This document shows, piece by piece, positions 1-64,000 of a stretch of 64,000 nucleotides of DNA. Under the pieces are notes generated by a model, which ran no database searches, was not told where the DNA came from, and saw only the letters and a program-made list of their open reading frames with translations. The stretch lies in the sequence record OY720021; one strand, 5' to 3'. The translations under genes were made by a program, and so were the position numbers. Numbering within the stretch: position 1 is the first letter of the stretch; every line of letters starts with the position of its first letter. The stretch is from Escherichia phage vB_Eco_Solly.

Positions 1-1545
1 CCTACTGCAAAAATTATCGCTAAAGCGAAAGAAGTTGGTGAATATCCAACACTAGGTTCTAACTGGACTGCGGAAATTTCTTCGTCTTCCTCTGGTTTAG
101 CTGCAGTAATAACTCTTGGAAAAATTATTACTGATTCTGGTATTTTATTAGCTGAAATTGAAAATGCTGAAGCTGCTATGACAGCGGTTGACTTTCAAAC
201 AAATCTTAAAAAATACGGAATTCCAGGAGTAGTAGCTCTTTATCCAGGCGAATTAGGCGATAAAATTGAAATTGAAATCGTATCTAAAGCTGACTACGCA
301 AAAGGAGCTTCTGCATTACTCCCAATTTATCCAGGTGGTGGTACTCGTGCATCTACTGCTAAAGCAGTGTTTGGATATGGACCACAAACTGATTCACAGT
401 ATGCTATTATAGTTCGTCGTAATGATGCTATTGTTCAAAGCGTTGTTCTTTCAACTAAGCGTGGTGAAAAAGATATTTACGATAGTAACATCTATATCGA
501 TGACTTTTTCGCAAAAGGTGGTTCAGAATATATTTTTGCAACTGCACAAAACTGGCCAGAAGGCTTCTCTGGAATTTTAACTCTGTCTGGTGGATTATCA
601 TCAAATGCTGAAGTAACAGCAGGAGATTTGATGGAAGCTTGGGACTTCTTTGCTGACCGTGAATCCGTTGATGTTCAACTGTTTATTGCGGGTTCTTGTG
701 CCGGTGAATCTTTAGAAACAGCATCTACTGTCCAAAAACACGTCGTTTCAATTGGGGATGCTCGCCAAGATTGCTTAGTATTGTGCTCACCACCGCGTGA
801 AACTGTAGTTGGAATTCCTGTAACTCGCGCAGTAGATAATTTAGTTAACTGGAGAACTGCGGCAGGTTCATACACTGATAATAACTTTAATATCAGTTCA
901 ACCTATGCAGCAATCGATGGCAACTACAAATATCAGTATGACAAATATAATGATGTGAATCGTTGGGTTCCATTAGCAGCTGATATTGCTGGTTTATGCG
1001 CAAGAACTGATAACGTATCTCAGACTTGGATGTCTCCAGCTGGTTATAATCGTGGCCAGATTCTTAACGTTATTAAACTTGCTATTGAAACTCGCCAGGC
1101 TCAGCGCGACCGTTTATACCAAGAAGCTATCAACCCGGTAACTGGTACAGGTGGTGATGGTTACGTATTGTATGGTGATAAAACAGCTACTTCTGTTCCT
1201 TCTCCGTTTGATCGTATTAACGTTCGTCGTCTGTTTAATATGTTGAAAACGAATATCGGACGTAGTTCAAAATATCGTTTGTTCGAATTAAACAATGCGT
1301 TTACTCGTTCATCATTCCGCACAGAAACTGCCCAGTACTTACAGGGAATTAAAGCTCTCGGTGGAATTTATGAATATCGTGTAGTTTGCGATACAACAAA
1401 TAACACTCCGTCAGTAATTGATAGAAATGAGTTTGTTGCAACATTCTACATCCAACCGGCTAGAAGCATTAACTACATTACCTTAAACTTCGTAGCAACT
1501 GCTACTGGTGCAGATTTCGATGAGTTAACTGGTCTTGCAGGTTAA
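1..1545 (+). CDS. 18: tail sheath protein gp18, 3' portion (5' end lies upstream of window)
   Basis: Frame 1 is open from position 1 to the stop at 1543-1545; position immediately upstream of tail tube gene 19 as in T4; translation recalled as T4 gp18 C-terminal region. Confidence 0.9.
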   Translation, partial: PTAKIIAKAKEVGEYPTLGSNWTAEISSSSSGLAAVITLGKIITDSGILLAEIENAEAAMTAVDFQTNLKKYGIPGVVALYPGELGDKIEIEIVSKADYAKGASALLPIYPGGGTRASTAKAVFGYGPQTDSQYAIIVRRNDAIVQSVVLSTKRGEKDIYDSNIYIDDFFAKGGSEYIFATAQNWPEGFSGILTLSGGLSSNAEVTAGDLMEAWDFFADRESVDVQLFIAGSCAGESLETASTVQKHVVSIGDARQDCLVLCSPPRETVVGIPVTRAVDNLVNWRTAAGSYTDNNFNISSTYAAIDGNYKYQYDKYNDVNRWVPLAADIAGLCARTDNVSQTWMSPAGYNRGQILNVIKLAIETRQAQRDRLYQEAINPVTGTGGDGYVLYGDKTATSVPSPFDRINVRRLFNMLKTNIGRSSKYRLFELNNAFTRSSFRTETAQYLQGIKALGGIYEYRVVCDTTNNTPSVIDRNEFVATFYIQPARSINYITLNFVATATGADFDELTGLAG

Positions 1546-1561
1546 TACAGTGCATTCTAAA

Positions 1562-1579
1562 GGCCTGTTTCGGCAGGCC
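1562..1579 (+). promoter_or_regulatory. stem-loop after gene 18 (GGCCTG / CAGGCC)
   Basis: 6-bp GC-rich inverted repeat immediately followed by a late promoter box. Confidence 0.5.
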
Positions 1580-1580
1580 A

Positions 1581-1588
1581 TATAAATA
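1581..1588 (+). promoter_or_regulatory. late promoter box TATAAATA
   Basis: exact T4 late consensus upstream of gene 19. Confidence 0.6.
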
Positions 1589-1639
1589 CACTATATCCTT
1601 AATTCTTTAATTCTATATGCCCTAGGTTAAACATAGGGA

Positions 1640-1647
1640 TATAAATA
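1640..1647 (+). promoter_or_regulatory. late promoter box TATAAATA (proximal, gene 19)
   Basis: exact consensus 14 nt upstream of gene 19 ATG with GAGG SD between. Confidence 0.7.
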
Positions 1648-1661
1648 CTACAGAGGCTAAT

Positions 1662-2153
1662 ATGTTTGTAGATGATGTAACACGAGCGTTTGAATCTGGT
1701 GATTTTGCTCGACCTAACTTATTCCAAGTAGAAATTTCTTATCTTGGACAAAATTTTACGTTTCAATGTAAAGCCACTGCTTTACCAGCTGGTATTGTAG
1801 AAAAAATTCCAGTAGGATTTATGAACCGTAAAATTAACGTAGCAGGCGATCGTACATTCGATGACTGGACTGTTACAGTAATGAACGATGAGGCGCATGA
1901 TGCTCGCCAGAAGTTTGTTGATTGGCAAAGCATTGCTGCAGGACAAGGAAACGAAATTACTGGTGGAAAACCTGCAGAGTATAAAAAGAGCGCTATCGTT
2001 CGTCAATATGCTCGTGACGCTAAAACAGTAACAAAAGAAATTGAAATTAAAGGTCTGTGGCCTACTAACGTGGGTGAACTTCAATTAGATTGGGATTCAA
2101 ACAATGAAATCCAAACATTTGAAGTAACTCTTGCTCTCGATTATTGGGAATAA
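1662..2153 (+). CDS. 19: tail tube protein gp19
   Basis: 163 aa, same length as T4 gp19; TATAAATA late promoter boxes upstream; follows sheath gene. Confidence 0.95.
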   Translation: MFVDDVTRAFESGDFARPNLFQVEISYLGQNFTFQCKATALPAGIVEKIPVGFMNRKINVAGDRTFDDWTVTVMNDEAHDARQKFVDWQSIAAGQGNEITGGKPAEYKKSAIVRQYARDAKTVTKEIEIKGLWPTNVGELQLDWDSNNEIQTFEVTLALDYWE

Positions 2154-2158
2154 AATGA

Positions 2159-2176
2159 ATGGGGAGAAATCCCCAT
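2159..2176 (+). promoter_or_regulatory. stem-loop with GAAA tetraloop after gene 19
   Basis: ATGGGGA-GAAA-TCCCCAT perfect 7-bp stem. Confidence 0.6.
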
Positions 2177-2185
2177 CCTGCTTAA

Positions 2186-3810
<1,625 letters not shown>

Positions 3811-3811
<1 letters not shown>

Positions 3812-4065
3812 TGGAAGGTTTAATTGAAGCTATTAAATCAAACGACCTCGTAGCCGCTCGTAAATTATTTGCTGAAGCCATGGCTGCAAGAACGATTGAT
3901 TTAATTAAAGAAGAAAAAATTGCTATCGCTCGTAATTTCTTAATTGAAGGTGAAGAACCTGAAGACGAGGATGAAGATGAAGATGATGACGAAGATAGCG
4001 ATGATAAAGACGACAAAAAAGACAAAGACTCTGATGAAGATGACGAAGACGAGGATGATGAATAA
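3811..4065 (+). CDS. 67: prohead core protein gp67 with acidic Asp/Glu-rich tail
   Basis: 84 aa; start overlaps the gp20 stop; poly-acidic C-terminus; T4 order 20-67-68-21. Confidence 0.9.
3955..4062 (+). repeat. GAA/GAT/GAC codon-repeat tract encoding the poly-acidic tail of gp67
   Basis: low-complexity acidic codon run. Confidence 0.7.
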
Positions 4066-4490
4066 TGCTTCTGATCCCTGAAACTCATGAATTAGTTCTC
4101 GAGAATGTCGAAGCACTTATTCCTGAAGCACAGGGTCGCTTCGACGAATTGTCTTCTGCTTTAAATAAAGACGATATAAATACAATTGTCGAGAATATGC
4201 TTGATGATGAAACTGATTTAGCGGTTGCATTAGCTTCTATTAATGAAAATATGCCGTTAAATGAATTCATCGTTAAACATGTTTCTGCCCGTGGTGAAAT
4301 TACTCGCACTAAAGACCGCAAAACGCGTGAACGTAATGCATTTCAAACCACTGGGCTGTCTAAAGCAAAACGTAGACAAATTGCTCGTAAAGCTACCAAA
4401 ACGAAGATTGCCAATCCAGCAGGTCAATCTCGTGCTCAGCGTAAGCGTAAAAAAGCTCTTAAACGCCGTAAAGCATTAGGATTAAGCTAA
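4065..4490 (+). CDS. 68: prohead core protein gp68
   Basis: 141 aa; basic C-terminus; ATGA overlap with gp67; T4 synteny. Confidence 0.9.
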
Positions 4491-5128
4491 TGAATGAACC
4501 CCAATTACTAATTGAAACTTGGGGTCAACCTGGCGAAATTATTGATGGCGTACCAATGCTTGAATCTCATGATGGAAAAGACTTAGGTTTAAAACCGGGT
4601 TTATACATCGAAGGAATATTCATGCAAGCGGAAGTCGTCAATAGAAATAAACGTCTTTATCCAAAACGCATATTAGAAAAAGCGGTAAAAGACTATATTA
4701 ATGAGCAAGTTTTAACTAAACAAGCTCTCGGAGAATTAAATCATCCTCCACGCGCTAATGTTGACCCGATGCAAGCCGCTATCATTATAGAAGATATGTG
4801 GTGGAAAGGAAATGACGTATACGGACGAGCTCGTGTTATTGAAGGTGACCATGGTCCTGGAGATAAATTAGCAGCTAATATTCGTGCCGGATGGATTCCA
4901 GGAGTTTCTTCTCGTGGATTAGGTTCATTGACTGACACAAATAAAGGTTATCGTATCGTAAACGAAGGATTCAAATTAACTGTAGGTGTTGATGCAGTAT
5001 GGGGTCCAAGTGCTCCAGATGCATGGGTAACTCCTAAGGAAATTACCGAATCGCAGACGGCGGAAGCCGATACAAGTGCCGATGACGCCTATATGGCTCT
5101 CGCAGAGGCCATGAAAAAAGCGTTATAA
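4490..5128 (+). CDS. 21: prohead core protease gp21
   Basis: 212 aa, T4 gp21 length; synteny. Confidence 0.95.
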   Translation: MNEPQLLIETWGQPGEIIDGVPMLESHDGKDLGLKPGLYIEGIFMQAEVVNRNKRLYPKRILEKAVKDYINEQVLTKQALGELNHPPRANVDPMQAAIIIEDMWWKGNDVYGRARVIEGDHGPGDKLAANIRAGWIPGVSSRGLGSLTDTNKGYRIVNEGFKLTVGVDAVWGPSAPDAWVTPKEITESQTAEADTSADDAYMALAEAMKKAL

Positions 5129-5131
5129 ATA
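5124..5131 (+). promoter_or_regulatory. late promoter box TATAAATA overlapping gene 21 stop (gene 22/23 transcript)
   Basis: exact consensus 28 nt upstream of gene 22 ATG. Confidence 0.6.
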
Positions 5132-5158
5132 TTATTATCTAAACAACAGGACTACAAA

Positions 5159-5968
5159 ATGCTTAAAGAACAACTGATTGCCGAAGCGCAGAAAATTGAT
5201 GCTTCCGTTGCTCTTGATAGTATTTTCGAATCAGTTAATATTTCTCCGGAAGCAAAAGAAACTTTCGGCACTGTATTCGAAGCTACCGTCAAGCAGCACG
5301 CCGTTAAATTAGCTGAATCTCATATCGCTAAAATTGCTGAAAAAGCAGAAGAAGAAGTAGAAAAAAATAAAGAAGAAGCCGAAGAAAAAGCTGAGAAGAA
5401 AATCGCTGAGCAAGCTTCTAAATTCATTGACCATCTTGCGAAAGAATGGCTCGCTGAAAATAAATTAGCAGTTGATAAAGGCATCAAAGCCGAACTGTTT
5501 GAATCCATGCTTGGTGGATTAAAAGAGCTCTTTGTTGAACACAACGTTGTTGTTCCAGAAGAATCAGTTGATGTTGTAGCTGAAATGGAAGAAGAGCTGC
5601 AAGAACATAAAGAAGAATCAGCTCGTCTGTTCGAAGAACTCAATAAGCGTGACGCATATATCAATTATGTGCAGCGTGAAGTGGCATTGAGCGAAAGTAC
5701 TAAAGATCTGACTGAGTCTCAAAAAGAAAAAGTCTCTGCTCTGGTCGAAGGTATGGATTATTCAGATGCATTCTCAAGTAAATTGAGTGCAATCGTAGAA
5801 ATGGTGAAGAAATCTAATAAAGATGAAAGCACTATTACTGAGAGTATAAATACTCCTGATACTGAAGCAGCCGGACTGAATTTCGTCACTGAAGCTGTAG
5901 AAGATAAAGCTGCACAGGGTGCAGAAGATATTGTAAGTGTATATGCGAAAGTCGCATCTCGTTTCTAA
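5159..5968 (+). CDS. 22: prohead core scaffold protein gp22
   Basis: 269 aa; Glu/Lys-rich coiled-coil composition; T4 gp22 length. Confidence 0.95.
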   Translation: MLKEQLIAEAQKIDASVALDSIFESVNISPEAKETFGTVFEATVKQHAVKLAESHIAKIAEKAEEEVEKNKEEAEEKAEKKIAEQASKFIDHLAKEWLAENKLAVDKGIKAELFESMLGGLKELFVEHNVVVPEESVDVVAEMEEELQEHKEESARLFEELNKRDAYINYVQREVALSESTKDLTESQKEKVSALVEGMDYSDAFSSKLSAIVEMVKKSNKDESTITESINTPDTEAAGLNFVTEAVEDKAAQGAEDIVSVYAKVASRF

Positions 5969-5986
5969 TTTTAAAGGTTAACACAA

Positions 5987-7552
5987 ATGACTATCAAAAC
6001 TAAAGCTGAACTTTTGAACAAATGGAAGCCATTACTGGAAGGTGAAGGTTTACCGGAAATTGCTAATAGCAAACAAGCGATTATCGCTAAAATCTTTGAA
6101 AACCAGGAAAAAGATTTCCAGACAGCTCCGGAATATAAAGACGAAAAAATTGCTCAGGCATTTGGTTCTTTCTTAACAGAAGCTGAAATCGGCGGTGACC
6201 ATGGTTACAATGCTACTAACATCGCTGCAGGTCAGACTTCTGGCGCAGTAACCCAAATTGGGCCGGCAGTTATGGGTATGGTTCGTCGTGCTATTCCTAA
6301 TCTGATCGCTTTTGATATTTGTGGTGTTCAGCCTATGAACAGCCCGACCGGTCAGGTATTTGCTCTCCGTGCAGTATATGGTAAAGACCCTATCGCTGCT
6401 GGCGCTAAAGAAGCTTTCCATCCGATGTATGCTCCAGATGCGATGTTCTCTGGTCAGGGTGCTGCTAAGAAATTCCCAGCTCTGGCTGCTAGCACGCAAA
6501 CTACAGTAGGTGATATCTATACTCACTTCTTCCAGGACACTGGTACTGTGTATCTGCAAGCTTCTGCTCAAGTAACAATTAGTTCTACTGCAGATGATGC
6601 AGCTAAATTAGATGCTGAAATTAAGAAACAAATGGAAGCTGGTGTACTGGTAGAAATCGCAGAAGGTATGGCTACTTCTATCGCTGAACTTCAGGAAGGT
6701 TTCAACGGTTCTACCGATAACCCATGGAATGAAATGGGCTTCCGTATCGATAAACAAGTTATCGAAGCTAAATCTCGCCAGCTGAAAGCTGCTTACTCTA
6801 TCGAATTAGCACAAGACCTCCGCGCTGTTCACGGTATGGATGCTGATGCTGAACTGTCTGGTATTCTGGCTACCGAAATCATGCTGGAAATCAACCGTGA
6901 AGTTGTTGATTGGATTAACTACTCAGCTCAGGTTGGTAAATCTGGTATGACCCTGACTCCGGGTTCTAAAGCTGGTGTATTTGACTTCCAGGATCCGATT
7001 GATATTCGTGGTGCTCGCTGGGCGGGTGAATCCTTTAAAGCTCTGTTGTTCCAGATTGACAAAGAAGCAGTTGAAATTGCTCGTCAGACCGGTCGTGGTG
7101 AAGGTAACTTCATTATCGCTTCCCGTAACGTAGTTAACGTTCTGGCTTCAGTTGATACTGGCATTTCTTATGCTGCACAGGGTCTGGCTACCGGCTTTAA
7201 CACTGATACTACCAAGTCAGTATTTGCTGGTGTTCTGGGTGGTAAATACCGCGTATATATCGACCAGTATGCTAAACAGGATTATTTCACTGTAGGTTAT
7301 AAAGGTCCGAACGAAATGGATGCTGGTATTTACTATGCTCCATATGTAGCTCTGACTCCGCTGCGTGGTTCCGATCCGAAGAACTTCCAACCAGTAATGG
7401 GATTCAAAACTCGTTACGGTATCGGTATCAACCCATTTGCAGAATCCGCTGCTCAGGCTCCGGCTTCTCGCATTCAGAGTGGTATGCCTTCTATCCTGAA
7501 CAGCCTTGGTAAGAACGCTTACTTCCGCCGTGTATATGTTAAAGGTATCTAA
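5987..7552 (+). CDS. 23: major capsid protein gp23
   Basis: 521 aa; sequence recalled as essentially T4 gp23 (MTIKTKAELLNKWKPLLEGEG...). Confidence 0.98.
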   Translation: MTIKTKAELLNKWKPLLEGEGLPEIANSKQAIIAKIFENQEKDFQTAPEYKDEKIAQAFGSFLTEAEIGGDHGYNATNIAAGQTSGAVTQIGPAVMGMVRRAIPNLIAFDICGVQPMNSPTGQVFALRAVYGKDPIAAGAKEAFHPMYAPDAMFSGQGAAKKFPALAASTQTTVGDIYTHFFQDTGTVYLQASAQVTISSTADDAAKLDAEIKKQMEAGVLVEIAEGMATSIAELQEGFNGSTDNPWNEMGFRIDKQVIEAKSRQLKAAYSIELAQDLRAVHGMDADAELSGILATEIMLEINREVVDWINYSAQVGKSGMTLTPGSKAGVFDFQDPIDIRGARWAGESFKALLFQIDKEAVEIARQTGRGEGNFIIASRNVVNVLASVDTGISYAAQGLATGFNTDTTKSVFAGVLGGKYRVYIDQYAKQDYFTVGYKGPNEMDAGIYYAPYVALTPLRGSDPKNFQPVMGFKTRYGIGINPFAESAAQAPASRIQSGMPSILNSLGKNAYFRRVYVKGI

Positions 7553-7565
7553 TCTTTGACGATTT

Positions 7566-7585
7566 AAGGGACCTTCGGGTCCCTT
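7566..7585 (+). terminator. hairpin with UUCG tetraloop after gene 23
   Basis: AAGGGACC-TTCG-GGTCCCTT followed by T-rich tract. Confidence 0.7.
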
Positions 7586-7600
7586 TAGTTGTTTTTATGG

Positions 7601-7608
7601 TATAAATA
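7601..7608 (+). promoter_or_regulatory. late promoter box TATAAATA (gene 24)
   Basis: exact consensus 28 nt upstream of gene 24 ATG. Confidence 0.65.
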
Positions 7609-7635
7609 AATCATATAAACTGAAAGGAAAGCGCA

Positions 7636-8919
7636 ATGGCTAAAATCAACGAACTTCTGCGCGAATCAACCACAACGAATAGCAACTCAATCGGTCGCCC
7701 AAATCTCGTTGCTTTGACTCGCGCTACCACTAAATTAATATATTCTGACATTGTAGCAACGCAAAGAACTAATCAACCTGTTGCTGCTTTTTATGGTATC
7801 AAATACCTTAACCCAGACAATGAATTTACATTTAAAACTGGTGCTACTTACGCTGGCGAAGCTGGATATGTAGACCGAGAACAAATCACAGAATTAACAG
7901 AAGAGTCTAAATTAACTCTCAATAAAGGCGATTTATTCAAATATAATAATATCGTTTATAAAGTATTAGAAGATACTCCATTTGCTGATATTGAAGAAAG
8001 CGACTTAGAGTTAGCTCTTCAAATTGCAATCGTTCTTTTAAAGGTTCGTCTATTTTCTGACGCAGCGTCAACAAGCAAATTTGAAAGCTCTGATAGTGAA
8101 ATTGCGGATGCTAGATTCCAGATTAATAAATGGCAAACCGCAGTTAAATCTCGTAAACTTAAAACTGGTATCACAGTTGAATTAGCGCAAGATTTAGAAG
8201 CAAATGGATTCGATGCTCCTAATTTCTTAGAAGATTTGCTTGCAACTGAAATGGCAGATGAAATCAATAAAGATATTCTGCAGTCTTTGATTACAGTGTC
8301 AAAACGCTATAAAGTTACAGGAATTACTGATAGTGGATTCATCGATTTGAGTTATGCATCTGCACCTGAAGCGGGTCGTTCATTATATCGAATGGTATGT
8401 GAAATGGTTTCGCATATCCAAAAAGAATCAACTTATACAGCAACGTTCTGTGTTGCTTCTGCTCGTGCCGCTGCGATTCTTGCTGCTTCAGGTTGGTTAA
8501 AACATAAACCAGAAGATGACAAATATCTTTCACAAAATGCCTACGGGTTCTTAGCTAATGGTTTACCACTTTATTGCGATACTAACAGCCCATTAGATTA
8601 TGTAATCGTTGGCGTAGTAGAAAATATCGGTGAAAAAGAAATTGTTGGATCAATTTTCTATGCTCCGTATACAGAAGGTCTTGACTTAGATGACCCTGAA
8701 CATGTAGGTGCATTTAAAGTTGTGGTTGATCCAGAAAGCTTACAACCGTCTATCGGTTTATTAGTTAGATATGCTTTATCAGCAAATCCTTATACCGTAG
8801 CAAAAGATGAAAAAGAAGCAAGAATAATTGACGGTGGAGACATGGATAAAATGGCGGGTCGTTCAGATTTGTCTGTTTTATTAGGTGTTAAATTACCAAA
8901 AATTATTATTGATGAATAA
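7636..8919 (+). CDS. 24: head vertex protein gp24
   Basis: 427 aa; gp23 paralog; T4 gp24 length; late promoter box at 7601. Confidence 0.95.
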   Translation: MAKINELLRESTTTNSNSIGRPNLVALTRATTKLIYSDIVATQRTNQPVAAFYGIKYLNPDNEFTFKTGATYAGEAGYVDREQITELTEESKLTLNKGDLFKYNNIVYKVLEDTPFADIEESDLELALQIAIVLLKVRLFSDAASTSKFESSDSEIADARFQINKWQTAVKSRKLKTGITVELAQDLEANGFDAPNFLEDLLATEMADEINKDILQSLITVSKRYKVTGITDSGFIDLSYASAPEAGRSLYRMVCEMVSHIQKESTYTATFCVASARAAAILAASGWLKHKPEDDKYLSQNAYGFLANGLPLYCDTNSPLDYVIVGVVENIGEKEIVGSIFYAPYTEGLDLDDPEHVGAFKVVVDPESLQPSIGLLVRYALSANPYTVAKDEKEARIIDGGDMDKMAGRSDLSVLLGVKLPKIIIDE

Positions 8920-8922
8920 AGC

Positions 8923-8944
8923 AAAGGGACCGAAAGGTCCCTTT
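8923..8944. terminator. bidirectional hairpin terminator between convergent genes 24 and rnlB
   Basis: AAAGGGACC-GAAA-GGTCCCTTT with T-run on + strand. Confidence 0.75.
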
Positions 8945-8948
8945 TTAT

Positions 8949-9953
8949 TTAGCTCACCAACTCAATCCAAGCTGGACGAAGTACATCTTGTACCATTTTA
9001 ACTAATTCCTTTTTAATCAAAGAAGGATTATCTGCTTGAGTTAGAGTAATACCTTCACGAGAAGTTTCTTCCAAAATATCTTGAACAGTTAGCCCCATCA
9101 CCTTTCCAAAATCTTTAGGACCAATTTCGCCAATTTTAGAAATAACGTTATTTACTCGGTTCAGTGTAACGTAACAAGCTAAAATTCCCACCAATTTGTT
9201 ATCAGCTTCTGATAGTTCAACTTTAGCTTTAATAGGCTTATCGGACTTTTTCTTTTCACTAAATTTGGAATTCTTGCATTTAATTGCTACACGATTTCCA
9301 TTACGAAGCCAAGAAGGATAACAAGGTTTCAATACATATCCTTCAGCGGTAAATACTTCGCCTTTTGCTTCGGCATTCCAAACGCATTTATTTGCATCAA
9401 CTAATCCAGCATGGTCTACTGTAAAATTATAATCTTGGACGACAGAATCTAAATCATTTGGCAATTTAATAAGCTCTTCAAATTTACCGCGACCTAAAAG
9501 TGGAGCCATTTTAAATTTAAATGTATTGCAGAATGATTCCATCATATAATCATCGACATAAGTCACATCACCACTTTCTGTAATAACAATAATGTCAAAT
9601 ACATAAAAATCTTTATCACCATAATCGACATTCTTCTGAATGCCAGGTCCAGCGAATTCGCCAAAGACTTGATAAGATACAACCGCTGAAGTTTCCATAA
9701 TATCTTGTACTGCTTTAATGGAATCAGCGTAATTCTTTAAAATAATTTCATACCCAAAGAAATCTTCAGCAGGAAGAATGGGGCCAGTACGTTTAGCGCA
9801 AGTCACTTTATCACGCTCAATAATCAACGAGAAATTTGTGCCGTGAATCTTTTCACGAGCTACCCATTCCCCACCAGTCAATCCCAAACTATAAAGTTTT
9901 TCAATAAATTTAGAGTTGTAATGATTTTCAAGACTGCTATACTTTTTAAACAT
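8949..9953 (-). CDS. rnlB: RNA ligase 2 (Rnl2)
   Basis: 334 aa; nucleotidyltransferase lysine motif KIHGTN near N-terminus; T4 position after gene 24. Confidence 0.93.
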
Positions 9954-9962
9954 AATTAATCC

Positions 9963-10241
9963 TCAAAATGTAATTTCTAACCAATCACCATCACGCTGAT
10001 CACTATTGACTTTAAAGCTGAATCCTTCTTTTCTCAGCCAATCACCAATTTCTTCAGTAATCAATTTATCACGAGCAATACAATAATAATTAAAATGTGT
10101 TTTACCTTGTTCAGCTGCTTTATTAGCAAGTTCCGAAAAATCTTTAATAAAACACTCTAGCTTAAACTGTTTACTTTTGAATGCTTTTTCGCGTAATTGA
10201 TTAGCAAAAGATTCATTTTCATAAAGATCATACTGTTCCAT
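9963..10241 (-). CDS. hypothetical protein (position of T4 24.2)
   Basis: 92-aa ORF co-oriented with rnlB. Confidence 0.6.
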   Translation of the reverse strand: MEQYDLYENESFANQLREKAFKSKQFKLECFIKDFSELANKAAEQGKTHFNYYCIARDKLITEEIGDWLRKEGFSFKVNSDQRDGDWLEITF

Positions 10242-10443
10242 TTTTCACCTTTTTATTGATATGTCTTTTTCTATAGACAACTTTTTCTCGAGTTTCAAAT
10301 TTATTCTTAGCAGTCATAGCTCGAGCCCATAATACAGCCACTTCTTTCACCTGTAAGTTTAATTCACGAGCAATTTCAATGAATGACTTTCCAGACTCAT
10401 GAAGAGTAAACACCACAACCTCAGTTCTCATAATCAATCTCAT
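10228..10443 (-). CDS. hypothetical protein (position of T4 24.3)
   Basis: 71-aa ORF overlapping the downstream ORF start by 14 nt. Confidence 0.55.
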   Translation of the reverse strand: MRLIMRTEVVVFTLHESGKSFIEIARELNLQVKEVAVLWARAMTAKNKFETREKVVYRKRHINKKVKNGTV

Positions 10444-10510
10444 GTTATCGAGTTGGTGCCATTATATACATCATTTTCTGATTGTGTTTTGTGTGCTTTC
10501 AAAATGAAGA

Positions 10511-10528
10511 AAGGGGCCGAAGCCCCTT
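10511..10528 (-). terminator. hairpin terminator downstream of hoc
   Basis: AAGGGGC-CGAA-GCCCCTT; T-rich on minus strand after the stem. Confidence 0.65.
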
Positions 10529-10532
10529 ATGA

Positions 10533-11951
10533 TTATGGATAGGTATAGATGATACCAGTTTCTAAAGCAGTTTTGTGAATGATGTATCCATTACGCGATT
10601 CTTGGACATCAACTTCTGGATAGTCTTTCATCATCTTCTGAAGAGTGTAACGATGCAGGTAGTATTTACTATCTGGATCTTCAGTTTTCCAATCTTTACC
10701 TTCTTCAGTCATTTTTTGGATTTCATCCATAACCCACCAACCGCACCAGATGTAAGCTGAGCTACGGTGTGGAAGAGGATGAACATAAGGTAATTCACCT
10801 TCTGGTTCTGGAGCAACTTTATCAGTTACCTGAACTTGACCTTCTGCCGTAATAGTTTTGCTATCATAATCAGCAGCAGTAACAGTTGCAGTAACTTCAA
10901 TAGTTTGACTTCCAATAGATGAGGTATCAACTGTATATACATTAGTTGACCCTTCTACAGGAGAAGAATCTTTCTTCCATGAATACTCAATTTGCGCTTC
11001 TTCTGGAGCATCAGTGACATTAGCAGTAAATGTAGCCGAAGCATCTTGCTGAACGTTAATAGAAGGAGGAGACAATGTAACCTGTGGATTCATTGTCTTC
11101 TTATTAACCGTTAATGATACTTCATTCGAAGTAACTTCCTTTTCATTGTAATTTTCAGCAGTTACTTGGGCTACGCATTTAATTCTTTTTACTCCACTTG
11201 TAGTTGGAGTATAGTTAAATGTAGAGTTAGTTTCTCCACCAACTTGTGAATCATCTACATACCACTGATACGTAGCAGATGCTCCATCAGGTTGAGAAGC
11301 TAAGGCAGCAGTAAATTGAACTGGGGTTCCGATTACTCCTGCTGGAGGACTATCAGGAGTTACTGCCAAGGTAGTTGTCTGCTCCTTTTTATTAACAGTC
11401 AGTGATACTTCATTAGAAGTAACGCTTAGTGCATCATAATCTGTCGCAGTTACTTGAGCCACACACTTAATTCTTTTTACCCCGCTTTCGGCAGGAGTGT
11501 AATTGAACGTAGCGTTAGTTGCTTCGCCCACAGGAGAATCATCTACATACCATTGATAAGTAGCGTTTGCGCCCGATGGCTGCGAAGCTAAAGCGGCAGT
11601 AAATTCAATAGCTGTTCCGATTACTCCAGCGTCAGGGCTATTAGGAGTTACAGCTAAGGTGGTCGTTTGTGTCTTATTTTGAACTGTGATAGTTGTAGTA
11701 GCTTCTGCTGTTTCAGCATCAGTATCTGGGACTGGGTTTGTTGCAACTACTTTAATAGTCTTTTGACCGGCAGGTCCTTTTAATACATAATTAAAAGTTG
11801 CTTCAGCTCCATCTTGTGGAACATCATCTACAGTCCAAGCATATGTAATAGGTCCATCTCCAGTTTGACCACTGGGTGTAGCAGTAAACTGCTGAGTCTG
11901 ATCTATAACTCCAGTAGGTGTTTTAGGAGTTATATCAACTGTAAAAGCCAT
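10533..11951 (-). CDS. hoc: Hoc outer capsid decoration protein with four Ig-like domains plus C-terminal capsid-binding domain
   Basis: 472 aa; conserved C-terminal capsid-binding segment (EGELPYVHPLPHRSSAYIWCGWW...); internal 96-aa tandem repeat (residues 95-190 and 191-286). Confidence 0.93.
   Translation of the reverse strand: MAFTVDITPKTPTGVIDQTQQFTATPSGQTGDGPITYAWTVDDVPQDGAEATFNYVLKGPAGQKTIKVVATNPVPDTDAETAEATTTITVQNKTQTTTLAVTPNSPDAGVIGTAIEFTAALASQPSGANATYQWYVDDSPVGEATNATFNYTPAESGVKRIKCVAQVTATDYDALSVTSNEVSLTVNKKEQTTTLAVTPDSPPAGVIGTPVQFTAALASQPDGASATYQWYVDDSQVGGETNSTFNYTPTTSGVKRIKCVAQVTAENYNEKEVTSNEVSLTVNKKTMNPQVTLSPPSINVQQDASATFTANVTDAPEEAQIEYSWKKDSSPVEGSTNVYTVDTSSIGSQTIEVTATVTAADYDSKTITAEGQVQVTDKVAPEPEGELPYVHPLPHRSSAYIWCGWWVMDEIQKMTEEGKDWKTEDPDSKYYLHRYTLQKMMKDYPEVDVQESRNGYIIHKTALETGIIYTYP
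11094..11669 (-). repeat. tandem direct duplication (2 x 288 bp) inside hoc encoding two near-identical Ig-like domains
   Basis: protein residues 95-190 and 191-286 align with few substitutions; DNA units visibly similar. Confidence 0.85.
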
Positions 11952-11960
11952 AAGTTATCC

Positions 11961-12641
11961 TTATTTTAATGTTACGAAAGAAGAATTGCGTGTTTCACGA
12001 ATTAAAACTGATCCGTCACGGTTAATGTAATAAATTAAGCTAAATAAAGTTTGGTGTGCTGACGCATGCTCAAAACTAGTTGGGTGAGATTTCCAATCAG
12101 GAGTTTCAGCAATCCATTGATAAATCCACCAAGGAACAGTGCAGAATCCTGGATTTTTTCCAATCAGCTGAAGATTCGGACTAAAGTTTTCCGGAAGAGT
12201 AAATACAGACGGCTTTTCAGATTCAATAATCTCAGCTACAGCCTGTTCAAACTTTTCTTCAACAAAGGGAGTATCTTCAATCAAAACTGAGGTATTTTCA
12301 GGAATTTTATCCGTTTCTACTACTTCAATTTTAATGTCAGATTTAACCGGAGAATCAATCAGAAGTGCTGCTTCTGGATTGACTTCTTCATCGTCATATT
12401 TTAATCCCTCTGCGGCATCAGCAGCATCAATTAAGTCTTTAATAGATAACCCATCAGTCTCTGGCATAGGTTCACTAGCGAGCTTCTGGAGGGCTTCTTC
12501 AATATCAACAACGATATTATCAAAAGATTTATTCTTTTTGACCTTTATACCAAACTGTTCAGCATATTCAGCTAATTTAGCTTTAGCTTCTTTATTATCA
12601 TCAAGAGCCTTCAGCTCTGCAATATAATCTTTATCTATCAT
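11961..12641 (-). CDS. inh: Inh, inhibitor of prohead protease gp21
   Basis: 226 aa as in T4; immediately downstream of hoc on the same strand. Confidence 0.85.
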   Translation of the reverse strand: MIDKDYIAELKALDDNKEAKAKLAEYAEQFGIKVKKNKSFDNIVVDIEEALQKLASEPMPETDGLSIKDLIDAADAAEGLKYDDEEVNPEAALLIDSPVKSDIKIEVVETDKIPENTSVLIEDTPFVEEKFEQAVAEIIESEKPSVFTLPENFSPNLQLIGKNPGFCTVPWWIYQWIAETPDWKSHPTSFEHASAHQTLFSLIYYINRDGSVLIRETRNSSFVTLK

Positions 12642-12654
12642 AATATTTCCTCAG

Positions 12655-12662
12655 TATAAATA
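12655..12662 (+). promoter_or_regulatory. late promoter box TATAAATA (uvsW)
   Basis: exact consensus 30 nt upstream of uvsW ATG. Confidence 0.6.
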
Positions 12663-12691
12663 TAGATATATTTATTACATGGTATTTAGAC

Positions 12692-14203
12692 ATGATTGAC
12701 ATTAAAGCACATTTTTATGATTTTAGTCACGTGAGAATTGACTGTGAAGAAAGTACATTTCATGAACTCCGTGATTTCTTTAGCTTTGAAGCTGATGGGT
12801 ATCGTTTTAATCCGAAATACAAATATGGCCACTGGGATGGACGAATCCGTCTTTTAGATTATAATCGTCTTCTTCCATTCGGCTTAGTCGGGCAAATTAA
12901 AAAGTTCTGTGATAACTTTGGCTATAAAGCCTGGATTGACCCGCAAATTAACGAAAAAGAAGAATTATCAAGAAAAGATTTTGATGAATGGCTTTCTAAA
13001 TTAGAAATCTATTCAGGAAATAAAAGAATTGAACCGCACTGGTATCAAAAAGATGCAGTGTTCGAAGGATTAGTTAATCGTCGTAGAATTCTTAATCTTC
13101 CAACATCCGCTGGTAAATCGTTAATTCAAGCTTTGCTTGCTCGGTATTATTTGGAAAATTATGAAGGTAAAATTCTTATCATTGTTCCAACAACTGCCTT
13201 AACAACTCAGATGGCTGATGACTTCGTCGACTATCGTCTATTCAGTCATGCAATGATAAAGAAAATTGGTGGCGGAGCATCAAAAGATGATAAATATAAA
13301 AATGATGCACCAGTCGTTGTTGGTACATGGCAAACTGTAGTTAAACAACCAAAAGAATGGTTCTCACAGTTTGGAATGATGATGAATGATGAATGCCATC
13401 TTGCTACAGGAAAAAGTATTTCATCTATCATATCAGGTTTAAATAACTGCATGTTCAAATTCGGTTTGTCTGGTTCATTACGTGATGGCAAAGCTAATAT
13501 CATGCAGTATGTTGGGATGTTTGGTGAAATATTTAAACCAGTAACGACTTCTAAATTAATGGAAGATGGACAAGTAACTGAGCTAAAAATTAATAGTATT
13601 TTTCTTCGCTATCCCGATGAGTTCACTACTAAATTAAAGGGAAAAACTTATCAAGAAGAAATAAAAATTATTACGGGGCTTAGTAAAAGAAATAAATGGA
13701 TCGCTAAATTAGCTATTAAGCTTGCGCAAAAAGATGAAAACGCTTTTGTCATGTTTAAACATGTATCACATGGTAAAGCTATTTTCGATTTAATTAAAAA
13801 TGAATACGATAAAGTTTATTACGTATCAGGGGAAGTTGATACCGAAACCCGCAATATAATGAAAACCTTAGCTGAAAATGGTAAAGGAATAATTATAGTA
13901 GCTAGTTATGGTGTATTTTCTACTGGTATTTCAGTTAAAAATCTGCATCACGTTGTTTTAGCGCACGGTGTTAAATCAAAAATCATTGTATTACAAACAA
14001 TCGGTCGTGTATTACGTAAGCATGGTTCTAAGACAATAGCAACCGTCTGGGACCTCATAGATGATTGTGGCGTTAAGCCAAAATCTGCTAATACGAAAAA
14101 GAAATATGTTCATTTGAACTATCTTTTAAAACACGGCATTGATCGTATTCAGCGCTATGCAGATGAAAAATTTAATTACGTAATGAAAACAGTTAATTTA
14201 TAA
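12692..14203 (+). CDS. uvsW: UvsW RNA-DNA and DNA-DNA helicase
   Basis: 503 aa; Walker A TSAGKS and DECH box; late promoter box upstream. Confidence 0.95.
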   Translation: MIDIKAHFYDFSHVRIDCEESTFHELRDFFSFEADGYRFNPKYKYGHWDGRIRLLDYNRLLPFGLVGQIKKFCDNFGYKAWIDPQINEKEELSRKDFDEWLSKLEIYSGNKRIEPHWYQKDAVFEGLVNRRRILNLPTSAGKSLIQALLARYYLENYEGKILIIVPTTALTTQMADDFVDYRLFSHAMIKKIGGGASKDDKYKNDAPVVVGTWQTVVKQPKEWFSQFGMMMNDECHLATGKSISSIISGLNNCMFKFGLSGSLRDGKANIMQYVGMFGEIFKPVTTSKLMEDGQVTELKINSIFLRYPDEFTTKLKGKTYQEEIKIITGLSKRNKWIAKLAIKLAQKDENAFVMFKHVSHGKAIFDLIKNEYDKVYYVSGEVDTETRNIMKTLAENGKGIIIVASYGVFSTGISVKNLHHVVLAHGVKSKIIVLQTIGRVLRKHGSKTIATVWDLIDDCGVKPKSANTKKKYVHLNYLLKHGIDRIQRYADEKFNYVMKTVNL

Positions 14204-14217
14204 GGGCTTCGGCCCTT
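14202..14217 (+). promoter_or_regulatory. stem-loop between uvsW and uvsW.1
   Basis: AAGGGC-TTCG-GCCCTT starting within the uvsW stop codon. Confidence 0.55.
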
Positions 14218-14228
14218 TGGAGAAAAAG

Positions 14229-14459
14229 ATGTTACTAGAATTTAAACAATTTCTTTATGAAGCTTCTATTGATGAATTTATGGGTAAAATTGCCTCTTGT
14301 CAAACATTAGAAGGTTTAGAAGAACTTGAAGCTTATTACAAGAAAAGAGTCAAAGAAACTGAATTAAAAGATACTGATGACATCTCAGTTAGAGATGCTT
14401 TGGCAGGAAAAAGAGCTGAATTAGAAGATTCAGACGATGAAGTAGAAGAAAGCTTTTAA
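14229..14459 (+). CDS. uvsW.1: UvsW.1 small acidic protein
   Basis: 76 aa from ATG at 14229; the track TTG start at 14217 lies inside a hairpin. Confidence 0.8.
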   Translation: MLLEFKQFLYEASIDEFMGKIASCQTLEGLEELEAYYKKRVKETELKDTDDISVRDALAGKRAELEDSDDEVEESF

Positions 14460-14514
14460 ATTAAAAAAGGCCCAACCAAAAAGGAAGGGCCAAAACTATA
14501 GACTAAAGGTCACA

Positions 14515-14682
14515 CTATAGCAAAAGTTGTGTTTCATTTAATTGTTCTTCCGAACTTTCTGAAACTGGTAGTTCTTTAATGTAATTATAGCAAGGCCCAG
14601 GATGTACAGGACCTTTGTCTGTTTCAACAACCAATGCAGAATCGATTGGAGTTTTACAGACAACACAAATCTTATCTGACAT
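14515..14682 (-). CDS. small hypothetical protein, 55 aa, with CxxC pair (not in ORF track because under 60 aa)
   Basis: ATG at 14682, stop at 14515-14517; translation MSDKICVVCKTPIDSALVVETDKGPVHPGPCYNY...; TATAAATA on minus strand at 14708-14715. Confidence 0.5.
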   Translation of the reverse strand: MSDKICVVCKTPIDSALVVETDKGPVHPGPCYNYIKELPVSESSEEQLNETQLLL

Positions 14683-14707
14683 GATTGTCTCCTCTGAATT
14701 ATATATC

Positions 14708-14715
14708 TATTTATA
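14708..14715 (-). promoter_or_regulatory. late promoter box TATAAATA on minus strand upstream of the 55-aa ORF
   Basis: reverse complement of TATTTATA at 14708-14715. Confidence 0.45.
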
Positions 14716-14935
14716 CAACTCTCATATGCATATCAATGCCCATATCTTTAGAATAAAAATATTCATCAAGATATCCGGCAAATTTTCCTTTAATATAAAG
14801 GACATCTTCACCACACGGGTGGTCGGCCAGGATACGAATATCCTGACGCTTAAGATTATGCTTTTTCATTAAGAATTGAATTTCCATTTCAAATTCTTCT
14901 TCATAATTAAAAGCATCATCAATGCTATATCTCAT
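14711..14935 (-). CDS. hypothetical protein (position of T4 uvsY.-2)
   Basis: 74-aa ORF with ATGA overlap to uvsY stop. Confidence 0.65.
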   Translation of the reverse strand: MRYSIDDAFNYEEEFEMEIQFLMKKHNLKRQDIRILADHPCGEDVLYIKGKFAGYLDEYFYSKDMGIDMHMRVV

Positions 14936-15348
14936 TATTTTCCAGCCTCAAATGCTCGCATGTCTTGAATGTGCTTAATAGCAAATCCACGTGATTTAAT
15001 AGCATCAAGAGCTCCGCTACAGAAATCTAATAAAATCCCCCAATACTGCAACGAGGTATCAACCTTTAAAACATCCTTATCAGCTGATAGAACTGTTTTC
15101 ATTTCTGATTTCTCGTAACGATCCATACTAAATTCATCACCATCTCCTCGTCCCGAGTAGTAGTCTAATTTAGCTTTAAGAGCAACTTTTTTCTGTGCAT
15201 CAATTCTAAGCATTTCCTTTTTAATACTTGAATGCTTATTAAGCCATTTACTATATAACATCACATTATTAGCTGCTTCATACTGTAATTTAGTCGAATC
15301 TATAAACACATCTTTCTTCAATTCTTCTTGAAGATCTTCTAATCTCAT
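14935..15348 (-). CDS. uvsY: UvsY recombination mediator
   Basis: 137 aa, T4 UvsY length; MotA-box middle promoter upstream. Confidence 0.95.
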   Translation of the reverse strand: MRLEDLQEELKKDVFIDSTKLQYEAANNVMLYSKWLNKHSSIKKEMLRIDAQKKVALKAKLDYYSGRGDGDEFSMDRYEKSEMKTVLSADKDVLKVDTSLQYWGILLDFCSGALDAIKSRGFAIKHIQDMRAFEAGK

Positions 15349-15388
15349 ATTGTTCTCTATTCAATTGTTATTGGATGGACTTAGATTC

Positions 15389-15414
15389 ATTATACCACGT
15401 TTATACGTGAAGCA
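15389..15414 (-). promoter_or_regulatory. candidate MotA-dependent middle promoter for uvsY
   Basis: minus-strand AATGCTTCA (MotA box) followed 13 nt later by TATAAT, about 40 nt upstream of uvsY ATG. Confidence 0.55.
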
Positions 15415-15813
15415 TTATACTCTATTACTGGAAGCCAGTTGCAGTTTTATCTGCTCAATATCATCGGGGTTATCGATGACCGAAAAGCGTATTTCTACTA
15501 TCAGAGTATAATCATCATAAACGGGTATCACATTAACTGCTAATTTATCAATACGTGGCTCATAGTTTCTTACTGCGCTTTCGATATTGCGCTCAACTGT
15601 GTCAGCAGTAAGAGGAGTCATATTTTCAAAAAGTTGGTCTGATAAATCACATCCAAATTCAGGGTCAAACGGTCTTGAACCTTTTCTTGTTGTAATAATT
15701 CCCAAAAGACTGTTTTTAATTGACCTTAATCCAAGCGATCTGGAAACGTCTTTGTTCCAATCCATTTTCATTTCCGGGTCAATGTCAGAATAAAGCTTAT
15801 TAATATTTGACAT
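15415..15813 (-). CDS. 25: baseplate wedge protein gp25
   Basis: 132 aa; T4 gp25 length and position. Confidence 0.93.
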   Translation of the reverse strand: MSNINKLYSDIDPEMKMDWNKDVSRSLGLRSIKNSLLGIITTRKGSRPFDPEFGCDLSDQLFENMTPLTADTVERNIESAVRNYEPRIDKLAVNVIPVYDDYTLIVEIRFSVIDNPDDIEQIKLQLASSNRV

Positions 15814-16439
15814 TATAGTAACTCAAAGAACTCTTTGAGGCCTCTTATTACGTGAGCATGGGTTTTTCCACACTCTGGACACTTAATTGGAACAGCCAAA
15901 TAAACAGTAGGCTTTAAAAGCATATCTTTTATAGCTACAATATCTGACTCTGTGATGATAGAATATAAATCTTCCAGTTCTTTTTCATTTAAGTCTTCAA
16001 CTGGAATGCTTTCCCCGTTAGCGTGAATCGTTTCTATACATGATACTATCATGTGGGCTATATTTTTATCATCAAAAATTTTAGGGTATCGGAATTTAAT
16101 TTTAATGTCACCCAGTGTATACCAGAGGTCTTCTGGTGCATCTATTTGTGTATGTAATAGATTTATATGGGTTGGTATTTCAGTTCCACAGGTGCACTTC
16201 CAGGAGTTTTCGTGATTAACTTCGCCGAGAGAATGTGCCCATAAATGAATCAGCAGTAGTTCTGATTCTTGGCGGTTTAAATCTTTTGCATTTGTGCAGT
16301 CTTTGATTAGCTTTTTAACAATTACTTCTACAGAACCATTATTTTTGGCAGTAATAAGTTCTAGATATTCTTTAAGCGTGAATGCGCGACAATTGATTAT
16401 TTTAGAACCAACTCTCACATCAAATTTGTATTCATACAT
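15813..16439 (-). CDS. 26: baseplate hub protein gp26
   Basis: 208 aa; divergent from gene 51 as in T4. Confidence 0.9.
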
Positions 16440-16460
16440 ATTTAGCTCCTTTATTTATCA

Positions 16461-16472
16461 TATTTATAAATA
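16461..16472. promoter_or_regulatory. perfectly palindromic divergent late promoters TATTTATAAATA for genes 26 (-) and 51 (+)
   Basis: 12-bp perfect palindrome containing TATAAATA on both strands, flanked by inverted GCTCCTTT / AAAGGAGC Shine-Dalgarno arms. Confidence 0.7.
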
Positions 16473-16489
16473 GAATAAAAGGAGCATCT

Positions 16490-17239
16490 ATGGCAAACAT
16501 TATTCGTTGTAAATTACCAGATGGTGTTCATCGTTTTAAACCATTTACGGTAGAAGATTATCGAGATTTTTTGTTAGTTCGAAACGATATAGAACATCGG
16601 TCACCACAAGAACAAAAAGAAATAATTGCTGATTTAATTGCCGATTATTTTGGAGACTATCCGAAGACTTGGCAACCATTTATATTTTTGCAGGTATTTG
16701 TAGGGTCAATAGGTAAAACAAAAGTACCAGTCACATTCGTATGTCCAAAATGTAAAAAAGAAAAGACAGTTCCATTTGAAATATACCAAAAAGAATTAAA
16801 GGAACCTGTTTTTGATGTAGCTAATGTTAAAATTAAATTAAAGTTTCCTTCTGAGTTTTATGAAAATAAAGCAAAGATGATTACTGAAAATATTCATTCT
16901 GTTCAAGTAGATGAAATTTGGTATGATTGGAAGGAAATTAGCGAGTCTAGTCAAATAGAACTCGTTGACGCCATCGAGATAGAAACATTAGAACAAATTC
17001 TCGATGCAATGAATCCTATTAATTTAACTCTACATATGTCATGCTGTAATAAGTACATTAAAAAATACACTGATATAGTAGACGTGTTTAAGCTATTAGT
17101 TAACCCAGATGAGATATTTACTTTTTATCAAATTAATCACACACTCGTAAAAAGTAATTATAGCTTAAATTCAATAATGAAAATGATTCCTGCTGAGCGC
17201 GGATTCGTATTAAAACTGATTGAGAAGGATAAACAATAA
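16490..17239 (+). CDS. 51: baseplate hub assembly catalyst gp51
   Basis: 249 aa; T4 synteny 26/51/27. Confidence 0.9.
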
Positions 17240-18414
17240 TGAGTATGTTGCAACGCCCCGGATATCCAAATCTCAGCGTTAAATTATTTGATAGCTACGA
17301 CGCTTGGAGTAATAATAGATTTGTTGAATTAGCTGCTACTATTACCACATTAACTATGCGGGATTCTCTTTATGGACGAAATGAAGGAATGCTGCAGTTT
17401 TATGATTCTAAAAATATCCACACAAAAATGGATGGAAATGAAATAATTCAAATTTCTGTAGCTAATGCAAACGATATTAATAATGTTAAAACACGAATTT
17501 ATGGATGCAAGCATTTTTCCGTGTCAGTAGATTCAAAAGGTGATAACATCATTGCTATTGAATTGGGAACTATTCATTCTATAGAAAATCTTAAATTTGG
17601 TAGACCATTTTTCCCTGATGCAGGTGAATCTATAAAAGAAATGCTTGGTGTCATTTATCAGGATCGCACATTATTAACTCCAGCAATAAATGCTATAAAT
17701 GCTTATGTTCCTGATATTCCATGGACTAGCACATTTGAAAACTATTTGTCATATGTAAGAGAAGTTGCTCTAGCTGTAGGAAGCGACAAATTTGTATTTG
17801 TATGGCAAGACATCATGGGAGTTAACATGATGGACTATGATATGATGATAAATCAAGAACCATATCCAATGATTGTCGGTGAGCCATCTTTAATAGGTCA
17901 ATTTGTCCAAGAATTAAAATATCCATTAGCATATGATTTCGTTTGGTTGACTAAATCGAATCCTCACAAACGCGACCCAATGAAAAATGCTACTATCTAT
18001 GCTCATTCATTTTTAGATTCTTCACTGCCAATGATTACTACAGGAAAGGGTGAAAACTCTATTGTAGTGTCAAGGTCAGGTGCTTATTCTGAAATGACTT
18101 ATAGGAATGGCTATGAAGAAGCTATTCGTCTTCAAACTATGGCGCAATACGATGGCTATGCTAAATGTTCTACTGTCGGTAATTTTAACTTGACTCCTGG
18201 CGTTAAAATTATTTTTAATGATAGTAAAAACCAATTTAAAACAGAATTTTACGTTGATGAAGTTATCCATGAATTATCCAATAATAATTCAGTAACTCAT
18301 CTATATATGTTCACTAATGCAACGAAACTGGAAACAATAGACCCAGTTAAGGTTAAAAATGAATTTAAATCTGATACTACCACTGAAGAAAGTAGTTCTT
18401 CCAATAAGCAATAA
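17239..18414 (+). CDS. 27: baseplate hub protein gp27
   Basis: 391 aa, T4 gp27 length. Confidence 0.95.
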
Positions 18415-18892
18415 AGAAGTTTCTATTCCTAAAATGGGTCTTAAACACTATAACATTTTAAAAGATGTTAAAGGTCCTGATGAAAATTTAAAACTTCTTA
18501 TTGATTCTATTTGTCCGAATTTATCACCGGCAGAAGTTGATTTCGTTTCTATTCATCTATTGGAATTTAATGGAAAGATTAAATCTCGTAAAGAAATAGA
18601 TGGTTATACTTATGACATTAATGATGTTTATGTATGCCAAAGATTGGAATTTCAATACCAAGGAAATACATTTTATTTTAGACCTCCTGGAAAATTTGAA
18701 CAATTTTTAACTGTAAGCGATATGTTATCCAAATGCTTGCTTAAGGTCAATGATGAAGTTAAAGAAATTAATTTTCTTGAGATGCCAGCATTCGTTTTAA
18801 AATGGGCAAATGATATTTTTACAACTTTAGCAATTCCTGGCCCTAATGGTCCAATAACCGGAATTGGCAATATTATTGGATTATTTGAATGA
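18359..18892 (+). CDS. 28: baseplate hub distal subunit gp28
   Basis: 177 aa; overlaps 3' end of gene 27. Confidence 0.85.
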
Positions 18893-20661
18893 AAAAGCCA
18901 CAAGAAATGCAAACGATGCGTAGAAAAGTTATTTCAGATAATAAACCAACACAGGAAGCGGCTAAATCCGCTTCCAACACTTTATCTGGACTTAACGATA
19001 TATCTACGAAATTGGATGATGCTCAAGCTGCCTCTGAATTAATAGCTCAAACTGTCGAAGAAAAATCGAATGAAATAGTTGGAGCAATTGACAACGTAGA
19101 AAGCGCAGTGAGTGATACTACCGCAGGTTCTGAGTTAATTGCCGAAACTGTTGAAATTGGCAATAATATCAATAAAGAAATAGGCGAATCACTCGGAAGC
19201 AAATTAGATAAATTAACGAGTTTATTAGAACAAAAAATTCAGACAGCTGGAATTCAACAGACTGGAACGAGTTTAGCAGTAGTCGAAAATGCTATTCCTG
19301 TTAAAGTTGTTGAGGATGATACAGCTGAATCTGTGGGTCCTTTATTACCGGCCCCTGAAGCAGTTAATAATGATCCTGACGCTGATTTTTTCCCTACCCC
19401 TCAGCCAGTTGAACCCAAACAAGAATCGCCAGAAGAAAAACAGAAAAAAGAAGCATTTAACTTAAAATTATCTCAAGCTTTAGATAAATTAACGAAGACT
19501 GTTGATTTTGGATTTAAAAAATCCATTTCAATTACTGATAAAATATCAAGCATGCTATTTAAGTACACCGTCAGTGCTGCTATTGAAGCTGCTAAAATGA
19601 CTGCAATGATATTGGCTGTTGTTGTTGGAATAGACCTGTTGATGGTTCATTTTAAATACTGGTCAGATAAATTTTCAAAAGCCTGGGATTTATATAGTGG
19701 CAACTTTACTAAATTCTCTAGCGAAACTGGAACATGGGGTCCTTTATTACAGAGCATCTTTGATTCTATTGATAAAATTAAACAACTTTGGGAAGCGGGA
19801 GATTGGGGTGGATTGACAACAGCTATTGTTGAAGGGCTCGGAAGTGTTCTTTTTAATTTAGGAGAGCTTATTCAATTAGGTATGGCTAAATTATCTGCAG
19901 CAATTCTTCGAGTCATTCCTGGCATGAAGGATACTGCTGATGAAGTAGAAGGAAGAGCACTGGAAAATTTCCAAAATACTACTGGAGCATCTCTCAATAA
20001 AGAAGACCAGGAAAAAGTTGCAAATTATCAAGATAAACGAATGAACGGAGACCTTGGTCCGATAGCAAAAGGATTAGATAAAATTGCTAATTGGAAAACT
20101 CGTGCATCTAATTGGATTCGTGGGGTTGATAATAAAGAAGCACTAACTACCGACGAAGAACGTGCAGCAGAAGAAGAAAAATTAAAGCAACTTTTACCTG
20201 AAGAAAGAAAAAATGCTTTAATGAAGGCTAATGAAGCCCGTGCCGCAATGATTCGCTTTGAAAAATATGCTGATTCAGCTGATATGAGTAAAGACTCAAC
20301 GGTTAAATCTGTTGAATCTGCCTATGAAGACCTTAAAAAACGGATGGATGACCAGGATTTAAATAATTCACCGGCAGTTAAAAAAGAACTTGCTGCTAGA
20401 TTTTCTAAAATTGATGCTACTTATCAAGAGCTCAAGAAAAATCAGCCTAATGCCAAACCTGAAACTTCTGCTAAATCGCCAGAAGCAAAACAAGTCCAGG
20501 TAATAGAAAAGAACAAAGCACAGCAAGCTCCTGTTCAACAAGCATCTCCTTCAATCAACAATACTAATAATGTTATTAAGAAAAATACTGTCGTTCATAA
20601 TATGACACCTGTCACAAGCACAACTGCTCCTGGTGTATTTGATGCGACTGGGGTTAATTAA
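18889..20661 (+). CDS. 29: baseplate hub / tail length determination protein gp29
   Basis: 590 aa; ATGA overlap with gene 28. Confidence 0.93.
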   Translation: MKKPQEMQTMRRKVISDNKPTQEAAKSASNTLSGLNDISTKLDDAQAASELIAQTVEEKSNEIVGAIDNVESAVSDTTAGSELIAETVEIGNNINKEIGESLGSKLDKLTSLLEQKIQTAGIQQTGTSLAVVENAIPVKVVEDDTAESVGPLLPAPEAVNNDPDADFFPTPQPVEPKQESPEEKQKKEAFNLKLSQALDKLTKTVDFGFKKSISITDKISSMLFKYTVSAAIEAAKMTAMILAVVVGIDLLMVHFKYWSDKFSKAWDLYSGNFTKFSSETGTWGPLLQSIFDSIDKIKQLWEAGDWGGLTTAIVEGLGSVLFNLGELIQLGMAKLSAAILRVIPGMKDTADEVEGRALENFQNTTGASLNKEDQEKVANYQDKRMNGDLGPIAKGLDKIANWKTRASNWIRGVDNKEALTTDEERAAEEEKLKQLLPEERKNALMKANEARAAMIRFEKYADSADMSKDSTVKSVESAYEDLKKRMDDQDLNNSPAVKKELAARFSKIDATYQELKKNQPNAKPETSAKSPEAKQVQVIEKNKAQQAPVQQASPSINNTNNVIKKNTVVHNMTPVTSTTAPGVFDATGVN

Positions 20662-20669
20662 GGAATAAT

Positions 20670-21764
20670 ATGGCAATTGTTAAAGAAATAACTGCTGATT
20701 TAATTAAAAAGTCCGGTGAGAAAATTTCAGCCGGACAGAGTACTAAATCAGAAGTAGGAACTAAAACATACACAGCCCAGTTTCCAACTGGGCGTGCTAG
20801 TGGTAATGACACTACAGGGGACTTCCAGGTAACAGATCTATATAAGAATGGATTATTATTTACTGCATACAATATGTCATCTAGGGATTCTGGAAGTCTT
20901 AGATCGATGAGATCTAACTACTCTTCTTCATCTTCGAGTATTTTACGTACAGCCAGAAACACTATCAGTAATACAGTATCAAAACTGTCAAATGGATTAA
21001 TATCAGATAATAATTCAGGAACAATAAGTAAAGCCCCTGTTGCAAATATTCTTTTACCAAGATCTAAATCCGATGTTGATACATCATCACATAGATTTAA
21101 TGATGTTCAAGAAAGTCTTATCAGCAGAGGCGGAGGTACTGCTACTGGTGTGCTAAGTAATATTGCTTCAACTGCAGTATTTGGAGCACTGGAAAGTATA
21201 ACACAAGGTATAATGGCTGATAATAATGAACAAATATACACTACGGCTCGAAGTATGTATGGTGGTGCTGAAAATAGAACTAAAGTGTTTACATGGGATT
21301 TGACTCCACGTTCAACAGAAGATTTAATGGCTATTATTAATATCTATCAATATTTTAACTATTTTTCTTATGGTGAAACTGGTAAATCTCAATATGCTGC
21401 TGAAATAAAGGGGTATTTAGATGATTGGTATCGTTCTACGTTAATTGAACCTTTATCTCCGGAAGACGCAGCTAAAAATAAAACACTATTTGAGAAAATG
21501 ACATCGAGTTTAACTAACGTTCTAGTAGTTTCAAACCCGACAATTTGGATGGTGAAAAACTTTGGTGCAACATCTAAGTTTGATGGAAAAACGGAAATAT
21601 TTGGCCCATGCCAAATACAAAGCATCAGATTTGATAAAACACCTAATGGTAACTTTAACGGATTAGCTATTGCTCCAAACCTCCCTAGTACATTTACTCT
21701 TGAGATTACTATGAGAGAAATTATCACGTTAAACCGTGCTTCTTTATATGCGGGGACTTTTTAA
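20670..21764 (+). CDS. 48: baseplate tail tube cap gp48
   Basis: 364 aa; T4 length and order. Confidence 0.93.
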   Translation: MAIVKEITADLIKKSGEKISAGQSTKSEVGTKTYTAQFPTGRASGNDTTGDFQVTDLYKNGLLFTAYNMSSRDSGSLRSMRSNYSSSSSSILRTARNTISNTVSKLSNGLISDNNSGTISKAPVANILLPRSKSDVDTSSHRFNDVQESLISRGGGTATGVLSNIASTAVFGALESITQGIMADNNEQIYTTARSMYGGAENRTKVFTWDLTPRSTEDLMAIINIYQYFNYFSYGETGKSQYAAEIKGYLDDWYRSTLIEPLSPEDAAKNKTLFEKMTSSLTNVLVVSNPTIWMVKNFGATSKFDGKTEIFGPCQIQSIRFDKTPNGNFNGLAIAPNLPSTFTLEITMREIITLNRASLYAGTF

Positions 21765-22729
21765 TGTATTCTTTAGAGGAATTTAATAATCAAGCAATAA
21801 ACGCAGATTTCCAACGTAATAATATGTTTAGCTGCGTTTTTGCGACAACTCCATCAACTAAAAGCTCTTCGTTGATAAGTTCAATTAGCAACTTTTCTTA
21901 TAATAACTTGGGCCTAAATTCAGATTGGTTAGGATTGACTCAAGGTGATATTAATCAGGGAATTACCACGCTAATTACTGCTGGCACACAAAAACTGATA
22001 AGAAAATCAGGGGTTAGTAAATATCTTATTGGTGCCATGAGTCAACGTACAGTTCAAAGTTTATTAGGCTCATTTACAGTTGGTACATATTTAATTGACT
22101 TCTTTAACATGGCATATAACTCATCTGGATTGATGATATACTCTGTAAAAATGCCAGAGAATAGATTATCCTATGAAACTGACTGGAACTATAATTCTCC
22201 TAATATTCGTATAACTGGGAGAGAATTAGACCCTTTGGTTATTTCATTTAGAATGGATTCAGAAGCTTGTAACTATCGTGCAATGCAAGACTGGGTTAAC
22301 TCCGTTCAAGACCCAGTAACTGGACTGCGTGCTTTGCCACAGGATGTCGAGGCAGATATTCAGGTTAATCTTCATTCTCGTAATGGATTGCCTCATACTG
22401 CGGTGATGTTCACTGGATGCATTCCAATATCAGTGAGCGCTCCTGAGTTATCATATGATGGAGATAACCAAATAACTACATTTGACGTTACTTTTGCGTA
22501 TAGAGTGATGCAGGCTGGAGCAGTTGATAGGCAAGCTGCGCTTGAATGGCTTGAATCTGCTGCTATAAATGGTATTCAAAGCGTTCTCGGAAATAGTGGA
22601 GGTGTTACTGGACTATCTAATTCGCTTTCACGACTCAGTAGATTAGGGGGAACTGCAGGAAGCATTTCAAACATTAATACTATGACAGGAATTGTCAATT
22701 CGCAAAGTAAAATATTAGGAGCAATATAA
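21764..22729 (+). CDS. 54: baseplate tail tube initiator gp54
   Basis: 321 aa; gp19-like paralog; terminator hairpin downstream. Confidence 0.93.
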   Translation: MYSLEEFNNQAINADFQRNNMFSCVFATTPSTKSSSLISSISNFSYNNLGLNSDWLGLTQGDINQGITTLITAGTQKLIRKSGVSKYLIGAMSQRTVQSLLGSFTVGTYLIDFFNMAYNSSGLMIYSVKMPENRLSYETDWNYNSPNIRITGRELDPLVISFRMDSEACNYRAMQDWVNSVQDPVTGLRALPQDVEADIQVNLHSRNGLPHTAVMFTGCIPISVSAPELSYDGDNQITTFDVTFAYRVMQAGAVDRQAALEWLESAAINGIQSVLGNSGGVTGLSNSLSRLSRLGGTAGSISNINTMTGIVNSQSKILGAI

Positions 22730-22732
22730 CAA

Positions 22733-22752
22733 TGGGGACCTTTCGGTCCCCA
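22733..22752 (+). terminator. hairpin terminator after gene 54
   Basis: TGGGGACC-TTTC-GGTCCCCA followed by TATTTTTATTT. Confidence 0.75.
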
Positions 22753-22757
22753 TATTT

Positions 22758-23048
22758 TTATTTACGGAATGAAATAAAAGCAGCAACTGAAGCAACTAAA
22801 CTGTCTTCAATATAAACCTCAATTTTTACCGGAGCTTCTGACTCAAATTTACCTGTTACTACACCTTGGAAAATACTTTCAGTCTGTTCTGGCTTTGAAA
22901 AATTTTCAGAAGGAAAAATTCCGAACTTTTTATCTGTTCCAAAAATTTTGATAAATTCATCGTAAACTGCTTCATTAAAAGCATTATCAGCAGGAATAAC
23001 GCCTTCAACTACAAGTTCTTGACCCAAAAAGCGCAAAGAAGATTTCAT
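22758..23048 (-). CDS. hypothetical protein, 96 aa
   Basis: ORF preceded by GAGG Shine-Dalgarno and a GTTTAC-type early promoter (23080-23109). Confidence 0.6.
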   Translation of the reverse strand: MKSSLRFLGQELVVEGVIPADNAFNEAVYDEFIKIFGTDKKFGIFPSENFSKPEQTESIFQGVVTGKFESEAPVKIEVYIEDSLVASVAAFISFRK

Positions 23049-23079
23049 TTTGTGTTCCTCATGTTATGTCAGTAAGACT

Positions 23080-23109
23080 ACTATAACACAACATGAGGGA
23101 CTTGTAAAC
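23080..23109 (-). promoter_or_regulatory. early sigma70 promoter (GTTTAC -35, TATAGT -10) within a duplicated 53-bp module
   Basis: minus-strand GTTTAC...18 nt...TATAGT, then GAGG SD and ATG of the 96-aa ORF. Confidence 0.6.
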
Positions 23110-25166
23110 TACATTTTGAACTTTTTAGACATTCCGTTGATGTTAACCAAAGAAGCTAAGATTTGAGAAACTTCGTTTTCCTCTTCTTTTGATTCTTCTA
23201 CAAGGAATTGATTAAATCCAGTCATTGGACGAACTTCACCAGTTTCCATCAAATGATCGCCATCATATACTGATTCCTCTAATTGTTCAGAAGGAGGAAC
23301 GATTGTACCTTCGATTAGATACTTGTTATAAGCAGTTTCTTTCATAAAGTAAGTACTTACTTTATTAATCTTCAGTAAAATTCCACGTGGTAGAATAACT
23401 TCAGCTTCTGATGGAAATCCTGATAAATGACCTGGAACGATAACTTTGATTCGCTCAGCTCCTTTAATTACCATACCCACGCTAGTTTCAGCATCTTCAT
23501 TAGCATATGTAGAATGACTACCCATATGCATCAAATCTTCTGCATCAATGGAACCTTCTCCTTCACCAGAAAATACTGCGCCAGAATCATCTAGAGCCAT
23601 ATAGTTTTTACCATGCTCACCGAAGATATTTGGTTTAAGCGATGTGGATACGAAGTTCTTGAAATAGAACATTTTATTTTCAATGTTATGACGCAAAGTT
23701 TTAAAGGTAACTTCTTGCCCACGATAAAGAGTAGTTCCTGGAGGAAGAACTGAACCTTTAGCAAATGCAGAATCCAACGTCTCGATGTGTTTAATAGCTC
23801 GTTCCATATATTCTTCACGGGTAGAATCAGGTTTACCTAAAAGGAACGAGTTCATTTCAACATATGAATCTGCACAATAATCTTCAATTACATCAGACTC
23901 AGCCTGAGTTAATCCTTTTGGAGTTACTTCAGTGCTTGCGTATTCATATGCCTGAGCGGCAGATTCATTAATCAATTTATAAATGCCATTCATGACAAAT
24001 TGAATAATAGCTGTCTTTTCATCTGGTGTAGCTTTAGAACCTTTAACTAAATCATTGATAATTTTCTTAATAACATCAAAGCTATTAGAAATATTAATGT
24101 CAGCAAGATCGCTTAAAATTTTATCAGTTTTATAATCAAAGAATTCTTTATTCTTTAAATATTCTTGAGAACCTTGATATGTTATATCGCTCTGCAACTT
24201 GATAGATGGATCACGTAAACGTGCATGGGCTAATGCAATATGATTTCGGAAACTTTCTAGTTCATAATCGTTAGATTTAAAACGAGAAGCACTTCTCATA
24301 CCACCGATAGCTCCTTTGCTAAAGTTTGAACCAATCTGAATAACGCCAGAGTTCATCGGACCTTCTGCTTTATATACCGGAACTTTAGATTCAAACTCTT
24401 GATATTTCTTAGCAGCGAAGCTATCACCCTGAAGTGAAGCATCAACAGTAGAATATTGAGCTTGTGCTGCTAATCGACGACTAATTTTAGTTTTCTGAAT
24501 AACAGCTTGATCCGTGCGCTTATCATTTTCTAAAGCAATAGAAGCAGCAACAGCGACAGCTTTAGGAACAGCATTACCTGTTTTAACGTCTACATAAACA
24601 TCACCAACCTTTGATTCAACTTTTGTGAATAACTCAGTTGAAATAGGAGGTACACCTGGAATGTCTTCTAAATTGGCATTTTTACGGTAAACCATAATAT
24701 ATGCATATTTCTTATCATAGTCCCAGATTTCCTTTAAAAGAACATATCGACCTGCTCCTTTAGTACGTACTAAACGGTCAGCAATAACTTGCATTTGACG
24801 AGCTGCGCCATTTGTTTTACTTTTTAGTACGCGGAATAGGCATGCGTCGATTTTATACTGTTTCATTGTTTGAAGAGCAGTATCAAAAACAGCATTAATG
24901 ACGCCAATTGGATTTCCACCCAAGTTTCTAAGCTTGACTAACGATAATTTCTCATTAACACCTATCATTACGATATGCATCATTTTGTCGCCTGGCTTAA
25001 CGTTTTTATTCGTATCACCGCCAGAGGTGTATGTACAAAATCTAAATCCAGGAAGCACGCTTTCTTCACCGGCTTGAATAGCAAAAATTTGTGGTATTTT
25101 ATGCTTAGGATTTAAGTTAACAACCGGCGCCGAAGCGCCGTCAAATAATTCTGTAATAAGTTCCAT
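23109..25166 (-). CDS. Alt-like ADP-ribosyltransferase paralog (685 aa)
   Basis: N-terminus MELITELFD... shared with the neighbouring Alt; R-S-E type motifs YRGQ, STS, EAEVILPRG in C-terminal domain. Confidence 0.85.
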   Translation of the reverse strand: MELITELFDGASAPVVNLNPKHKIPQIFAIQAGEESVLPGFRFCTYTSGGDTNKNVKPGDKMMHIVMIGVNEKLSLVKLRNLGGNPIGVINAVFDTALQTMKQYKIDACLFRVLKSKTNGAARQMQVIADRLVRTKGAGRYVLLKEIWDYDKKYAYIMVYRKNANLEDIPGVPPISTELFTKVESKVGDVYVDVKTGNAVPKAVAVAASIALENDKRTDQAVIQKTKISRRLAAQAQYSTVDASLQGDSFAAKKYQEFESKVPVYKAEGPMNSGVIQIGSNFSKGAIGGMRSASRFKSNDYELESFRNHIALAHARLRDPSIKLQSDITYQGSQEYLKNKEFFDYKTDKILSDLADINISNSFDVIKKIINDLVKGSKATPDEKTAIIQFVMNGIYKLINESAAQAYEYASTEVTPKGLTQAESDVIEDYCADSYVEMNSFLLGKPDSTREEYMERAIKHIETLDSAFAKGSVLPPGTTLYRGQEVTFKTLRHNIENKMFYFKNFVSTSLKPNIFGEHGKNYMALDDSGAVFSGEGEGSIDAEDLMHMGSHSTYANEDAETSVGMVIKGAERIKVIVPGHLSGFPSEAEVILPRGILLKINKVSTYFMKETAYNKYLIEGTIVPPSEQLEESVYDGDHLMETGEVRPMTGFNQFLVEESKEEENEVSQILASLVNINGMSKKFKM

Positions 25167-25169
25167 GAT

Positions 25170-27266
25170 TTATCCTTGAACGAACTTGTAAGGCATGTTT
25201 GTAATATCTATGCAAGACGCAATAATTCCAAGAGATGATTCTACTTTCTGTTTAACGTTTGATGAAACAAATGATGCAAAGTCAACTCTGTCTTCTATTT
25301 CAATATCACCTGTCATTGCAACCAATTCACCAGTTTCCATTAAATGGTCTCCGTCATAGATTACCGATTCAGTGAGCTCTTCCGTGGTCATAACTTCAGC
25401 TTGAATGAGTTTTGTATTATTAGATGTTGTTCCGTCATTATTAGAAGCATCAGTTATTTTATTAACTTTGACCATCAATCCACGTGGTAGAATAACTTCA
25501 GCTTCTGTTGCTATTCCGAGACTTCCTGGATATACAACATTAACTTTATGAGCTCCATCAATTGCCCATCCTATTTGAACTTTAACGTATTCAGGATTTT
25601 CTTTATACGCTCTTATTTCGTTTGGATTAATAGTTATTCCTTCTTCATTTTTATCAACTGTTAATTCGTTGCGAGCTTCTGGTTCTAAAAGACCAATACC
25701 AGCGTGTGTAATTCCAAAACGTCCAAAAATGATAGGAGTTAAAGAAGTAGATACAAAATTTCTAAAATAGAACACTTTATTTTTAACTAACGCTTCATAT
25801 ATAGGAGCAGTCATACTTTGAGCACGATAAACTGTAATGCCTTCTGGTATACGGTCACCATTTTCAAAAGCTGAATCTAAGTTATTTATAGCAGATTCAA
25901 TTTCTTTTTCACTCATTACATCATATCGTTCTGGATTGTAACGACCTAAAAGAAGATTATTGATGTCAGTATATCCTGAACCGCAATATTCTCTAATGCC
26001 ACGCTTTTGTGATGGAGTATATTTAGAACCATCGCGGGCAATAGTAATATCAATCATTGGACCAGCACCAATTCCAGAAAAACTGTAAATCATTCGTTTG
26101 AGGAATTTAGTTTTTGCTGCGTTCCAGGAATTTTTAGTTATTTCTTCCCAGACTTCATCTGGTTGTCCTTTACGATTTTTATTATGATTAGCAAGCCATT
26201 TATCTTTATAATCTTCAAAGAATTGATTTACAGCTGCTGCGTATTTCTCTAAACATTTTATTGAAGTAGTTGGTTCATTTTTAATTGCATTAAAAATTAC
26301 TTCTTTAATTTTTTCTGAAACTTCACCGACTTGACTCATTGGAAAGAATTTATAATCATAGTGAAGTTCATCTGCCGTTCCTTCAGCAATAATTTTTGCT
26401 GCCTTTGTTTTAGAAGCTAATGAATTAATTCCAATTTTCATTTCTTCTGCTTCGGGAATTAAAGGTGCAGTAGCTGGTTTATTAAAATTAGCTGCTGTAG
26501 ATTCATACTTCTGGAATAATTCACTTTCAAATCTAGAAGATTCCAATGACTGACTTTGTGCAATTGCTCTACGGGAAATTTTAACTTTAACGATTACGGC
26601 TTGGTCAGAACGTTTATCATTTTCTTGTGCAATTGATGCTGCAATTGCCTCATTTTTAGTTACTTGGGCTCCAGTATCTTTATTGATATAAACATCACCG
26701 ACTTTCGATTCAACTTTAGTAAAGAGCTCGGTACTAATTTCCGGAACTCCTGGAATGTCTTCTAGTGATACATTTTTGCGATGTATAAGAATATATGCAT
26801 ACTTTTTATCGTAATCCCAGAGTTCCTTAAGAAGGACGTATCTACCACCTGAACGACTACGGATAAGTCTATCAGCAATAACTTGAATTTGTCGAGCTTG
26901 ACCGGCGGTTTTAGACTTAAGAATACGAAGCATACAAGCATCAATTTTATATTGACGCATTGTTTGCATTGCAACAGTAAAAACTGAATTGATATAATTA
27001 ATTGGGCTTGGACCAAGACCTTTTAATTTAGCAATTGAACCTTTAGCAGTTAATGTAAAAGGAACAATATGCATCATTTTATCGCCCATCTTTAAATCGC
27101 GATTAGTATCACCTCCAGATGTATAGGTACATAAACGAAAGCCTGGTTGTTCAATTGCATCATCAACATGAACTGAAAAAATTTGTGGTATTTTCTTCTT
27201 TGGATTTAAGTTTGTAATCGGAAGAGTAGTATCTTCGTCAAATAATTCTGTAATGAGTTCCATCAT
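25170..27266 (-). CDS. alt: Alt ADP-ribosyltransferase (698 aa), virion-packaged type
   Basis: R-S-E motifs YRAQ, FVSTSL, EAEVILPRG; TATAAATA late box on minus strand at 27287-27294; adjacent to ligase gene as in T4. Confidence 0.85.
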   Translation of the reverse strand: MMELITELFDEDTTLPITNLNPKKKIPQIFSVHVDDAIEQPGFRLCTYTSGGDTNRDLKMGDKMMHIVPFTLTAKGSIAKLKGLGPSPINYINSVFTVAMQTMRQYKIDACMLRILKSKTAGQARQIQVIADRLIRSRSGGRYVLLKELWDYDKKYAYILIHRKNVSLEDIPGVPEISTELFTKVESKVGDVYINKDTGAQVTKNEAIAASIAQENDKRSDQAVIVKVKISRRAIAQSQSLESSRFESELFQKYESTAANFNKPATAPLIPEAEEMKIGINSLASKTKAAKIIAEGTADELHYDYKFFPMSQVGEVSEKIKEVIFNAIKNEPTTSIKCLEKYAAAVNQFFEDYKDKWLANHNKNRKGQPDEVWEEITKNSWNAAKTKFLKRMIYSFSGIGAGPMIDITIARDGSKYTPSQKRGIREYCGSGYTDINNLLLGRYNPERYDVMSEKEIESAINNLDSAFENGDRIPEGITVYRAQSMTAPIYEALVKNKVFYFRNFVSTSLTPIIFGRFGITHAGIGLLEPEARNELTVDKNEEGITINPNEIRAYKENPEYVKVQIGWAIDGAHKVNVVYPGSLGIATEAEVILPRGLMVKVNKITDASNNDGTTSNNTKLIQAEVMTTEELTESVIYDGDHLMETGELVAMTGDIEIEDRVDFASFVSSNVKQKVESSLGIIASCIDITNMPYKFVQG

Positions 27267-27286
27267 ATCCTCTCTAGTGTTTATTC

Positions 27287-27294
27287 TATTTATA
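27287..27294 (-). promoter_or_regulatory. late promoter box TATAAATA on minus strand upstream of alt
   Basis: reverse complement TATTTATA about 20 nt upstream of alt ATG. Confidence 0.6.
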
Positions 27295-27297
27295 AAA

Positions 27298-27319
27298 TTA
27301 AAGGCCCGAAGGCCTTTAA
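27298..27319 (-). terminator. hairpin terminator downstream of the ligase operon
   Basis: TTAAAGGCC-CGAA-GGCCTTTAA perfect 9-bp stem. Confidence 0.7.
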
Positions 27320-27504
27320 TAATCTATTGGTAAGAGAGTACGATATATTTCAAACTTTGGACCTTTTTCATAGGCATCAAATGTTTCTGTGAATTTATTA
27401 TAAGCATATGCATCTATAAATTCAATCATGATTTGTGATACAGAAGTAGAAACATCTCCACCTTCTTTTTGAGCCACGACAATTGTTTCTAAGTAAGCTT
27501 TCAT
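27316..27504 (-). CDS. hypothetical protein, 62 aa
   Basis: ORF overlapping the ligase stop by 4 nt; terminator hairpin immediately downstream. Confidence 0.55.
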   Translation of the reverse strand: MKAYLETIVVAQKEGGDVSTSVSQIMIEFIDAYAYNKFTETFDAYEKGPKFEIYRTLLPIDY

Positions 27505-28964
27505 AAACCAGTTACCTCATGAAAATCGCCAAATACATCTTCGAACGTATTAGCTTTAGTTTTATCTTCACGTAAACGAATCGCAATCGGAAGAAATAAT
27601 TTAACGTAATCAGTGCGGCCATCAGATTTTAACCAACCGTTGCATTCGCACTCTAGAATTTTTCCAATATAATAATTTTGGTTTTCCATAATGCGAGTGC
27701 GGTCAAGTTCATGTGATTTTACGCCGGCTTTATCTTTTAAGCCTGAACCGGCATTTACCTTAATTTTTCCACACTCTGACTCAAGAATAAATCCACCTGC
27801 TTTAGTAGGGTCTTTACGGTGAGGATAAATTCCTACAATTTTTAAATCAACATCAATTACTTCTTTAAATTTATAGAGATTTTTTGAACGAGCATTTTCC
27901 CATAATCCATCGATATTTTTGAGAATAATACCTTCAAGACCTTGGTCAATATACTTTTTATAAATTACCTTAGCTTCATCTAGGTTATTTACTACTTGGT
28001 TTTCAATTAAAATTACTTTATCATATCCTGATGTCATTTGTTCTAATTTAGAAAAACGTACATCATATTTTAAACGAAATGCTGGAAGACCGTATATTTC
28101 TACCAACGGAACATAATCCCAGACCTGAAACTTCATGCATTGTGCTTCTTTTTCAGAAATGGTTCCCTTTAAAGATTTATTGGCGATTCCATTAGAAGCA
28201 GTACGTGATTCAGCTACTTCGGCGAATTCTTTAGCTTTACTAATTTCAGGATAAGCATCAAAAAGAAAATCTAGGCCTTCTGGCTCCTTTTTAACTTGCT
28301 CATGGTATACCAATTCGCCATCAATTAACACACCTTCTGGATGAATCTGGCGGGCTTCAGCAGTCATTTTGATTAACTCTTCCTTAAGAAGATCTAATCC
28401 TAGATATTCATTACCAGCTCGTGATAAAAGACGAACATCATCTAATTCATCACCTCTGACTTCAGCAAAGCACCGAGCTCCATCAGCTTTTAATTGGGCA
28501 AAGGCTGGAAATTTGATATTCTTATTAATGCCTTTTTCATCATAAGAACTTGCCAGCATTTGAGGTTGTTCAGGAATTAAACCTGGCCAAACTTTGTTTG
28601 CAATAGATACTGATGCACCACATTCAAGGTCTCGCATCATCACCCGACGCAAAACTTCAACGTCATCTTTTTTACCGTCAGCAATATATCCAGTTAATTC
28701 CTCAATTGCCGCATTTCCGGTCAATTTCCGAGTAGCTAACGTGAATTCAATGAAGTCAAGCATATCGGTAAGAGTCAACATTCCAAAACTCTGGGTAGCA
28801 ATACCAGGTTTAGGCCATTTCTTGATATAATACTGTAACCCACGAGAATAAGTCAGACGATATACTCGTTTAAGCAATTCATTATCTTTATTCTTTTCAA
28901 GAATTGCTTGCTTCTGCTTAGTTGAACCAATAGATGCTATTTCGTTTAGAATTTTAAGAATCAT
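27501..28964 (-). CDS. 30: ATP-dependent DNA ligase
   Basis: 487 aa; adenylation motif KADGAR; T4 ligase length. Confidence 0.97.
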   Translation of the reverse strand: MILKILNEIASIGSTKQKQAILEKNKDNELLKRVYRLTYSRGLQYYIKKWPKPGIATQSFGMLTLTDMLDFIEFTLATRKLTGNAAIEELTGYIADGKKDDVEVLRRVMMRDLECGASVSIANKVWPGLIPEQPQMLASSYDEKGINKNIKFPAFAQLKADGARCFAEVRGDELDDVRLLSRAGNEYLGLDLLKEELIKMTAEARQIHPEGVLIDGELVYHEQVKKEPEGLDFLFDAYPEISKAKEFAEVAESRTASNGIANKSLKGTISEKEAQCMKFQVWDYVPLVEIYGLPAFRLKYDVRFSKLEQMTSGYDKVILIENQVVNNLDEAKVIYKKYIDQGLEGIILKNIDGLWENARSKNLYKFKEVIDVDLKIVGIYPHRKDPTKAGGFILESECGKIKVNAGSGLKDKAGVKSHELDRTRIMENQNYYIGKILECECNGWLKSDGRTDYVKLFLPIAIRLREDKTKANTFEDVFGDFHEVTGL

Positions 28965-29230
28965 TGTTCATCCTTTAGAGTTTGGTTTACAGCTCTATTA
29001 TAAATCAATTCATCATTAAGCTCAGTCAAAGACCTGTGGTACGTTGTTCTAACTTTATTTCCTTGCATCCAGTGCTTGACGTAAATGAAACCTTGCTCTA
29101 CACATTTTTTAAAAATTCGTTCGTCTTTTTGAGCTCGGAATTCTGGATTGCATCTAAAAAATTGATTTACGTGACCGTAATCACGTGTAGTATTACCTTC
29201 ATTTTCATAAATAGTATGAACGACAAACAT
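28961..29230 (-). CDS. hypothetical protein (T4 30.x region)
   Basis: 89-aa ORF translationally coupled to neighbours. Confidence 0.6.
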   Translation of the reverse strand: MFVVHTIYENEGNTTRDYGHVNQFFRCNPEFRAQKDERIFKKCVEQGFIYVKHWMQGNKVRTTYHRSLTELNDELIYNRAVNQTLKDEQ

Positions 29231-30066
29231 TAGAATGCTCCTTGGAAAATATTATCACCACTAGTAGGTCTATTATACAAATACTCTATGCCACCGGGTT
29301 TAATATAATTCCATGTCTGAAACGGATGTGTATAATATGGATGATATGGATTATAAGGATTAAATCCAGGAGTTCTCCAGGTAGTGTTCCAACGAAAAGA
29401 ATCATTTTTAATCATCTTTTCAATTATATTTTTTATAGCTTTTTCGCTATCAAAACTTTCTTTATTTTCCTTTGGTGAAAAAAGCTTATTTTCTACATCA
29501 TTCCATGTATAAACTCGCTGAGCGGTTTTTGGAATATTGTCACGCTCTCCTCGCGCCATCCAATAAACAGGAACATTTAATATTTCACTCGCATGGTCGC
29601 AGTGGTGAGCGAGATCGTCAATATAACAAATTACGTTATATTTCTCTTTTGCCTTTTTAAATAACTCTTCTTTTGAAGAATCATGACCACACATCATTAC
29701 TTCTGAGAAGGCACCAGGAAAAAGAGCATTCAAATTAAATTGACGATTCAGCAGAGCGTCAATAGAATCACCCAATGCTGTAACAGCTACAAAATTATAA
29801 TCTTCTTTTAGTTTGTTAATTACGCACAGGGCATCTTTATATGGAGACAAGTAACGAATAAAATCTGATCGATTGTATTTTTCAATTAACTTAACGCCAA
29901 GTTCTTCGTCACAATTAAAGAGTTTACCTGGAGAAATAAATTTCTCATCTTGGATCATTTTTAAAATATGTTCTAACGGAAGATTATATTTCTGAGCAAA
30001 ATAAGGAAGACCTGATTGCCAGCTTAAACATACTCCATCAATATCAGTTAAAATAGTAGGCTTCAT
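29230..30066 (-). CDS. HAD-superfamily-like protein (DxDG motif) with aromatic/Pro-rich C-terminal tail
   Basis: 278 aa; N-terminal ILTDIDGV motif typical of haloacid dehalogenase-like phosphatases/nucleotidases. Confidence 0.65.
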   Translation of the reverse strand: MKPTILTDIDGVCLSWQSGLPYFAQKYNLPLEHILKMIQDEKFISPGKLFNCDEELGVKLIEKYNRSDFIRYLSPYKDALCVINKLKEDYNFVAVTALGDSIDALLNRQFNLNALFPGAFSEVMMCGHDSSKEELFKKAKEKYNVICYIDDLAHHCDHASEILNVPVYWMARGERDNIPKTAQRVYTWNDVENKLFSPKENKESFDSEKAIKNIIEKMIKNDSFRWNTTWRTPGFNPYNPYHPYYTHPFQTWNYIKPGGIEYLYNRPTSGDNIFQGAF

Positions 30067-30527
30067 AGAGAGTCTCTTAATAGGTTTAACACATCAATAA
30101 ATTCAGCTTCGGTTAGTATTGTATCATCTTTTGTTAGACCACTAGCCATGCTGTGCTTCAAAACTTTTCCTTTCGAGGCTTGTAATGCATCACGAAAGCC
30201 CCTGTTTTGGATCGCTGCTTCAAAATATGCATTTGTGTATAATTCTTTCCATGCTTCGGAATATCTTGAAAACGGAACTCCAAGCCAGAAGAGGGTCCCA
30301 CGGTCCTGAGCTCTAGCATAAGACCTTCCAGCTTGTTGGGCGGCAAGCCCGGATAACCCAAATATACGACGTTGTTGTTCAACATTTTTCACCTTACATC
30401 CTTGGAGGAATCCTTCGAGACCTCCGAATTGAATACCATCCATGACGAAAGGCCATTGGGCGAAATTACTTAATGCGCATGATGGCCATCTAAAATTGCT
30501 TCTTATCTCTAACTCAGACATTTTCAA
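30063..30527 (-). CDS. NADAR / YbiA-like (DUF1768) domain protein
   Basis: 154 aa; motif LSNFAQWPF...DG...F resembling the E. coli YbiA N-terminal signature; judged by eye only. Confidence 0.6.
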   Translation of the reverse strand: MKMSELEIRSNFRWPSCALSNFAQWPFVMDGIQFGGLEGFLQGCKVKNVEQQRRIFGLSGLAAQQAGRSYARAQDRGTLFWLGVPFSRYSEAWKELYTNAYFEAAIQNRGFRDALQASKGKVLKHSMASGLTKDDTILTEAEFIDVLNLLRDSL

Positions 30528-30720
30528 TACTTATAATTTCAACATCAGCCCAATGACCATAGCAAGGAAGACGAAATTCAACTGGCCAGTTAGGATCCTT
30601 TTCTAATATAATAGACTGAACTTGTGGCTCTTCATGTTCATCGGTATACGGACCTTTATACGTTACTTTATATGTAACCTTAATGTACTGAATTCCAAAA
30701 ATCTTATTAATTATATTCAT
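30514..30720 (-). CDS. hypothetical protein
   Basis: 68-aa ORF in the tightly packed early array. Confidence 0.5.
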   Translation of the reverse strand: MNIINKIFGIQYIKVTYKVTYKGPYTDEHEEPQVQSIILEKDPNWPVEFRLPCYGHWADVEIISIENV

Positions 30721-30914
30721 ATTAATTCCTTTAATCCGTAAATAGGAGATAATTCATCACCCATACGAAGGTCTTCATTTCCATCTACCCAGGAAACAAT
30801 ATAAGCCTCTTTTATTTGAATACCACTCCATTTAAATGGAGGTAGAACCTTAGAAATTAATCCAGGTATACCAACCCCCTTTAATTCAACAGTTTGACCT
30901 AAAAAGAATTTCAT
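30717..30914 (-). CDS. hypothetical protein
   Basis: 65-aa ORF, ATGA-coupled. Confidence 0.5.
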   Translation of the reverse strand: MKFFLGQTVELKGVGIPGLISKVLPPFKWSGIQIKEAYIVSWVDGNEDLRMGDELSPIYGLKELI

Positions 30915-31201
30915 TAGAACCTCATCTGAAAACCATGCGATTTAACATTACCGCCGCCGATATCAGAAATGTTAATTTCGCGCGCGATTGAAGGGTCAAT
31001 GTCAATTTCACGGTTGAGTTTAGTGATAGCTAGAGTATCACGCCCATTTACAGTACGGAACTCTAAAGGACATACTACATTAACATAGTTTTTAATCGAT
31101 TCACTGGTAGGCTGCAAATGAGCAGGAAGGTCTTTAGGCGCCTTAGAGAAAACTACTTCGCAGAAGTTTTTACGAGTATCAAAATAAGTAGTCATAAACA
31201 T
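30914..31201 (-). CDS. hypothetical protein
   Basis: 95-aa ORF. Confidence 0.55.
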   Translation of the reverse strand: MFMTTYFDTRKNFCEVVFSKAPKDLPAHLQPTSESIKNYVNVVCPLEFRTVNGRDTLAITKLNREIDIDPSIAREINISDIGGGNVKSHGFQMRF

Positions 31202-31242
31202 AGTATTTTCCTCAGTAAGGGGCCGAAGCCCCTTATTTTATT

Positions 31243-31608
31243 TTAAATATCAAATTCGTTAAGAACTACATCAAAGATTGCTTCAAGATGCTCAGGTTTA
31301 GCTCTGTTACTCAGAATATGACGAATCCAAGTTTTAACCAGAAGCTTACGATTAACGCCATTCCAGCAAGGATGAGTCCCTAAATCACGTTGACGGAAAT
31401 CATCATCCAAAGCGATTTTAAAAGAAGAACCTTCTTTCGTGATTGAAACCGTAATGCCATTTTCAAATCGCATATAAACGTAGTTAGGAGTCATATACTG
31501 TTCAATTTCGCATACTGATCCATTTTGATGTTTCCAAAGGCAAATAGTATCAATAGAACCTGCAATACCGTTAGAAACATATTTACGTTCAAAGTTGATG
31601 TAGTTCAT
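31243..31608 (-). CDS. hypothetical protein
   Basis: 121-aa ORF with early promoter at 31646-31674. Confidence 0.6.
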   Translation of the reverse strand: MNYINFERKYVSNGIAGSIDTICLWKHQNGSVCEIEQYMTPNYVYMRFENGITVSITKEGSSFKIALDDDFRQRDLGTHPCWNGVNRKLLVKTWIRHILSNRAKPEHLEAIFDVVLNEFDI

Positions 31609-31645
31609 TTTTATTCTCCGAGATGTTTAATTGTGGTACAGGTAT

Positions 31646-31674
31646 ATAATATCATGTCCTGTACCAAAGTAAAC
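31646..31674 (-). promoter_or_regulatory. early sigma70 promoter (GTTTAC ... TATTAT)
   Basis: minus-strand GTTTAC, 17-nt spacer, TATTAT in the intergenic region upstream of the 121-aa ORF. Confidence 0.5.
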
Positions 31675-31676
31675 AA

Positions 31677-32009
31677 TTATTTTACTACTTTCCAATGCTT
31701 CATGTCAAGTTTACCAACTTTTTTCATCTTCTCAATTAAGCGTTCGGCACGTTGGCGAGCTGTAACATAATGCCATTCGCCTAATTCATTTTGTTCAATT
31801 TTTCCAACGATTACTGTATTCAATTCATAAATCCAACCAGTAAAGAAATTATGAACTTGAATTGTAAAGGTGAAATCTGTTCCCATACCTTCTGTTGTTT
31901 CTACTTCAATAATATCACCTTCAACTGCCATTAAGAACCACATAGTTTCATCATATTTACCATTGAAGCATTTAGTTTTAACTGCAGCGTTCAGATTAAT
32001 CGTTTTCAT
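31677..32009 (-). CDS. hypothetical protein
   Basis: 110-aa ORF. Confidence 0.55.
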   Translation of the reverse strand: MKTINLNAAVKTKCFNGKYDETMWFLMAVEGDIIEVETTEGMGTDFTFTIQVHNFFTGWIYELNTVIVGKIEQNELGEWHYVTARQRAERLIEKMKKVGKLDMKHWKVVK

Positions 32010-32119
32010 TTTATTCTCCTTTGTTTGTGTAAGATAATACTATCACAAAGGAACTATACTGTAAACAACTTTATGCAATCTTTGGAAAATAAAAAAGGAC
32101 TCCCGAAGGAGTCCTCAAC

Positions 32120-32338
32120 TTATGCTTTCTGCTTACCAAAACGAGAAGCATCATCTCGAAGAACCGCACGTGCTCGACGCATGATCTTCTCAACAGTTTG
32201 ATTGATACGAGAGTTCGACACACGCTTGTAGCCAGCGCGTTTAGAATCACCAACTTTCTTTTCAACTGCTTTCTTTGCTTTAACTTGTTTTGCCATTATA
32301 AATTCTCTTTTAAATGAAAATGCAGGACTTATTGACAT
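32120..32338 (-). CDS. small basic protein (start may be the internal ATG giving MAKQVKAKK...)
   Basis: Lys/Arg-rich 58-72 aa ORF; hairpin-containing GC-rich region downstream. Confidence 0.5.
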   Translation of the reverse strand: MSISPAFSFKREFIMAKQVKAKKAVEKKVGDSKRAGYKRVSNSRINQTVEKIMRRARAVLRDDASRFGKQKA

Positions 32339-32585
32339 TGCCTGCGCAAGCCCTCAAGGGGAACATAGGTTTTTGGATATTTAACGACCAGGATAACCAT
32401 AAACCCGTCATCATACCACCAAGACTTACACAGATAACACTTTTCTGACGCATGATAGTAACATTCAAGAGGTACACCGTAAAACTGTCGGGGTCTTAAA
32501 ACTATAATGATTCGCAAATCATTAATCAGACAGTTCGACGGCTCCTCGTTTTAACTTCACACTAAGGCAGTGACTCTCCAATAAA

Positions 32586-32834
32586 TTATTTCAGTGTTAC
32601 CACAAAGTGACGAACTGCTTTTCGTGCAGCAGAAGCCAGAGGCTTAGCATACTTAAGTTCATCTTTTTCCTGAAGCTCAGCAGCTAATGCAGTTTGAGCA
32701 GGATTCAGATGTTTGAAATAACGCAGGATTTCAAGAGCTTCGGCTTCAACATCAATAGATGCGCCATAGTTTTCGTGACCATTATTCCATGCGTTTCGTT
32801 GCAGTTCAAGAGCGTGTTGTAATTGTTTAATCAT
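32586..32834 (-). CDS. rIII: RIII lysis inhibition accessory protein
   Basis: 82 aa; position next to gene 31 as in T4. Confidence 0.8.
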   Translation of the reverse strand: MIKQLQHALELQRNAWNNGHENYGASIDVEAEALEILRYFKHLNPAQTALAAELQEKDELKYAKPLASAARKAVRHFVVTLK

Positions 32835-32981
32835 TTAAAAATTCTCGTTAGAGATTAAAACTCGGTAGTCACGTTCTTCTGAATTTCATCTTCTTTCGAC
32901 AGATCTCTCAGTTGTAGACTACCACATAGAATTGTTCGGTTAACTTATTATTCCGACACCCAATTCATATTATTATTTATA

Positions 32982-33317
32982 TCACTTATAAAGACACGGA
33001 ATAGCTTTATAGTGACAGGTAACGAATTTTTGTTTAATTTCTTTTGGCTGCTTAAGACCCAGAGCTACAAAAGGATGCGGAACGTTTCGAATTTGACCAA
33101 CTGGAAGAGAAGTCAAATCACCAACTTCGCAGAAACCTTCAGGAACATCAGGACCAACAGAGTGAACTACACACAGTTCAGGAACTTCACCTTGAACACG
33201 TTTACCGATAATAAGTCCTGATTCTGTAACTTCTTCATCACCGGCTTGTGCAGGTTCAGAAACTAAAATAACATATTCACCGACAGCACGAATTGGTAGC
33301 TGTTGTACTTCAGACAT
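32982..33317 (-). CDS. 31: gp31 co-chaperonin (GroES-like) for capsid folding
   Basis: 111 aa; T4 gp31 length and neighbourhood. Confidence 0.93.
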
Positions 33318-33373
33318 CGTTTTTCCTTTTTGTTAACAGATGAGTTAATAATAACAAATAATTCTTAAAGCAT

Positions 33374-33682
33374 TTATTTACCAATAAATTGAAGCAAATG
33401 CTCAACTTTCATACCATTAACGGAAATCAATTTGTCAATAGAAAAGCCTCGCCATGCACCAAGCTCAACATCAAATACTGGAATCATATCAATAGATTCT
33501 TTCCGAGTAGATTCAGTCAATTTACCGGTTTGCATAGTTGGCATAAAGTCAGCATCACGAGTGCCTTTCATAGTACGAATAGTACCATCAGACTTTTCAA
33601 AAACCACGTTTGAAATACCCATGGACAATTTAGTTTTCAAAATTTCACGAATTGCTTGCTTCTGCTTAGTTGTCAGTTTCAT
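33374..33682 (-). CDS. hypothetical protein (T4 31.1 position)
   Basis: 102-aa ORF. Confidence 0.6.
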   Translation of the reverse strand: MKLTTKQKQAIREILKTKLSMGISNVVFEKSDGTIRTMKGTRDADFMPTMQTGKLTESTRKESIDMIPVFDVELGAWRGFSIDKLISVNGMKVEHLLQFIGK

Positions 33683-33919
33683 TTATTTACCTATTACAGT
33701 TTTAATATGGGTTGTTCCACGTTCTTTAAGAGTGGAAAGCAATTTTTGGCATTTTTCTAAATCAGATTTCCAACTATATGGTCTATCAATACAAACCCAT
33801 TCTGACTTATAATACTGCTTCCATTTAGAGAAAAAATATTTCTTATACTCTACAGCAAATGAAATGTTCTCATTAGAATAAGAACTAATTGCTGTGAGTT
33901 GTACCAAACGAAATTTCAT
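33683..33919 (-). CDS. hypothetical protein (T4 31.2 position)
   Basis: 78-aa ORF. Confidence 0.55.
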   Translation of the reverse strand: MKFRLVQLTAISSYSNENISFAVEYKKYFFSKWKQYYKSEWVCIDRPYSWKSDLEKCQKLLSTLKERGTTHIKTVIGK

Positions 33920-34500
33920 TATTCACCACAGAATTCGTTGATATTTTCCCAATTTAACTTATTCAAGTTTTTCTTAGGAACATTAAACACTTCAATACCT
34001 GCATTTCGCAGAATATCATCCCAGCCAGGTTTATTCTTATCGTATGTTTCGCAATAAACCAGCTTTTTAATTCCAGATTGAGCTATCGCTTTTGCACAAT
34101 CTGGGCAAGGAGAAAGTGTTACATACATAGTAGCACCTTCAATTGAAGAACCGTTTCGCGCAGCAAACAAAATTGCATTTAGCTCAGCATGAATTTCATT
34201 TTTAGACGACCATTCAGAGTGAGCGCCGCGATGTTCTTTCGCCAAAACAAAACGATCAGTTGAACCAAACGATACACATTCGGGCTTATGACCTTGAATG
34301 ATAGTATGTTTAGGTTTATTCAGCAACCAACCTTGCTCAGCAGCATAATCACAACAGTTCACACCGCCTGCGGGCGAACCATTATACCCAGTAGAAATAA
34401 TACGTCCATTCTTTTCAATTACTGCTCCTACCTTCCAGGAGCAACATTTGGATTCTTGTGATACTAAATATGCAATTTGAAGTACTGTACTCGCTTTCAT
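33919..34500 (-). CDS. cd: dCMP deaminase
   Basis: 193 aa; zinc-binding deaminase motifs HAELNAI and PCPDCAKAI. Confidence 0.95.
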   Translation of the reverse strand: MKASTVLQIAYLVSQESKCCSWKVGAVIEKNGRIISTGYNGSPAGGVNCCDYAAEQGWLLNKPKHTIIQGHKPECVSFGSTDRFVLAKEHRGAHSEWSSKNEIHAELNAILFAARNGSSIEGATMYVTLSPCPDCAKAIAQSGIKKLVYCETYDKNKPGWDDILRNAGIEVFNVPKKNLNKLNWENINEFCGE

Positions 34501-34835
34501 TTCATAATCACCAGATAAGCAGATTTAGCAGTTTCAACACGATAAATTTCATGACGAAGTTTAGTTATACTTTTAATAACAGAACTAATTATATTCTGCC
34601 CATCTTTAAAGCGGTTTTTCTTATCAATGAAAATTGCACCAGCCATCTTTTTGTGAAGCTCAACTGGATACTTCGTCACAATAATAGCATCATACACAGA
34701 AGGATGAATACTATTCACTAGAGTATCGTTCATTAAAGTTATTCTAATGAACTGTGCTGTTTCAGAATCAAGCGCTCTATGATCGCCAGTATCATTTTCA
34801 AGACAATTATCAATTATATCAGTTAAATTCATCAT
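34497..34835 (-). CDS. hypothetical protein (cd.1 position)
   Basis: 112-aa ORF. Confidence 0.55.
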   Translation of the reverse strand: MMNLTDIIDNCLENDTGDHRALDSETAQFIRITLMNDTLVNSIHPSVYDAIIVTKYPVELHKKMAGAIFIDKKNRFKDGQNIISSVIKSITKLRHEIYRVETAKSAYLVIMK

Positions 34836-35068
34836 AGTACGCCATACACCCTTTGTGCTTCAACTAATCCATCAAAATCCAATTTGAGATGTGTTATTTG
34901 GTCACCATCGCCTGGATTCACAATTACTAATACTGAACGAGGAGTTTCGGTAATAACACGAACCGATGTTTCAGGAAATCGTTCAGAAACCTTATTTACC
35001 AATTCCTGAGCAAATAGTTTAACTTTTTCTTGGAATTCTTTAACAGTAATTGGTTTTTCACTTAGCAT
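34832..35068 (-). CDS. hypothetical protein (cd.2 position)
   Basis: 78-aa ORF. Confidence 0.55.
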   Translation of the reverse strand: MLSEKPITVKEFQEKVKLFAQELVNKVSERFPETSVRVITETPRSVLVIVNPGDGDQITHLKLDFDGLVEAQRVYGVL

Positions 35069-35130
35069 TTCAATTTCCTCATTTATTTTGGTAGAGCTAT
35101 AATATCACAACTCTACCGTAAAGTAAACTA

Positions 35131-35406
35131 TTAAATTGCTTTGAATTCTGATGTCTGCGATTCAAAACGAATATCGCCTTTAATGACTAGCTCAGCATCA
35201 AGACCGAATACGACAATGATATGCGCGGAACCTGGATACAGCGTAATGGCGATAGAATCAACCTGGTCTGGAAGCAAAGTGTTCAATACATGAGTCACTT
35301 GAGCATGAATTCGAAGCTCAGCTGCGTTATCAAGCTTTTCAAACATATTATTAGCGATAATTTGGCTAAACACTACTTCTACGATTTTAGAATAAGTCGG
35401 AAACAT
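35131..35406 (-). CDS. hypothetical protein (cd.3 position)
   Basis: 91-aa ORF. Confidence 0.55.
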   Translation of the reverse strand: MFPTYSKIVEVVFSQIIANNMFEKLDNAAELRIHAQVTHVLNTLLPDQVDSIAITLYPGSAHIIVVFGLDAELVIKGDIRFESQTSEFKAI

Positions 35407-35408
35407 AT

Positions 35409-35601
35409 TTACCTCACATAATTTTCTTCAAGCCAATCAATAACATCCAACGCATTATCAAAAGTTGAACCATCTACTTTTTCTTCTGTTTCATAATCAA
35501 GAACATCTAAGCCTACTCTTCCATCAACAATAGGCCATAAACAAAATAGATATTTCTTTTCTTTTTCAATCTTATCGCAAAGACGATAAATCTTTTCTAG
35601 G

Positions 35602-35609
<8 letters not shown>
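35409..35609 (-). CDS. hypothetical protein (cd.4 position)
   Basis: 66-aa ORF. Confidence 0.5.
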
Positions 35610-37024
<1,415 letters not shown>

Positions 37025-37258
37025 TTATTTTTTCTCAACCAATGATTGAATATAATCATGCAGGTCTTTAGATGCTTTACCCCACTTATTTTGATATTCA
37101 TTTTTGAGATTAGCGCGTGATTGAGCTAATAAAACATCATTAGTTGGAGGTAAAGATTCTAATCGCTGAATCTGGCGTCCATAAATCATTGCAGCCATCT
37201 CGGATTCATAAATCAATCCTTTAAGATGTTCAAATTGATGCCATGAAATCATTTGCAT
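37025..37258 (-). CDS. hypothetical protein (pseT.2 position)
   Basis: 77-aa ORF. Confidence 0.55.
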   Translation of the reverse strand: MQMISWHQFEHLKGLIYESEMAAMIYGRQIQRLESLPPTNDVLLAQSRANLKNEYQNKWGKASKDLHDYIQSLVEKK

Positions 37259-37548
37259 TTATCCTCTTTTAACTCTTGACGATAATAACATATCATAGTT
37301 TTCTGGTCATGTACATATCGTTTTACATCATTAAGCCAAATACGAAATTCCTGGGAATCTTCAAATGGCATACCGACCCAAGCTTTACCATCAATAACTT
37401 TAACTTGCCAAGATAGTTTAGCTTCATCATATGACTTTATCTGCACAGGCCAATTAGGATGAACTGTTTCTTTCTTTACTTCTAGAGGCTTTGTCGAACA
37501 ACCAACTAGAAGACCAATAGATAATATTACTGCTGATAGTCTAATCAT
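37249..37548 (-). CDS. predicted lipoprotein (signal peptide with lipobox LVGC)
   Basis: 99 aa; N-terminus MIRLSAVILSIGLLVGCS fits a type II signal peptide with lipobox. Confidence 0.6.
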   Translation of the reverse strand: MIRLSAVILSIGLLVGCSTKPLEVKKETVHPNWPVQIKSYDEAKLSWQVKVIDGKAWVGMPFEDSQEFRIWLNDVKRYVHDQKTMICYYRQELKEDKCK

Positions 37549-37898
37549 TTAGAAAGGTCCTGGATGTCTTCTGCGAACTTGTTGAAGGAGTTATTGATTT
37601 GTTTTTCAACCAATCCTGGCTTATGAGCCACCACATCCGCCTTCTTTGCGTCTTTGCGCAGTTTTTCATTTTCACGCTCAATAGCAGCAATTGCCTCACG
37701 ATTTTTAGTATTCATCGCATCAATATAATTATACTGAATTCGCAAATTATTTAATGCTAAGGCGTTTTCATTGGCTGTTTTTGTAATTTCAGTAACTGAT
37801 GTTTCTAATCTTTCTACCTTATTTTTTAAAATAATAGATGTTCCGCCAAATGCTATTACAAGTAATAGCAATCCAGCTGTTGTATTACTTAATTGCAT
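37545..37898 (-). CDS. membrane-anchored coiled-coil protein
   Basis: 117 aa; N-terminal hydrophobic helix (GLLLLVIAFGGTSIIL) followed by charged coiled-coil-like segment. Confidence 0.55.
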   Translation of the reverse strand: MQLSNTTAGLLLLVIAFGGTSIILKNKVERLETSVTEITKTANENALALNNLRIQYNYIDAMNTKNREAIAAIERENEKLRKDAKKADVVAHKPGLVEKQINNSFNKFAEDIQDLSK

Positions 37899-38395
37899 AA
37901 AGTTTTAATAACCTCTATAATATCGTCTTGAGAAAGACCGTTAATTAAAATATGATGTTCAGCTGGAGATTTAGAAATTTTAAAGCATGCCTCAACATCT
38001 TCTGCCATATCCGATGCACTACGATTTGGATTACTAATTCCAAGACGATGTTTTCCCGTTAAAGGATTAACGATGATATAGCATTTGCAGCTATTGATAT
38101 GAACATTAGGTTGAGTCTGATTAATGAACACTTCACAATCATACTTAGCGAGTTGATTTTCTAAAAAGACTTTCATCTCTTCAACCGCATCAGGAAGCAT
38201 ATCACGGGCTTGCTCAAGACGACGATTTCGATATTCTTTAATGGTCGTTTTCCGCTTGACTTGCTTAGCTAAATCTTTCTTAAGATCGGTGATATATCCA
38301 ACTCGACGATTTCCTTTGAATACAGAAATCCCATCTGTAGTATCACCGTATGCTTCAACGACCATTTCAGTAGTAATAAGCTGCAAATCCATCAT
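37889..38395 (-). CDS. alc: Alc-like protein (host transcription shutoff on cytosine DNA), assigned by position and size
   Basis: 168 aa between pseT cluster and rnlA as in T4; early promoter module at 38424-38453. Confidence 0.7.
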   Translation of the reverse strand: MMDLQLITTEMVVEAYGDTTDGISVFKGNRRVGYITDLKKDLAKQVKRKTTIKEYRNRRLEQARDMLPDAVEEMKVFLENQLAKYDCEVFINQTQPNVHINSCKCYIIVNPLTGKHRLGISNPNRSASDMAEDVEACFKISKSPAEHHILINGLSQDDIIEVIKTLCN

Positions 38396-38423
38396 AAAGT
38401 CCTCATGTTATGTCAGTAAGACT

Positions 38424-38453
38424 ACTATAACACAACACGAGGGACTTGTAAAC
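38424..38453 (-). promoter_or_regulatory. early sigma70 promoter, second copy of the duplicated 53-bp module (upstream of alc)
   Basis: identical to 23057-23109 apart from one substitution. Confidence 0.6.
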
Positions 38454-38456
38454 AGC

Positions 38457-40044
<1,588 letters not shown>

Positions 40045-40071
40045 AATAAAATGGGCCTTACGGCCCACTCC

Positions 40072-41250
40072 TTAAAAGTATTTTTTAAAACTCATCATAA
40101 CTTTATCATCAACATCATTATCAATCTGTGCAACAAGATAAGATGACAGTTCTACTTCTTGTGGCGCGGATTGAACATTATCAGAATTAAGATATTCACG
40201 AATCCAAGGATATGGATGTTTAACCGGAGCATCGGTAATTGGGTATGGAAGACCACACTGTTTCATACGAGATACAGTTAAGTAATCAATAAAGCTCCAC
40301 ATGCTATTTGTATTTAATCCAGGAACATCGCCATCTTTAAATAAATGAACTGCCCAATCTTTTTCTTGGCGGTTAACTTCCATGAAAATATCAACTGCTT
40401 CTTGTTCACACTCTTGAGCAATTTTAACCCATTCATCGCCGTCAGTGCCAAGTTGAAGTTGACGAATAATATATTGGGTGCCTTTAAGATGAAGCTGCTC
40501 ATCACGTGCAATGAACTTCATAATCTTGGCATTACCTTCCATGATTTCCATGTTCTTATGGAAGTTAAAGGTACATGCGAAAGATACATAAAAACGAATA
40601 GCTTCCAATGCGTTGATTACATGCAAGCAGAGGTAAAGACATTTCATTAAAGCACGTTTAGCTTCGACTTCTTGTTTAATAGCTCGGTTTAAACGAAAGT
40701 CGGCATCGGGAGATTCTTTAGCTAGTTCTACAAATTCTTTAGCATTTTCCCATTCACGGGTTTTAGTCAGAACATCATCATAATAGCGTCCAATAGATTC
40801 GGCTCGTTTCATGATTGCTTCATCTAATACAATCTCATCAAATACCTTCGATGGATCAGTATAAAGATTTCGCATGATATGTGTATATGAACGACTGTGA
40901 ATAGTTTCACTAAAAGTCCATGTAGCAACCCATGTATCAAGACTTGGGTCTGAAATTAACGACATAAGTACAGCAGACGGTGCACGACCCTGAATGCTAT
41001 CTAGAAGTGATTGATACTTCAGGTTATTAGTAAAAATATCTTGCTGATATTGAGGAAGCTTGTTAAATTGCGCAGCATCCATCATTAAGTTTACTTCTTC
41101 AGGACGCCAGAAAAATGACAACTGCTTTTCGGTTAAATCTTCAAAAACTTTATGACGTTGAATATCATAACGCGCAATACCAAGACCTGAACCAAAAAAC
41201 ATAGGTTCTTTTAAAACATCAACTGGATTTGTATTAAAAACTGTGCTCAT
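40072..41250 (-). CDS. nrdB: ribonucleotide reductase small subunit, uninterrupted
   Basis: 392-aa continuous ORF; no group I intron. Confidence 0.95.
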   Translation of the reverse strand: MSTVFNTNPVDVLKEPMFFGSGLGIARYDIQRHKVFEDLTEKQLSFFWRPEEVNLMMDAAQFNKLPQYQQDIFTNNLKYQSLLDSIQGRAPSAVLMSLISDPSLDTWVATWTFSETIHSRSYTHIMRNLYTDPSKVFDEIVLDEAIMKRAESIGRYYDDVLTKTREWENAKEFVELAKESPDADFRLNRAIKQEVEAKRALMKCLYLCLHVINALEAIRFYVSFACTFNFHKNMEIMEGNAKIMKFIARDEQLHLKGTQYIIRQLQLGTDGDEWVKIAQECEQEAVDIFMEVNRQEKDWAVHLFKDGDVPGLNTNSMWSFIDYLTVSRMKQCGLPYPITDAPVKHPYPWIREYLNSDNVQSAPQEVELSSYLVAQIDNDVDDKVMMSFKKYF

Positions 41251-41301
41251 AAATTTTCCACTTAGTTAATAGATAGTGACTCGTCCATGAGTCAAATTAT
41301 A

Positions 41302-43566
41302 TCATAATTTACAGGATGAACAATCTTCAGCTTTTGGAGTTTCTATTTCATAATCATCAGTACCAGAACCATCGCGGGTATTATGATAATAGAAATTTTT
41401 TCCGCCAAAATACCAAAAATACAAAAGGTCATCAATCATTATTGACATTGGAACCTTTCCTTTTGGAAAAATCTGTGGGTCATAATATGTATTCGCCGAA
41501 GCTGATTGACAAACCCATTTCAGCATAATAGCTACCTGCGTAAGATAAGGTTTATTACCTTTCTTAGCTAATTTCCATGTATAATCATAGAGGTCTATGT
41601 TATGCTCAATATTGGGCACGACTTGATTAAAGGAGCCCTCTTTTGATTCTTTAACAGAGACTGGTCCACGTGGAGGCTCGATACCGTTTGTACTGTTAGA
41701 AACTTGGGAAGATGACTCACATGGCATAAGTGCTGATAATGTGCTATTACGGATGCCAAAGAGCTTAAGGTCTTCCCGCAGCGACGACCAGTCACAAACG
41801 TATTTTGGAGCTGCGATTTGGTCAATCTTTTTATTGTACCAGTCGATAGGTAATTCGCCTCGAGACCAACGAGTGTCTGAATAATATTCGCAAGGTCCTT
41901 TTTCTTTGGCGAGCTTAATGGATGCTTTAATGAGTCCATACTGTAATCTCTCAAATAGTTCATGTGTTAAATCGTTAGCATCTTCATAAGAAGCAAAGTT
42001 ACTTGCCAGCCAAGCTGCATAGTTAGTAACACCTACACCAAGGTTTCGACGCTTTTTAGCTTTTTCTGCTTCAGGAACTGGATATCCTTGGTAATCCAAA
42101 AGATTATCAAGAGCACGAACTTGAACTTCTGCCAATTCATTAATTTTATCTTGGTCTTGCCAATCGAAGTTATCCAGCACAAATGCAGATAACGTGCACA
42201 ATCCAATTTCAGCATCGGGGCTATTCACATCATTTGTTGGAATAGCAATTTCACAGCACAAGTTACTCTGACGAATAGGTGCCTTTTCACGAATAAACGG
42301 AGTATAGTTATTCGTATTATCAATGAACTGTACATAAATCCTTGCTGTTCCTGAACGTTCAGTCATGAGCAATTCAAATAGTTCACGGGCTTTAATACGC
42401 TTTTTACGAATATTAGGGTCTTTTTCTGCGGCTTCGTATAATTCACGGAAACGGTCTTGGTCTTTAAAATAAGAATAATAAAGCTCGCCACCCATTTCAT
42501 GCGGACTGAACAAAGTAATGTAATCGTTCTTTCCGAATCGTTCCATCATCAAATCATTCAGCTGAACACCATAATCCATATGACGAATGCGGTTTTCTTC
42601 TACGCCTTTGTTATTTTTCAAAACGAGAAGATTTTCAACTTCCAAATGCCAAATAGGATAATAAGCAGTAGCAGCGCCGCCACGAATTCCACCCTGTGAA
42701 CATGATTTAACTGCAGTCTGAAAATGTTTCCAAAAAGGAATAACACCAGTATGACGTACTTCACCCATGCCAATCTTAGAACCTTCAGCACGAATCATAC
42801 CAACATTAATACCAATTCCAGCGCGTTTAGAGATATATTCAACAATTGAAGCGGAAGCCTTATTGATAGACTTCAATGAATCACCTGCCTCAATAACAAC
42901 ACATGAACTAAACTGTCGAGTTGGAGTACGGCAACCAGCCATAATAGGAGTCGGCAATGAAATCTGTCGAGTAGATACTGCTTCATAAAAACGAATAACA
43001 TGTTTTAATCTATCAACAGGTTCATCTTGATGCAGTGCCATTCCAATAGTCATAAATGCAAACTGCGGAGTTTCATAAATTTGACCAGTGGTTTTATCTT
43101 TAACTAGATATTTTTCTTTTAATTGCATCGCCCCGGAATAAGTAAATTCCATATCCCGTTCGTGCTTAATTTTTGATTCTAAAAATGTAATTTCTTCTGC
43201 TGAATATTTTGACAATAATTCAGGGTCATATTTACCTGCATTTACACAGTAAGAAATATGGTCAATAAATGAACGCGGTTCATACTGCCCATAAACATGC
43301 TTACGAAGAGCAAACATTAAACAGCGTGCAGCTACATATTGATAATCAGGTTCTTCAACCGAAATAGAATTCGCAGCAGCCTTAATGACAATAGTCTGAA
43401 TATCATCAGTTGTCATTCCATCACGGAGATAAGATTTAATATTTTCATATAATTCATAAGGATCTACTGATGTTCCCTCAGCTGCCCAAGATAAAACTTT
43501 AATAATTTTTTGTGGGTCAAAGCTCTGAGAAACACCACTACTTTTGATAACATTAATTAATTGCAT
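41302..43566 (-). CDS. nrdA: ribonucleotide reductase large subunit
   Basis: 754 aa; active-site region SNLCCEIA; T4 NrdA length. Confidence 0.97.
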   Translation of the reverse strand: MQLINVIKSSGVSQSFDPQKIIKVLSWAAEGTSVDPYELYENIKSYLRDGMTTDDIQTIVIKAAANSISVEEPDYQYVAARCLMFALRKHVYGQYEPRSFIDHISYCVNAGKYDPELLSKYSAEEITFLESKIKHERDMEFTYSGAMQLKEKYLVKDKTTGQIYETPQFAFMTIGMALHQDEPVDRLKHVIRFYEAVSTRQISLPTPIMAGCRTPTRQFSSCVVIEAGDSLKSINKASASIVEYISKRAGIGINVGMIRAEGSKIGMGEVRHTGVIPFWKHFQTAVKSCSQGGIRGGAATAYYPIWHLEVENLLVLKNNKGVEENRIRHMDYGVQLNDLMMERFGKNDYITLFSPHEMGGELYYSYFKDQDRFRELYEAAEKDPNIRKKRIKARELFELLMTERSGTARIYVQFIDNTNNYTPFIREKAPIRQSNLCCEIAIPTNDVNSPDAEIGLCTLSAFVLDNFDWQDQDKINELAEVQVRALDNLLDYQGYPVPEAEKAKKRRNLGVGVTNYAAWLASNFASYEDANDLTHELFERLQYGLIKASIKLAKEKGPCEYYSDTRWSRGELPIDWYNKKIDQIAAPKYVCDWSSLREDLKLFGIRNSTLSALMPCESSSQVSNSTNGIEPPRGPVSVKESKEGSFNQVVPNIEHNIDLYDYTWKLAKKGNKPYLTQVAIMLKWVCQSASANTYYDPQIFPKGKVPMSIMIDDLLYFWYFGGKNFYYHNTRDGSGTDDYEIETPKAEDCSSCKL

Positions 43567-43883
43567 AAGTCCTCAACTTGAAAATCGTCTTTAAACAATC
43601 GGTTAACTATATGAGCTATTATATCACCATGACACGGCTTTGGTTTACATGTGCATCCTAGCCTCATTCCACGTAAAGGCTCTAAATGTGCTTTAGTTAT
43701 TTCTCCGGATTTAATTCGACGTATAAAATCTTTTTTGAATAATTCAATGGCAGCCTCCCGGCTGCCAGCATCTTTACCGACGTAATTTCCCCAAAATGTA
43801 CCACGGTGAATATTAACATCAAAGTCGGATTTATATTTATTCACTACCCGGCATAGACGGCCCGCGCGGTGATAATTCGTCAT
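43557..43883 (-). CDS. hypothetical Cys-containing protein (nrdA.1 position)
   Basis: 108-aa ORF with [11 protein letters not shown] cluster. Confidence 0.6.
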
Positions 43884-44100
43884 ATTGTTTTTCCGTTAAT
43901 ACAGTAATATCATAGTAACAATCGGAAGAAGTTTTAACTGTGGAAATTTTATTATCAAAATACTCACGAGTCATTTTATGAGTATAGTATTTTTTACCAT
44001 AAATGGTAATAGGCTGTTCTGGTCCTGGAACTTCTAACTCGCTTGGGTTAGGAAGTGTAAAAAGAACAACGCCAGAAGTATCTTTAAATCGTAAAATCAT
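43837..44100 (-). CDS. hypothetical protein (nrdA.2 position)
   Basis: 87-aa ORF. Confidence 0.55.
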
Positions 44101-44957
44101 ATTGCCATTTTCCCTTTAATTGCCGGATGCGATTCATAATTTTCAAGGATAAAATCTTTCGGTTTCATGTATTCAGTTAACCAGTAAAGCTGTGTTTCGG
44201 TGTCACAATTTCCAAACTCTATAGGCCAATCAATTTTAAGTTCACACAGTTCTTTAGGCTCACGACGTAAAATTTCTTTACATTGTTCTACGTGATTCAT
44301 ATAGATATGAGTATTACCACCAGAAAATATCAAATCTCCTGGGATAAGATTACACATCTTAGCCATAATATGCGTCAAGGCAGCGTACGAGGCAATGTTG
44401 AATGGCAAGCCCAAGAAAACATCTACACTTCTTTGGTACCACTGTAAATCAAGATAACCATTACGCACATTAAACTGATAGAACATATGACAGGGTGGTA
44501 ATGCCATTTGATTGATTTCAGCTGGATTCCATGCTGAAACGATTTGACGTCGATCAGTTGGTAATTTTTTAATACGATCAATAGTTTCAACTAATTGATC
44601 CACACCACCGAAATCACGCCATTGTTTACCATATATAGGACCCAGTTCACCACTATGATATCCTAGGTCTTTAGCTTGGTTTTCATAATTGTCATCCCAG
44701 ATAGTTTTACCTTGAATAAGACTACCGTGAGTAAGAAGACGTAAATCATTAACATTGGTAGAACCGGAAATAAACCATAAAAGCTCAGCAATGCATGCAT
44801 TCCAGGCGAGCTTCTTAGTTGTTACTGCAGGAAAACCTTTACTTAAATCCCAGCGTAATTTAGTACCGAACAAAGCAATTGTTCCTGTGCCCGTTCGGTC
44901 ATCGGTTTCATAGCCATTTTCAAAAATGTCTTTAATTAAATCTTGGTATTGTTTCAT
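44097..44957 (-). CDS. td: thymidylate synthase, uninterrupted
   Basis: 286-aa continuous ORF with catalytic-Cys motif [10 protein letters not shown]; no intron. Confidence 0.97.
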
Positions 44958-45002
44958 TTAGTACCTTATATAAATTATAATACATTTTATGAAGCTAAAT
45001 AA

Positions 45003-45350
45003 TCAATACGGTTTAGCATCAAATTTTCTCTCAATTTCAGGCGTGAAATATAATTCTTTACCGCGTTTGGAAAAGCGACCAATAATATGATAATTATTCT
45101 CATCAAACGTGATATTACCAATATCCATAGCTTTCAACCAAATATCGATATTTCTATCCAACTTTATGTCAAAATTCCAATACGGAGAACTATTACCGAA
45201 AATACTGCAAGCGGATTCAGTAAAACAACTACTATAAATCTTATCTTTAGGAACTACTAATTGATAGACACCTTTAATAAACTGAGGACCCTGCCATTTT
45301 GGTTGTTTCGTGTCTTTTTCTAATAGAATAGGGTAATAATTAAAATTCAT
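45003..45350 (-). CDS. hypothetical protein, 115 aa, lying between frd and td
   Basis: Intact ORF co-oriented with the frd-td operon; no motif recognised. Confidence 0.6.
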   Translation of the reverse strand: MNFNYYPILLEKDTKQPKWQGPQFIKGVYQLVVPKDKIYSSCFTESACSIFGNSSPYWNFDIKLDRNIDIWLKAMDIGNITFDENNYHIIGRFSKRGKELYFTPEIERKFDAKPY

Positions 45351-45369
45351 ATTTCCGCCACGCGTTATT

Positions 45370-46196
<827 letters not shown>

Positions 46197-46206
46197 ATTA
46201 TTTTCC

Positions 46207-46449
46207 TTAAACAGACTTTTTCACATTTTTCCAATCAGCTTTAAACTGCTCGACGTCAGAATGGTAAATCCAAAATCCTGCGCTTTCTCCATCCTCATAA
46301 AGAGGGCATCCATCACATTCATCTTCCCATCCCATATCACGTAAAAGTTGTTCAGCTTTTTCAACAAGTTCAGAATCTTTACCGATGATATTAAAATACC
46401 ATTTACCTTTAACTTCTGAATCTTTGATGCTCTGGCGTTGTAATCTCAT
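46207..46449 (-). CDS. hypothetical protein (frd.x region)
   Basis: 80-aa ORF. Confidence 0.55.
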   Translation of the reverse strand: MRLQRQSIKDSEVKGKWYFNIIGKDSELVEKAEQLLRDMGWEDECDGCPLYEDGESAGFWIYHSDVEQFKADWKNVKKSV

Positions 46450-46503
46450 TTTATTCTCCTTAGTTGATAGGGTAATAGTATCACACTACTACCCTGATGT
46501 AAA

Positions 46504-46869
46504 CTACTTTTTGAAAGTTTTTCGCAAAAGTTCAATAATTTCATCTACATTGTTTTCGTCAACAATGCAGTGAATTTTCGTTACGCCGGAAACCTTGTCT
46601 TCGACTTCATCTTCTTCAGAAGTCGATTCTTTATACTCACGAAAACAATGAAATTCGTCTTCACAAACGTTAAAGTAAAAATGCTTTCCATTTGCGCATT
46701 CAATGTGTTTTATTACTCTAAATCCATCAGCAGAGAAAGCTTCTTTAACTTCAAACCATCCGCCATTTTCTTGAATAATTTTAACTATTGCTGAATTAGA
46801 ACGTGGGCGATAATTAATAAATGTATCAATAAGTCTTGGAACAAGTTCATACTTTTTACCGATATACAT
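46504..46869 (-). CDS. hypothetical protein (frd.x region)
   Basis: 121-aa ORF. Confidence 0.55.
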   Translation of the reverse strand: MYIGKKYELVPRLIDTFINYRPRSNSAIVKIIQENGGWFEVKEAFSADGFRVIKHIECANGKHFYFNVCEDEFHCFREYKESTSEEDEVEDKVSGVTKIHCIVDENNVDEIIELLRKTFKK

Positions 46870-46913
46870 TTTCTTTTCCTCATTTTAATAGGGGCTTGAT
46901 AGCCCCTTGATAA

Positions 46914-47165
46914 TTACTGTTCAATAAATCCTGTGTAAAATTCTACATCTTCAGCATCCATACCGTCGCAGTATTCATTAACCATAAACTGTTTAAGACG
47001 ATCTAAAGGACCTTCAATAACAACTGAAACATTACAATTAGGATCATCTAATGCGCTTATGATACTAAGTTCAGGATAACGATTACGAATAATTTCTTCA
47101 ATATATTCAAAATCAACAACATCAATATCAATTTTAGCCATATTATTTTCCTCTTTAATTATCAA
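46914..47165 (-). CDS. hypothetical acidic protein
   Basis: 83-aa ORF preceded by early promoter at 47185-47214. Confidence 0.55.
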
Positions 47166-47184
47166 CAGTATTGCCGATAATTGT

Positions 47185-47214
47185 ATAGTACCACAGTATG
47201 CTTTGGTTGTAAAC
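47185..47214 (-). promoter_or_regulatory. early sigma70 promoter (GTTTAC ... TACTAT)
   Basis: minus-strand GTTTAC, 18-nt spacer, TACTAT upstream of ORF 46914-47165. Confidence 0.45.
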
Positions 47215-47245
47215 CGTTTTGTGAAAAAATTTTTGAAATAAAAAA

Positions 47246-47264
47246 GGGGACCCTAGAGGTCCCC
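47246..47264 (-). terminator. rho-independent terminator downstream of gene 32
   Basis: GGGGACC-CTAGA-GGTCCCC followed on minus strand by TTTTTTATTT. Confidence 0.8.
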
Positions 47265-47286
47265 AATTAATTAGTAATATAATCTG

Positions 47287-48195
47287 TTAAAGGTCATTCA
47301 AAAGGTCATCCAGGTCCGTGTCATCAGCACTAGATGAACTGCCAGAGCTTGAGCTCATAAAATCATCTTCAGTTTTTGTTTTGAAGTCATCAACATTGAA
47401 TGCATCCAAATCATCAGCAACTTTATCAGCTTTCTTAGCGGCAGTTGCTGCGGCACCACCCATAGCAGCAGTTCCCATAACTTGACTGAACTTAGTGCTC
47501 AGTTCTTCAAATGATTTGAATTTATCTTTAGAAGTCATTTCAGAAAGGTCAACCATTTGTTCGAACAGTTCTTTCTGGAAAGATTCATCGTCAATGTTTG
47601 GAATCGCAGATTGATTCAGGAATTTAGATTCGTCGTAGTTACTAAATCCAGAAACTTGTTTAACTTTTAGTACAAAGTTAGCACCTTCCCACGGACAAGT
47701 TACATCAACCGGAGTTTCACCCATTTCAACATCAACCGCAATCATTGCATTGATTTTATCCCAGATTTTCTTACCGAAACGGTATTTAAATACTTTACCT
47801 TCATTTTCTGGAGCAGCTGGGTCTTTTACTACAAGAATGTTAGCCCAGTAAGAAGTTTTACGTTTAACAAGACTGTACTCTTTATTGTCAGTGTTGTACA
47901 GATCATTTTTACTAATGTATTGACATACTGGGCAAGAATCGTAATCACCGTGGGTAGATGAACAATTTTCGATATACCATTTACCATTTTTCTTGAAACC
48001 GTGATTTACAAGAATTGCGAATGGTGCTTGTTCATCATTTTTAGACGGAAGAAAACGAATTACTGCTTGACCGTTACCCGCATTGTCGAGTTTCAGTTTC
48101 CACTCGCCTTTATCTTCAGAAGAAAAACCACCTTTATTTCCAGCCAGTTTAGCCATTTGCGCAGCGAGTTCAGCAGTAGATTTACGTTTAAACAT
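47287..48195 (-). CDS. 32: gp32 single-stranded DNA-binding protein
   Basis: 302 aa; zinc-binding Cys/His cluster; acidic Ser/Asp C-terminus; strong terminator downstream. Confidence 0.97.
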
Positions 48196-48294
48196 TTTTA
48201 TTTCCTTTTTAATTTAATTAACAGTTGGTGCTATGACGATGTATGACCTCATAGCTGGTCAGTGAGATAATTATAATCTATTTATAATAAGCAA

Positions 48295-48948
48295 TTAATA
48301 CTTGCAAGATTTCACAGTTTCAATGAAAACATTTTTAGCTTTCTGCGAATCAATATTTAAAATTTTTCTATAAGCCTTTAACTTTATAGAATAATTATTC
48401 CAGACTAAATTATCAGTCTGTTCATCATGTTTATCAATTATATTTAAAAATGAATCAAGCAAGATAAACGTCTCAAACGAAATTATATTCGATTGAAGTA
48501 GTTTAAAAATATAGCTTGATTGAACCTTTGGATTATACTCAAAGATTTCTTTAAAAGCAGAAACTTCAACTTTTTTACTAAAATAATAAATGTTGCGAAT
48601 ATCTTCTTCAAACTTAAATTTAATTTGTTTTAAGCGTCCGATATATTCACGATAAAACACAAGTGCATCAGCGTCAGAGATGTCACCAATCCAAGCATCT
48701 TGGTTAGCAACCAAATTACTTATAAAGATTAAAGCAAGTTCCTTTAATTTATATTTTTCTGATAACTTCTGGAAAAAATACTTATCCCTTCGCTTTTGAT
48801 AAGCGGCATCAGACACCCGCATGCACCAATTATACTTAATTACATCATACTTTCCATTCATGTGTTGTTTTATCATTAAGTATAATTTATAAACTGATTT
48901 ACCATCAATGTATCTTTCACCACCAGCAGGCATGCGGAGTTTAATCAT
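48295..48948 (-). CDS. 59: gp59 helicase loader
   Basis: 217 aa, T4 gp59 length. Confidence 0.93.
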   Translation of the reverse strand: MIKLRMPAGGERYIDGKSVYKLYLMIKQHMNGKYDVIKYNWCMRVSDAAYQKRRDKYFFQKLSEKYKLKELALIFISNLVANQDAWIGDISDADALVFYREYIGRLKQIKFKFEEDIRNIYYFSKKVEVSAFKEIFEYNPKVQSSYIFKLLQSNIISFETFILLDSFLNIIDKHDEQTDNLVWNNYSIKLKAYRKILNIDSQKAKNVFIETVKSCKY

Positions 48949-49283
48949 AGTAGAAAATCTAATGTATTAGTTTTTTCACAACGAACAACAGAAGGACGTA
49001 AAAGATTTTCGTCAATAGCTTCTGACTGAATTTTTTCAATTATACCCGAAGGAATAAATTTAGCAAATTGAGTTTCAGGAATAGAATTTTCTTCCAAGAA
49101 TGCTGTCGTAGCTTCAAGATAACTCATTCCAAACTCTTCTACCATTTTTTCAATAATAAATCCATTTTCTTGACGATCAAGAAGCTTTGCTATTTCATCC
49201 TTTTCTTTCTTGATTGAAAGTTCTTTTTCTGAAAGACCGGTCTCATCGACCGGACGAATATCATTTAGAGAAAACTGTGTCAT
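48945..49283 (-). CDS. 33: gp33 late transcription co-activator
   Basis: 112 aa from MTQFSLNDIRP... Confidence 0.9.
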   Translation of the reverse strand: MTQFSLNDIRPVDETGLSEKELSIKKEKDEIAKLLDRQENGFIIEKMVEEFGMSYLEATTAFLEENSIPETQFAKFIPSGIIEKIQSEAIDENLLRPSVVRCEKTNTLDFLL

Positions 49284-49530
49284 AAAGTTCAACTACCTCT
49301 TCAGTTTCAGCTTCAAACACATCACGGTTATCTTTATGATACAAAGCTAATAGACGATTAAACATCTTGCCATCAACACCAAGTTCATCTTTAGCACGAA
49401 TTCGAATATCTTTAATCAGTTCATTATAACCGGAAATTTTCAGTTTATGATCAGATGCTTCTTTAATAAATTTAGCCAAGTCTTCGCCATGGATAGCTTC
49501 ATCAAATTCAACCATTTCTTTTTTAGCCAT
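49261..49530 (-). CDS. dsbA: DsbA double-stranded DNA-binding protein (late transcription enhancer)
   Basis: 89 aa; T4 position between 33 and rnh. Confidence 0.85.
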   Translation of the reverse strand: MAKKEMVEFDEAIHGEDLAKFIKEASDHKLKISGYNELIKDIRIRAKDELGVDGKMFNRLLALYHKDNRDVFEAETEEVVELYDTVFSK

Positions 49531-49538
49531 TATTCACC

Positions 49539-50456
49539 TCAAAATTCATTAATGCTATTAGTTAATTTAGAAAGACCCGCTTTTACAAAATATGAATAAA
49601 TTTTGCCACGCGGTGGTAATTTATATGAATTATAGTAATTCACAATGTTTGAAGCAATATTATCAGGAATATAATCAAAATCAATTAGAACTAAATTTTC
49701 TTTATAACGATTATATTCAGATTCTGTGAGAAGCACCTTAGCTTGCTCACGGTCATTAGCAATGGCTTCAACGATTGAAGTTTTCATTGAAGGAGTTCGT
49801 TCACCTTCAACTCTGGTAAACCAAAAGTCAGATCGTACTTTAACTGAAGCAACGTTATCCTTTTTGTCGCCTTTAAGGATTTTAGTCATACAGTCAATTT
49901 CAGCAGAACCGCTTTTAATTTTAACCCATTTCTTATGCATCGGCGACCATTGCTTGACATTTGGATATTTGTGAAGCTGCGTAAAGTCACCATCCGACGA
50001 AATGATTAAAATCTTATGTCCTTCTAAAGAGAACTTTTTAACAAGAACGGCAATATGGTCATCTGCTTCATACTTATCAATATCCATAACAATGTATGGC
50101 ATATAAGCTTTCAATTCATCTATAACTTTATGGCTGGATTCAAAATAACCTTCCCAGTCCCAAGTCGATTCTTCTCGTGCTTTTCCACGGTTTTTCTTAT
50201 AATAATACGCGAAATCACGACGCCAGTATCCAGATTTCGCGTTATCAATACACAGTACAATTTTAGTGTATCCAAGCGTTTTTGCTTTTTTGACATTAAA
50301 CTTAATTGAGTTCAATATCAAATGACGAACCATTGATAAATTAATTTTTTCTTTATCTGGGAAGTTTACTAAAGCAGTTGAAAGCGCAATTTGACTAAAG
50401 TCAATAAAGCAAATTCCTTCTTTGTAATCTTCATCCAGCATCATTTCTAAATCCAT
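49539..50456 (-). CDS. rnh: RNase H (5'-3' exonuclease / flap endonuclease)
   Basis: 305 aa from MDLEMM... Confidence 0.93.
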   Translation of the reverse strand: MDLEMMLDEDYKEGICFIDFSQIALSTALVNFPDKEKINLSMVRHLILNSIKFNVKKAKTLGYTKIVLCIDNAKSGYWRRDFAYYYKKNRGKAREESTWDWEGYFESSHKVIDELKAYMPYIVMDIDKYEADDHIAVLVKKFSLEGHKILIISSDGDFTQLHKYPNVKQWSPMHKKWVKIKSGSAEIDCMTKILKGDKKDNVASVKVRSDFWFTRVEGERTPSMKTSIVEAIANDREQAKVLLTESEYNRYKENLVLIDFDYIPDNIASNIVNYYNSYKLPPRGKIYSYFVKAGLSKLTNSINEF

Positions 50457-50518
50457 ATGAACCTCGTTCAATTAGTGAGATTTCTATTATATACCATCCA
50501 AATCTTAAAGTAAACAAG

Positions 50519-50526
50519 TATAAATA
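50519..50526 (+). promoter_or_regulatory. late promoter box TATAAATA (gene 34)
   Basis: exact consensus 35 nt upstream of gene 34 ATG. Confidence 0.65.
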
Positions 50527-50560
50527 CTTATTATTGAAAACACAATAGGAGCCCGGGAGA

Positions 50561-53500
50561 ATGGCCGAGATTAAAAGAAAGTTCAGAGCAGAAGACGGTC
50601 TGGACGCAGGTGGCGATAAAATAATCAACGTAGCTTTAGCTGATCGTACCGTAGGAACTGACGGTGTTAACGTTGATTACTTAATTCAAGAAAACACAGT
50701 TCAACAATACGATCCAACTCGTGGATATTTAAAAGATTTTGTAATCATTTATGATAACCGCTTTTGGGCTGCTATAAATGATATTCCAAAACCAGCAGGA
50801 GCTTTTAATAGCGGACGCTGGAGAGCATTACGTACCGATGCTAACTGGATTACGGTTTCATCTGGTTCATATCAATTAAAATCCGGTGAAGCTATTTCGG
50901 TTAACACTGCAGCTGGAAATGACATCACGTTTACTTTACCATCTACTCCAATTGATGGTGATACTATCGTTCTCCAAGATATTGGAGGAAAACCTGGAGT
51001 TAACCAAGTTTTAATTGTAGCTCCAGTGCAAAGTATTGTAAACTTTAGAGGTGAACAAGTACGTTCAGTACTAATGACTCATCCAAAGTCACAGCTAGTT
51101 TTAATTTTTAGTAATCGTCTGTGGCAAATGTATGTAGCTGATTATAGTAGAGAAGCTGTAGTTGTAACACCAGCGAATACTTATCAAGCGCAATCTAATG
51201 ATTTTATCGTACGTAGATTTACTTCTGCTGCACCAATTAATGTCAAACTTCCAAGATTTGCTAATCATGGCGATATTATTAATTTCGTCGATTTAGATAA
51301 ACTAAATCCACTTTATCATACAATTGTTACTACATACGATGAAACGACTTCAGTACAAGAAGTTGGAACTCATTCCATTGAAGGCCGTACATCGATTGAC
51401 GGTTTCTTGATGTTTGATGATAATGAGAAATTGTGGAGATTGTTTGACGGGGATAGTAAAGCACGTTTACGCATTATAACGACTAATTCTAATATTCGTC
51501 CAAACGAAGAAGTTATGGTATTTGGTGCGAATAACGGAACAACTCAAACAATTGAGCTTCAGCTTCCTACTGATATCTCTGTTGGTGATACTGTTAAAAT
51601 TTCCATGAATTACATGAGAAAAGGACAAACAGTTAAAATCAAAGCTGCCGGTGAAGATAAAATTGCTTCTTCAGTTCAATTGCTGCAATTCCCAAAACGT
51701 TCAGAATATCCGCCTGAAACTAAATGGGTAACTGTTCAAGAATTAGTTTTTAACGGTGAAACTAATTATGTTCCAGTTTTACAGCTTGCTTATATAGAAG
51801 ATTCTGATGGAAAATACTGGGTTGTACAGCAAAACGTTCCAACTGTAGAAAGAGTAGATTCTTTAAATGATTCTACTAGAGCAAGATTAGGCGTAATTGC
51901 TTTAGCTACACAGGCTCAAGCTAACGTCGATTTAGAAAATTCTCCACAAAAAGAATTAGCAATTACTCCAGAAACATTAGCTAACCGTACTGCTACAGAA
52001 ACTCGTAGAGGTATCGCAAGAATAGCAACTACTGCTCAAGTGAATCAGAACACCACATTCTCTTTTGCAGATGACCTTATCATTACTCCTAAAAAGCTGA
52101 ATGAAAGAACTGCTACAGAAACTCGCAGAGGTGTTGCAGAAATTGCTACTCAGCAAGAAACAAACGCAGGAACAGATGATACAACCATCATTACTCCTAA
52201 AAAGCTTCAAGCTCGTCAAGGTTCTGAATCATTATCCGGTATTGTAACTTTTGTATCTACCGCGGGAGCTACTCCAGCTTCTAGTCGTGAATTAAATGGT
52301 ACAAACGTTTATAATAAAAACACTAATAATTTAGTTGTTTCGCCTAAAGCTCTAGATCAGTATAAAGCTACTCCAACGCAACAAGGTGCAGTAATTTTAG
52401 CAGTTGAAAGTGAAGTAATTGCTGGTCAAAGTCAAGAAGGATGGGCAAATGCTGTTGTAACGCCAGAAACGTTACACAAAAAGACATCAACTGATGGAAG
52501 AATTGGTTTAATTGAAATTGCTACGCAAAGTGAAGTTAATACAGGAACTGATTATACTCGTGCAGTCACTCCTAAAACTTTAAATGACCGTAGAGCAACT
52601 GAAAGTTTAAGTGGTATAGCTGAAATTGCTACGCAAGTTGAATTCGACGCAGGCGTCGACGATACTCGTATCTCTACACCATTAAAAATTAAAACCAGAT
52701 TTAATAGTACTGATCGTACTTCTGTTGTTGCTCTATCTGGATTAGTTGAATCAGGAACTCTCTGGGACCATTATACCCTTAATATTCTTGAAGCAAATGA
52801 GACACAGCGTGGTACACTTCGTGTAGCTACACAGGTTGAAGCTGCTGCAGGAACATTAGATAATGTTTTAATAACTCCTAAAAAGCTTTTAGGTACTAAA
52901 TCTACCGAATCGCAGGAAGGTGTTATTAAAGTTGCAACTCAGTCTGAAACTGTGACTGGAACGTCAGCAAATACTGCTGTATCTCCAAAAAATTTAAAAT
53001 GGATTGTGCAGAGTGAACCTACCTGGGCAGCTACTACTGCGGTAAGAGGTTTTGTTAAAACTTCATCTGGTTCAATTACGTTCGTTGGTAATGATACAGT
53101 CGGTTCTACCCAAGATTTAGAACTGTATGAGAAAAATAGCTATGCAATATCACCATATGAATTAAACCGTGTATTAGCAAATTATTTGCCATTAAAAGCA
53201 AAAGCTGCTGATACAAATTTATTGGATGGTCTAGATTCATCTCAATTCATTCGTAGGGATATTGCACAGACGGTTAATGGTTCACTAACCTTAACCCAAC
53301 AAACGAATCTGAGTGCCCCTCTTGTATCATCTAGTACTGCTACGTTTGGTGGATCAGTTTCGGCAAATAGTACATTAACTATTTCTAATACTGGAACGGC
53401 AACTCGTCTGATTTTTGAGAAAGGACCTCAAACTGGAACTAACCCAGCGCAGACGATGACTATCAGAGTTTGGGGAAATCAGTTTGGTGGTGGATCAGAT

Positions 53501-54430
53501 ACAACACGTTCTACTGTATTTGAAGTTGGTGATGAAACATCTAATCACTTTTATTCTCAACGTAATAAAGCTGGTAATATTACGTTTAGCATTAATGGTA
53601 CTGTGATGCCAATAAATGTTAACGCTTCCGGTTCATTGAATGCGAATGGCGTTGCAACATTTGGTAGTTCAGTTACTGCTAATGGTGAATTCATCAGCAA
53701 GTCTGCAAATGCTTTCAGAGCAATAAACGGTGATTATGGATTCTTTATTCGCAACGATGCTGCTAACACCTATTTCATGCTTACTGCATCGGGTGATCAG
53801 ACTGGCGGATTTAATGGATTACGTCCTTTAGCTATTAACAATCAGTCCGGTCAAGTAACGATTGGTGAAAGCTTAATCATTGCCAAAGGTGCTACTATAA
53901 ATTCAGGTGGTTTAACTGTTAACTCGAGAATTCGTTCTCAGGGTACTAAAACCGCTGATTTATACACCCGTGCACCGACATCTGATACTGTAGGATTCTG
54001 GTCAATCGATATTAATGATTCAGCTACTTATAACCAATTCCCGGGTTATTTTAAAATGGTTGAAAAAACTAATGAAGTGACTGGACTTCCATACTTAGAA
54101 CGTGGCGAAGAAGTTAAATCTCCTGGTACATTGACTCAGTTTGGTAACACACTTGATTCGCTTTACCAAGATTGGATTACTTATCCAACGACTCCAGAAG
54201 CACGTACCACTCGCTGGACACGTACATGGCAGAAAACCAAAAATTCTTGGTCGAGTTTTGTTCAGGTATTTGATGGAGGTAACCCTCCTCAGCCGTCTGA
54301 TATCGGTGCTTTGCCATCTGATAATGCTACAATGGGGAATCTTACTATTCGTGATTTCTTACGAATTGGTAATGTTCGCATTATTCCTGACCCAGTGAAT
54401 AAATCTGTTAAATTTGAATGGATTGAATAA
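50561..54430 (+). CDS. 34: long tail fiber proximal subunit gp34
   Basis: 1289 aa; repeated beta-motifs (ITPKKL...RTATETRRGVAEIAT); late promoter box at 50519. Confidence 0.97.
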   Translation: MAEIKRKFRAEDGLDAGGDKIINVALADRTVGTDGVNVDYLIQENTVQQYDPTRGYLKDFVIIYDNRFWAAINDIPKPAGAFNSGRWRALRTDANWITVSSGSYQLKSGEAISVNTAAGNDITFTLPSTPIDGDTIVLQDIGGKPGVNQVLIVAPVQSIVNFRGEQVRSVLMTHPKSQLVLIFSNRLWQMYVADYSREAVVVTPANTYQAQSNDFIVRRFTSAAPINVKLPRFANHGDIINFVDLDKLNPLYHTIVTTYDETTSVQEVGTHSIEGRTSIDGFLMFDDNEKLWRLFDGDSKARLRIITTNSNIRPNEEVMVFGANNGTTQTIELQLPTDISVGDTVKISMNYMRKGQTVKIKAAGEDKIASSVQLLQFPKRSEYPPETKWVTVQELVFNGETNYVPVLQLAYIEDSDGKYWVVQQNVPTVERVDSLNDSTRARLGVIALATQAQANVDLENSPQKELAITPETLANRTATETRRGIARIATTAQVNQNTTFSFADDLIITPKKLNERTATETRRGVAEIATQQETNAGTDDTTIITPKKLQARQGSESLSGIVTFVSTAGATPASSRELNGTNVYNKNTNNLVVSPKALDQYKATPTQQGAVILAVESEVIAGQSQEGWANAVVTPETLHKKTSTDGRIGLIEIATQSEVNTGTDYTRAVTPKTLNDRRATESLSGIAEIATQVEFDAGVDDTRISTPLKIKTRFNSTDRTSVVALSGLVESGTLWDHYTLNILEANETQRGTLRVATQVEAAAGTLDNVLITPKKLLGTKSTESQEGVIKVATQSETVTGTSANTAVSPKNLKWIVQSEPTWAATTAVRGFVKTSSGSITFVGNDTVGSTQDLELYEKNSYAISPYELNRVLANYLPLKAKAADTNLLDGLDSSQFIRRDIAQTVNGSLTLTQQTNLSAPLVSSSTATFGGSVSANSTLTISNTGTATRLIFEKGPQTGTNPAQTMTIRVWGNQFGGGSDTTRSTVFEVGDETSNHFYSQRNKAGNITFSINGTVMPINVNASGSLNANGVATFGSSVTANGEFISKSANAFRAINGDYGFFIRNDAANTYFMLTASGDQTGGFNGLRPLAINNQSGQVTIGESLIIAKGATINSGGLTVNSRIRSQGTKTADLYTRAPTSDTVGFWSIDINDSATYNQFPGYFKMVEKTNEVTGLPYLERGEEVKSPGTLTQFGNTLDSLYQDWITYPTTPEARTTRWTRTWQKTKNSWSSFVQVFDGGNPPQPSDIGALPSDNATMGNLTIRDFLRIGNVRIIPDPVNKSVKFEWIE

Positions 54431-54438
54431 GAGGTATT

Positions 54439-55554
54439 ATGGAAAAATTTATGGCAGAGTTTGGACAAGGATATGTCCAAACGCCATTTTTATCGGAAAG
54501 TAATTCAGTAAGATACAAAATAAGTATAGCGGGTTCTTGCCCGCTTTCTACTGCAGGACCATACGTTAAATTTCAAGATAATCCTGTTGGAAGTCAAACA
54601 TTTAGCGCAGGTCTTCATCTAAGAGTTTTTGACCCTTCTACAGGAGCATTAGTTGATAGTAAGTCATATGCTTTTTCGACTTCAAATGATACTACATCAG
54701 CTGCTTTTGTTAGTTTCATGAATTCTTTGACGAATAATCGAATTGTTGCTATATTAACTAACGGAAAGGTTAATTTTCCTCCTGAAGTAGTATCTTGGTT
54801 AAGAACCTCCGGAACGTCTGCTTTTCCATCTGACTCTATATTGTCGAGATTTGATGTATCATATGCTGCTTTTTATACTTCTTCTAAAAGAGCTATCGCA
54901 TTAGAACATGTTAAATTAAGTAACAGAAAAAGCACAGATGATTATCAAACTGTATTAGATGTAGTATTTGATAGTTTAGAAGATGTTGGAGCGACAGGAT
55001 TTCCTAAAAGAACATACGAAAGCGTTGAGCAATTTATGTCAGCTGTTGGTGGAACTAATAACGAAATTGCGCGTTTACCGACTTCATCAGCGATAAGTAA
55101 ACTATCTGACTACAATTTAATTCCTGGCGATGTTCTTTATCTTAAAGCACAACTATATGCTGATGCCGATTTACTTGCGCTTGGAACTACAAATATATCT
55201 ATCCGTTTTTATAATGCATCGAATGGATATATTTCCTCGACACAAGCTGAGTTTACTGGGCAAGCTGGGTCATGGGAATTAAAGGAAGATTATGTAGTTG
55301 TTCCAGAAAATGCAGTTGGATTTACGATATATGCACAAAGAACTGCTAAAGCTGGCCAAGGTGGCATGAGAAATTTAAGCTTTTCTGAAGTATCAAGAAA
55401 CGGCGGAATTTCAAAACCTGCTGAATTTGGCGTCAATGGTATTCGAGTTAATTATGTCTGTGAATCTGCTTCACCTCCGGATATAATGGTACTTCCTACA
55501 CAAGCATCGTCTAAAACTGGTAAAGTGTTTGGGCAAGAATTTAGAGAAGTATAA
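54439..55554 (+). CDS. 35: long tail fiber hinge protein gp35
   Basis: 371 aa; synteny 34-35-36-37. Confidence 0.93.
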   Translation: MEKFMAEFGQGYVQTPFLSESNSVRYKISIAGSCPLSTAGPYVKFQDNPVGSQTFSAGLHLRVFDPSTGALVDSKSYAFSTSNDTTSAAFVSFMNSLTNNRIVAILTNGKVNFPPEVVSWLRTSGTSAFPSDSILSRFDVSYAAFYTSSKRAIALEHVKLSNRKSTDDYQTVLDVVFDSLEDVGATGFPKRTYESVEQFMSAVGGTNNEIARLPTSSAISKLSDYNLIPGDVLYLKAQLYADADLLALGTTNISIRFYNASNGYISSTQAEFTGQAGSWELKEDYVVVPENAVGFTIYAQRTAKAGQGGMRNLSFSEVSRNGGISKPAEFGVNGIRVNYVCESASPPDIMVLPTQASSKTGKVFGQEFREV

Positions 55555-55559
55555 ATTGA

Positions 55560-55577
55560 GGGAGCCTTCGGGTTCCC
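55560..55577 (+). terminator. hairpin terminator after gene 35
   Basis: GGGAGCC-TTCG-GGTTCCC followed by TTTTTC. Confidence 0.7.
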
Positions 55578-55585
55578 TTTTTCTT

Positions 55586-55593
55586 TATAAATA
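55586..55593 (+). promoter_or_regulatory. late promoter box TATAAATA (genes 36/37)
   Basis: exact consensus 24 nt upstream of gene 36 ATG. Confidence 0.65.
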
Positions 55594-55616
55594 CTATTAA
55601 AATAAAGGGGCATACA

Positions 55617-56279
55617 ATGGCTGATTTAAAAGTAGGTTCAACAACCGGAGGCTCTGTCATTTGGCATCAAGGAAATTTTCCATTGAATCCAGCCGGTGAC
55701 GATGTACTCTATAAATCATTTAAAATATATTCAGAATATAATAAACCACAAGCTGCTGATAACGATTTCGTTTCTAAAGCTAATGGTGGTACTTACGCCG
55801 CGACTGTTCGATTTAATGGAGGAGTACATGTTCCTACTATAGGTAGTAGTCAACAGTGCGGTGTTTATCCGGGTAACGGTGATGCAGCTACTTTTGCTAT
55901 GGCAAATATTGACATCGTTTCGTGGAATGGTATTGGTTTTAAATCATCACAAGGTTCAGCAGACCGAACTGTTGTAATTAATGCACGTAATGGTGATATT
56001 AGTACAAAAGGCGTTGTGACAGCAGTAGGTCAAATAAGAAGTAATGCAGTTTCTCCTGTATCAGCAAATGACCTTACTAGAAAGGACTATGTTGATGGAG
56101 CAATAAATACTGTTACGGCAAATGCGAACTCTAGAGTGTTACGATCTGGTGACACTATGACGGGAAACTTAACCGCACCAAACTTTTTTTCGCAGAATCC
56201 TGCATCTCAACCTTCACACGTTCCACGATTTGACCAAATCGTAATTAAGGATTCTGTTCAAGATTTCGGCTATTATTAA
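55617..56279 (+). CDS. 36: long tail fiber distal subunit connector gp36
   Basis: 220 aa; late promoter box at 55586. Confidence 0.93.
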
Positions 56280-56287
56280 GAGGACTT

Positions 56288-59200
56288 ATGGCTACTTTAA
56301 AACAAATACAATTTAAAAGAAGCAAAACCGCAGGTGCACGTCCTGCTGCTTCAGTATTAGCCGAAGGCGAATTGGCTATAAACTTAAAAGATAGAACAAT
56401 TTTTACTAAAGATGATTCAGGAAATATCATTGATTTAAGCATTTCCGCTGGCGGTAATATCAGTGGAAATATCACACAAACTGGAGATTATTTACAGAAC
56501 GGTACATACAATCTCAATGGAAATCAGTTTGTTTATGCAGGAAAATATATTGAATTTTTACCTAAAACAGCTGGTAATGGTGCGTGGGCAAATCAACACC
56601 TAAATAAAGCTCCTATCTTTACAGATTTAAGTTCAACTACTTCTATTTCAGAATATCATCCACTCATTAAGCAACGCTATAAAGATGGAACTTTTTCAGC
56701 GGGTACATTGGTTGCTGAAGGAAGTTTTAAGATTCATTACATCAATGAATCTGGGGATTCGAAATATTGGACTTTTAATCGTAATGGTAATTTCCAAGTT
56801 GACACAGGCGATTTATTTGTCAGCAAAGGTAATATTTCCGCTTCAGGCAATATTAATTCAGCTACTGGAATAGTTTCTGCTCCACAGATTAATACAAAAA
56901 CCATAGTTTTTGATACAAAGGCATTCGGACAATACGATTCGCAGTCATTAGTTCAATATGTTTATCCTGGAACAGGTGAAGAAAATGGTATAAACTATCT
57001 TCGTAAAGTTCGAGCTAAATCAGGCGGAACTATTTATCATGAAATCGCTTCAGCTCAAACTGGTAAGAATGATGAAATTTCTTGGTGGACCGGAAATACA
57101 CTTACTACTAAATTAATGGGTCTTCGTAATGATGGAGCAATGGTATTACGTCGTTCACTTGCTATTGGCACAATTACTGCTGACGAAAATACTAACAACT
57201 ATGGTTCTCCTACTCCAATGGGAGAAAGATATATTGCTTTGGGCGATGCCGCCACTGGTTTAAAATACGTCAAGCAGGGTGTTTATGATTTAGTAGGTAA
57301 TTGGAATTCTGTTGCTTCTATCACTCCTGACAGTTTCCGTAGTACTCGTAAAGGTATATTTGGTCGTTCCGAGGACCAAGGCGCAACTTGGATAATGCCT
57401 GGTACAAATGCTGCTCTCTTGTCTGTTCAAACCCAAGCTGATAATAACAATGCTGGAGACGGACAAACCCATATCGGGTACAATGCTGGCGGTAAAATGA
57501 ACCACTATTTCCGTGGTACAGGTCAGATGAATATCAATACCCAACAAGGTATGGAAATTAACCCGGGTATTTTAAAATTGGTAACTGGCTCTAATAAAGT
57601 ACAGTTTTATGCTGACGGCGGTATTACATCTGTTAAGCAGCTTTCAATATATAATGGCGTATATTTAGCAGCTAATAATTCTACTGCTGGGCTAACATTC
57701 GCTCCAACTACTACAGTTGATGGCACTAAGCAAATTTTGTGGGAAGGTGGTACTCGTGCTGGGCAGAATAAAAGCTACGTAACTGTTAAAGCATGGGGTA
57801 ATTCATTTAACGCATCCGGCGATCGTACTCGTGAAACTGTATTTGAAGTTAGTGACGGGCAAGGATATTATTTTTATTCACAGCGTTTGGCTCCAAGTGG
57901 CTCTGAAACTACTGGGCCTGTTGTAACCCAGTTCAATGGACAAGTTAATGCTAGAGGGAGCATTATCACCGATGGAAGTCTTAGAGTTAATGGATTAAGT
58001 ACATTATCCGGACAAGTTACTATGGATAACGGGCTTGTTTTATCCGGCGGTGGTTCTATTACCGGTCAAGTTAAAATTGGTAATACCGTAGATGCTTTCC
58101 GTATTTACAATGCTGAATATGGAGCTATTTTCCGTCGTTCTGAAGCGTCTTTGCATATTATACCTACACTTAAAGATGCAGGTGAAAGTGGCGGTATTTC
58201 TAACCTTCGCCCATTGAGCATCTCACTTAACAATGGTATGGTTCAAATGCGCCATTCTGTTACGTTAGGTGATGATGGTGCAGGCGGTAATATGGTGACG
58301 GTTGATAATGATTCTAAAGTTATGGTAATGACGACTAATAGCCGTATTAGTCCTAACTTCCGTATGCAAATTGGACAGTCGTCTTATATTGATGTGGAAT
58401 GTACTGATGCTGTGAGACCTGCTGGAGCCGGTTCTTTTGCTTCACAAAATAATGAAAATGTACGTGCGCCGTTCTATATGAATATTGATAGAACTGATAC
58501 TAGTACATATGTTCCTATTGTGAAACAAAGATACGTTCAAAATAATAGTTGCTATTCTATTGGTACTTTAATTAATGGTGGTAACTTTAGAGTTCATTAT
58601 CACGAAGGTGGTGACGGCGTTTCTACTGGCGCAATTATAAAGGATTTAGGTTGGGAATTTAATAAAAACGGTGATTTTTATTCTCCTGGTAAATTAGGCG
58701 CTGGTAATGTTCGTATTGGTACGGATGGTAATATCACTGGCGGTTCATTACCTAACTTTGCTAACTTGAACTTGACATTAGACCGTAAAGTCAATACCCG
58801 AATGGTTTCTTATTCAGGTACTGGCGGTTGGTATAAATTAGCCACTGTAACAATGCCACAATCCACTTCAACCGTCACATTCGAAATTGCTGGTGGTAAT
58901 GGATATAATATCAACATCCCACACCAATGCGTTACTTCGAAAATCGTTTTAAGAACTTCGAACAATAACCCGAAAGGTATTAACGCTGTTGTTTGGTCGA
59001 TGGATACCGATCAGGGTATTAAGAATGTTGCAACGGTTAATACATCAGGCGATGTTTATGACATCTATGTAAACGTTGGTACTTATGCTCAGGCGTTAGC
59101 AGTTTCTTATTATGCTACTCCTAATGCTACCATTAATCAGATATTTGCAACGGACCAACCGGGTGCAACAGAAACTGCGGTTGAACTTCCTGAGACGGCT

Positions 59201-60235
59201 ATTCAAGGACAGGTTGCTAGTGTTCTGAACAACTTGGCTCCTACCCCTAACGGTGTGAAGCGTTATGAAGCCGATTCTGAAATAGCTATTAATAGCCAAA
59301 CCGGTATTCGTATCAGAAGCAATGCCGATAAAACTGGTTCTGTGGCTACAATGTTACGAAATGACGGCGGTAGTTTTTATATTCTGTTTACAGATAAAAA
59401 TGACACCGATGGCGCAGCAACTGTTAATGGTGATTGGAATAGTAAACGTCCTTTCGCAATTAACTTAACAACCGGCGAAGTGATGATGAATAATGGCATA
59501 GCTGTTCGCAGCGCTGCTTTATTCTATAATAGCATAAACGTCAAAGATAATGGTTCTATTAACTTTGATAAATCAGGTGCTAACCCGAGAAATATGAGAA
59601 TATTTCATGCTGGCGATGCTTCTCGCGGTAACCGTATTGAAATTGCCGATGAAACTAACTATATTGCTTACTTTGAAAAGACTCCAGGTGGAGCTAACCG
59701 CTTTGTAGTAAATAATGCTACTGTAGCTGGTGTTAACCAAATGAATTCATTTGGTATTAATATCAATAACGCACTTGGTGGAAATAGTATAGCATTTGGT
59801 GATAATGATACCGGAATTAAACAATCCGCTGACGGAGTTCTTGATATCATTACTAATGCCGCACGCCGAATGAGATTCCGAACGGGTGACACTTATTCTG
59901 ACATGAATATAAATGCCCCAAACGTTTATATTCGTTCTGATATTCGTTTGAAATCTAATTTCAGACCTATTGAAAATGCTCTTGAAAAGGTTGAACAGCT
60001 TGATGGTTTAATCTATGATAAAGCTGACTATATAGGCGGTGAAATTGTTCAAACTGAAGCGGGTATTGTGGCTCAAACACTGCAAGATGTTTTACCAGAA
60101 GCAGTTCGTGAAGTTGAAGATATTAAGGGTAATAAAATACTCACTGTTTCTTCTCAATCCCAGATTGCTCTTCTGGTTGAAGCTGTGAAAACACTTTCTT
60201 CTCGTGTAAAAGAACTTGAATCTAAACTTATGTAA
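56288..60235 (+). CDS. 37: long tail fiber distal subunit gp37, T2-type with C-terminal intramolecular chaperone domain
   Basis: 1315 aa (longer than T4 gp37); C-terminal ~100 aa carries SDIRLK autoprocessing-type motif and a coiled coil. Confidence 0.93.
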
Positions 60236-60236
60236 A

Positions 60237-60254
60237 AGAGGGCTTCGGCCCTCT
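60237..60254 (+). promoter_or_regulatory. stem-loop with UUCG tetraloop between genes 37 and 38
   Basis: AGAGGGC-TTCG-GCCCTCT then ATTTTT. Confidence 0.6.
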
Positions 60255-60265
60255 AAGGATTTTTA

Positions 60266-61051
60266 ATGGCAATTGTAGGTGTTCCTGGCTGGATTGGCGA
60301 ATCTGCCGTGAATGAAACTGGACAACGTTGGATGGATGCTGCGATGAGAGCAGTTCGTGTTTCAGTTCCCGGTTGGATGAGTTCAATGGCTGGGCAATCT
60401 AAAGAAGTATATTATAGCATTGGTGCTAGTAATTCTTATAATAAAGATACATTAATAAACTGGATAAAAGCACAAGGGTCCACGCCTGTTGTTATTACTA
60501 TTACAGGAAATATTGTTTCTCAATCTACTGGTGTTCCATGCTTAGATTTTCCTAGCTCATTAACTAATGCATACGTGACACTTAATATCAATTCAGGCGT
60601 GCACGTTTGGGGCCGTGGCGGGAATGGCGGAAATAACTCTGCCGGTGGAGCAGGAGGAACTGCAATAAATAATGGAATTGGAACTAGATTGCGTATTAAC
60701 AACAATGGTGTTATCGCAGGAGGCGGTGGAGGCGGTGGAGGCGGATATTATTCTCCTTTTTCACAAATGAGATTAACCTTTGGCGGCGGTGGTGGGCGTC
60801 CGTTTGGTGCTGCCGGTGGGTCTGCTAATATGGAACAGGGTGCTACTGCTGGTACTATTTCTGCACCAGGTAAAGGGTCTGTCAACGGTATCTATAATGG
60901 CGGGAATGGTGGTGATGCCGGAGCCGCAGGAGGTAAATGTAATATTCGCGGTCAAGGATCAGAATATAACGGCGGTGCGGCCGGTAAAGCTGTTACTGGT
61001 AATGCTCCAACTTGGACTAAGGTTGGTACAATATACGGTTCAAGAGTATAA
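60266..61051 (+). CDS. 38: gp38 tail fiber tip adhesin with glycine-rich motifs (T2/T6 type)
   Basis: 261 aa; poly-Gly motifs (GGGGGGGGGYY, GGGGGRPFGAAGG) separated by variable segments. Confidence 0.9.
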   Translation: MAIVGVPGWIGESAVNETGQRWMDAAMRAVRVSVPGWMSSMAGQSKEVYYSIGASNSYNKDTLINWIKAQGSTPVVITITGNIVSQSTGVPCLDFPSSLTNAYVTLNINSGVHVWGRGGNGGNNSAGGAGGTAINNGIGTRLRINNNGVIAGGGGGGGGGYYSPFSQMRLTFGGGGGRPFGAAGGSANMEQGATAGTISAPGKGSVNGIYNGGNGGDAGAAGGKCNIRGQGSEYNGGAAGKAVTGNAPTWTKVGTIYGSRV

Positions 61052-61083
61052 TTTTTGAATAAATATCCTTAAAAGGAGGGTCT

Positions 61084-61740
61084 ATGGCAGCACCTAGAAT
61101 ATCATTTTCGCCCTCTGATATTCTATTTGGTGTTCTAGATCGCTTGTTCAAAGATAACGCTACCGGGAAAGTTCTTGCTTCCCGGGTAGCTGTCGTAATT
61201 CTTTTATTTATGATGGCGATTGTTTGGTATAGGGGAGATAGTTTCTTTGAGTACTATAAGCAATCAAAGTATGAAACATACAGTGAAATTATTGAAAAGG
61301 AAAGAAATGCACGCTTTGAATCTGTCGCCCTGGAACAACTCCAGATAGTTCATATATCATCTGAGGCAGACTTTAGTGCGGTGTATTCTTTCCGCCCTAA
61401 AAACTTAAACTATTTTGTTGATATTATAGCATACGAAGGAAGATTACCTTCAACAATAACTGAAAAATCACTTGGAGGATATCCTGTTGATAAAACTATG
61501 GATGAATATATAGTTCATTTAAATGGACGTCATTATTATTCTGACTCAAAATTTGCTTTTTTACCAACTAAAAAGCCTACTCCCGAAATAAACTACATGT
61601 ACAGTTGTCCATATTTTAATTTGGATAATATCTATGCTGGAACGATAACCATGTACTGGTATAGAAATGATCATATAAGTAATGACCGCCTTGAATCAAT
61701 ATGCGCTCAGGCGGCCAGAATATTAGGAAGGGCTAAATAA
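61084..61740 (+). CDS. t: holin T
   Basis: 218 aa; single N-terminal TM segment plus large periplasmic domain. Confidence 0.95.
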   Translation: MAAPRISFSPSDILFGVLDRLFKDNATGKVLASRVAVVILLFMMAIVWYRGDSFFEYYKQSKYETYSEIIEKERNARFESVALEQLQIVHISSEADFSAVYSFRPKNLNYFVDIIAYEGRLPSTITEKSLGGYPVDKTMDEYIVHLNGRHYYSDSKFAFLPTKKPTPEINYMYSCPYFNLDNIYAGTITMYWYRNDHISNDRLESICAQAARILGRAK

Positions 61741-62013
61741 TTATTTGTTCGTATACATCTCTAGATATCGATATACACCCTCAAAACCCTCGTTGAATTC
61801 GTCGATGAGGGTTTTCTTATCTTCTTGAGTTAATTCAGAAACAATTTTACGGAATGAATTCTGATTTAATTTTCTACCTTCATGCGTTACTCCAATCTCA
61901 TTCAGAAATGCAATAAAATTAGCACGATTCTCAACAATATCTTCTCTGGAAAATTTAATCAAAATAGACGCAACAGTAATAATTTCACGAACTGTATCAA
62001 TGTTTTTATTCAT
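61741..62013 (-). CDS. asiA: AsiA anti-sigma70 factor
   Basis: 90 aa; sequence recalled as T4 AsiA. Confidence 0.93.
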   Translation of the reverse strand: MNKNIDTVREIITVASILIKFSREDIVENRANFIAFLNEIGVTHEGRKLNQNSFRKIVSELTQEDKKTLIDEFNEGFEGVYRYLEMYTNK

Positions 62014-62025
62014 TAACTATACCAC

Positions 62026-62178
62026 TCAATTAGTTGACTTTGTTATAATATCATCAGACGCTTGATTTGTAAACTGGTCTGTGTTATTTTCTTCAAAAAT
62101 TTTTTCTACGAATTCCTTGAACGACTTACGTTCCTGAGCTACATTATGCTCGATTACTTTTTCAAGATTATGACTCAT
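62026..62178 (-). CDS. small hypothetical protein, 50 aa
   Basis: ATG overlaps arn stop in ATGA arrangement; acidic small ORF. Confidence 0.4.
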   Translation of the reverse strand: MSHNLEKVIEHNVAQERKSFKEFVEKIFEENNTDQFTNQASDDIITKSTN

Positions 62179-62453
62179 TCGAAATAATCTTCAATTTCAT
62201 AATCATGGACGTAAATCATTATAGTTTTTAATACATCATCAATACTTTTTCCTGGAGCTGGAATTACGTAGAAATATCCTGCTTTTGAGAGGTCTTTATA
62301 AGTTCCAATCAAGAAATCATTATTCTCAAGATGTAGTTCTTCAACTAATTCATTAACAATTGAATGGTATAGGTTTGGTAGAAACTTATATAGCTTTTCT
62401 AGAATATCAATTTTGATTGTGTATTGAACCACGGATTGAGAATCAATAATCAT
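62175..62453 (-). CDS. arn: Arn anti-restriction protein (McrBC inhibitor)
   Basis: 92 aa acidic protein next to asiA, as for T4 arn. Confidence 0.75.
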   Translation of the reverse strand: MIIDSQSVVQYTIKIDILEKLYKFLPNLYHSIVNELVEELHLENNDFLIGTYKDLSKAGYFYVIPAPGKSIDDVLKTIMIYVHDYEIEDYFE

Positions 62454-62536
62454 AGACCTTCCCCTTATGTTTCTGTTTGCGATTAGATTCTTTAAACGCT
62501 TTCTTCTTATCCTTATGAACAGAAGCTTTATTAAAA

Positions 62537-62755
62537 TTATGTTTTGCGACTAAATTGTTCATAGTGCTGAATTACCTCTCTTAAACATTTGCATGTGAAT
62601 GAAAACTTTTTAGCTACACCACATTCAAATATATGTTCTCTTAAATCACGTGTATCGGTATATCCCATCTCAACGATAAAATGCCGTATTAGATTTTTAT
62701 CTTTATCATTGAGAGAATTAAAATAATCGGATTTTGAATTAATTTCCCTGGCCAA
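62537..62755 (-). CDS. hypothetical protein (arn.x region)
   Basis: 72-aa ORF. Confidence 0.5.
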   Translation of the reverse strand: MAREINSKSDYFNSLNDKDKNLIRHFIVEMGYTDTRDLREHIFECGVAKKFSFTCKCLREVIQHYEQFSRKT

Positions 62756-63035
62756 ATTGAATCACCTTCAGTTGACGTTTTAATTCTTTTATCATCTCTT
62801 CGTTCATCGCAATATAAAGATCGCGTAAAGCAGGTTTTAGCATGTCATTTATTATAGAACTAAATGGACATACATAATCTTTTCCTACGAGCTTTTTGGT
62901 GAATTCCATATCACAGAACTTAAATCCCGGCTCATTGGTATAAATTCCCCAATTAGTTGACATCATTTTATTGGCATGTTCTAGTGCCTGGATTTGATTC
63001 ATAATTCCATCAATTTGAAACTTTTTAATATTCAT
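62739..63035 (-). CDS. hypothetical protein (arn.x region)
   Basis: 98-aa ORF. Confidence 0.55.
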   Translation of the reverse strand: MNIKKFQIDGIMNQIQALEHANKMMSTNWGIYTNEPGFKFCDMEFTKKLVGKDYVCPFSSIINDMLKPALRDLYIAMNEEMIKELKRQLKVIQFGQGN

Positions 63036-63496
63036 TAGTAAAGGTCCTCAGAGTAAAGTTCTTTTTCACTACCACCACGTTCAATACGTACTTGTCCAGC
63101 GTAAGTTGCAATAATCATTGCTTCTTCACGTGTCCAATAATTACTATATTGGTCAATAAACCCTTGGTCATCATTACAAACTTGTTGAGTAACTAATTGA
63201 GGTTTAACTACATCTAAAACTTCTGCCATATCTTTAGAATAATGACGAGCACCTGGAATAATAAGAGTTCGTCCATCTTTTAATTTAAAACGGTTGGCTG
63301 CACAAACAATTCGTCGTTGATACTTTTGGTTTTCATCCCAATACGCAGTCTGCCAACAGATTTCAGGAACTTCTTTCAGAATATCTTCTTCTGTGCATTT
63401 ATAACCATGCGCTTTAAATTTTTCAACAAGACTTTCTGGAGTCTCACGAGATAAAGGAACATTCAGCATTTTTAAACGATTAATAAATGGGTTCAT
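63035..63496 (-). CDS. hypothetical protein (arn.x region)
   Basis: 153-aa ORF. Confidence 0.6.
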
Positions 63497-63822
63497 TTAA
63501 ACCATCCTTTAATACGCTGCCACAAAGTTTTCTGCTGAGCTTTGTTAACACCAATTGAGCGAATAACCGGTTGAGATTCCTGGAATTCTTTATAATCATC
63601 AAGGTAAATTTCGTAAGCTGCATCTGTAAATGAACTTATTGCTGCCATAAAATTATTGCGAATACCTACTGGAGCATCTTTACTTTCACGAATAATCATG
63701 TATTTACCAGTCTTAATCTTTACGATAGTTCCAAGATAAGCTCCATGGTACCAGATGTCCCAACCCTCTTGAGTAGGTTCTGCGCAACGACGAAGTTCAT
63801 TAACAATTTCTAACTTGTTCAT
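63493..63822 (-). CDS. hypothetical protein (arn.x region)
   Basis: 109-aa ORF. Confidence 0.55.
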
Positions 63823-63831
63823 TATTTATTC

Positions 63832-64000
63832 CTCACAGTTCAGATGCTACAGTGATTACAGCTTCAATGTTTTCTGCCGAGCGTTTAATGTCAAGATACA
63901 CATTACCGTTTTTAGCGATTTTACATGACATTCCGATGTCAGTAAATTTCTGAATATGATGTTCCATCATTTTGTATCCAAAAATTCGCATATTTCCGTT
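63832..64000 (-). CDS. 3' end of a minus-strand ORF continuing beyond the window
   Basis: Open reading frame on minus strand ending with stop at 63832-63834 and running to the window edge. Confidence 0.5.

Follow-up and report, generated by a model that had tools for sequence, protein, structure and literature searches.

The gene 23/24, inh/uvsW and gene 59/32 junctions of Escherichia phage vB_Eco_Solly are, with high probability, compact T2-type alleles that have not been invaded by seg genes and that hold only the regulatory signals of their flanking genes. The analysis covered a 64,000-nt stretch of sequence record OY720021, hereafter called the window. Measured from the ORF ends, the three spacers are exactly 83, 50 and 99 bp long, as the original prediction of short junctions (50-100 bp) had it, whereas the corresponding T4 intervals are 812, 669 (inh stop to uvsW start) and 689 bp; the adjacency of the flanking genes in the window is the empty allele. 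It had also been stated that T4 carries segD, segE and segG at the 23-24, inh-uvsW and 32-59 junctions, and all three genes are found there in the annotation of AF158101.6 and in Table 1 of PMC2988022 (Edgell, Gibb and Belfort 2010), which disposes of the possibility that T4 itself lacks seg genes at these places.

The window has the gene order of the Tequatrovirus late and replication block (18-24, hoc, inh, uvsW ... nrdB, nrdA, td, frd, 32, 59, 33). According to the ORF list, the genes bordering the three junctions are gp23 (5987-7552, plus strand) and gp24 (7636-8919, plus), inh (11961-12641, minus) and uvsW (12692-14203, plus), and gp32 (47287-48195, minus) and gp59 (48295-48948, minus). 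The blastn identity to T4 in colinear blocks is 84-98%, and the identity to T2 is 94.7-97%, with only 94.7% over a stretch of 14.7 kb. No record matched 25 kb of the window at 99% or better, and the best relatives vary by region. The window is a mosaic stretch of a Tequatrovirus (T-even) genome, and this mosaicism leaves the reading of the junctions unchanged.

Several further features of the window were recorded alongside the junctions. Two full-length tandem alt paralogues (685 and 698 aa) occupy 23109-27266, where T4 has one alt and the short remnants alt.-1 and alt.-2. Hoc (10533-11951) has 472 aa against 376 aa in T4, and the blastn overlap points to an additional repeat of about 300 nt, which is probably one further Ig-like domain. 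In the region 56288-61051, gp37 has 1315 aa and gp38 261 aa, compared with 1026 and 183 aa for their T4 counterparts, and these lengths suggest an adhesin module of the T2/T6 type. A 106-aa ORF (36704-37024) between pseT and pseT.1 has neither a T4 counterpart nor a Pfam match, and T2 has an 82-aa ORF at that place. Two small ORFs, one of 115 aa in the td-frd gap (45003-45350) and one of 81 aa after frd (45951-46196), are absent from T4 and occur at the same places in T2; no Pfam domain was detected in either.

Six homing elements are annotated in the corresponding span of T4 (AF158101.6): segD (106561-107232, minus strand) between genes 23 and 24, segE (112057-112674) between inh and uvsW, segG (147909-148541) between genes 32 and 59, I-TevIII in the nrdB intron, mobE together with nrdB.1 between nrdA and nrdB, and I-TevI in the td intron. 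The empty sites were defined by aligning the window to T4, as the original prediction had proposed, using blastn breakpoints against T4 positions 100000-150800 together with pairwise alignments; window positions 50552-64000, which include the long tail fibre gene 34 sequence as well as gp37 and gp38, lay outside this T4 alignment. The breakpoints fall at window 7563/7624 and T4 106521/107311 for segD, at 12678/12692 and 112044/112674 for segE, at 48258/48294 and 147918/148542 for segG, at 40574/40577 and 138457/139058 for the nrdB intron, at 41250/41306 and 139719/140420 for mobE with nrdB.1, and at 44405/44410 and 143543/144565 for the td intron. The breakpoints agree with the borders of the cassettes in T4. 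A tblastn search of the 64-kb window with SegD, SegE, SegG, I-TevI, I-TevIII and MobE revealed no homologue (best E = 0.32), and Pfam showed no nuclease domain in the scanned ORFs, including those without a T4 counterpart. The window has none of the six T4 homing elements of this span. T4 has itself been called an oddity for the number of its endonucleases, and the targets tabulated in the same review are uvsW for SegE, gene 32 for SegG and "unknown" for SegD (PMC2988022).

The spacer between genes 23 and 24 (7553-7635, 83 bp) is the segD-less allele of an interval that in T4 harbours segD on the minus strand. An intrinsic terminator was found by terminator scan downstream of gene 23 (7566-7585, plus strand), consisting of a G+C-rich hairpin with a tetraloop (core GGGACC-UUCG-GGUCCC) and a T-rich tail; its fold energy is -20.3 kcal/mol (z = -4.46), which none of 200 shuffled sequences equalled. 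Downstream of the terminator, a pattern search located the T4-type late promoter box TATAAATA at 7601-7608 (plus), 27 nt upstream of the gene 24 ATG. This pattern has 18 matches in the window against 8.9 expected. In T4 the TATAAATA box of gene 24 also lies 27 nt from the ATG, within a diverged leader. Comparison of five segD+ with five segD- phages showed that the columns linked to segD run from 3 nt past the gene 23 stop to 3 nt before the gene 24 ATG, and in this sample no linkage was found in the coding sequence. The terminator stem reads GGGACC/GGTCCC in the segD- and GGGAACC/GGTTCCC in the segD+ haplotype, the leader with the late promoter differs as well, and the window has the seg-less state at all the linked columns. 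The segD+ and segD- spacers behave in these data as two whole-spacer alleles with no linked flanking tract. That donors have no flanking sequence of their own here agrees with the title of Sokolov et al. (2018), according to which SegD does not drive the homing of its own gene.

The divergent spacer between inh and uvsW (12642-12691, 50 bp), delimited by the ORF ends and the T4 alignment, is the segE-less allele and is identical to that of T2. Homology to T4 extends up to 12678, and the 13 nt at 12679-12691 stand in place of the 629 nt of T4 that contain segE. The pattern search revealed a late promoter box TATAAATA at 12655-12662 (plus), 29 nt upstream of the uvsW ATG; in T4 an identical uvsW-side box precedes segE, with an upstream flank 100% identical to that of the window. 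Direct reading of the opposite strand gave AATAAATA at 12669-12676 (minus), which matches the late promoter box at seven of eight positions and faces inh, upstream of which a late promoter has been mentioned (PMC2988022). A candidate hairpin in this spacer was discarded, being an A/T palindrome made up of the two divergent boxes, with fold z values of 0.17 and 0.00 that are not significant.

The flank of this junction holds a clear signature of the segE state. Among five segE+ phages (T4, RB3, RB14, SH-2 and ECO4) and six segE- sequences (the window, T2 and four IMG/VR loci), 35 columns are perfectly linked to segE, every one within nt 1-139 of uvsW (window 12692-12830, plus), and the window is seg-less at all 35. 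This 5′ block in the segE+ phages is about 26% diverged from the segE-less haplotype. T4 and the window differ here at 36 of 138 nt, as against 7 of 309 downstream; 21 of the differing codons are synonymous and six non-synonymous. On this linkage, the mobile segE haplotype comprises segE together with the diverged 5′ end of uvsW. The gene that bears the linked block is the one listed as the SegE target (PMC2988022), and the SegE site has been placed in the hoc.1-uvsW region of RB30 and RB52 by the paper on SegB (PMC2330249). The recipients tested for SegE were RB30 and RB52, not T2, and homing of segE was demonstrated into RB30 in a T4 x RB30 cross.

The intercistronic spacer between genes 59 and 32 (48196-48294, 99 bp by ORF ends) is the segG-less allele and again identical to that of T2. 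A late promoter box TATAAATA facing gene 32 was found by pattern search at 48279-48286 (minus), 8 nt after the gp59 stop. A weak pattern match at 48270-48293 (minus), with a TGCTT Mot-box core, a spacer and TATAAT, is regarded as a candidate middle promoter only, because the loose pattern used (TGCTT, N12-15, TANNNT) is barely enriched in the window (30 found, 20.4 expected). In T4, the middle and late promoters of gene 32 sit inside segG (PMC2988022), which implies that in the segG-less window they must lie within the 99-bp spacer.

The remainder of this spacer is taken up by the leader of gene 32. Covariation analysis delineated an H-type pseudoknot of the T2 type at 48230-48261 (minus; UGACC-A-GCUAUGA-GGUCA-UACAUCG-UCAUAGC), with both stems conserved and located upstream of the ribosome binding site. 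Across eight T4-like sequences, all 88 of 88 cells are paired and compensatory changes occur in six of 11 pairs, in support of both stems, whereas slid controls gave at most 51% paired cells and no compensatory change. A Rfam scan of the whole window at gathering thresholds gave no match, the pseudoknot included. Between the pseudoknot and the AUG lies an unstructured A/U-rich segment (UUAAUUAAAUUAAAAA; 48196-48229, minus) with the Shine-Dalgarno sequence AGGA, in which the UUAAA/UAAA repeats can be read directly (UUAAUUAAAUUAAAAAGGAAAUAAAAAUG). T4 has one additional AATTA unit in its operator. Repeats of this kind have been described for the gp32 translational operator (PMC535899), to which the pseudoknot and the UUAAA region are assigned here by sequence, and repression by gp32 is predicted. 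In T4, segG overlaps the 5′ end of the pseudoknot (PMC535899), and the T4 homology breakpoint at 48258 falls within the 5′ strand of stem 1, matching that report.

Linkage to segG was assessed in six segG+ and seven segG- phages. The pseudoknot columns alone are perfectly linked, the window being seg-less at 16 of 16, and no polymorphism perfectly linked to segG was found in the gene 32 coding sequence of these 13 phages. A 3-nt deletion together with changes at gene 32 codons 18-22, which had looked segG-linked in a comparison of three with four phages, was rejected when SH-2, JK38 and a51 proved to be segG+ without it. Codon 77 of gene 32 (window numbering) is linked in 12 of the 13 phages, encoding Asn (AAT/AAC) in the seg-less and Thr (ACA) in the segG+ phages; the window has AAT, as in T2. 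The cut made by SegG probably lies some hundreds of bp inside gene 32.

The original prediction described the three spacers as holding just hairpins and promoter boxes. This description fits the 23/24 spacer, which holds the terminator of gene 23 and the late promoter of gene 24. It has to be amended for the other two: the inh/uvsW spacer has no significant hairpin and holds two divergent late-promoter boxes, and the 59/32 spacer combines the gene 32 promoters with the gp32 translational operator, a pseudoknot. In T4 and a minority of its relatives, a free-standing GIY-YIG cassette (segD, segE or segG) occupies these same points.

The intron and mobE sites are empty as well. [quoted passage not shown] The 51-bp spacer between nrdA and nrdB (41251-41301), identified by blastn as the empty site of T4 mobE and nrdB.1, adds a site that the original prediction had not listed. 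The nicks made by MobE were mapped in the 5′ region of T2 nrdB, and MobE homing into T2 has been reported (PMC2790892). Over the stretch from about nt 50 to nt 150 of nrdB, some 35 positions distinguish T4 from the window. The I-TevI homing site of the window differs from that of T4 at 11 of 39 positions, compared with six of 39 for T2, with CAAAG preserving the CNNNG cleavage motif. Mosaicism extends to td itself, where strong divergence from both T4 and T2 affects about nt 170-600 and the final ~160 nt, indels occur near the 3′ end, and the initial ~170 nt stay close to both phages.

The distribution of the seg genes among relatives was surveyed in a collection of 50,697 phage records, in which each junction is spanned by about 500 Tequatrovirus records with at least 90-95% identity. 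The carriers number 55 for segD (~11%), 159 for segE (~31%) and 142 for segG (~28%) of these ~500 records. The identity of the inh/uvsW query is bimodal, with 345 records at 95% or above and 155 at 90-95%, and the second group matches the segE+ count. Among the more distant T4-like loci of IMG/VR, genes 59 and 32 are separated by 13-122 nt in 24 of 26, the two exceptions being segG+ Tequatrovirus contigs; inh and uvsW lie 49-64 nt apart in 28 of 31 (the value of one locus, L095, was recomputed from the match position), and the other three have SegE homologues with 48-63% amino acid identity; and genes 23 and 24 have 82-106 nt between them in 13 of 14, the exception having a SegD homologue (57%) in the same orientation as in T4. 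Compact junctions are the common arrangement and probably the ancestral one, since they predominate in the Tequatrovirus records and in the distant T4-like loci alike. The seg-less junctions are the majority state of Tequatrovirus and no special property of this genome.

The exceptional loci show each junction to be a recurrent home of one seg family. The SegD-like gene (57% amino acid identity) lies on a distant T4-like contig (L131, 1049-1714, minus) at exactly the junction used in T4, and SegE-like genes (48-63%) occupy the T4 junction in L093 (713-1495, plus), L094 (974-1501, plus) and L097 (1091-1501, plus), with the copies in L094 and L097 looking N-terminally truncated. In phage PP01 (L140, 750-1226), the annotated segD has 477 nt compared with 672 nt in T4, the element being 99.1% identical, and is probably an inactivated copy.

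Three other histories could account for empty junctions. The ancestor might have carried segD, segE and segG and lost each by precise deletion, and degenerate seg genes do occur in relatives, as with the short segD of PP01 and the truncated SegE-like ORFs of L094 and L097; the argument that selection opposes the deletion of seg genes on account of the promoters inside them likewise implies that deletions are conceivable (PMC2988022). Such deletions would, however, leave the seg-linked variants of the flanks behind. The linkage analyses drew on individual GenBank records, because IMG/VR has only about four Tequatrovirus contigs per locus, and at all three seg sites the flanks of the window have the endonuclease-less haplotype. 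The lack of any donor-linked variant makes precise deletion of former seg genes unlikely, and the spacers are also within 0-2 mismatches of T2 and of lengths typical of distant genera; secondary loss is regarded as extremely improbable. Alternatively, the lineage may once have had one or more seg genes and then regained empty alleles and their flanks by recombination with a seg-less phage. This is in keeping with the strong mosaicism of the window, with no 25-kb match at 99% or better and best relatives that differ by region, but homing biases transmission towards gain rather than loss (PMC2330249, PMC2790892). We consider such replacement very unlikely, while noting that it makes the same present-day prediction as alleles that were never invaded, and sequence cannot separate the two. 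The statement that the junctions were never invaded holds for these alleles and not necessarily for the whole lineage, because the genome is mosaic and its best matches vary by region.

A third possibility concerns the present rather than the past of the sites, namely that escape from cleavage through mutation of the targets in the flanking genes would have made the genome immune rather than a recipient. The 11 differences from T4 in the td homing site, against six for T2, speak for it, as do gene 32 codons ~77-95, which mix T2-like and T4-like single-nucleotide states. On the other hand, the window matches T2 exactly or almost exactly at the 5′ ends of uvsW and nrdB and in the gene 32 leader, I-TevI tolerates many substitutions (PMC2988022), and the CNNNG motif is kept. 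General resistance is judged quite unlikely. There is a small chance that the intron-less td allele in particular is resistant to cleavage and, relatedly, that segD has spread by ordinary recombination rather than by homing; were the td site resistant, "empty" would not mean "invadable" for this genome.

The original prediction also called the window a recipient-type genome for several T4 homing elements. Structurally this holds: the window is seg-less at the positions linked to segE and segG, and over the six T4 endonuclease sites it is colinear with T2, the phage that classically served as recipient in crosses with T4. It is qualified in that recipient status for segD is doubtful and that the empty state is the ordinary one of the majority. 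The strongest case would be mobE, where the window equals T2 across the region nicked by MobE. For segG, the leader of gene 32 is identical to that of T2, into which homing of segG was shown in T4 x T2 crosses (PMC2330249), and recipient status is suggested by this likeness; for segE it is suggested by the seg-less haplotype at the 5′ end of uvsW, which is nearly identical to that of T2. The td site is empty, and its sensitivity to I-TevI is uncertain given the 11 of 39 differences.

Biased inheritance of the donor allele has been observed in crosses of T4 with T2 for segG and mobE and of T4 with RB30 for segE (PMC2330249, PMC2790892). By analogy, the window genome would act as the recipient when sharing a host cell with a phage that is segE+, segG+ or mobE+: SegE would cleave uvsW at its 5′ end, SegG would cleave gene 32, and MobE would do so at the 5′ end of nrdB, after which repair templated by the donor would copy in the endonuclease gene along with flanking donor markers. 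No such homing transfer would be expected for segD.

The import of these results beyond annotation is little. They provide a clean annotation of three regulatory spacers, record a phage that lacks all six T4 homing elements of the 64-kb span, and outline the reach of the donor haplotype beside each cassette, which is nil at segD, 139 nt into uvsW at segE, and confined to the pseudoknot at segG. That seg, mob and intron endonucleases are patchily distributed in T-even phages, and that empty alleles of the T2 kind act as recipients in marker exclusion, has been textbook knowledge since the 1990s-2000s. Seg-less junctions of the T2 type have already been described, and nothing found here departs from the published biology of T-even phages.

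Compared with the known systems, the junctions of the window share with the free-standing GIY-YIG cassettes segD, segE and segG of T4 the same flanking genes and insertion points, with flanks 92-98% identical to T4, and they differ in lacking the cassettes, the T4 variant of uvsW nt 1-139, the T4-type pseudoknot, and the T4-type gene 23 terminator and gene 24 leader. The gene 32 operators of T2, T6, T4 and RB69 (PMC535899) have the same two-stem H-type pseudoknot, UUAAA repeats and ribosome binding site as the window; with respect to T4, stem 1 of the window is one pair longer and loop 2 two nt longer (7 vs 5 nt), while no difference from the T2 operator was found. The closest resemblance is to T2 (AP018813), in which the gaps at the four junctions are likewise 83, 50, 99 and 51 bp, and td and nrdB are uninterrupted. 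At each of the six T4 endonuclease sites, the alignment of the window with T2 runs through in one colinear block, with no mismatch in the inh/uvsW and 59/32 spacers, two mismatches in the 23/24 spacer, and 100% identity over the nrdA/nrdB spacer and approximately the first 365 nt of nrdB, and the two share the same extra ORFs between td and frd and after frd. The td coding sequence of the window is much more diverged, and the window is not T2 itself.

What the first reader, a model, noticed from the sequence alone, without database searches (positions are those of the whole stretch)
11094..11669. Hoc carries an extra, tandemly duplicated Ig-like domain (472 aa)
The conserved C-terminal capsid-binding segment is intact, but residues 95-190 and 191-286 are a near-identical 96-aa tandem repeat encoded by a 2 x 288-bp direct duplication. 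T4 Hoc, as I recall, is 376 aa with three Ig-like domains, so this one would project one domain further from the capsid. Hoc is the display/adhesion fibre, so domain number may affect surface or mucin adherence; the direct repeat is also a substrate for expansion and contraction by recombination.
Basis: partly seen in the sequence, partly recalled or inferred. Interest (0 to 1): 0.6.

Follow-up and report, generated by a model that had tools for sequence, protein, structure and literature searches.

The report
Common four-Ig-domain Hoc capsid fibre
This T4-like phage's capsid decoration protein Hoc does carry one more immunoglobulin-like domain than T4's, but the two repeated domains are old, diverged copies (79% identical) and the same 472-residue form occurs in about a third of sequenced T4-genus phages, so it is an ordinary allele already in the databases.

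Summary
The ORF at 10533-11951 (-) is an intact 472-aa Hoc lying between inh and gene 24.3, as in T4. It contains a tandem 2 x 288-nt (2 x 96-aa) repeat at the stated coordinates, and T4 Hoc is 376 aa with one such unit. The units are not near-identical: they share 74% of nucleotides and 79% of residues, dS is about 1.3, dN/dS is 0.12, and the longest exact shared run is 17 nt. This is an old duplication kept under purifying selection. It is not an assembly artefact or a fresh event. The form is common. About 30% of roughly 650 Tequatrovirus hoc records have it (teqskov 98.5% identical, RB27, phiD1). About 22 records carry three units (568-570 aa). Units group by position (A, B and C types) across phages. 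Single-unit alleles are block mosaics of A and B. FL08's unit is 97.9% identical to window A[1-99]+B[100-288], which fits contraction by unequal crossover. Dhakavirus/Gaprivervirus-type Hoc duplicated a different domain independently. AlphaFold2 gives four confident beta-sandwich domains. Variable Ig-domain number in Hoc is already published. Any effect on mucus adherence is inferred only. Verdict: real, partly mis-described, already known, low interest.

The parts
10533..11951 (-). hoc CDS, 472 codons plus stop (highly immunogenic outer capsid protein)
   Evidence: ORF. 98.5% nt identical to teqskov 'Hoc-like head decoration'. E = 1.7e-218 to T4 Hoc chains 5vf3/8t1x.
11670..11951 (-). Ig-like domain 1 (residues 1-94)
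   Evidence: Aligns to T4 Hoc residues 1-94. AF2 beta-sandwich with pLDDT about 90. 87.9% nt identical to T4.
11382..11669 (-). Ig-like/PKD domain 2a (residues 95-190), the 'A-type' unit, which is the unit extra relative to T4
   Evidence: Repeat unit. Ig_2/BiPBP_C envelopes fall in residues 123-186. The A lineage is shared with teqskov_2a (100%), RB18 single unit (91%) and UGKSEcP2_3a (86%); it is 79% identical to T4 D2.
11094..11381 (-). Ig-like/PKD domain 2b (residues 191-286), the 'B-type' unit, counterpart of T4 domain 2
   Evidence: Pfam PKD best stretch 195-267. 91% nt identical to T4 D2, 95% to teqskov_2b, 93% to RB27_2b. HMMER aligns residues 191-472 to T4 95-376.
10824..11093 (-). 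Ig-like domain 3 (residues 287-376)
   Evidence: Pfam Ig_3/I-set 289-373. AF2 strands 290-376. Aligns to T4 residues 191-280.
10536..10823 (-). Linker and C-terminal capsid-binding domain (residues 377-472)
   Evidence: Nearly identical to T4 Hoc 281-376 (97.8% nt, dN 0.004). Role in binding gp23* hexamers is taken from Fokine et al. 2023 (PMC10385173). The AF2 model is low-confidence here.
11961..12641 (-). inh (prohead protease inhibitor), immediately upstream; conserved gene context
   Evidence: ORF. Same order as T4 and teqskov.

Best explanation
This is a bona fide hoc gene of a Tequatrovirus (T4-genus) phage. It belongs to a common allele class in which the second Ig-like (PKD-type) domain is present as two diverged tandem copies, A then B. 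By analogy with T4 (established, not tested here), one Hoc monomer binds the centre of each gp23* hexamer through the conserved C-terminal domain, and the Ig-like domains project outward as a fibre. The extra domain should lengthen the fibre by one Ig module, roughly 4 nm on a T4 fibre of about 18 nm (inferred). It also adds a second D2 surface. The duplication is old: the A/B split is about four times deeper at synonymous sites than the window-versus-T4 divergence of the flanking domains. Both copies are under purifying selection, so both are presumably folded and functional. Across the genus the D2 units form a recombining family. Arrays of 1, 2 and 3 units coexist, units are orthologous by position, and single-unit alleles are block mosaics of A and B. 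The simplest explanation is occasional unequal crossover (contraction and expansion) plus ordinary allelic recombination and gene conversion during co-infection.
For: Identity and context. Four domains: Pfam PKD/Ig hits on both units and on D3; the AF2 model has pLDDT about 90 over residues 1-376 with four beta-sandwich units; Foldseek hits four-Ig chains and RB49 Hoc 3shs. Age and selection: 74% nt and 79% aa identity; dS 1.33 and dN/dS 0.12, against window-versus-T4 dS of 0.29 (D1), 0.34 (D3) and 0.10 (CTD). Commonness: 656 records match, and 18 of 60 evenly spaced records span 1419-1425 nt in one piece while about 34 span about 1131 nt. The top 120 protein clusters comprise 29 of 472 aa, 80 of 376 aa and 8 of 568-570 aa, and some 472-aa clusters hold 58-167 member sequences. 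About 22 phage records carry the three-unit form. Positional orthology: 2a units are nearest to 2a/3a units and 2b units to 2b/3c units. Mosaics: FL08 is a-type for nt 1-95 and b-type for nt 103-288 (max chi2 65.6, permutation p <= 0.0002). RB18 switches at nt 239/241. T4 is b-type with an a-type patch at about nt 220-246. FL08's unit is 97.9% identical to the chimera WIN_2a[1-99]+WIN_2b[100-288], with flanks 97-98% identical to the window. An independent duplication of D3 occurred in Dhakavirus/Gaprivervirus-type Hoc.
Against: No experiment or read data were available, so expression, assembly on the capsid, fibre length and any adhesion phenotype of the four-Ig form are inferred. The direction of events cannot be polarised. 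A-head/B-tail single units could also arise by equal crossover between an A-type and a B-type single-unit allele, and FL08 carries a third variant ('PPG') at its breakpoint. The AF2 inter-domain geometry and the C-terminal domain are unreliable (pTM 0.54, CTD pLDDT below 50, shallow alignment). The population frequency is estimated from a 60-record sample, not a full count.
Confidence: 0.88

Rival explanations
1. A recent in-situ tandem duplication, near-identical and unstable, specific to this phage. Copy number would then be heterogeneous in the population.
For: The period is an exact 288 nt with no indels and the units are in frame.
Against: The units differ at 74 of 288 nt, dS is 1.33, and the longest exact run is 17 nt. 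The same A and B units occur at the same positions in teqskov (100% and 95%), RB27 (85% and 93%) and others.
Confidence: 0.03
2. An assembly artefact: a mis-assembled repeat creates a spurious extra unit.
For: Tandem repeats can be mis-assembled, and no reads were available to check.
Against: Copies 26% divergent are not collapsed or expanded by assemblers. The ORF is intact. About 200 independently sequenced genomes share the 1419-nt architecture.
Confidence: 0.01
3. The two-unit array did not arise by duplication and divergence within one lineage. Instead, unequal (out-of-register) recombination between two already diverged single-unit hoc alleles, one A-type and one B-type, from co-infecting phages placed them side by side.
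For: Single-unit alleles that are almost purely A-type (P0096, RB18) or mostly B-type (T4, FriedrichZschokke) exist. The A/B synonymous divergence (1.33) far exceeds that of the flanking domains among alleles (about 0.3). Tequatrovirus genomes are highly mosaic.
Against: Pure-A and pure-B single units are equally what unequal crossover in the conserved unit ends (QTTTLAVTP / TSNEVSLTVNKK) of an A-B array would produce. The D1/D2 and D2/D3 boundaries share little sequence to guide such an event. Three-unit arrays (A-B-C) also exist.
Confidence: 0.3
4. The extra domain is a nearly neutral length polymorphism acting as a spacer, with no specific adaptive effect on mucus or surface adherence.
For: Hoc is dispensable in the laboratory (PMC10385173). 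It is frameshifted in several deposited genomes (T2, PST, FriedrichZschokke). Forms with 1, 2 and 3 units coexist among very close relatives; the window is 97.8% identical over 25 kb to both a 4-Ig and a 3-Ig phage.
Against: Both units show dN/dS of about 0.12, so each is held as a folded domain. Published work maps glycan/MUC2 binding to individual Ig domains, including the S183-L184-T185 motif of D2 in PNJ-9 (PMC11853027). That motif is present in both window units (S183/L184/T185 and S279/L280/T281).
Confidence: 0.4

Closest known systems
T4 Hoc (NP_049793.1, 376 aa; PDB 5VF3, 8T1X, 8T9R)
   Same: Same gene position (inh-hoc-24.3). [quoted passage not shown]
   Different: T4 has one D2 unit and the window has two. 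T4's unit is B-type with a short A-type patch.
Escherichia phage teqskov Hoc (YP_010074588.1, 472 aa) and other 472-aa Tequatrovirus Hoc (RB27 YP_009102382.1, phiD1, BF15, and others)
   Same: Identical architecture and length. teqskov is 98.5% nt identical, its D2a is 100% and its D2b 95% identical.
   Different: Only point differences. The window is another member of this allele class.
Five-Ig Tequatrovirus Hoc (UGKSEcP2 CAH1615504.1, 570 aa; UGKSEcP1, EC101, YUEEL01, slur03/08/14, T4_ev151)
   Same: Same D1, D3 and CTD and the same family of 96-aa D2-type units. The first unit is A-type, 86% nt identical to the window's.
   Different: Three D2-type units (A, B', C) instead of two.
Dhakavirus/Gaprivervirus-type Hoc (e.g. 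vB_EcoM_IME341, 472 aa; VR20, 377 aa; 282-aa forms)
   Same: Homologous Hoc with 2, 3 or 4 Ig-like domains, so the same kind of domain-number polymorphism.
   Different: The extra domain there is a copy of D3 (58-77% aa identity between domains 3 and 4), not D2, so the duplication is independent. Only about 47-49% identical to the window protein.
Published Hoc diversity: Fokine et al. 2023 (PMC10385173), Wu et al. 2024 (PMC11150434), Fu et al. 2024 (PMC11853027)
   Same: These papers describe Hoc as a conserved capsid-binding domain plus a variable string of Ig-like domains. They cover 650 homologues, with 1 to 10 Ig domains (Serratia phage Muldoon has 10). [quoted passage not shown]
   Different: In the text I could read, none singles out the 472-aa D2-duplicated Tequatrovirus allele or the A/B/C unit mosaicism.

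Membership tests
Hoc (highly immunogenic outer capsid protein) of T4-like phages | C-terminal capsid-binding domain homologous to T4 Hoc residues 281-376 | tested here: met
   Window residues 377-472 align to T4 281-376 with only a few substitutions. 97.8% nt identical, dN 0.004.
Hoc (highly immunogenic outer capsid protein) of T4-like phages | N-terminal string of Ig-like (PKD / I-set type) domains | tested here: met
   Pfam PKD above its gathering score (42.3 vs 23.5 bits), plus Ig_2, PKD_4 and PKD_3. AF2 gives four beta-sandwich units with pLDDT about 90. Foldseek matches four-Ig chains and RB49 Hoc 3shs.
Hoc (highly immunogenic outer capsid protein) of T4-like phages | Position in the head-gene region between inh and 24.3/24.2/rnlB | tested here: met
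   inh is directly upstream, 24.3- and 24.2-like ORFs are downstream, and uvsW lies beyond inh.
Hoc (highly immunogenic outer capsid protein) of T4-like phages | One monomer bound at the centre of each gp23* hexamer on the mature capsid | not testable with these tools
   Requires virions (cryo-EM or biochemistry). Inferred from the near-identity of the CTD to T4's (PMC10385173).
Recent (near-identical) tandem duplication prone to copy-number instability | Copies nearly identical at the nucleotide level, with long uninterrupted homology | tested here: not met
   74% nt identity, dS 1.33, longest exact run 17 nt.
Recent (near-identical) tandem duplication prone to copy-number instability | Copies within one genome closer to each other than to the copies at the same position in other genomes | tested here: not met
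   WIN_2a is 83-100% identical to 2a/3a units of other phages but 74% to WIN_2b. WIN_2b is 85-95% identical to other 2b units. The protein-level nearest-neighbour table agrees.
Bacteriophage-adherence-to-mucus (BAM) adhesin | Ig-like domains bind mucin glycans (fucose/MUC2) | not testable with these tools
   Shown for T4, PNJ-6 and PNJ-9 Hoc in the literature. Here only conservation can be shown: the D2 'SLT' motif is present in both units and D342 (= T4 D246) is present. Position 29 is Q, not the E reported as critical in PNJ-6.

The most novel reading that the evidence does not exclude
The D2 region of Tequatrovirus hoc works as a naturally recombining cassette array. Copy number (1-3) and the A/B/C segment composition would turn over quickly among co-circulating phages. 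Selection would act on this turnover, tuning fibre reach and avidity for mucin or bacterial-surface glycans, or escaping anti-Hoc antibodies. The four-Ig allele would then have a measurable phenotype distinct from T4's three-Ig Hoc.
Probability: 0.15. Interest if true: 0.5.

Novelty: already known. Interest (0 to 1): 0.18.

Why it matters
[quoted passage not shown] Domain number is therefore relevant to phage therapy persistence and to engineering. The four-Ig form is not a discovery, because it is widespread and annotated. The useful point is practical: T4's 376-aa Hoc is only one of three common length classes in its own genus (376, 472 and 568 aa). The D2 units are shuffled among alleles. 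Results on binding sites obtained with T4, PNJ-6 or PNJ-9 Hoc should not be carried over to other therapeutic T4-like phages without checking which hoc allele they carry.

Tried and rejected
1. I tried to count four-Ig records from the 'covers at least 80%' figure of search_dna_similar. This was rejected because the tool joins the two pieces of a three-Ig match into one place with 100% coverage. I used the span and piece number of an evenly spaced 60-row sample instead.
2. The IMG/VR scan gave only 4 close relatives, too few for nucleotide analysis of the units. It was useful only for the distant Dhakavirus-type Hoc. I fetched 14 GenBank loci instead.
3. Five literature searches looked for an explicit description of a D2 duplication in Tequatrovirus Hoc and found none. 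Sathaliyawala et al. 2010 (PMC2909354) is not held. The supplements of Fokine et al. 2023 are not held as usable text.
4. The Foldseek PDB search confirms only a generic four-Ig string. The large rmsd values show that inter-domain geometry cannot be compared.
5. I considered a diversity-generating retroelement or programmed variation as the source of D2 mosaicism and did not pursue it. The variation is in shared blocks between alleles, as recombination produces, and not in adenine-specific substitutions.
6. I checked whether unit differences concentrate in loops. 14 of 20 fall outside DSSP strands, against 48 of 96 positions, which is suggestive but not significant, so no claim is made.
7. The tRNA scan was empty and the tandem-repeat scan of the whole window found nothing else comparable.

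Full report
**Observation**

The window holds an intact 472-codon ORF at 10533-11951 on the minus strand. Tandem Repeats Finder reports one 288-nt period array of 2.0 copies at 11097-11660, score 662. The repeat finder reports two gapless 288-nt copies at 11097-11384 and 11385-11672.

The copies are not near-identical. They share 214/288 nt (74%) and 76/96 residues (79%). The differences fall 17/12/45 over codon positions 1/2/3, with 36 synonymous and 20 non-synonymous codon changes. Nei-Gojobori estimates give dS = 1.33, dN = 0.15 and dN/dS = 0.12. The longest uninterrupted in-register identity is 17 nt. The repeat is therefore real and far beyond chance, but it is an old duplication with both copies under purifying selection.

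**Identity of the gene**

The ORF is Hoc.
- Its only match among PDB sequences is T4 Hoc (5vf3, 8t1x and others), with E = 1.7e-218. Residues 1-113 align to T4 1-113 and residues 191-472 to T4 95-376, so there is one extra 96-residue unit.
- T4 hoc in NC_000866 is 1131 nt = 376 aa and lies between inh and 24.3. The window has the same neighbours, as does its closest relative, phage teqskov.
- Pfam finds PKD/Ig-type matches on both repeat units and on D3.
- An AlphaFold2 model built on 29 homologues gives four beta-sandwich domains over residues 1-376 with pLDDT about 90. The C-terminal domain is poorly modelled.
- Foldseek returns four-Ig ectodomains and RB49 Hoc 3shs.

**How common the form is**

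The window is a Tequatrovirus genome. Its first 25 kb are 97.8% identical both to teqskov, which has a four-Ig hoc, and to FriedrichZschokke, which has a three-Ig hoc.

Megablast of hoc finds 656 phage records, and the top 40 all carry the 1419-nt form. In a sample of 60 records taken at even steps down the ranking:
- 18 have a single-piece match of 1419-1425 nt;
- about 34 have a match of about 1131 nt in two pieces;
- 2 are longer.

Roughly 30% of records, about 200, therefore have the four-Ig form. They include the RefSeq phages teqskov, RB27 and phiD1.

In the large protein collection the best 120 clusters comprise 80 of 376 aa, 29 of 472 aa and 8 of 568-570 aa. Some 472-aa clusters hold 58-167 member sequences. 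The 568-570-aa proteins carry three D2-type units, and about 22 phage records have them. This excludes an assembly artefact and shows that the form is already catalogued.

**Evolution of the units**

I compared the 288-nt units of 12 hoc genes from the window and 13 fetched loci.

Units group by position rather than by genome:
- an A lineage: window 2a, teqskov 2a at 100%, RB18's single unit at 91%, UGKSEcP2 3a at 86%;
- a B lineage: window 2b, teqskov 2b at 95%, RB27 2b at 93%, T4's single unit at 91%;
- a C lineage: UGKSEcP2 3c and Killian 2b, 99% identical to each other.

The protein-level nearest-neighbour table over 157 units agrees.

The A/B synonymous divergence (1.33) is about four times that between the window and T4 in D1 (0.29) and D3 (0.34). 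The split therefore predates the divergence of the sampled alleles, or A and B came from more distant sources.

At the 74 sites where the window's A and B differ, single-unit alleles are block mosaics:
- FL08 is A-type up to nt 95 and B-type from nt 103 (max chi-square 65.6, permutation p <= 0.0002);
- RB18 switches at nt 239/241;
- T4 is B-type with an A-type patch at about nt 220-246;
- ST0 and FriedrichZschokke have other patterns.

FL08's unit is 97.9% identical to the in-silico chimera window-2a[1-99]+window-2b[100-288], and its flanks are 97-98% identical to the window. An unequal crossover inside a window-like array would produce exactly this A-head/B-tail product with loss of 288 nt.

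At the protein level, the 82 single-unit sequences analysed (80 clusters of 376-379 aa plus T4 and one 472-aa cluster in which only one unit was recognised) show 45 different A/B patterns. Recombination among these units is therefore pervasive.

I cannot polarise the events. Equal crossover between A-type and B-type single-unit alleles would give similar chimeras, and FL08 has a third variant at its breakpoint.

**Wider context**

In the Dhakavirus/Gaprivervirus-type Hoc lineage (about 47-49% identical to the window protein), Hoc has 2, 3 or 4 Ig-like domains. There the extra domain is a copy of D3, with 58-77% identity between domains 3 and 4. That duplication is independent of the one in the window.

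The literature already describes Hoc as a conserved capsid-binding domain carrying a variable string of Ig-like domains.
- Fokine et al. 2023 report 650 homologues with up to 10 Ig domains (PMC10385173).
- Wu et al. [quoted passage not shown]
- Fu et al. 2024 describe a two-Ig variant that binds MUC2 fucose through S183-L184-T185 of D2 (PMC11853027).

I found no paper that singles out the D2-duplicated 472-aa allele.

**Mechanism**

Shown here: the protein is an intact Hoc with a T4-like capsid-binding domain and four confidently predicted Ig-like domains, and both D2 copies are under purifying selection.

Taken from established T4 work (PMC10385173): one Hoc monomer sits at the centre of each gp23* hexamer and projects as a fibre of about 18 nm.

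Inferred:
- The extra domain adds about 4 nm of reach, using a typical Ig-module length from my own knowledge.
- It adds a second D2 surface. The 'SLT' motif reported as a MUC2-binding site in PNJ-9 is present in both units (S183/L184/T185 and S279/L280/T281). D342, equivalent to T4 D246, is conserved. Position 29 is Q, not the E reported as critical in PNJ-6.
- Whether this changes adherence, avidity or antigenicity is untested.
- As I recall (Singer et al. 1982, not checked here), T4 recombination falls off sharply below about 50 bp of homology. With at most 17 nt of exact identity, contraction within this genome should be rare, even though it is visible over evolutionary time.

**Verdict**

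There is an extra Ig-like domain, the T4 comparison is correct, and expansion and contraction are supported by comparative evidence. The feature is a common, already catalogued allele of a protein whose variable domain number is published. Interest is low. The residual novelty lies in the 1/2/3-unit polymorphism and the A/B/C mosaicism, which could matter for phage-therapy and display work if it has a phenotype.

Noticed in passing
L034 (T2, PV958097) 301-1417; L030 (PST, KF208315) 301-1720; L024 (FriedrichZschokke, MZ501067) 301-1430: hoc is frameshifted or fragmented in several deposited Tequatrovirus genomes: T2 is annotated as three CDS pieces, PST is 1420 nt and FriedrichZschokke is 1130 nt. 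FriedrichMiescher and NHEP10 are annotated as two parts. This could be decay of a non-essential gene in laboratory stocks or sequencing errors.
   Followed up: partly
window 12642-12691: Only a 50-nt gap separates inh (11961-12641, -) from uvsW (12692-14203, +). T4 carries the homing endonuclease gene segE at this site, and segD between genes 23 and 24. teqskov also lacks both.
   Followed up: partly
L006 1501-2916 (vB_EcoM_IME341), L007, L012: Dhakavirus/Gaprivervirus-type Hoc independently duplicated its third Ig-like domain: domains 3 and 4 are 58% aa identical in L006 and 77% in L007. The 282-aa forms (L012) keep only D1 and a D3-type domain.
   Followed up: yes
window 1-64000: The window is mosaic with respect to known phages. 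The best matches are teqskov and FriedrichZschokke (97.8%) for 1-25 kb and PhiZZ6 (97.1%) for 25-50 kb. The tail-fibre end (50-64 kb) reaches only 93-94% to its best matches, and only 79 of 840 matching records cover at least 80% of it.
   Followed up: partly
window, 18 sites (e.g. 1581, 5124, 12655, 14708): The T4 late-promoter core TATAAATA occurs 18 times, against 8.9 expected from shuffles, and no shuffle reached 18. Upstream of inh-hoc on the minus strand the nearest motif is AATAAATA, one mismatch.
   Followed up: no
window 60719-60744: A perfect 9-nt tandem repeat, GGAGGCGGT x 2.9, lies in the tail-fibre region and may encode a glycine-rich stretch.
   Followed up: no
L027 (UGKSEcP2) 301-2013; L033 (Killian) 301-1719: The last D2 unit of the three-unit UGKSEcP2 Hoc is 99% nt identical to the second unit of the two-unit Killian Hoc ('C-type'). 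The window's second unit is B-type. Two-unit arrays therefore come in at least A-B and A-C versions.
   Followed up: partly

Follow-up and report, generated by a model that had tools for sequence, protein, structure and literature searches.

A duplicated early-promoter cassette upstream of alc and alt.-3 in T4-like phages contains a stem-loop predicted to mask the Shine-Dalgarno site in read-through RNA

Why should two unrelated genes of a T4-like phage, far from one another in the genome, be preceded by almost the same promoter and leader? The question is raised by a 64,000-nucleotide stretch of Escherichia phage vB_Eco_Solly (record OY720021; hereafter the window), in which a first-pass annotation had noticed a 53-bp sequence that recurs with one substitution. 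Alignment of both copies bears this out and adds one base to its length: on the minus strand the repeat measures 54 bp (Table 1), and its sole mismatch is an A at position 23094 (copy A) that corresponds to a G at 38438 (copy B). Similarity starts abruptly at the -35 hexamer on one side and stops just as abruptly at the base after GAGG on the other; outside these edges the flanks are unrelated sequence and fail to align. Sharp edges and unalignable flanks show that no larger coding segment was duplicated along with the copies, a possibility that the annotation had raised, and both copies are indeed intergenic. A search of the window for further copies at up to three mismatches returned exactly these two sites, against none expected from 100 dinucleotide-preserving shuffles, and the other early promoters of the window share the hexamers only, which excludes chance or plain consensus similarity as the source of the match.

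The duplication extends well beyond this phage. The window belongs to a Tequatrovirus; its identity is 99.9% to Salmonella phage UAB_60 and about 98% to many T4-like phages. Nearly all Tequatrovirus records, T4 included, contain two matches to the cassette, and in reference T4 each closely precedes a gene start, 123032 for alt.-3 and 136275 for alc. Since T4 itself has both copies, the duplicated cassette is a long-sequenced feature of T4 rather than a peculiarity of the window. Elsewhere in the window, a repeat of another kind (family D2) occupies 11097-11672, where two copies of a 288-bp tandem direct repeat share 74% identity.

Each copy possesses the anatomy that had been read from its motifs in the first pass. 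On the minus strand, both run in the order GTTTAC, 18 nt, TATAGT, a 19-nt stretch, GAGG and ATG, with a TG at -15/-14 that makes the -10 element an extended one; GAGG is separated from ATG by 8 nt in copy A and 5 nt in copy B. By these motifs, the two are complete cassettes of the sigma-70-type T4 early promoter, and each does stand before a different gene, the products of alt.-3 (Pfam DUF5498) and alc (Pfam ALC) being unrelated. The consensus T4 early promoter (Pe) consists of an UP element, GTTTAC, TGn and TATAAT. Both copies match it in the -35 hexamer, spacer length, TGn and -10 box, and the genes that they serve are classed as early; however, an identity of 53/54 that continues through the leader to the Shine-Dalgarno (SD) sequence far exceeds consensus likeness. 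Transcription usually starts 7 nt from the -10 box, and we placed the predicted starts of both copies (near 23073 and 38417) by this distance. A literature search, with Miller et al. 2003 outside its reach, found no mapped transcription start at alc or alt.-3.

Table 1. Positions of the two cassettes, their predicted elements and related features (window coordinates unless another record is named).
Feature	Position	Strand	Remarks
Copy A, 54-bp cassette (-35 to SD+1)	23056..23109	-	In gap from alt.-2 stop to alt.-3 start; repeat family D8
Copy B, 54-bp cassette	38400..38453	-	In gap from rnlA stop to alc start; difference at 38438
alt.-3, 96 aa, Pfam DUF5498	22758..23048	-	Served by copy A
alc, inhibitor of host transcription, Pfam ALC	37889..38395	-	Served by copy B
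alt.-2, full-length Alt paralogue, 685 aa	23109..25166	-	Transcripts would run into copy A
rnlA (gene 63, RNA ligase 1)	38457..39617	-	Transcripts would run into copy B
-35 hexamer GTTTAC, copy A	23104..23109	-	Overlapped by alt.-2 stop TAG (23109-23111)
-10 hexamer TATAGT after TGn, copy A	23080..23085	-	Predicted +1 near 23073
-35 hexamer GTTTAC, copy B	38448..38453	-	rnlA stop TAA at 38457-38459
-10 hexamer TATAGT, copy B	38424..38429	-	Predicted +1 near 38417
Shine-Dalgarno GAGG of alt.-3	23057..23060	-	Fully paired in read-through RNA (predicted fold)
Shine-Dalgarno GAGG of alc	38401..38404	-	Fully paired in read-through RNA (predicted fold)
RNA hairpin, copy A (predicted)	23057..23098	-	5' strand 23085-23098, 3' strand 23057-23070
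RNA hairpin, copy B (predicted)	38401..38442	-	Geometry as copy A; A-to-G change gives a G.U pair
Bidirectional terminator-like hairpin just 3' of alt.-3	22732..22753	.	Ends the minus-strand transcription unit
Late-promoter motif TATAAATA upstream of alt	27287..27294	-	Late read-through into the alt.-3 cassette likely starts here
regB hairpin/promoter	T4 OZ035787.1 135562 (locus L097)	-	Reference T4: about 62.78 kb, with regB (62279-62740) downstream
Duplicated T4 promoter core	OZ035787.1 75235 (L096), 123737 (L097)	-	Contains spacer hairpin CCACAAGGATGTGG

What the shared leader might do is suggested by its folding. The first-pass annotation had pointed to a 9-bp inverted repeat, CCTCATGTT/AACATGAGG, around the -10 box; this repeat is exact in copy A, but in copy B the 5' arm reads CCTCGTGTT and leaves a mismatch in the DNA. 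RNA folding of both copies reveals that the 9 bp form the core of a longer, interrupted hairpin of approximately 18 bp, in which 14 bp are followed by a 2-nt bulge, another 4 bp and a 4-nt loop. The 5' strand of the hairpin is situated between the -35 and -10 elements, and the 3' strand, GACAUAACAUGAGG, is the leader itself and ends in the SD GAGG; the -10 box falls within the 5' strand and the apical stem, at whose base, on the 3' side, the predicted +1 is located. The single difference between the copies replaces an A-U pair by G.U, and the pair is kept in minus-strand RNA while becoming a mismatch in DNA.

The fold distinguishes two kinds of transcript. In RNA that reads through from upstream, the hairpin has a predicted energy of about -23 kcal/mol, z-scores against shuffles of -4.0 (copy A) and -4.4 (copy B), and all four SD bases paired in both the MFE and the centroid structure, whereas RNA beginning after the -10 box shows no significant structure (z about 0). 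Because the predicted start falls between the two strands of the stem, the SD would be masked in read-through RNA and free in RNA made from the cassette's own promoter. The hairpin does not look like an intrinsic terminator: the tails that follow the stem, AACACAAAAUG and ACUUUAUGAUG, are not U-tracts, and a terminator scan is silent at both copies. A permissive Rfam scan of 20000-42000 assigned no family to either copy; a minus-strand match to the Rhizobiales sRNA Atu_C8 at 32081-32164 scored 31.4 bits, below the gathering threshold of 50 (E = 0.008), and is probably due to chance.

Pairing between the SD and the promoter region is widespread among alc leaders of other T4-like genera. Using an alignment of Alc proteins as the query, we collected alc loci from INPHARED phage records and from IMG/VR (where single-protein queries had yielded only 5-6 loci, and alignment queries were used in their place), which together provided 39 unique modules extending from promoter to ATG. 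In 27 of the 39, drawn from many genera, the pairing partner of the SD lies upstream of the point where the -10 box ends, and the own-promoter transcripts of these 27 fold at about 0 kcal/mol. The stems vary by genus (UCUCCAUUUGGUU/AACCAAAUGGAGA, UCCUCAUCA/UGAUGAGGA, AACCUCUCAUUUU/AAAAUGAGAGGUU, GCCUCGUUUGUU/AACAAACGAGG and UCUCCUCAU/AUGAGGAGA), and the anti-SD tracks the SD variant, be it GAGG, GGAG, GGGG or GAGAGG. An alignment-free test, in which 5' and 3' segments were swapped between modules, gave a mean duplex energy of -20.3 kcal/mol for cognate partners versus -11.2 kcal/mol for swapped ones, with the cognate partner ranked top in 13 of 15 cases. Within a gap-free, in-register subgroup of ten alc modules (alignment A5), 92.9% of cells are paired, compared with 37-46% in slid registers; four pairs (10 cells) are altered on both sides, compared with 0-1 pairs when the register is slid; and the covariation score of 0.186, against a shuffle mean of 0.093, was attained by none of 500 shuffles. 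When the requirement was an uninterrupted helix of 10 bp or more with the SD inside it, 14 of 26 distinct alc modules qualified, against 2.2% of shuffles.

Not every measure was as informative. A MAFFT alignment of 26 modules (A3) was dropped for column covariation, its 3' arms being out of register, and the excess of G.U over A.C (10 versus 3) is weak as a sign of strand specificity. Two MFE-based shuffle controls for a masked SD failed to discriminate, with 39% and 34% of shuffles passing; because both are too lenient, the argument is built instead on the length, energy and co-variation of the helices. About one third of the alc modules, namely those of RB69/Mosigvirus and of Acinetobacter and Aeromonas phages, do without SD masking, which must therefore be dispensable at alc. 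The alc counts also overstate the number of independent events, since the sequences are related by descent; despite this kinship, the variety of stems argues for selection on pairing.

A strict scan of the complete T4 genome for early promoters followed by an SD and ATG returned 21 cassettes; three of them, those of alt.-3 (z = -6.4), alc (z = -4.9) and regB (z = -6.6), combine a nested promoter with a hairpin that strongly masks the SD. The regB hairpin, GTTTACTTTTCCTCTTGACTGTGGTATAATTTTTCTATCAGTTAAGAGGAGAATAACATG, has a sequence unrelated to the alc/alt.-3 cassette; in its predicted fold, the early promoter is nested inside and a GGAG SD is masked, and three lineages retain this design, each with a stem of its own. 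The gene is that of RegB (Pfam REGB_T4), an enzyme whose cleavage targets include its own SD and whose activity is inhibited by RNA structure; regB RNA that arises by read-through may therefore escape both translation and cleavage by RegB. In around half of the strict T4 cassettes (30.7, cd.2, dmd and two others are examples), the -10 box is enclosed by a strong hairpin that stops short of the SD. Predicted stem-loops inside early promoters are therefore common in T4, and a reach to the SD is what distinguishes alc and regB and, secondarily, alt.-3. In the window, the minus-strand promoters with -35 starts at 35128 (cd.2) and 31674 (30.7) have inverted repeats of 7-8 bp, GGTAGAG...CTCTACC and GGTACAGG...CCTGTACC, that bracket the -10 box and miss the SD.

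For the hairpin to matter, transcripts from upstream would have to reach it. A terminator scan found nothing terminator-like at either junction, rnlA-alc or alt.-2-alt.-3; its single strong call is the bidirectional hairpin that follows alt.-3, a perfect 9-bp GC-rich stem with T-runs on both strands that lies between the convergent genes 54 and alt.-3. Read-through into alc would come from rnlA and from the nrd/denA middle promoters, and in T4 the middle promoters PI-TevIII and PnrdB have been mapped upstream of rnlA (PMC2988021 Table 1). For alt.-3, the sources would be alt and alt.-2, including the late promoter upstream of alt. Time-resolved omics of T4 classes alc, alt.-3 and regB as early RNA and early protein, and rnlA as early RNA and late protein (PMC9697503 supplement). 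Promoter context and this timing are consistent with masking of the SD in read-through RNA, although they do not prove it. The annotation's suggestion that alc and alt.-3 are co-regulated is plausible, given that both fall in the same early RNA, early protein class in T4 (PMC9697503 supplement). The region directly upstream of copy A is a variable one of Alt paralogues: alt.-2, whose neighbor spans approximately 25170-27221, is a full-length paralogue both here and in RB32, in T4 only the small fragments alt.-1 and alt.-2 are left of it, and in MX01 three full copies are present.

The nearest published relatives of the cassette are the PeSLs (promoter-early stem-loops) of T4-like phages, defined as an intergenic unit of stop codon, early promoter, stem-loop, SD and ATG (Arbiol 2010, PMC2839356; Comeau 2014, PMC4122927). 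PeSLs are repeated across the genome and have been proposed to shuffle as modules; the T4/PST consensus is TTTACW-N17-TAYWAT, and the stem-loop, read as a terminator or attenuator with no mention of translation, takes one of five positions: upstream of the -35 element, over it, in the spacer, over the -10 box, or just before the start (PMC2839356, PMC4122927). Both copies fit this structural definition. They begin intergenically at an upstream stop (in copy A the TAG of alt.-2 overlaps with the -35 hexamer; in copy B the TAA of rnlA is 4 nt upstream of the hexamer), continue with a predicted sigma-70-like early promoter (TTTACA-17-TATAGT with TG at -15/-14), contain a stable stem-loop of about 18 bp (z about -4) that extends from the spacer over the -10 box, and close at the 3' end with GAGG and then ATG; related cassettes also occur at different loci, apparently through recombinational exchange. 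Three features set them apart. The stem-loop reaches the SD, whereas the five published positions end at the transcription start; the role published for PeSLs is termination or attenuation, and not control of translation; and the copies are not a mini-circle pair, since they lie 15.3 kb apart with essential genes between them. Neither copy has a U-tract or a terminator call, which speaks to intrinsic termination but not to attenuation that needs no U-tract.

A second precedent comes from T4 e, soc, 49 and I-TevI, for which it has been established experimentally that long transcripts sequester the SD or AUG in a helix, and that a nested late promoter gives rise to a shorter RNA, lacking the 5' strand, that is translated (PMC3014915 section 29, Uzan and Miller 2010). 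The alc/alt.-3 element shares with these genes an SD that is predicted to lie in a stable helix of upstream transcripts, with co-variation across genera, and a promoter inside the structure, such that its own transcript, from the predicted start, would lose the 5' strand. In those genes, however, the nested promoter is the late motif TATAAATA, a motif search for which found none at copy A or B, and expression is off early and on late; here the promoter is an early sigma-70 one, and expression would be on immediately and off afterwards. Because its nested promoter is early rather than late, the alc/alt.-3 element stands outside that class as described. We conclude that the cassette is a conserved, duplicated member of the PeSL family and that its mechanism most probably resembles nested-promoter translational masking, in an early-promoter version. 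The literature searched, which did not extend to the older primary papers, holds no description of SD masking at alc, alt.-3 or regB.

On this comparison, we consider it fairly probable that the cassette is a PeSL-type early expression unit in which the hairpin hides the SD in read-through RNA and not in RNA from its own promoter. The unit would consist of an upstream stop codon, the -35 hexamer GTTTAC, an extended -10 element (TGnTATAGT), the stem-loop, the SD and ATG, with the stem-loop covering the full span from promoter spacer to SD. Host sigma-70 RNA polymerase would start about 7 nt after the -10 box, inside the hairpin and between its strands, and the resulting RNA would carry the 3' strand alone, unstructured and with its SD free. 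RNA derived from upstream would contain both strands, form the hairpin of about 18 bp and bury GAGG. The two proteins would then be translated only from immediate-early transcripts of their own promoters and would fall silent once early promoters are shut off.

The leading alternative, which we regard as unlikely, is that the stem-loop does no more than has been proposed for PeSLs in general: it would attenuate or terminate transcription from upstream, the cassette would serve mainly as a recombination site, and overlap with the SD would be a by-product of a short intergenic gap. The definition and reporter data for one stem-loop are published (PMC2839356 section 14), and in those experiments the stem-loop lowered downstream reporter expression in a transcriptional fusion, a drop that fits attenuation rather than translational masking (PMC2839356). 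The many T4 early cassettes in which the -10 hairpin stops before the SD also favor this reading, as does the native alt.-3 cassette of other genera, in which the hairpin is confined to the spacer. Attenuation, however, has no need of an anti-SD that co-varies with its partner, yet in many genera the SD itself serves as the 3' strand at alc and regB; nor does a stem that lacks a following U-tract, and at which the terminator scan is empty, look like a terminator. It is possible that the two functions coexist, as an attenuator or recombination role is compatible with SD masking.

Translational coupling, whereby a ribosome ending at the upstream stop would open the base of the helix and free the SD, so that alc and alt.-3 would be translated only while the upstream gene is translated, seems to us distinctly unlikely. 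The geometry across genera is inviting, with the upstream stop 0-9 nt before GTTTAC in most of them (TAGTTTAC is common) and the anti-SD beginning just 7-11 nt after the -35 hexamer. In the window, however, the stop is separated from the anti-SD CCUC by 13 nt in copy A and 17 nt in copy B, which is probably at or beyond the reach of a terminating ribosome, and coupling would make the nested promoter needless.

The first-pass annotation had itself suggested that the inverted repeat could be a DNA operator, an idea that the bracketing of the -10 box invites and that gains some appeal from descriptions of the mechanism of T4 early-promoter shut-off as unknown (PMC2988021, PMC3014915); a dimeric host or phage protein would bind the repeat, or a cruciform would be extruded, and the promoter would be turned off. 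The comparative evidence runs counter to this proposal and makes it highly improbable. Rather than being conserved, the arms differ and co-vary between genera and among T4 promoters, the G.U positions of copy B and of many homologues are mismatches in DNA, and one arm is the SD, which is under translational constraint. Since the stems co-vary, tolerate G.U and have the SD as their 3' arm, the element is better understood as an RNA hairpin than as a protein-binding DNA site. An RNA processing or stability element, such as an RNase III-type site or a 3'-end protector of the rnlA and alt.-2 messages, would suit a long, stable and conserved helix located where the upstream cistron ends but is scarcely to be expected, as it leaves both the SD as 3' strand and the nested promoter unexplained and we found no evidence of cleavage.

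Confirmation of SD masking in read-through RNA would extend the textbook mechanism of e, soc, 49 and I-TevI to early promoters, with alc, regB and alt.-3 as the cases, in a phage that is a reference system for gene regulation. It would supply a structural reason why some immediate-early proteins cease to be made while their coding regions are still transcribed from upstream, and it would give PeSL stem-loops a second, translational role beside attenuation. A more general reading, which we consider quite unlikely, is that the nested stem-loops of T4-like early promoters constitute a system of promoter autonomy that limits the dose of host-takeover genes (alc, regB and Tequatrovirus alt.-3). Were it true, only immediate-early transcripts would be translated, protein synthesis would be switched off independently of mRNA decay, and the -10-bracketing hairpins at about half of T4 early promoters might bear on the rapid shut-off of these promoters. 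For annotators, the cassette is a warning not to mistake near-identical intergenic repeats of T4-like phages for assembly artefacts, since they are regulatory cassettes.

How the same cassette came to serve two genes is suggested by the alt.-3 leaders of related phages. At alt.-3, the SD-masking module is confined to Tequatrovirus, and eight other genera have a different cassette. In six of these (Dhakavirus, Mosigvirus, Gelderlandvirus, Marfavirus, Moonvirus and Karamvirus), alt.-3 has a small hairpin of 4-7 bp that lies wholly within the spacer between the -35 and -10 elements and has a loop that reads, for instance, GGA, AGGA or GGAA, and the SD is free; Kanagawavirus alt.-3 has no clear hairpin. 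Because masking occurs in many genera at alc but only in Tequatrovirus at alt.-3, the native alt.-3 cassette was probably overwritten by a copy of the alc cassette in the ancestor of Tequatrovirus, a direction that follows from parsimony over about nine genera. The copied block extends from GTTTACA to CATGAGGA, two motifs that are common to both types of cassette, and copying may have proceeded by recombination at these short conserved -35 and SD motifs. If so, the pair offers a clean natural case of a regulatory cassette copied from gene to gene, with its end points at the -35 and SD motifs.

The annotation had taken the near-identical cassettes as a sign of modular promoter shuffling, and the comparative data do indicate that a cassette was copied between loci; the idea is not new, since the published PeSL concept already covers it (PMC2839356, PMC4122927). 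Within each of seven Tequatrovirus genomes, 50-54 of 54 positions are identical between copies A and B, and the consensus is the same at both loci. Ongoing gene conversion between the copies finds no support in this small sample of seven genomes, in which each variant is private to one copy.

Other cassettes show traces of exchange as well. The alc leader of RB69, a Mosigvirus (L015, 19015-19082), has a spacer hairpin and no SD masking, and resembles the alt.-3 cassette of RB69 itself, with which it shares ATCAACAACAYGAGGA; judging by this resemblance, a swap may have taken place there in the direction opposite to that in Tequatrovirus. In T4, a promoter core, GTTTACTTT(A/G)CCACAAGGATGTGGTATAAT, is present twice before different genes with 29/30 positions identical, and its spacer hairpin is found also at alt.-3 in Dhakavirus. 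Finally, in the Mosigvirus vB_EcoM_G2469 (L094, 683-745), a related cassette precedes a 66-aa ORF near ndd; its hairpin brackets the -10 box (AGGTAGGA...GTCCTACT), and its leader and SD are identical to those of T4 alt.-3 (ACATGAGGAACACAAAATG), giving it the appearance of a mosaic of cassette parts.

Follow-up and report, generated by a model that had tools for sequence, protein, structure and literature searches.

Tandem Alt-type ADP-ribosyltransferase genes with divergent catalytic domains in the Tequatrovirus vB_Eco_Solly

Results

The window analysed here, a stretch of 64,000 nt from the T4-like phage vB_Eco_Solly (Tequatrovirus, OY720021), contains two intact, adjacent Alt-type ADP-ribosyltransferase genes on the minus strand. 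Alt is the classic example of an enzyme that enters the cell together with the phage DNA and reprograms the host ahead of any phage gene expression, and in T4 it ADP-ribosylates Arg265 on one RNA polymerase alpha subunit. To our knowledge nearly all work on Alt has been done on T4. In vB_Eco_Solly we favour, with moderate confidence, a reading in which the pair encodes two functional Alt-family arginine-type mono-ADP-ribosyltransferases that would be co-transcribed late, packaged, injected and directed at partly different substrates. A preliminary description had recognised two Alt-type paralogs with intact R-S-ExE motifs and one late-promoter box, and all computational tests agree with this core reading.

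Organisation and expression signals of the locus

As in T4, the locus is flanked by gene 30/alt.1 on one side and alt.-3/gene 54 on the other and follows a late promoter. Both previously described ORFs were recovered, at 25170..27266 (minus strand, 698 aa) and 23109..25166 (minus strand, 685 aa). However, the upstream gene, the alt ortholog, most likely starts at the second ATG (25170..27263, 697 aa), since a GAGG Shine-Dalgarno sequence sits 5 nt before that ATG and T4 Alt begins MELITE; the reported ORF thus stands while its length is probably one residue shorter. The upstream stop codon (TAA, 25170-25172) is followed by the ATG of the downstream gene at 25166, leaving the 3 bp gap noted earlier.

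A hairpin terminator after alt.1 (27297..27320, minus strand; 10-bp stem, UUCG loop and U-rich tail, -13.5 kcal/mol, z -3.2) abuts the late promoter, and a terminator upstream of alt is kept in five of six T4-like genomes (Nolan 2006, PMC1524935). The late-promoter box TATAAATA was located where it had been placed before, at 27287..27294 on the minus strand, 31 nt upstream of the first ATG and 24 nt upstream of the preferred ATG at 27263. The same box precedes the MELITE ATG by 31-36 nt in each of the nine loci compared, T4 included, and T4 alt is a late gene (PMC9697503). No terminator was found between the two genes, and the AAGGA Shine-Dalgarno sequence of the downstream gene lies within the end of the upstream gene. 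Given these two features and the 3 bp gap, both genes would be transcribed late as one message from the single TATAAATA promoter at 27287-27294. A second TATAAATA occurs inside the upstream gene (25883..25890, minus strand), approximately 720 nt before the downstream ATG. It is present in the window, RB14, EH2 and AV120 and absent in JE01, U115 and T4; it was therefore set aside as an internal late promoter of the downstream gene and is probably incidental.

The last gene of the unit is alt.-3 (22758..23048, minus strand), encoding 96 aa with a DUF5498 domain (PF17602 at 1.4e-64). In T4, mutants with a C-terminally extended Alt.-3 escape CmdTAC defence (PMC11618068). Between the downstream gene and alt.-3 is a strong hairpin (23054..23101, minus strand; -23.4 kcal/mol, z -4.2) that pairs the alt.-3 Shine-Dalgarno GAGG and holds the -10 element of an early-type promoter-like site, GTTTACA-17-TGtTATAGT (23108..23080). 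[quoted passage not shown]

Both copies retain the Alt build and all catalytic residues

Both proteins consist of an N-terminal alpha/beta Tevenvirinae_ADPRT domain, a helical domain, a C3/VIP2-like ADP-ribosyltransferase (ART) domain carrying R, S-T-S and E-x-E, and a disordered C-terminal tail. They fall into one family, phrog_802, with PF03496 and PF26846. The Pfam ADPrib_exo_Tox profile (PF03496) matched the upstream protein at 9.8e-38 and the downstream protein at 5.2e-20, and PF26846 was seen as precomputed matches on close homologs sharing up to 99% identity with the downstream protein. The motifs listed in the preliminary description (YRAQ/YRGQ, STS and EAEVILPRG) are found in both, the catalytic residues being R480, S505-T-S507 and E587-x-E589 upstream and R482, S507-T-S509 and E587-x-E589 downstream. 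Careful alignment, which could have revealed a copy lacking catalytic residues, showed that both copies keep all of them, and the R, S, S, E and E are invariant in an alignment of 28 sequences. In T4 Alt, activity is abolished by the mutation E577A (PMC11404850). Structure models of both proteins, of moderate confidence (pLDDT 75-76), match the C3, VIP2 and Vis ARTs. The PDB holds no solved Alt structure, the best sequence matches there being CdtA and iota Ia at E ~4e-4, and the ExE aligns with that of CdtA. The downstream ART catalytic domain spans 23292..23756 (minus strand, aa ~471-625) and includes the ~78-aa segment from S-T-S to E-x-E.

Among 1.84 billion cluster representatives, an exhaustive HMMER search found the Tevenvirinae_ADPRT domain (~230 aa), which is specific to these phages, in only 69, in each case N-terminal. 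Nine of the 69 were scanned against Pfam: five scored above the ART threshold, one gave a sub-threshold ART match, and two distant representatives (485 and 541 aa) had no Pfam match. The idea that the domain serves widely for packaging, joined to effectors of other kinds, was rejected, given how few representatives exist and how many of those scanned carry an ART.

The paralogs differ most in the helical domain and in the segment before E-x-E

Pairwise alignment, as the preliminary description had proposed, gave 41% identity between the two proteins over their full length (E 2e-159, far above chance). Against T4 Alt (gpAlt, NP_049811, 682 aa) the upstream copy is 71% and the downstream copy 41% identical. 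Conservation between the paralogs is lowest in the helical middle domain (aa ~240-420, 0-22% identity) and in the insert between STS and ExE. The divergence earlier assigned to the C-terminal catalytic domain is therefore only partly located there, as the catalytic core is less divergent than the helical domain and the C-terminal tail is again conserved. Likewise, the "conserved central block" QVIADRL...WDYDKKYAY is indeed conserved but lies at residues ~126-157, inside the N-terminal domain.

Within the ART domains the paralogs are 36% identical, the S-T-S to E-x-E segment is essentially unrelated, and the residue three before the first Glu of ExE is F in the downstream protein, I in the upstream protein and P in T4 Alt. 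In iota/CDTa-type enzymes an aromatic residue at this position contacts the substrate. On these three differences the substrate sets of the two enzymes probably differ at least in part, an argument that extrapolates from the ARTT loop of the C3 and iota toxins and uses models of pLDDT 75-76. T4 Alt is itself promiscuous (PMC2988021), so the two sets may overlap heavily. It is also conceivable, if unlikely, that both enzymes are packaged and injected yet redundant, sharing RNA polymerase alpha Arg265 as their main target, with the duplication raising only dose or robustness. Such redundancy would fit the arginine-type ExE signature and overall build common to both copies, the fact that T4 manages with one copy, and the overlap that T4 already tolerates, where Alt and ModA both modify Arg265 (PMC2988021). 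However, the two lineages are old and distinct: besides the low ART identity, each clade has a Dhakavirus ortholog in the same gene order. Moreover, homogenisation or loss would be the expected fate of redundant copies, whereas dN/dS here is ~0.05.

Both copies keep the prohead protease sites

T4 Alt resides in the virion head at ~40 copies (PMC9026906), is injected with the DNA (PMC2988021) and is cleaved by the gp21 protease at ITE-6 and LTE-619 (PMC5694885), the L-x-E site lying ~63 aa from the C-terminus. Sites of the gp21 type are present at the sequence level in both window proteins, at ITE-6 and LTE-632 upstream and at ITE-6 and LEE-631 downstream. MELITE|L is common to both copies, and none of the 28 aligned homologs departs from E6 or from the C-terminal P1 Glu (E631/E632). 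The downstream protein also keeps the conserved propeptide motif YDGDHLMETGE. The preliminary description had suggested that the genes are co-transcribed late, that the two products may both be packaged and that their host targets differ, and these suggestions are strengthened by the retention of both gp21 sites in both copies and by the divergent residues in the loop before ExE.

Alternatively, the downstream protein could be an active ART that is not a virion protein, acting late in the cytoplasm or serving mainly as a structural core component. With only about 40 Alt copies in a T4 head (PMC9026906), space and stoichiometry could favour a single species. We nevertheless consider this quite improbable, as the downstream protein keeps the ITE-6 site, the whole N-terminal domain (68% identical to that of Alt), the invariant C-terminal cleavage Glu and the propeptide motif, features that make sense only for a prohead-processed protein. 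Moreover, some phage contigs carry, as their only alt gene, a single hybrid with an upstream-type (Alt) N-terminus and a downstream-type body. The downstream-type enzyme can thus be a phage's sole Alt.

T4 carries a deletion remnant of the second gene

By sequence comparison, the upstream gene is the positional ortholog of T4 alt, in which the central and catalytic cassette has been exchanged. The upstream protein is ~100% identical to T4 Alt over the N-terminal 240 aa and ~90% over the C-terminal 100 aa, while the central 380 aa (helical domain and ART core) are 14-68% identical in 40-aa windows. At the nucleotide level this variable cassette (25404..26543, minus strand, aa ~241-620) shows 25-82% identity to T4 alt, against 87-100% (mostly 95-100%) in the flanking arms. 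Domain by domain, identity to T4 Alt is 100% (upstream) and 68% (downstream) for the N-domain, and 63% and 37%, respectively, for the ART domain.

Whether a second copy is characterised in T4 had been left open, and the answer is that only a stump remains. T4 alt.-1 (NP_049810) and alt.-2 (NP_049809) match residues 1-56 and 62-116 of the downstream protein at 95-96% identity. The rest of the second copy was lost in a 1,699-bp deletion between two 9-bp direct repeats, CTAAAAAGT, which map to 24819..24827 (left end) and 23120..23128 (right end) on the minus strand of the window, the two T4 HSPs overlapping on the 9-mer; a 1-bp deletion in an A-run is also present in alt.-1/alt.-2. The second copy is thus uncharacterised in T4 because it is not intact there. 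In the T4 annotation, alt.-1/alt.-2 appear as a duplicated beginning of alt; contrary to this, the alignment identifies them as leftovers of a complete paralog, of which the downstream gene is the full-length form.

The second gene is under purifying selection in relatives

The T4-type deletion junction was found in 91 of 485 matching phage records (T4 and 90 others), so the second gene is dispensable, at least under some conditions. These truncated forms, together with AV120, where only a remnant of the downstream gene is left, might suggest that the downstream gene of vB_Eco_Solly is a duplicate undergoing decay towards a pseudogene. This we rejected as highly improbable, because dN/dS for the downstream gene is 0.04-0.06 at dS 0.10-0.25 (0.02-0.08 in the catalytic part) and its catalytic residues are all invariant. 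The 685 codons are intact and free of indels in the five genomes compared, and the central and catalytic region is present at at least 95% identity in 401 phage records. Both genes are under strong purifying selection, the dN/dS figures given being those for the downstream copy.

The upstream ART segment shares 97% protein identity with copy 2 of the Dhakavirus vB_EcoM-E33, while the N-domains of that pair are only 46% identical. Such a match, in a phage whose N-domains are 42-46% identical to those of the window, points to recent cassette exchange.

Discussion

In the reading we favour, both proteins would be built into the prohead core and processed by gp21, which would cut behind ITE-6 and behind the invariant L-x-E Glu near residue 631/632, giving mature proteins of about 69-70 kDa. 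Both would then be injected with the DNA and would ADP-ribosylate arginines of host proteins before any phage gene expression. More tentatively, as a possibility we rate below an even chance, the downstream enzyme may be a second packaged and injected ART whose main target is something other than RNA polymerase alpha Arg265 and which T4 has lost, the alt locus being a cassette array. Its target could then be a component of defence, toxin-antitoxin systems or translation. Such an array would have exchangeable helical and ART modules set between a conserved N-terminal module for packaging and a conserved C-terminal propeptide module; the exchangeable modules would move between genera and be reassorted by unequal recombination.

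T4 is the main model for Alt, yet it holds a deletion remnant of the second Alt and a catalytic cassette unlike that of the window. In about 400 sequenced relatives the second enzyme is intact and under strong constraint, and some natural phages apparently have only that type. If the second injected ART does have another target, the three ARTs of the T4 textbook account fall short of the repertoire that most natural Tequatroviruses possess. The gene pair is already known at the annotation level: it is annotated in hundreds of relatives, and RefSeq labels both genes "Alt-like". Duplications of alt were noted by Nolan 2006, with 44RR ORF187c at a tandem alt locus (PMC1524935). Beyond genome annotation and that study, the searchable literature (mostly excluding subscription journals; alt.-2, Alt-like, virion proteomics and T2/T6) yielded nothing on a second Alt, whether characterisation, proteomics or enzymology, although absence from such a search is not proof.

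The tandem Alt pair is not a new kind of system. With T4 Alt it shares the locus, the late promoter, the four-part build, the R / S-T-S / E-x-E residues and both gp21 sites (ITE-6 and L-x-E). The full-length alt.-2 known from RB14 (685 aa) and RB51 is this downstream gene. The three-copy locus of Dhakavirus vB_EcoM-E33 has the same position, orientation and matching order of A-type and B-type clades, but differs in its more distant N-domains and in a third, shorter paralog (631 aa) in front. The T4 ModA/ModB enzymes are small (~200 aa), early and without an N-terminal packaging domain or propeptides. By these features the window proteins do not belong with them, since both are ~690 aa, carry the Alt N-terminal and helical domains and lie behind a late promoter. 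Finally, the C3 exoenzymes, Vis and the VIP2 / iota Ia / CDTa toxins (PF03496) share the fold and R-S-E signature but have neither the N-terminal and helical domains of the Tevenvirinae proteins nor gp21 propeptides. S-T-S and E-x-E are roughly 36-38 residues apart in the C3 and Ia toxins, and about 78-80 residues apart in the Alt proteins.

Two full-length Alt-type genes

The window is a segment of a Tequatrovirus (T4-like) genome. In BLAST searches its positions 22700-27600 (4.9 kb) matched at least 543 phage records, at least 366 of which cover 80% or more of the stretch, and the closest among the matches listed was Citrobacter phage PhiZZ23 (99.0%). A preliminary description had placed two tandem Alt-type ADP-ribosyltransferase paralogues here, and both minus-strand ORFs were indeed found, at 25170..27266 (698 aa) and 23109..25166 (685 aa). 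Their paralogy was borne out by pairwise alignment (41% identity across the full length, E 2e-159), as was their identity by the Pfam model ADPrib_exo_Tox, whose threshold is passed by the upstream (9.8e-38) and the downstream protein (5.2e-20). Both proteins belong to phrog_802, whose annotation is 'Alt-like RNA polymerase ADP-ribosyltransferase', and RefSeq gives both genes this same name; the full-length downstream gene is annotated as 'alt.-2' in RB14 and RB51. For the upstream gene the second ATG (27263, 697 aa) is the most likely start codon, since GAGG lies 5 nt before it and T4 Alt begins with MELITE. The tandem arrangement is already known in this well-studied family, being annotated in hundreds of genomes and noted by Nolan et al. 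2006, whose examples of alt duplication include that of phage 44RR, which is full-length (PMC1524935). The searchable literature yielded no work on the function of the second enzyme, and searchable papers also appear to contain neither the exact deletion behind T4 alt.-1/alt.-2, nor the inter-genus cassette identity, nor the natural hybrids set out below.

We think it fairly probable that a single late transcript yields two Alt-family enzymes, both of which would be assembled into the head, trimmed by the prohead protease gp21 and injected, with arginine targets that are at least partly different.

Expression signals

The upstream gene is preceded by alt.1 (Pfam 'Phage blade protein'), at the end of which a hairpin with a 10-bp stem and UUCG (27297-27320; -13.5 kcal/mol, z -3.2) leads into a U-rich tail. 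Directly after this hairpin comes the late-promoter box TATAAATA (27287-27294), where it had been described, and the box is found 31-36 nt 5′ of the MELITE ATG in 9/9 related loci compared, T4 among them. Late expression of T4 alt has been established experimentally (PMC9697503). The two genes are separated by 3 bp, again as described; the coding strand between them yielded no terminator-like site, and an AAGGA Shine-Dalgarno sequence for the downstream gene sits inside the final codons of the upstream one. Together with the promoter box, these features make co-transcription of both genes well supported at the level of sequence signals. The unit ends at a bidirectional terminator after alt.-3 (22732-22753). 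A further TATAAATA within the upstream gene (25883-25890) was regarded as incidental because JE01, U115 and T4 lack it.

Putative packaging signals

In T4, mass spectrometry of heads has shown that gp21 trims Alt by six N-terminal (ITE-6) and 63 C-terminal residues (LTE-619) (PMC5694885, PMC9026906). Both window proteins begin MELITE|L and carry a C-terminal gp21-type site, LTE-632 upstream and LEE-631 downstream, giving predicted mature masses of 70.1 and 69.2 kDa respectively. E6 and the C-terminal cleavage-site Glu are invariant in 28/28 homologues. We infer that both proteins are probably prohead-core components that would be processed and injected; set beside these sites, the alternative of a downstream enzyme that is active and not packaged is one we hold to be distinctly unlikely. 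The C-terminal tails (23112-23275 downstream, 25173-25370 upstream) contain the most conserved C-terminal motif, S-V-x-YDGDHLMETGE, in which Y, D, G, D, E, G and E are invariant in 28 homologues. YDGDHLMETGE lies on the C-terminal side of the cleavage Glu, within the part lost from mature T4 Alt, and this location suggests a propeptide with a conserved job, which may be prohead targeting, tethering, autoinhibition or control of activity. HLME|T inside the motif is itself another L-x-E site.

Catalytic sites and divergence of the paralogues

That both copies keep intact R-S-E motifs held on careful alignment, in which the catalytic residues are invariant across 28 sequences: the Arg (upstream R480, downstream R482), the S-T-S serines (S505/S507 and S507/S509) and E-x-E (E587/E589 in both). 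The E-x-E of CdtA lines up with that of the Alt-type proteins. The mutation E577A abolishes T4 Alt activity (PMC11404850). Counting along NP_049811 (L001, the T4 locus, 5455-7503) puts the T4 E-x-E at E574/E576 and Val at residue 577, so the published numbering appears to be shifted by one.

In AlphaFold models (pLDDT 74.8 and 76.2) the two proteins share one architecture, with an N-terminal alpha/beta domain (~12-227 aa), a helical domain (~240-470 aa), the C3/VIP2-like ADP-ribosyltransferase (ART) domain (~475-625 aa) and a C-terminal tail of low confidence only in its last ~45-57 residues (pLDDT <50 beginning at residue ~629 of the downstream model and ~652 of the upstream one). The N-terminal domain may bear a resemblance to GNAT acetyltransferases. 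Identity between the paralogues is 68% in the N-terminal, 19% in the helical and 36% in the ART domain, and 47% in the tail, and the ~78-80 residues from S-T-S to E-x-E are essentially unrelated. Across five genomes dN/dS is 0.04-0.06 for the downstream gene (at dS 0.10-0.25), 0.02-0.08 for its catalytic part and 0.03-0.08 for the upstream gene. Judged from its sequence, the second copy would clearly be a maintained, functional gene; that it is a decaying duplicate is contradicted by the dN/dS analysis and seems to us highly improbable.

An aromatic residue of the ARTT loop, three positions before E-x-E, touches the substrate in iota/CDTa-type enzymes. CdtA has Tyr three residues before the first Glu, where the downstream protein has F, the upstream protein I and T4 Alt P. 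The proposal of different targets thus rests on analogy; redundant targets for the two enzymes we consider rather unlikely.

Probable cassette exchange between genera

Relative to T4 alt the upstream gene is a mosaic, with arms mostly 95-100% identical in nucleotides (single comparison windows at 90% and 87%) around a 1.14-kb centre (~25404-26543) at 25-82%. Its ART domain shares 63% identity with that of T4 Alt and 97% with copy 2 of Dhakavirus vB_EcoM-E33 (E33; L003 2148-4229), whereas the N-terminal domains of the latter pair share only 46%, which indicates that the catalytic cassette was probably exchanged recently between genera. E33 has three tandem paralogues at its alt locus. A neighbour-joining tree of ART domains clusters the upstream protein with T4 Alt and E33 copy 2, and the downstream protein with E33 copy 3 and JS10, while E33 copy 1 stands apart; from this grouping the alt duplication is judged to be older than the split of these genera. 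All four combinations (4/4) of a T4-type or window-type upstream cassette with a full or truncated downstream gene occur among sequenced phages.

Hybrid genes and distant homologues

Two long metagenomic contigs, L008 (4001-6055, Logan SRR24155011) and L009 (4001-6061, ENA ERZ27282683), carry a single hybrid alt whose 5′ part is of the upstream type and whose rest is of the downstream type, joined at sharp crossovers at ~nt 540 and ~nt 150. The hybrid proteins are P0003, P0004, P0005 and P0007, of which P0004 and P0007, compared at the protein level, switch elsewhere (~aa 108 and 222). These look like deletions by unequal recombination between tandem paralogues. Since no gene but the hybrid lies between alt.1 and alt.-3 on either contig, this is evidence that a downstream-type enzyme may serve as a phage's only Alt. 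The contig hybrids could still conceivably be assembly chimeras, but the paralogues are only ~70% identical in nucleotides around the crossovers and the contigs come from independent sources, both of which argue against chimerism. Two more distant proteins, P0183 (485 aa) and P0184 (541 aa), have an N-terminal domain 23-27% identical to that of Alt and no Pfam match beyond this Alt-type domain, and may represent its fusion to a partner that is not a recognisable ART.

The remnant in T4

Identity to T4 Alt is 71% for the window's upstream protein and 41% for its downstream one. In T4, alt (682 aa) is followed by two short ORFs, alt.-1 (61 aa) and alt.-2 (67 aa), which the T4 record explains as the initial portion of alt duplicated long ago. 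At 95-96% identity, their products match the downstream protein over its residues 1-56 and 62-116. Alignment of the DNA reveals that T4 has a 1-bp deletion in an A-run and a 1,699-bp deletion, both ends of which fall in CTAAAAAGT, a direct repeat of 9 bp (window 24819-24827 and 23120-23128; T4 locus 5066-5151). On this alignment alt.-1/alt.-2 are evidently the stump of a complete paralogue, and the two-gene state would be ancestral; the 'duplication' note is misleading because the two ORFs arose from a full-length paralogue by deletion. The T4-type junction occurs in 91/485 of the matching phage records listed, and the central and catalytic region of the downstream gene was matched at 95% identity or more in at least 401 records (BLAST). 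The main value of these data is that they point to a simple experiment on a putative injected effector that is absent from the T4 model.

The alt.-3 leader

Lastly, alt.-3 (22758-23048, 96 aa, DUF5498) is conserved as the final gene of the array at all loci examined. C-terminal extension mutants of alt.-3 let T4 escape CmdTAC defence (Nature 2024, PMC11618068). A strong hairpin (23054-23101; -23.4 kcal/mol, z -4.2) is predicted on the minus strand in the interval 23049-23108, which separates alt.-3 from the 685-aa gene; in this hairpin the alt.-3 Shine-Dalgarno GAGG pairs with an upstream CCUC. One position of its 5′ arm is A in the window and G in T4, where a G-U pair would form. The hairpin also contains a predicted early-type promoter, GTTTACA-17-TGtTATAGT. 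Transcripts from this promoter would not include the 5′ arm, and in them the alt.-3 ribosome site would stay open; in late read-through transcripts the hairpin would form and mask it. T4 genes e and soc use comparable hairpin masking, and the layout of hairpin and promoter at alt.-3 resembles that of these two genes.

Follow-up and report, generated by a model that had tools for sequence, protein, structure and literature searches.

The closest described counterpart of the gene considered here is gene 30.3 of the T-even phages, to which their resistance to DarTG1 has been mapped and which was consequently renamed adfN, for anti-DarT factor NADAR (Johannesman et al., PMC11825919). The gene is necessary and sufficient for the DarTG1 resistance of T-even phages (PMC11825919, PMC11125620): T4 and T2 that lack it no longer form plaques on DarTG1 cells, and RB69 is rescued when it is expressed (PMC11825919). 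Purified T4 AdfN strips ADP-ribose from DarT1-modified DNA and the E36A protein does not, while T4 AdfN neither binds DarT1 nor counters DarTG2 (PMC11825919). Guanosine-ADPr is hydrolysed by the T4 NADAR and thymidine-ADPr is not (PMC11125620), nor is cytidine-ADPr (PMC12945103). In uninfected cells the T4 enzyme gives no protection against DarT1, and phages other than T-even ones gain little from it (PMC11825919, PMC11125620), with T5 and Bas25 hardly helped by the T4-type enzyme (PMC11825919), so that the simple picture of a free-standing antitoxin is incomplete; a T-even-encoded factor was suspected by the authors to be required for T4-type AdfN (PMC11825919).

Other NADARs differ from the T4-type enzyme in ways that bear on this comparison. 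AdfN-Bas32 (T5-like) and AdfN-Bas60 (Vequintavirinae) are, like T4-type AdfN, orphan phage NADARs with a role against DarTG1 and with specificity for the guanine adduct, but they were acquired independently, belong to other NADAR branches and, unlike the T4-type enzyme, are active without T-even infection (PMC11825919); both protect uninfected cells from DarT1 and help T5 and Bas25 (PMC11825919). YbiA of E. coli (PDB 2b3w; PF08719, NADAR/DUF1768), which is annotated as an N-glycosidase, is a host protein that does not serve phage counter-defence; its gene neighbours dinG, which encodes a DNA helicase, in an operon described as LexA-controlled and induced by DNA damage (PMC11125620). The family of the gene had been predicted years earlier: within the NADAR superfamily, the phage gp30.3 proteins formed the His-type clade.

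The window analysed here, the whole stretch of 64,000 nucleotides from Escherichia phage vB_Eco_Solly (record OY720021), is part of a T4-like (Tequatrovirus) genome. Its positions 29000-31500 share 98.6% identity with Escherichia phage ECO07P2 and match 730 phage records, and homologues of the adfN ORF are found by tblastn in 1510 phage records. The 152-aa product is identical to T4 gp30.3 (NP_049816) at 149 of 152 positions (98%), the only substitutions being P89E, K107R and I125M, all of which sit where the family itself is variable, M125 being its majority residue (82-sequence alignment). The gene order 30.4-30.3-30.2-30.1-ligase matches that of T4 (NC_000866), and T4 AdfN (Johannesman et al., Nat Commun 2025, PMC11825919) also shares with the window protein its length, the overlaps of its gene with 30.4 and 30.2, the residues E36, K43 and H123 and the C-terminal helix. 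The ORF is almost certainly the Tequatrovirus orthologue of T4 gene 30.3/adfN, encoding a NADAR guanine-ADP-ribose DNA hydrolase that counters DarTG1. From its T4 counterpart the window protein is predicted to have the hydrolase activity, to act specifically on guanine adducts and to protect the phage from DarTG1, and the finding is already known in that the activity and anti-DarTG1 role of the T4 protein were published in 2024-2025. The features of the locus are collected in the table.

Table. Positions, in the window, of adfN, its functional residues and the neighbouring genes discussed in the text
Feature	Position	Strand	Remarks
adfN (T4 gene 30.3) CDS	30063..30521	-	152 aa + stop; ATG as used in the T4 annotation
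Extra codons TTG AAA, source of the 154-aa ORF	30522..30527	-	sequence ...GTATTGAAAATGTCTGAG...; T4 annotation and E36/K43 numbering (PMC11825919) favour the ATG
ATGA overlap, adfN stop TGA / gene 30.2 start ATG	30063..30066	-	ORF coordinates and sequence; T4 likewise
ATGTCTGA overlap, adfN start ATG / end of upstream gene 30.4 (stop TGA 30514-30516)	30514..30521	-	T4 likewise
Codon GAA, catalytic Glu36 (= YbiA E48, P. nicotianae NADAR E43)	30414..30416	-	invariant in 82 sequences; aligned to YbiA Glu
Codon AAG, Lys43, phosphate-coordinating (= YbiA K55, P. nicotianae NADAR K50, E. coli C7 NADAR K95)	30393..30395	-	at least 90% conserved
Codon CAC, His123, last beta-strand	30153..30155	-	invariant in 82 sequences; replaces YbiA-family Glu / DarG1 Asp
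C-terminal alpha-helix, residues 138-151	30069..30110	-	from the model; ...VLNLLRDSL end identical to T4
Counterpart of T4 30.3'	30158..30385	-	75-aa ORF in a different frame within adfN
Gene 30.2	29230..30066	-	278 aa; 97% identical to T4 gp30.2
Alt-type ADP-ribosyltransferase, ligase-proximal	25170..27266	-	full-length; PF03496
Alt-type ADP-ribosyltransferase, second	23109..25166	-	full-length; PF03496

A sequence-only reading of the window had reported a 154-aa ORF at 30063-30527, and this ORF is borne out: the frame lies on the minus strand, opens with a TTG at 30527, contains the ...ALSNFAQWPFVMDG... motif (ORF listing) and gives a match to PF08010 (Phage_30_3) with E=3e-69 (hmmscan), which together with the identity to T4 gp30.3 shows that it is not a chance ORF. 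In T4, gene 30.3 is annotated with 459 nt and 152 aa, and the equivalent start is the ATG at 30521, two codons downstream of the TTG. With this start, the published T4 numbering of E36 and K43 lands exactly on the Glu and the Lys; the TTG is probably unused as an alternative start. Translational coupling of adfN and 30.2 through their ATGA overlap is possible, and a scan for promoters and terminators around adfN gave a signal no better than that in shuffled sequence. The 30.3' frame within adfN is annotated in T4 as an internal translation. It was rejected as a conserved coding sequence, as no selection was seen: its ATG is changed to ACG, ATT or ATC in eight of 15 close homologues, one of the 15 has an internal stop, and third-position changes of adfN are equally frequent within and outside the overlap.

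PF08010 is the sole Pfam match of the window protein, and PF08719 (NADAR) gives no match to this single sequence even at E<=10 (hmmscan). The window protein alone also matches nothing in NCBIfam, in PADLOC or, by phmmer, among PDB sequences. The relationship to NADAR emerges from the family as a whole, for which 94 homologues were collected and 82 sequences aligned, i.e., the window protein, T4 gp30.3 and 80 full-length homologues. PF08719 is matched individually by 33 of the 82 members (best E=1.5e-7), the best PDB-sequence match of the family profile is E. coli YbiA (E=0.011), and hhalign comparison of the family with YbiA gives a probability of 93.6% (E=2e-7, 90 columns). The link to PF08719 is visible only at the family level because Pfam files the gp30.3 proteins separately, as PF08010. 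Although overall identity between the window protein and YbiA is only about 20%, BLASTP aligns the two at 33% identity over 57 aa with a pairwise E=7e-6, and the AlphaFold2 model built from the family alignment (mean pLDDT 92.4, pTM 0.87) has the YbiA fold, in which a helical core is flanked by two small beta-hairpins. Based on the profile-profile comparison, the fold search and the catalytic residues, the window protein is a NADAR. The assignment to NADAR/YbiA that the sequence-only reading had made by eye thus holds, and the likeness to YbiA that it saw in the N-terminal motif is real though weak; of the checks that it had suggested, the PF08719 search is negative for the single sequence but positive for the family, and the structure prediction agrees with YbiA.

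In the YbiA motif SEHYFQAQKF, the Glu is aligned to E36 of the window protein and the Lys to K43 (family profile against PDB; hhalign). The catalytic Glu contacts the distal ribose in the NADAR of P. nicotianae (E43) and in YbiA (E48), and the E36A and K43A substitutions each impair T4 AdfN (PMC11825919). H123 is found in strand 120-123 of the AlphaFold2 model. Because the hhalign alignment stops at K122 of the window protein and V124 of YbiA, it is by extension that H123 is placed opposite YbiA E125, and a last-strand His is the hallmark of the phage NADAR clade (PMC11543638, PMC11125620). For the C-terminal helix, the evidence comes from RB69, whose frameshift allele has lost the last 15 residues and is inactive, and from T4 AdfN, which shows reduced activity when cut at the same place (PMC11825919). 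Much of the helix lies within the 15 residues missing from the RB69 allele. The window allele, in which the helix is intact, is full length, unlike the RB69-type frameshift truncation, and the phage is therefore predicted to be resistant to DarTG1 hosts.

Based on the published work on T4, we propose that in a DarTG1 host DarT1 would attach ADP-ribose to guanine of the phage DNA and thereby block its replication, and that AdfN would hydrolyse the N-glycosidic guanine-ADP-ribose bond, releasing ADP-ribose and restoring the base, after which the template could be replicated again and phage replication could proceed. Catalysis would involve Glu36 at the distal ribose, Lys43 at the phosphate and His123 at the position usually occupied by Glu or Asp, and full activity would need the C-terminal helix. 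AdfN, a minimal single-domain NADAR, would in effect be a phage-carried orphan copy of a DarG1-like antitoxin. It differs from DarG1 in several respects: AdfN is the bare core domain without the N-terminal extension of DarG1 (PMC12945103); the DarG1 NADARs (BC4488 family; G. lovleyi 8bat, E. coli C7 NADAR) possess an Asp on the last strand, where the window protein has His123; DarG1 adjoins DarT, whereas adfN of the window adjoins 30.4 and 30.2 and no ART; and T4 AdfN cannot stand in for DarG1 in uninfected cells. With no adjacent DarT1, a His instead of the Asp and no match to any PADLOC defence-system model, the window protein falls outside DarG1. By analogy with the T4 protein, it is predicted to work like DarG1 but as an orphan, outside any TA pair.

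Published work has already raised the question of what confines the action of the T4-type enzyme to T-even infection. T4-type AdfN may need a T-even partner or context in vivo, for which gp30.2 is a candidate, or it may also act on another substrate within the phage's own biology, e.g., nucleic acids ADP-ribosylated by phage ARTs; we consider either improbable. The candidate partner, alone or as a profile of 12 sequences, has no match in Pfam, NCBIfam, PADLOC or the PDB sequences. In the 12-sequence alignment its invariant residues are D8-x-D10-G11, T96, K132 and D150-D151, and this four-motif signature suggests that gp30.2 may be a HAD phosphatase. Its C-terminal tail (approximately residues 200-278) is rich in Pro, Tyr and Asn and is variable or missing in relatives. 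Gene 30.2 adjoins adfN in only about one fourth of 80 related IMG/VR loci, which argues against an obligate partnership across the family. In L022 and L023, gp30.2 seemed to be joined to DNA ligase in a 703-aa protein; this was rejected as an artefact of ORF extension, as two in-frame stops lie between the genes.

The sequence-only reading had placed the ORF about 3 kb from a pair of Alt genes, which is correct, the nearer Alt ending 2.8 kb from the adfN ORF with alt.1, DNA ligase, 30.1 and 30.2 between them. It had proposed for the ORF both the countering of DarT-type host ADP-ribosylating defence and the modulation of the phage's own Alt modification; the former agrees with published T4 genetics and biochemistry (PMC11825919, PMC11125620), while the latter has found no support. 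Both Alts begin with the N-terminus MELITELFD. The ligase-proximal one is the orthologue of T4 Alt and is mosaic: its overall identity is 71%, with a nearly perfect match to T4 over the ~250 N-terminal and the ~100 C-terminal residues and only about half of the residues identical in the middle, which includes the ART domain. The second shares 41% identity with T4 Alt and occupies the place of the decayed remnants alt.-1 and alt.-2 of T4. Whereas T4 has one Alt and these remnants, the window phage has two full-length Alt paralogues downstream of adfN, a difference not known to bear on AdfN.

It could be argued from these two paralogues, 2.8-7 kb off and on the same strand, that AdfN erases the ADP-ribosylation made by the phage itself (by the injected Alt enzymes, or by ModA/ModB) and so tunes or resets the modification of host protein or RNA; the literature searched contained no test of the T4 NADAR on arginine-ADP-ribosylated protein or on Alt products, and it has been noted before, in general terms, that early expression of T4-like NADARs occurs 'along with the ARTs' (PMC9503650). 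We regard this as very improbable, as the linkage to Alt is not conserved. The 80 related IMG/VR loci were surveyed by tblastn for Alt homologues in up to 10 kb of flanking sequence per side, a survey confined, among ARTs of the Alt, ModA/ModB or other types, to the Alt homologues. An Alt homologue is found within the flank in 15 of the 80 loci, all of them T-even-like or close, which are every locus with at least 84% AdfN identity that extends downstream plus three with 42-47%. The other 65 have no Alt in the flank; 63 of them have identities of 37-45%, and two are high-identity contigs that end just downstream of adfN. Among the four annotated distant phages, the T4 order 30.3-30.2-ligase-alt is kept only in the Acinetobacter phage, the adfN homologue being found inside a tRNA cluster in Aeromonas 44RR2.8t and Yersinia phiR1-RT and next to genes 46/47 in Vibrio D485. 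The survey and these gene placements indicate that the proximity to Alt reflects a gene order shared among T-even phages around gene 30 (local synteny) and not a conserved pairing, and on their basis we reject a functional coupling of Alt and NADAR as a conserved feature. T4 Alt ADP-ribosylates arginine in proteins. All demonstrated NADAR substrates, in contrast, are nucleobase adducts (PMC11543638, PMC12945103), and DarTG1 fully accounts for the adfN deletion phenotype (PMC11825919).

Another reading, in line with what was predicted for phage NADARs before 2023 (PMC9503650), is that the protein chiefly degrades small soluble derivatives of ADP-ribose or immune signals made from NAD, or works as a YbiA-like N-glycosidase on riboflavin intermediates, instead of acting on DNA adducts. 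It would fit the N-glycosidase annotation of YbiA and the fold and catalytic Glu/Lys common to YbiA and AdfN, but as the main role it is hardly credible given that the T4 protein acts directly on ADP-ribosylated DNA with a DarTG1-specific phenotype (PMC11825919; PMC11125620) and that no signalling-defence phenotype was found in the literature searched; an extra side activity of the protein is conceivable.

For a guanine-ADP-ribose hydrolase that counters DarTG1, the reading we prefer, the practical value of the present analysis lies in annotation, as the gene can be named AdfN / NADAR guanine-ADP-ribose glycohydrolase. The published AdfN/NADAR name is so far absent from phage annotation. Nearly all inspected GenBank phage records call adfN a 'hypothetical protein'; in PQ657794.1 (Klebsiella phage Roth21) the feature under the match is labelled 'anti-CBASS protein acb1', and other records bear clearly wrong structural names in the adfN region. 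Among natural adfN alleles, many are shortened to 83-126 aa or contain Pfam domains that belong to adjacent genes, e.g., PF06919, PF06019 and PF11097 (the alleles concerned are P0004-P0007, P0013-P0018, P0020, P0041 and P0093, some of which may be contig-end artefacts). Their sequences suggest that in wild T4-like phages adfN may often be disrupted or have lost a part, as in the frameshift allele of RB69. In phiR1-RT (L007), the annotated CDS covers 6136-6453 and the tblastn match 6001-6438, and because the CDS is shorter than the match its start has probably been mis-called; in 44RR2.8t.2 (L004), the adfN homologue is located at 6001-6450.
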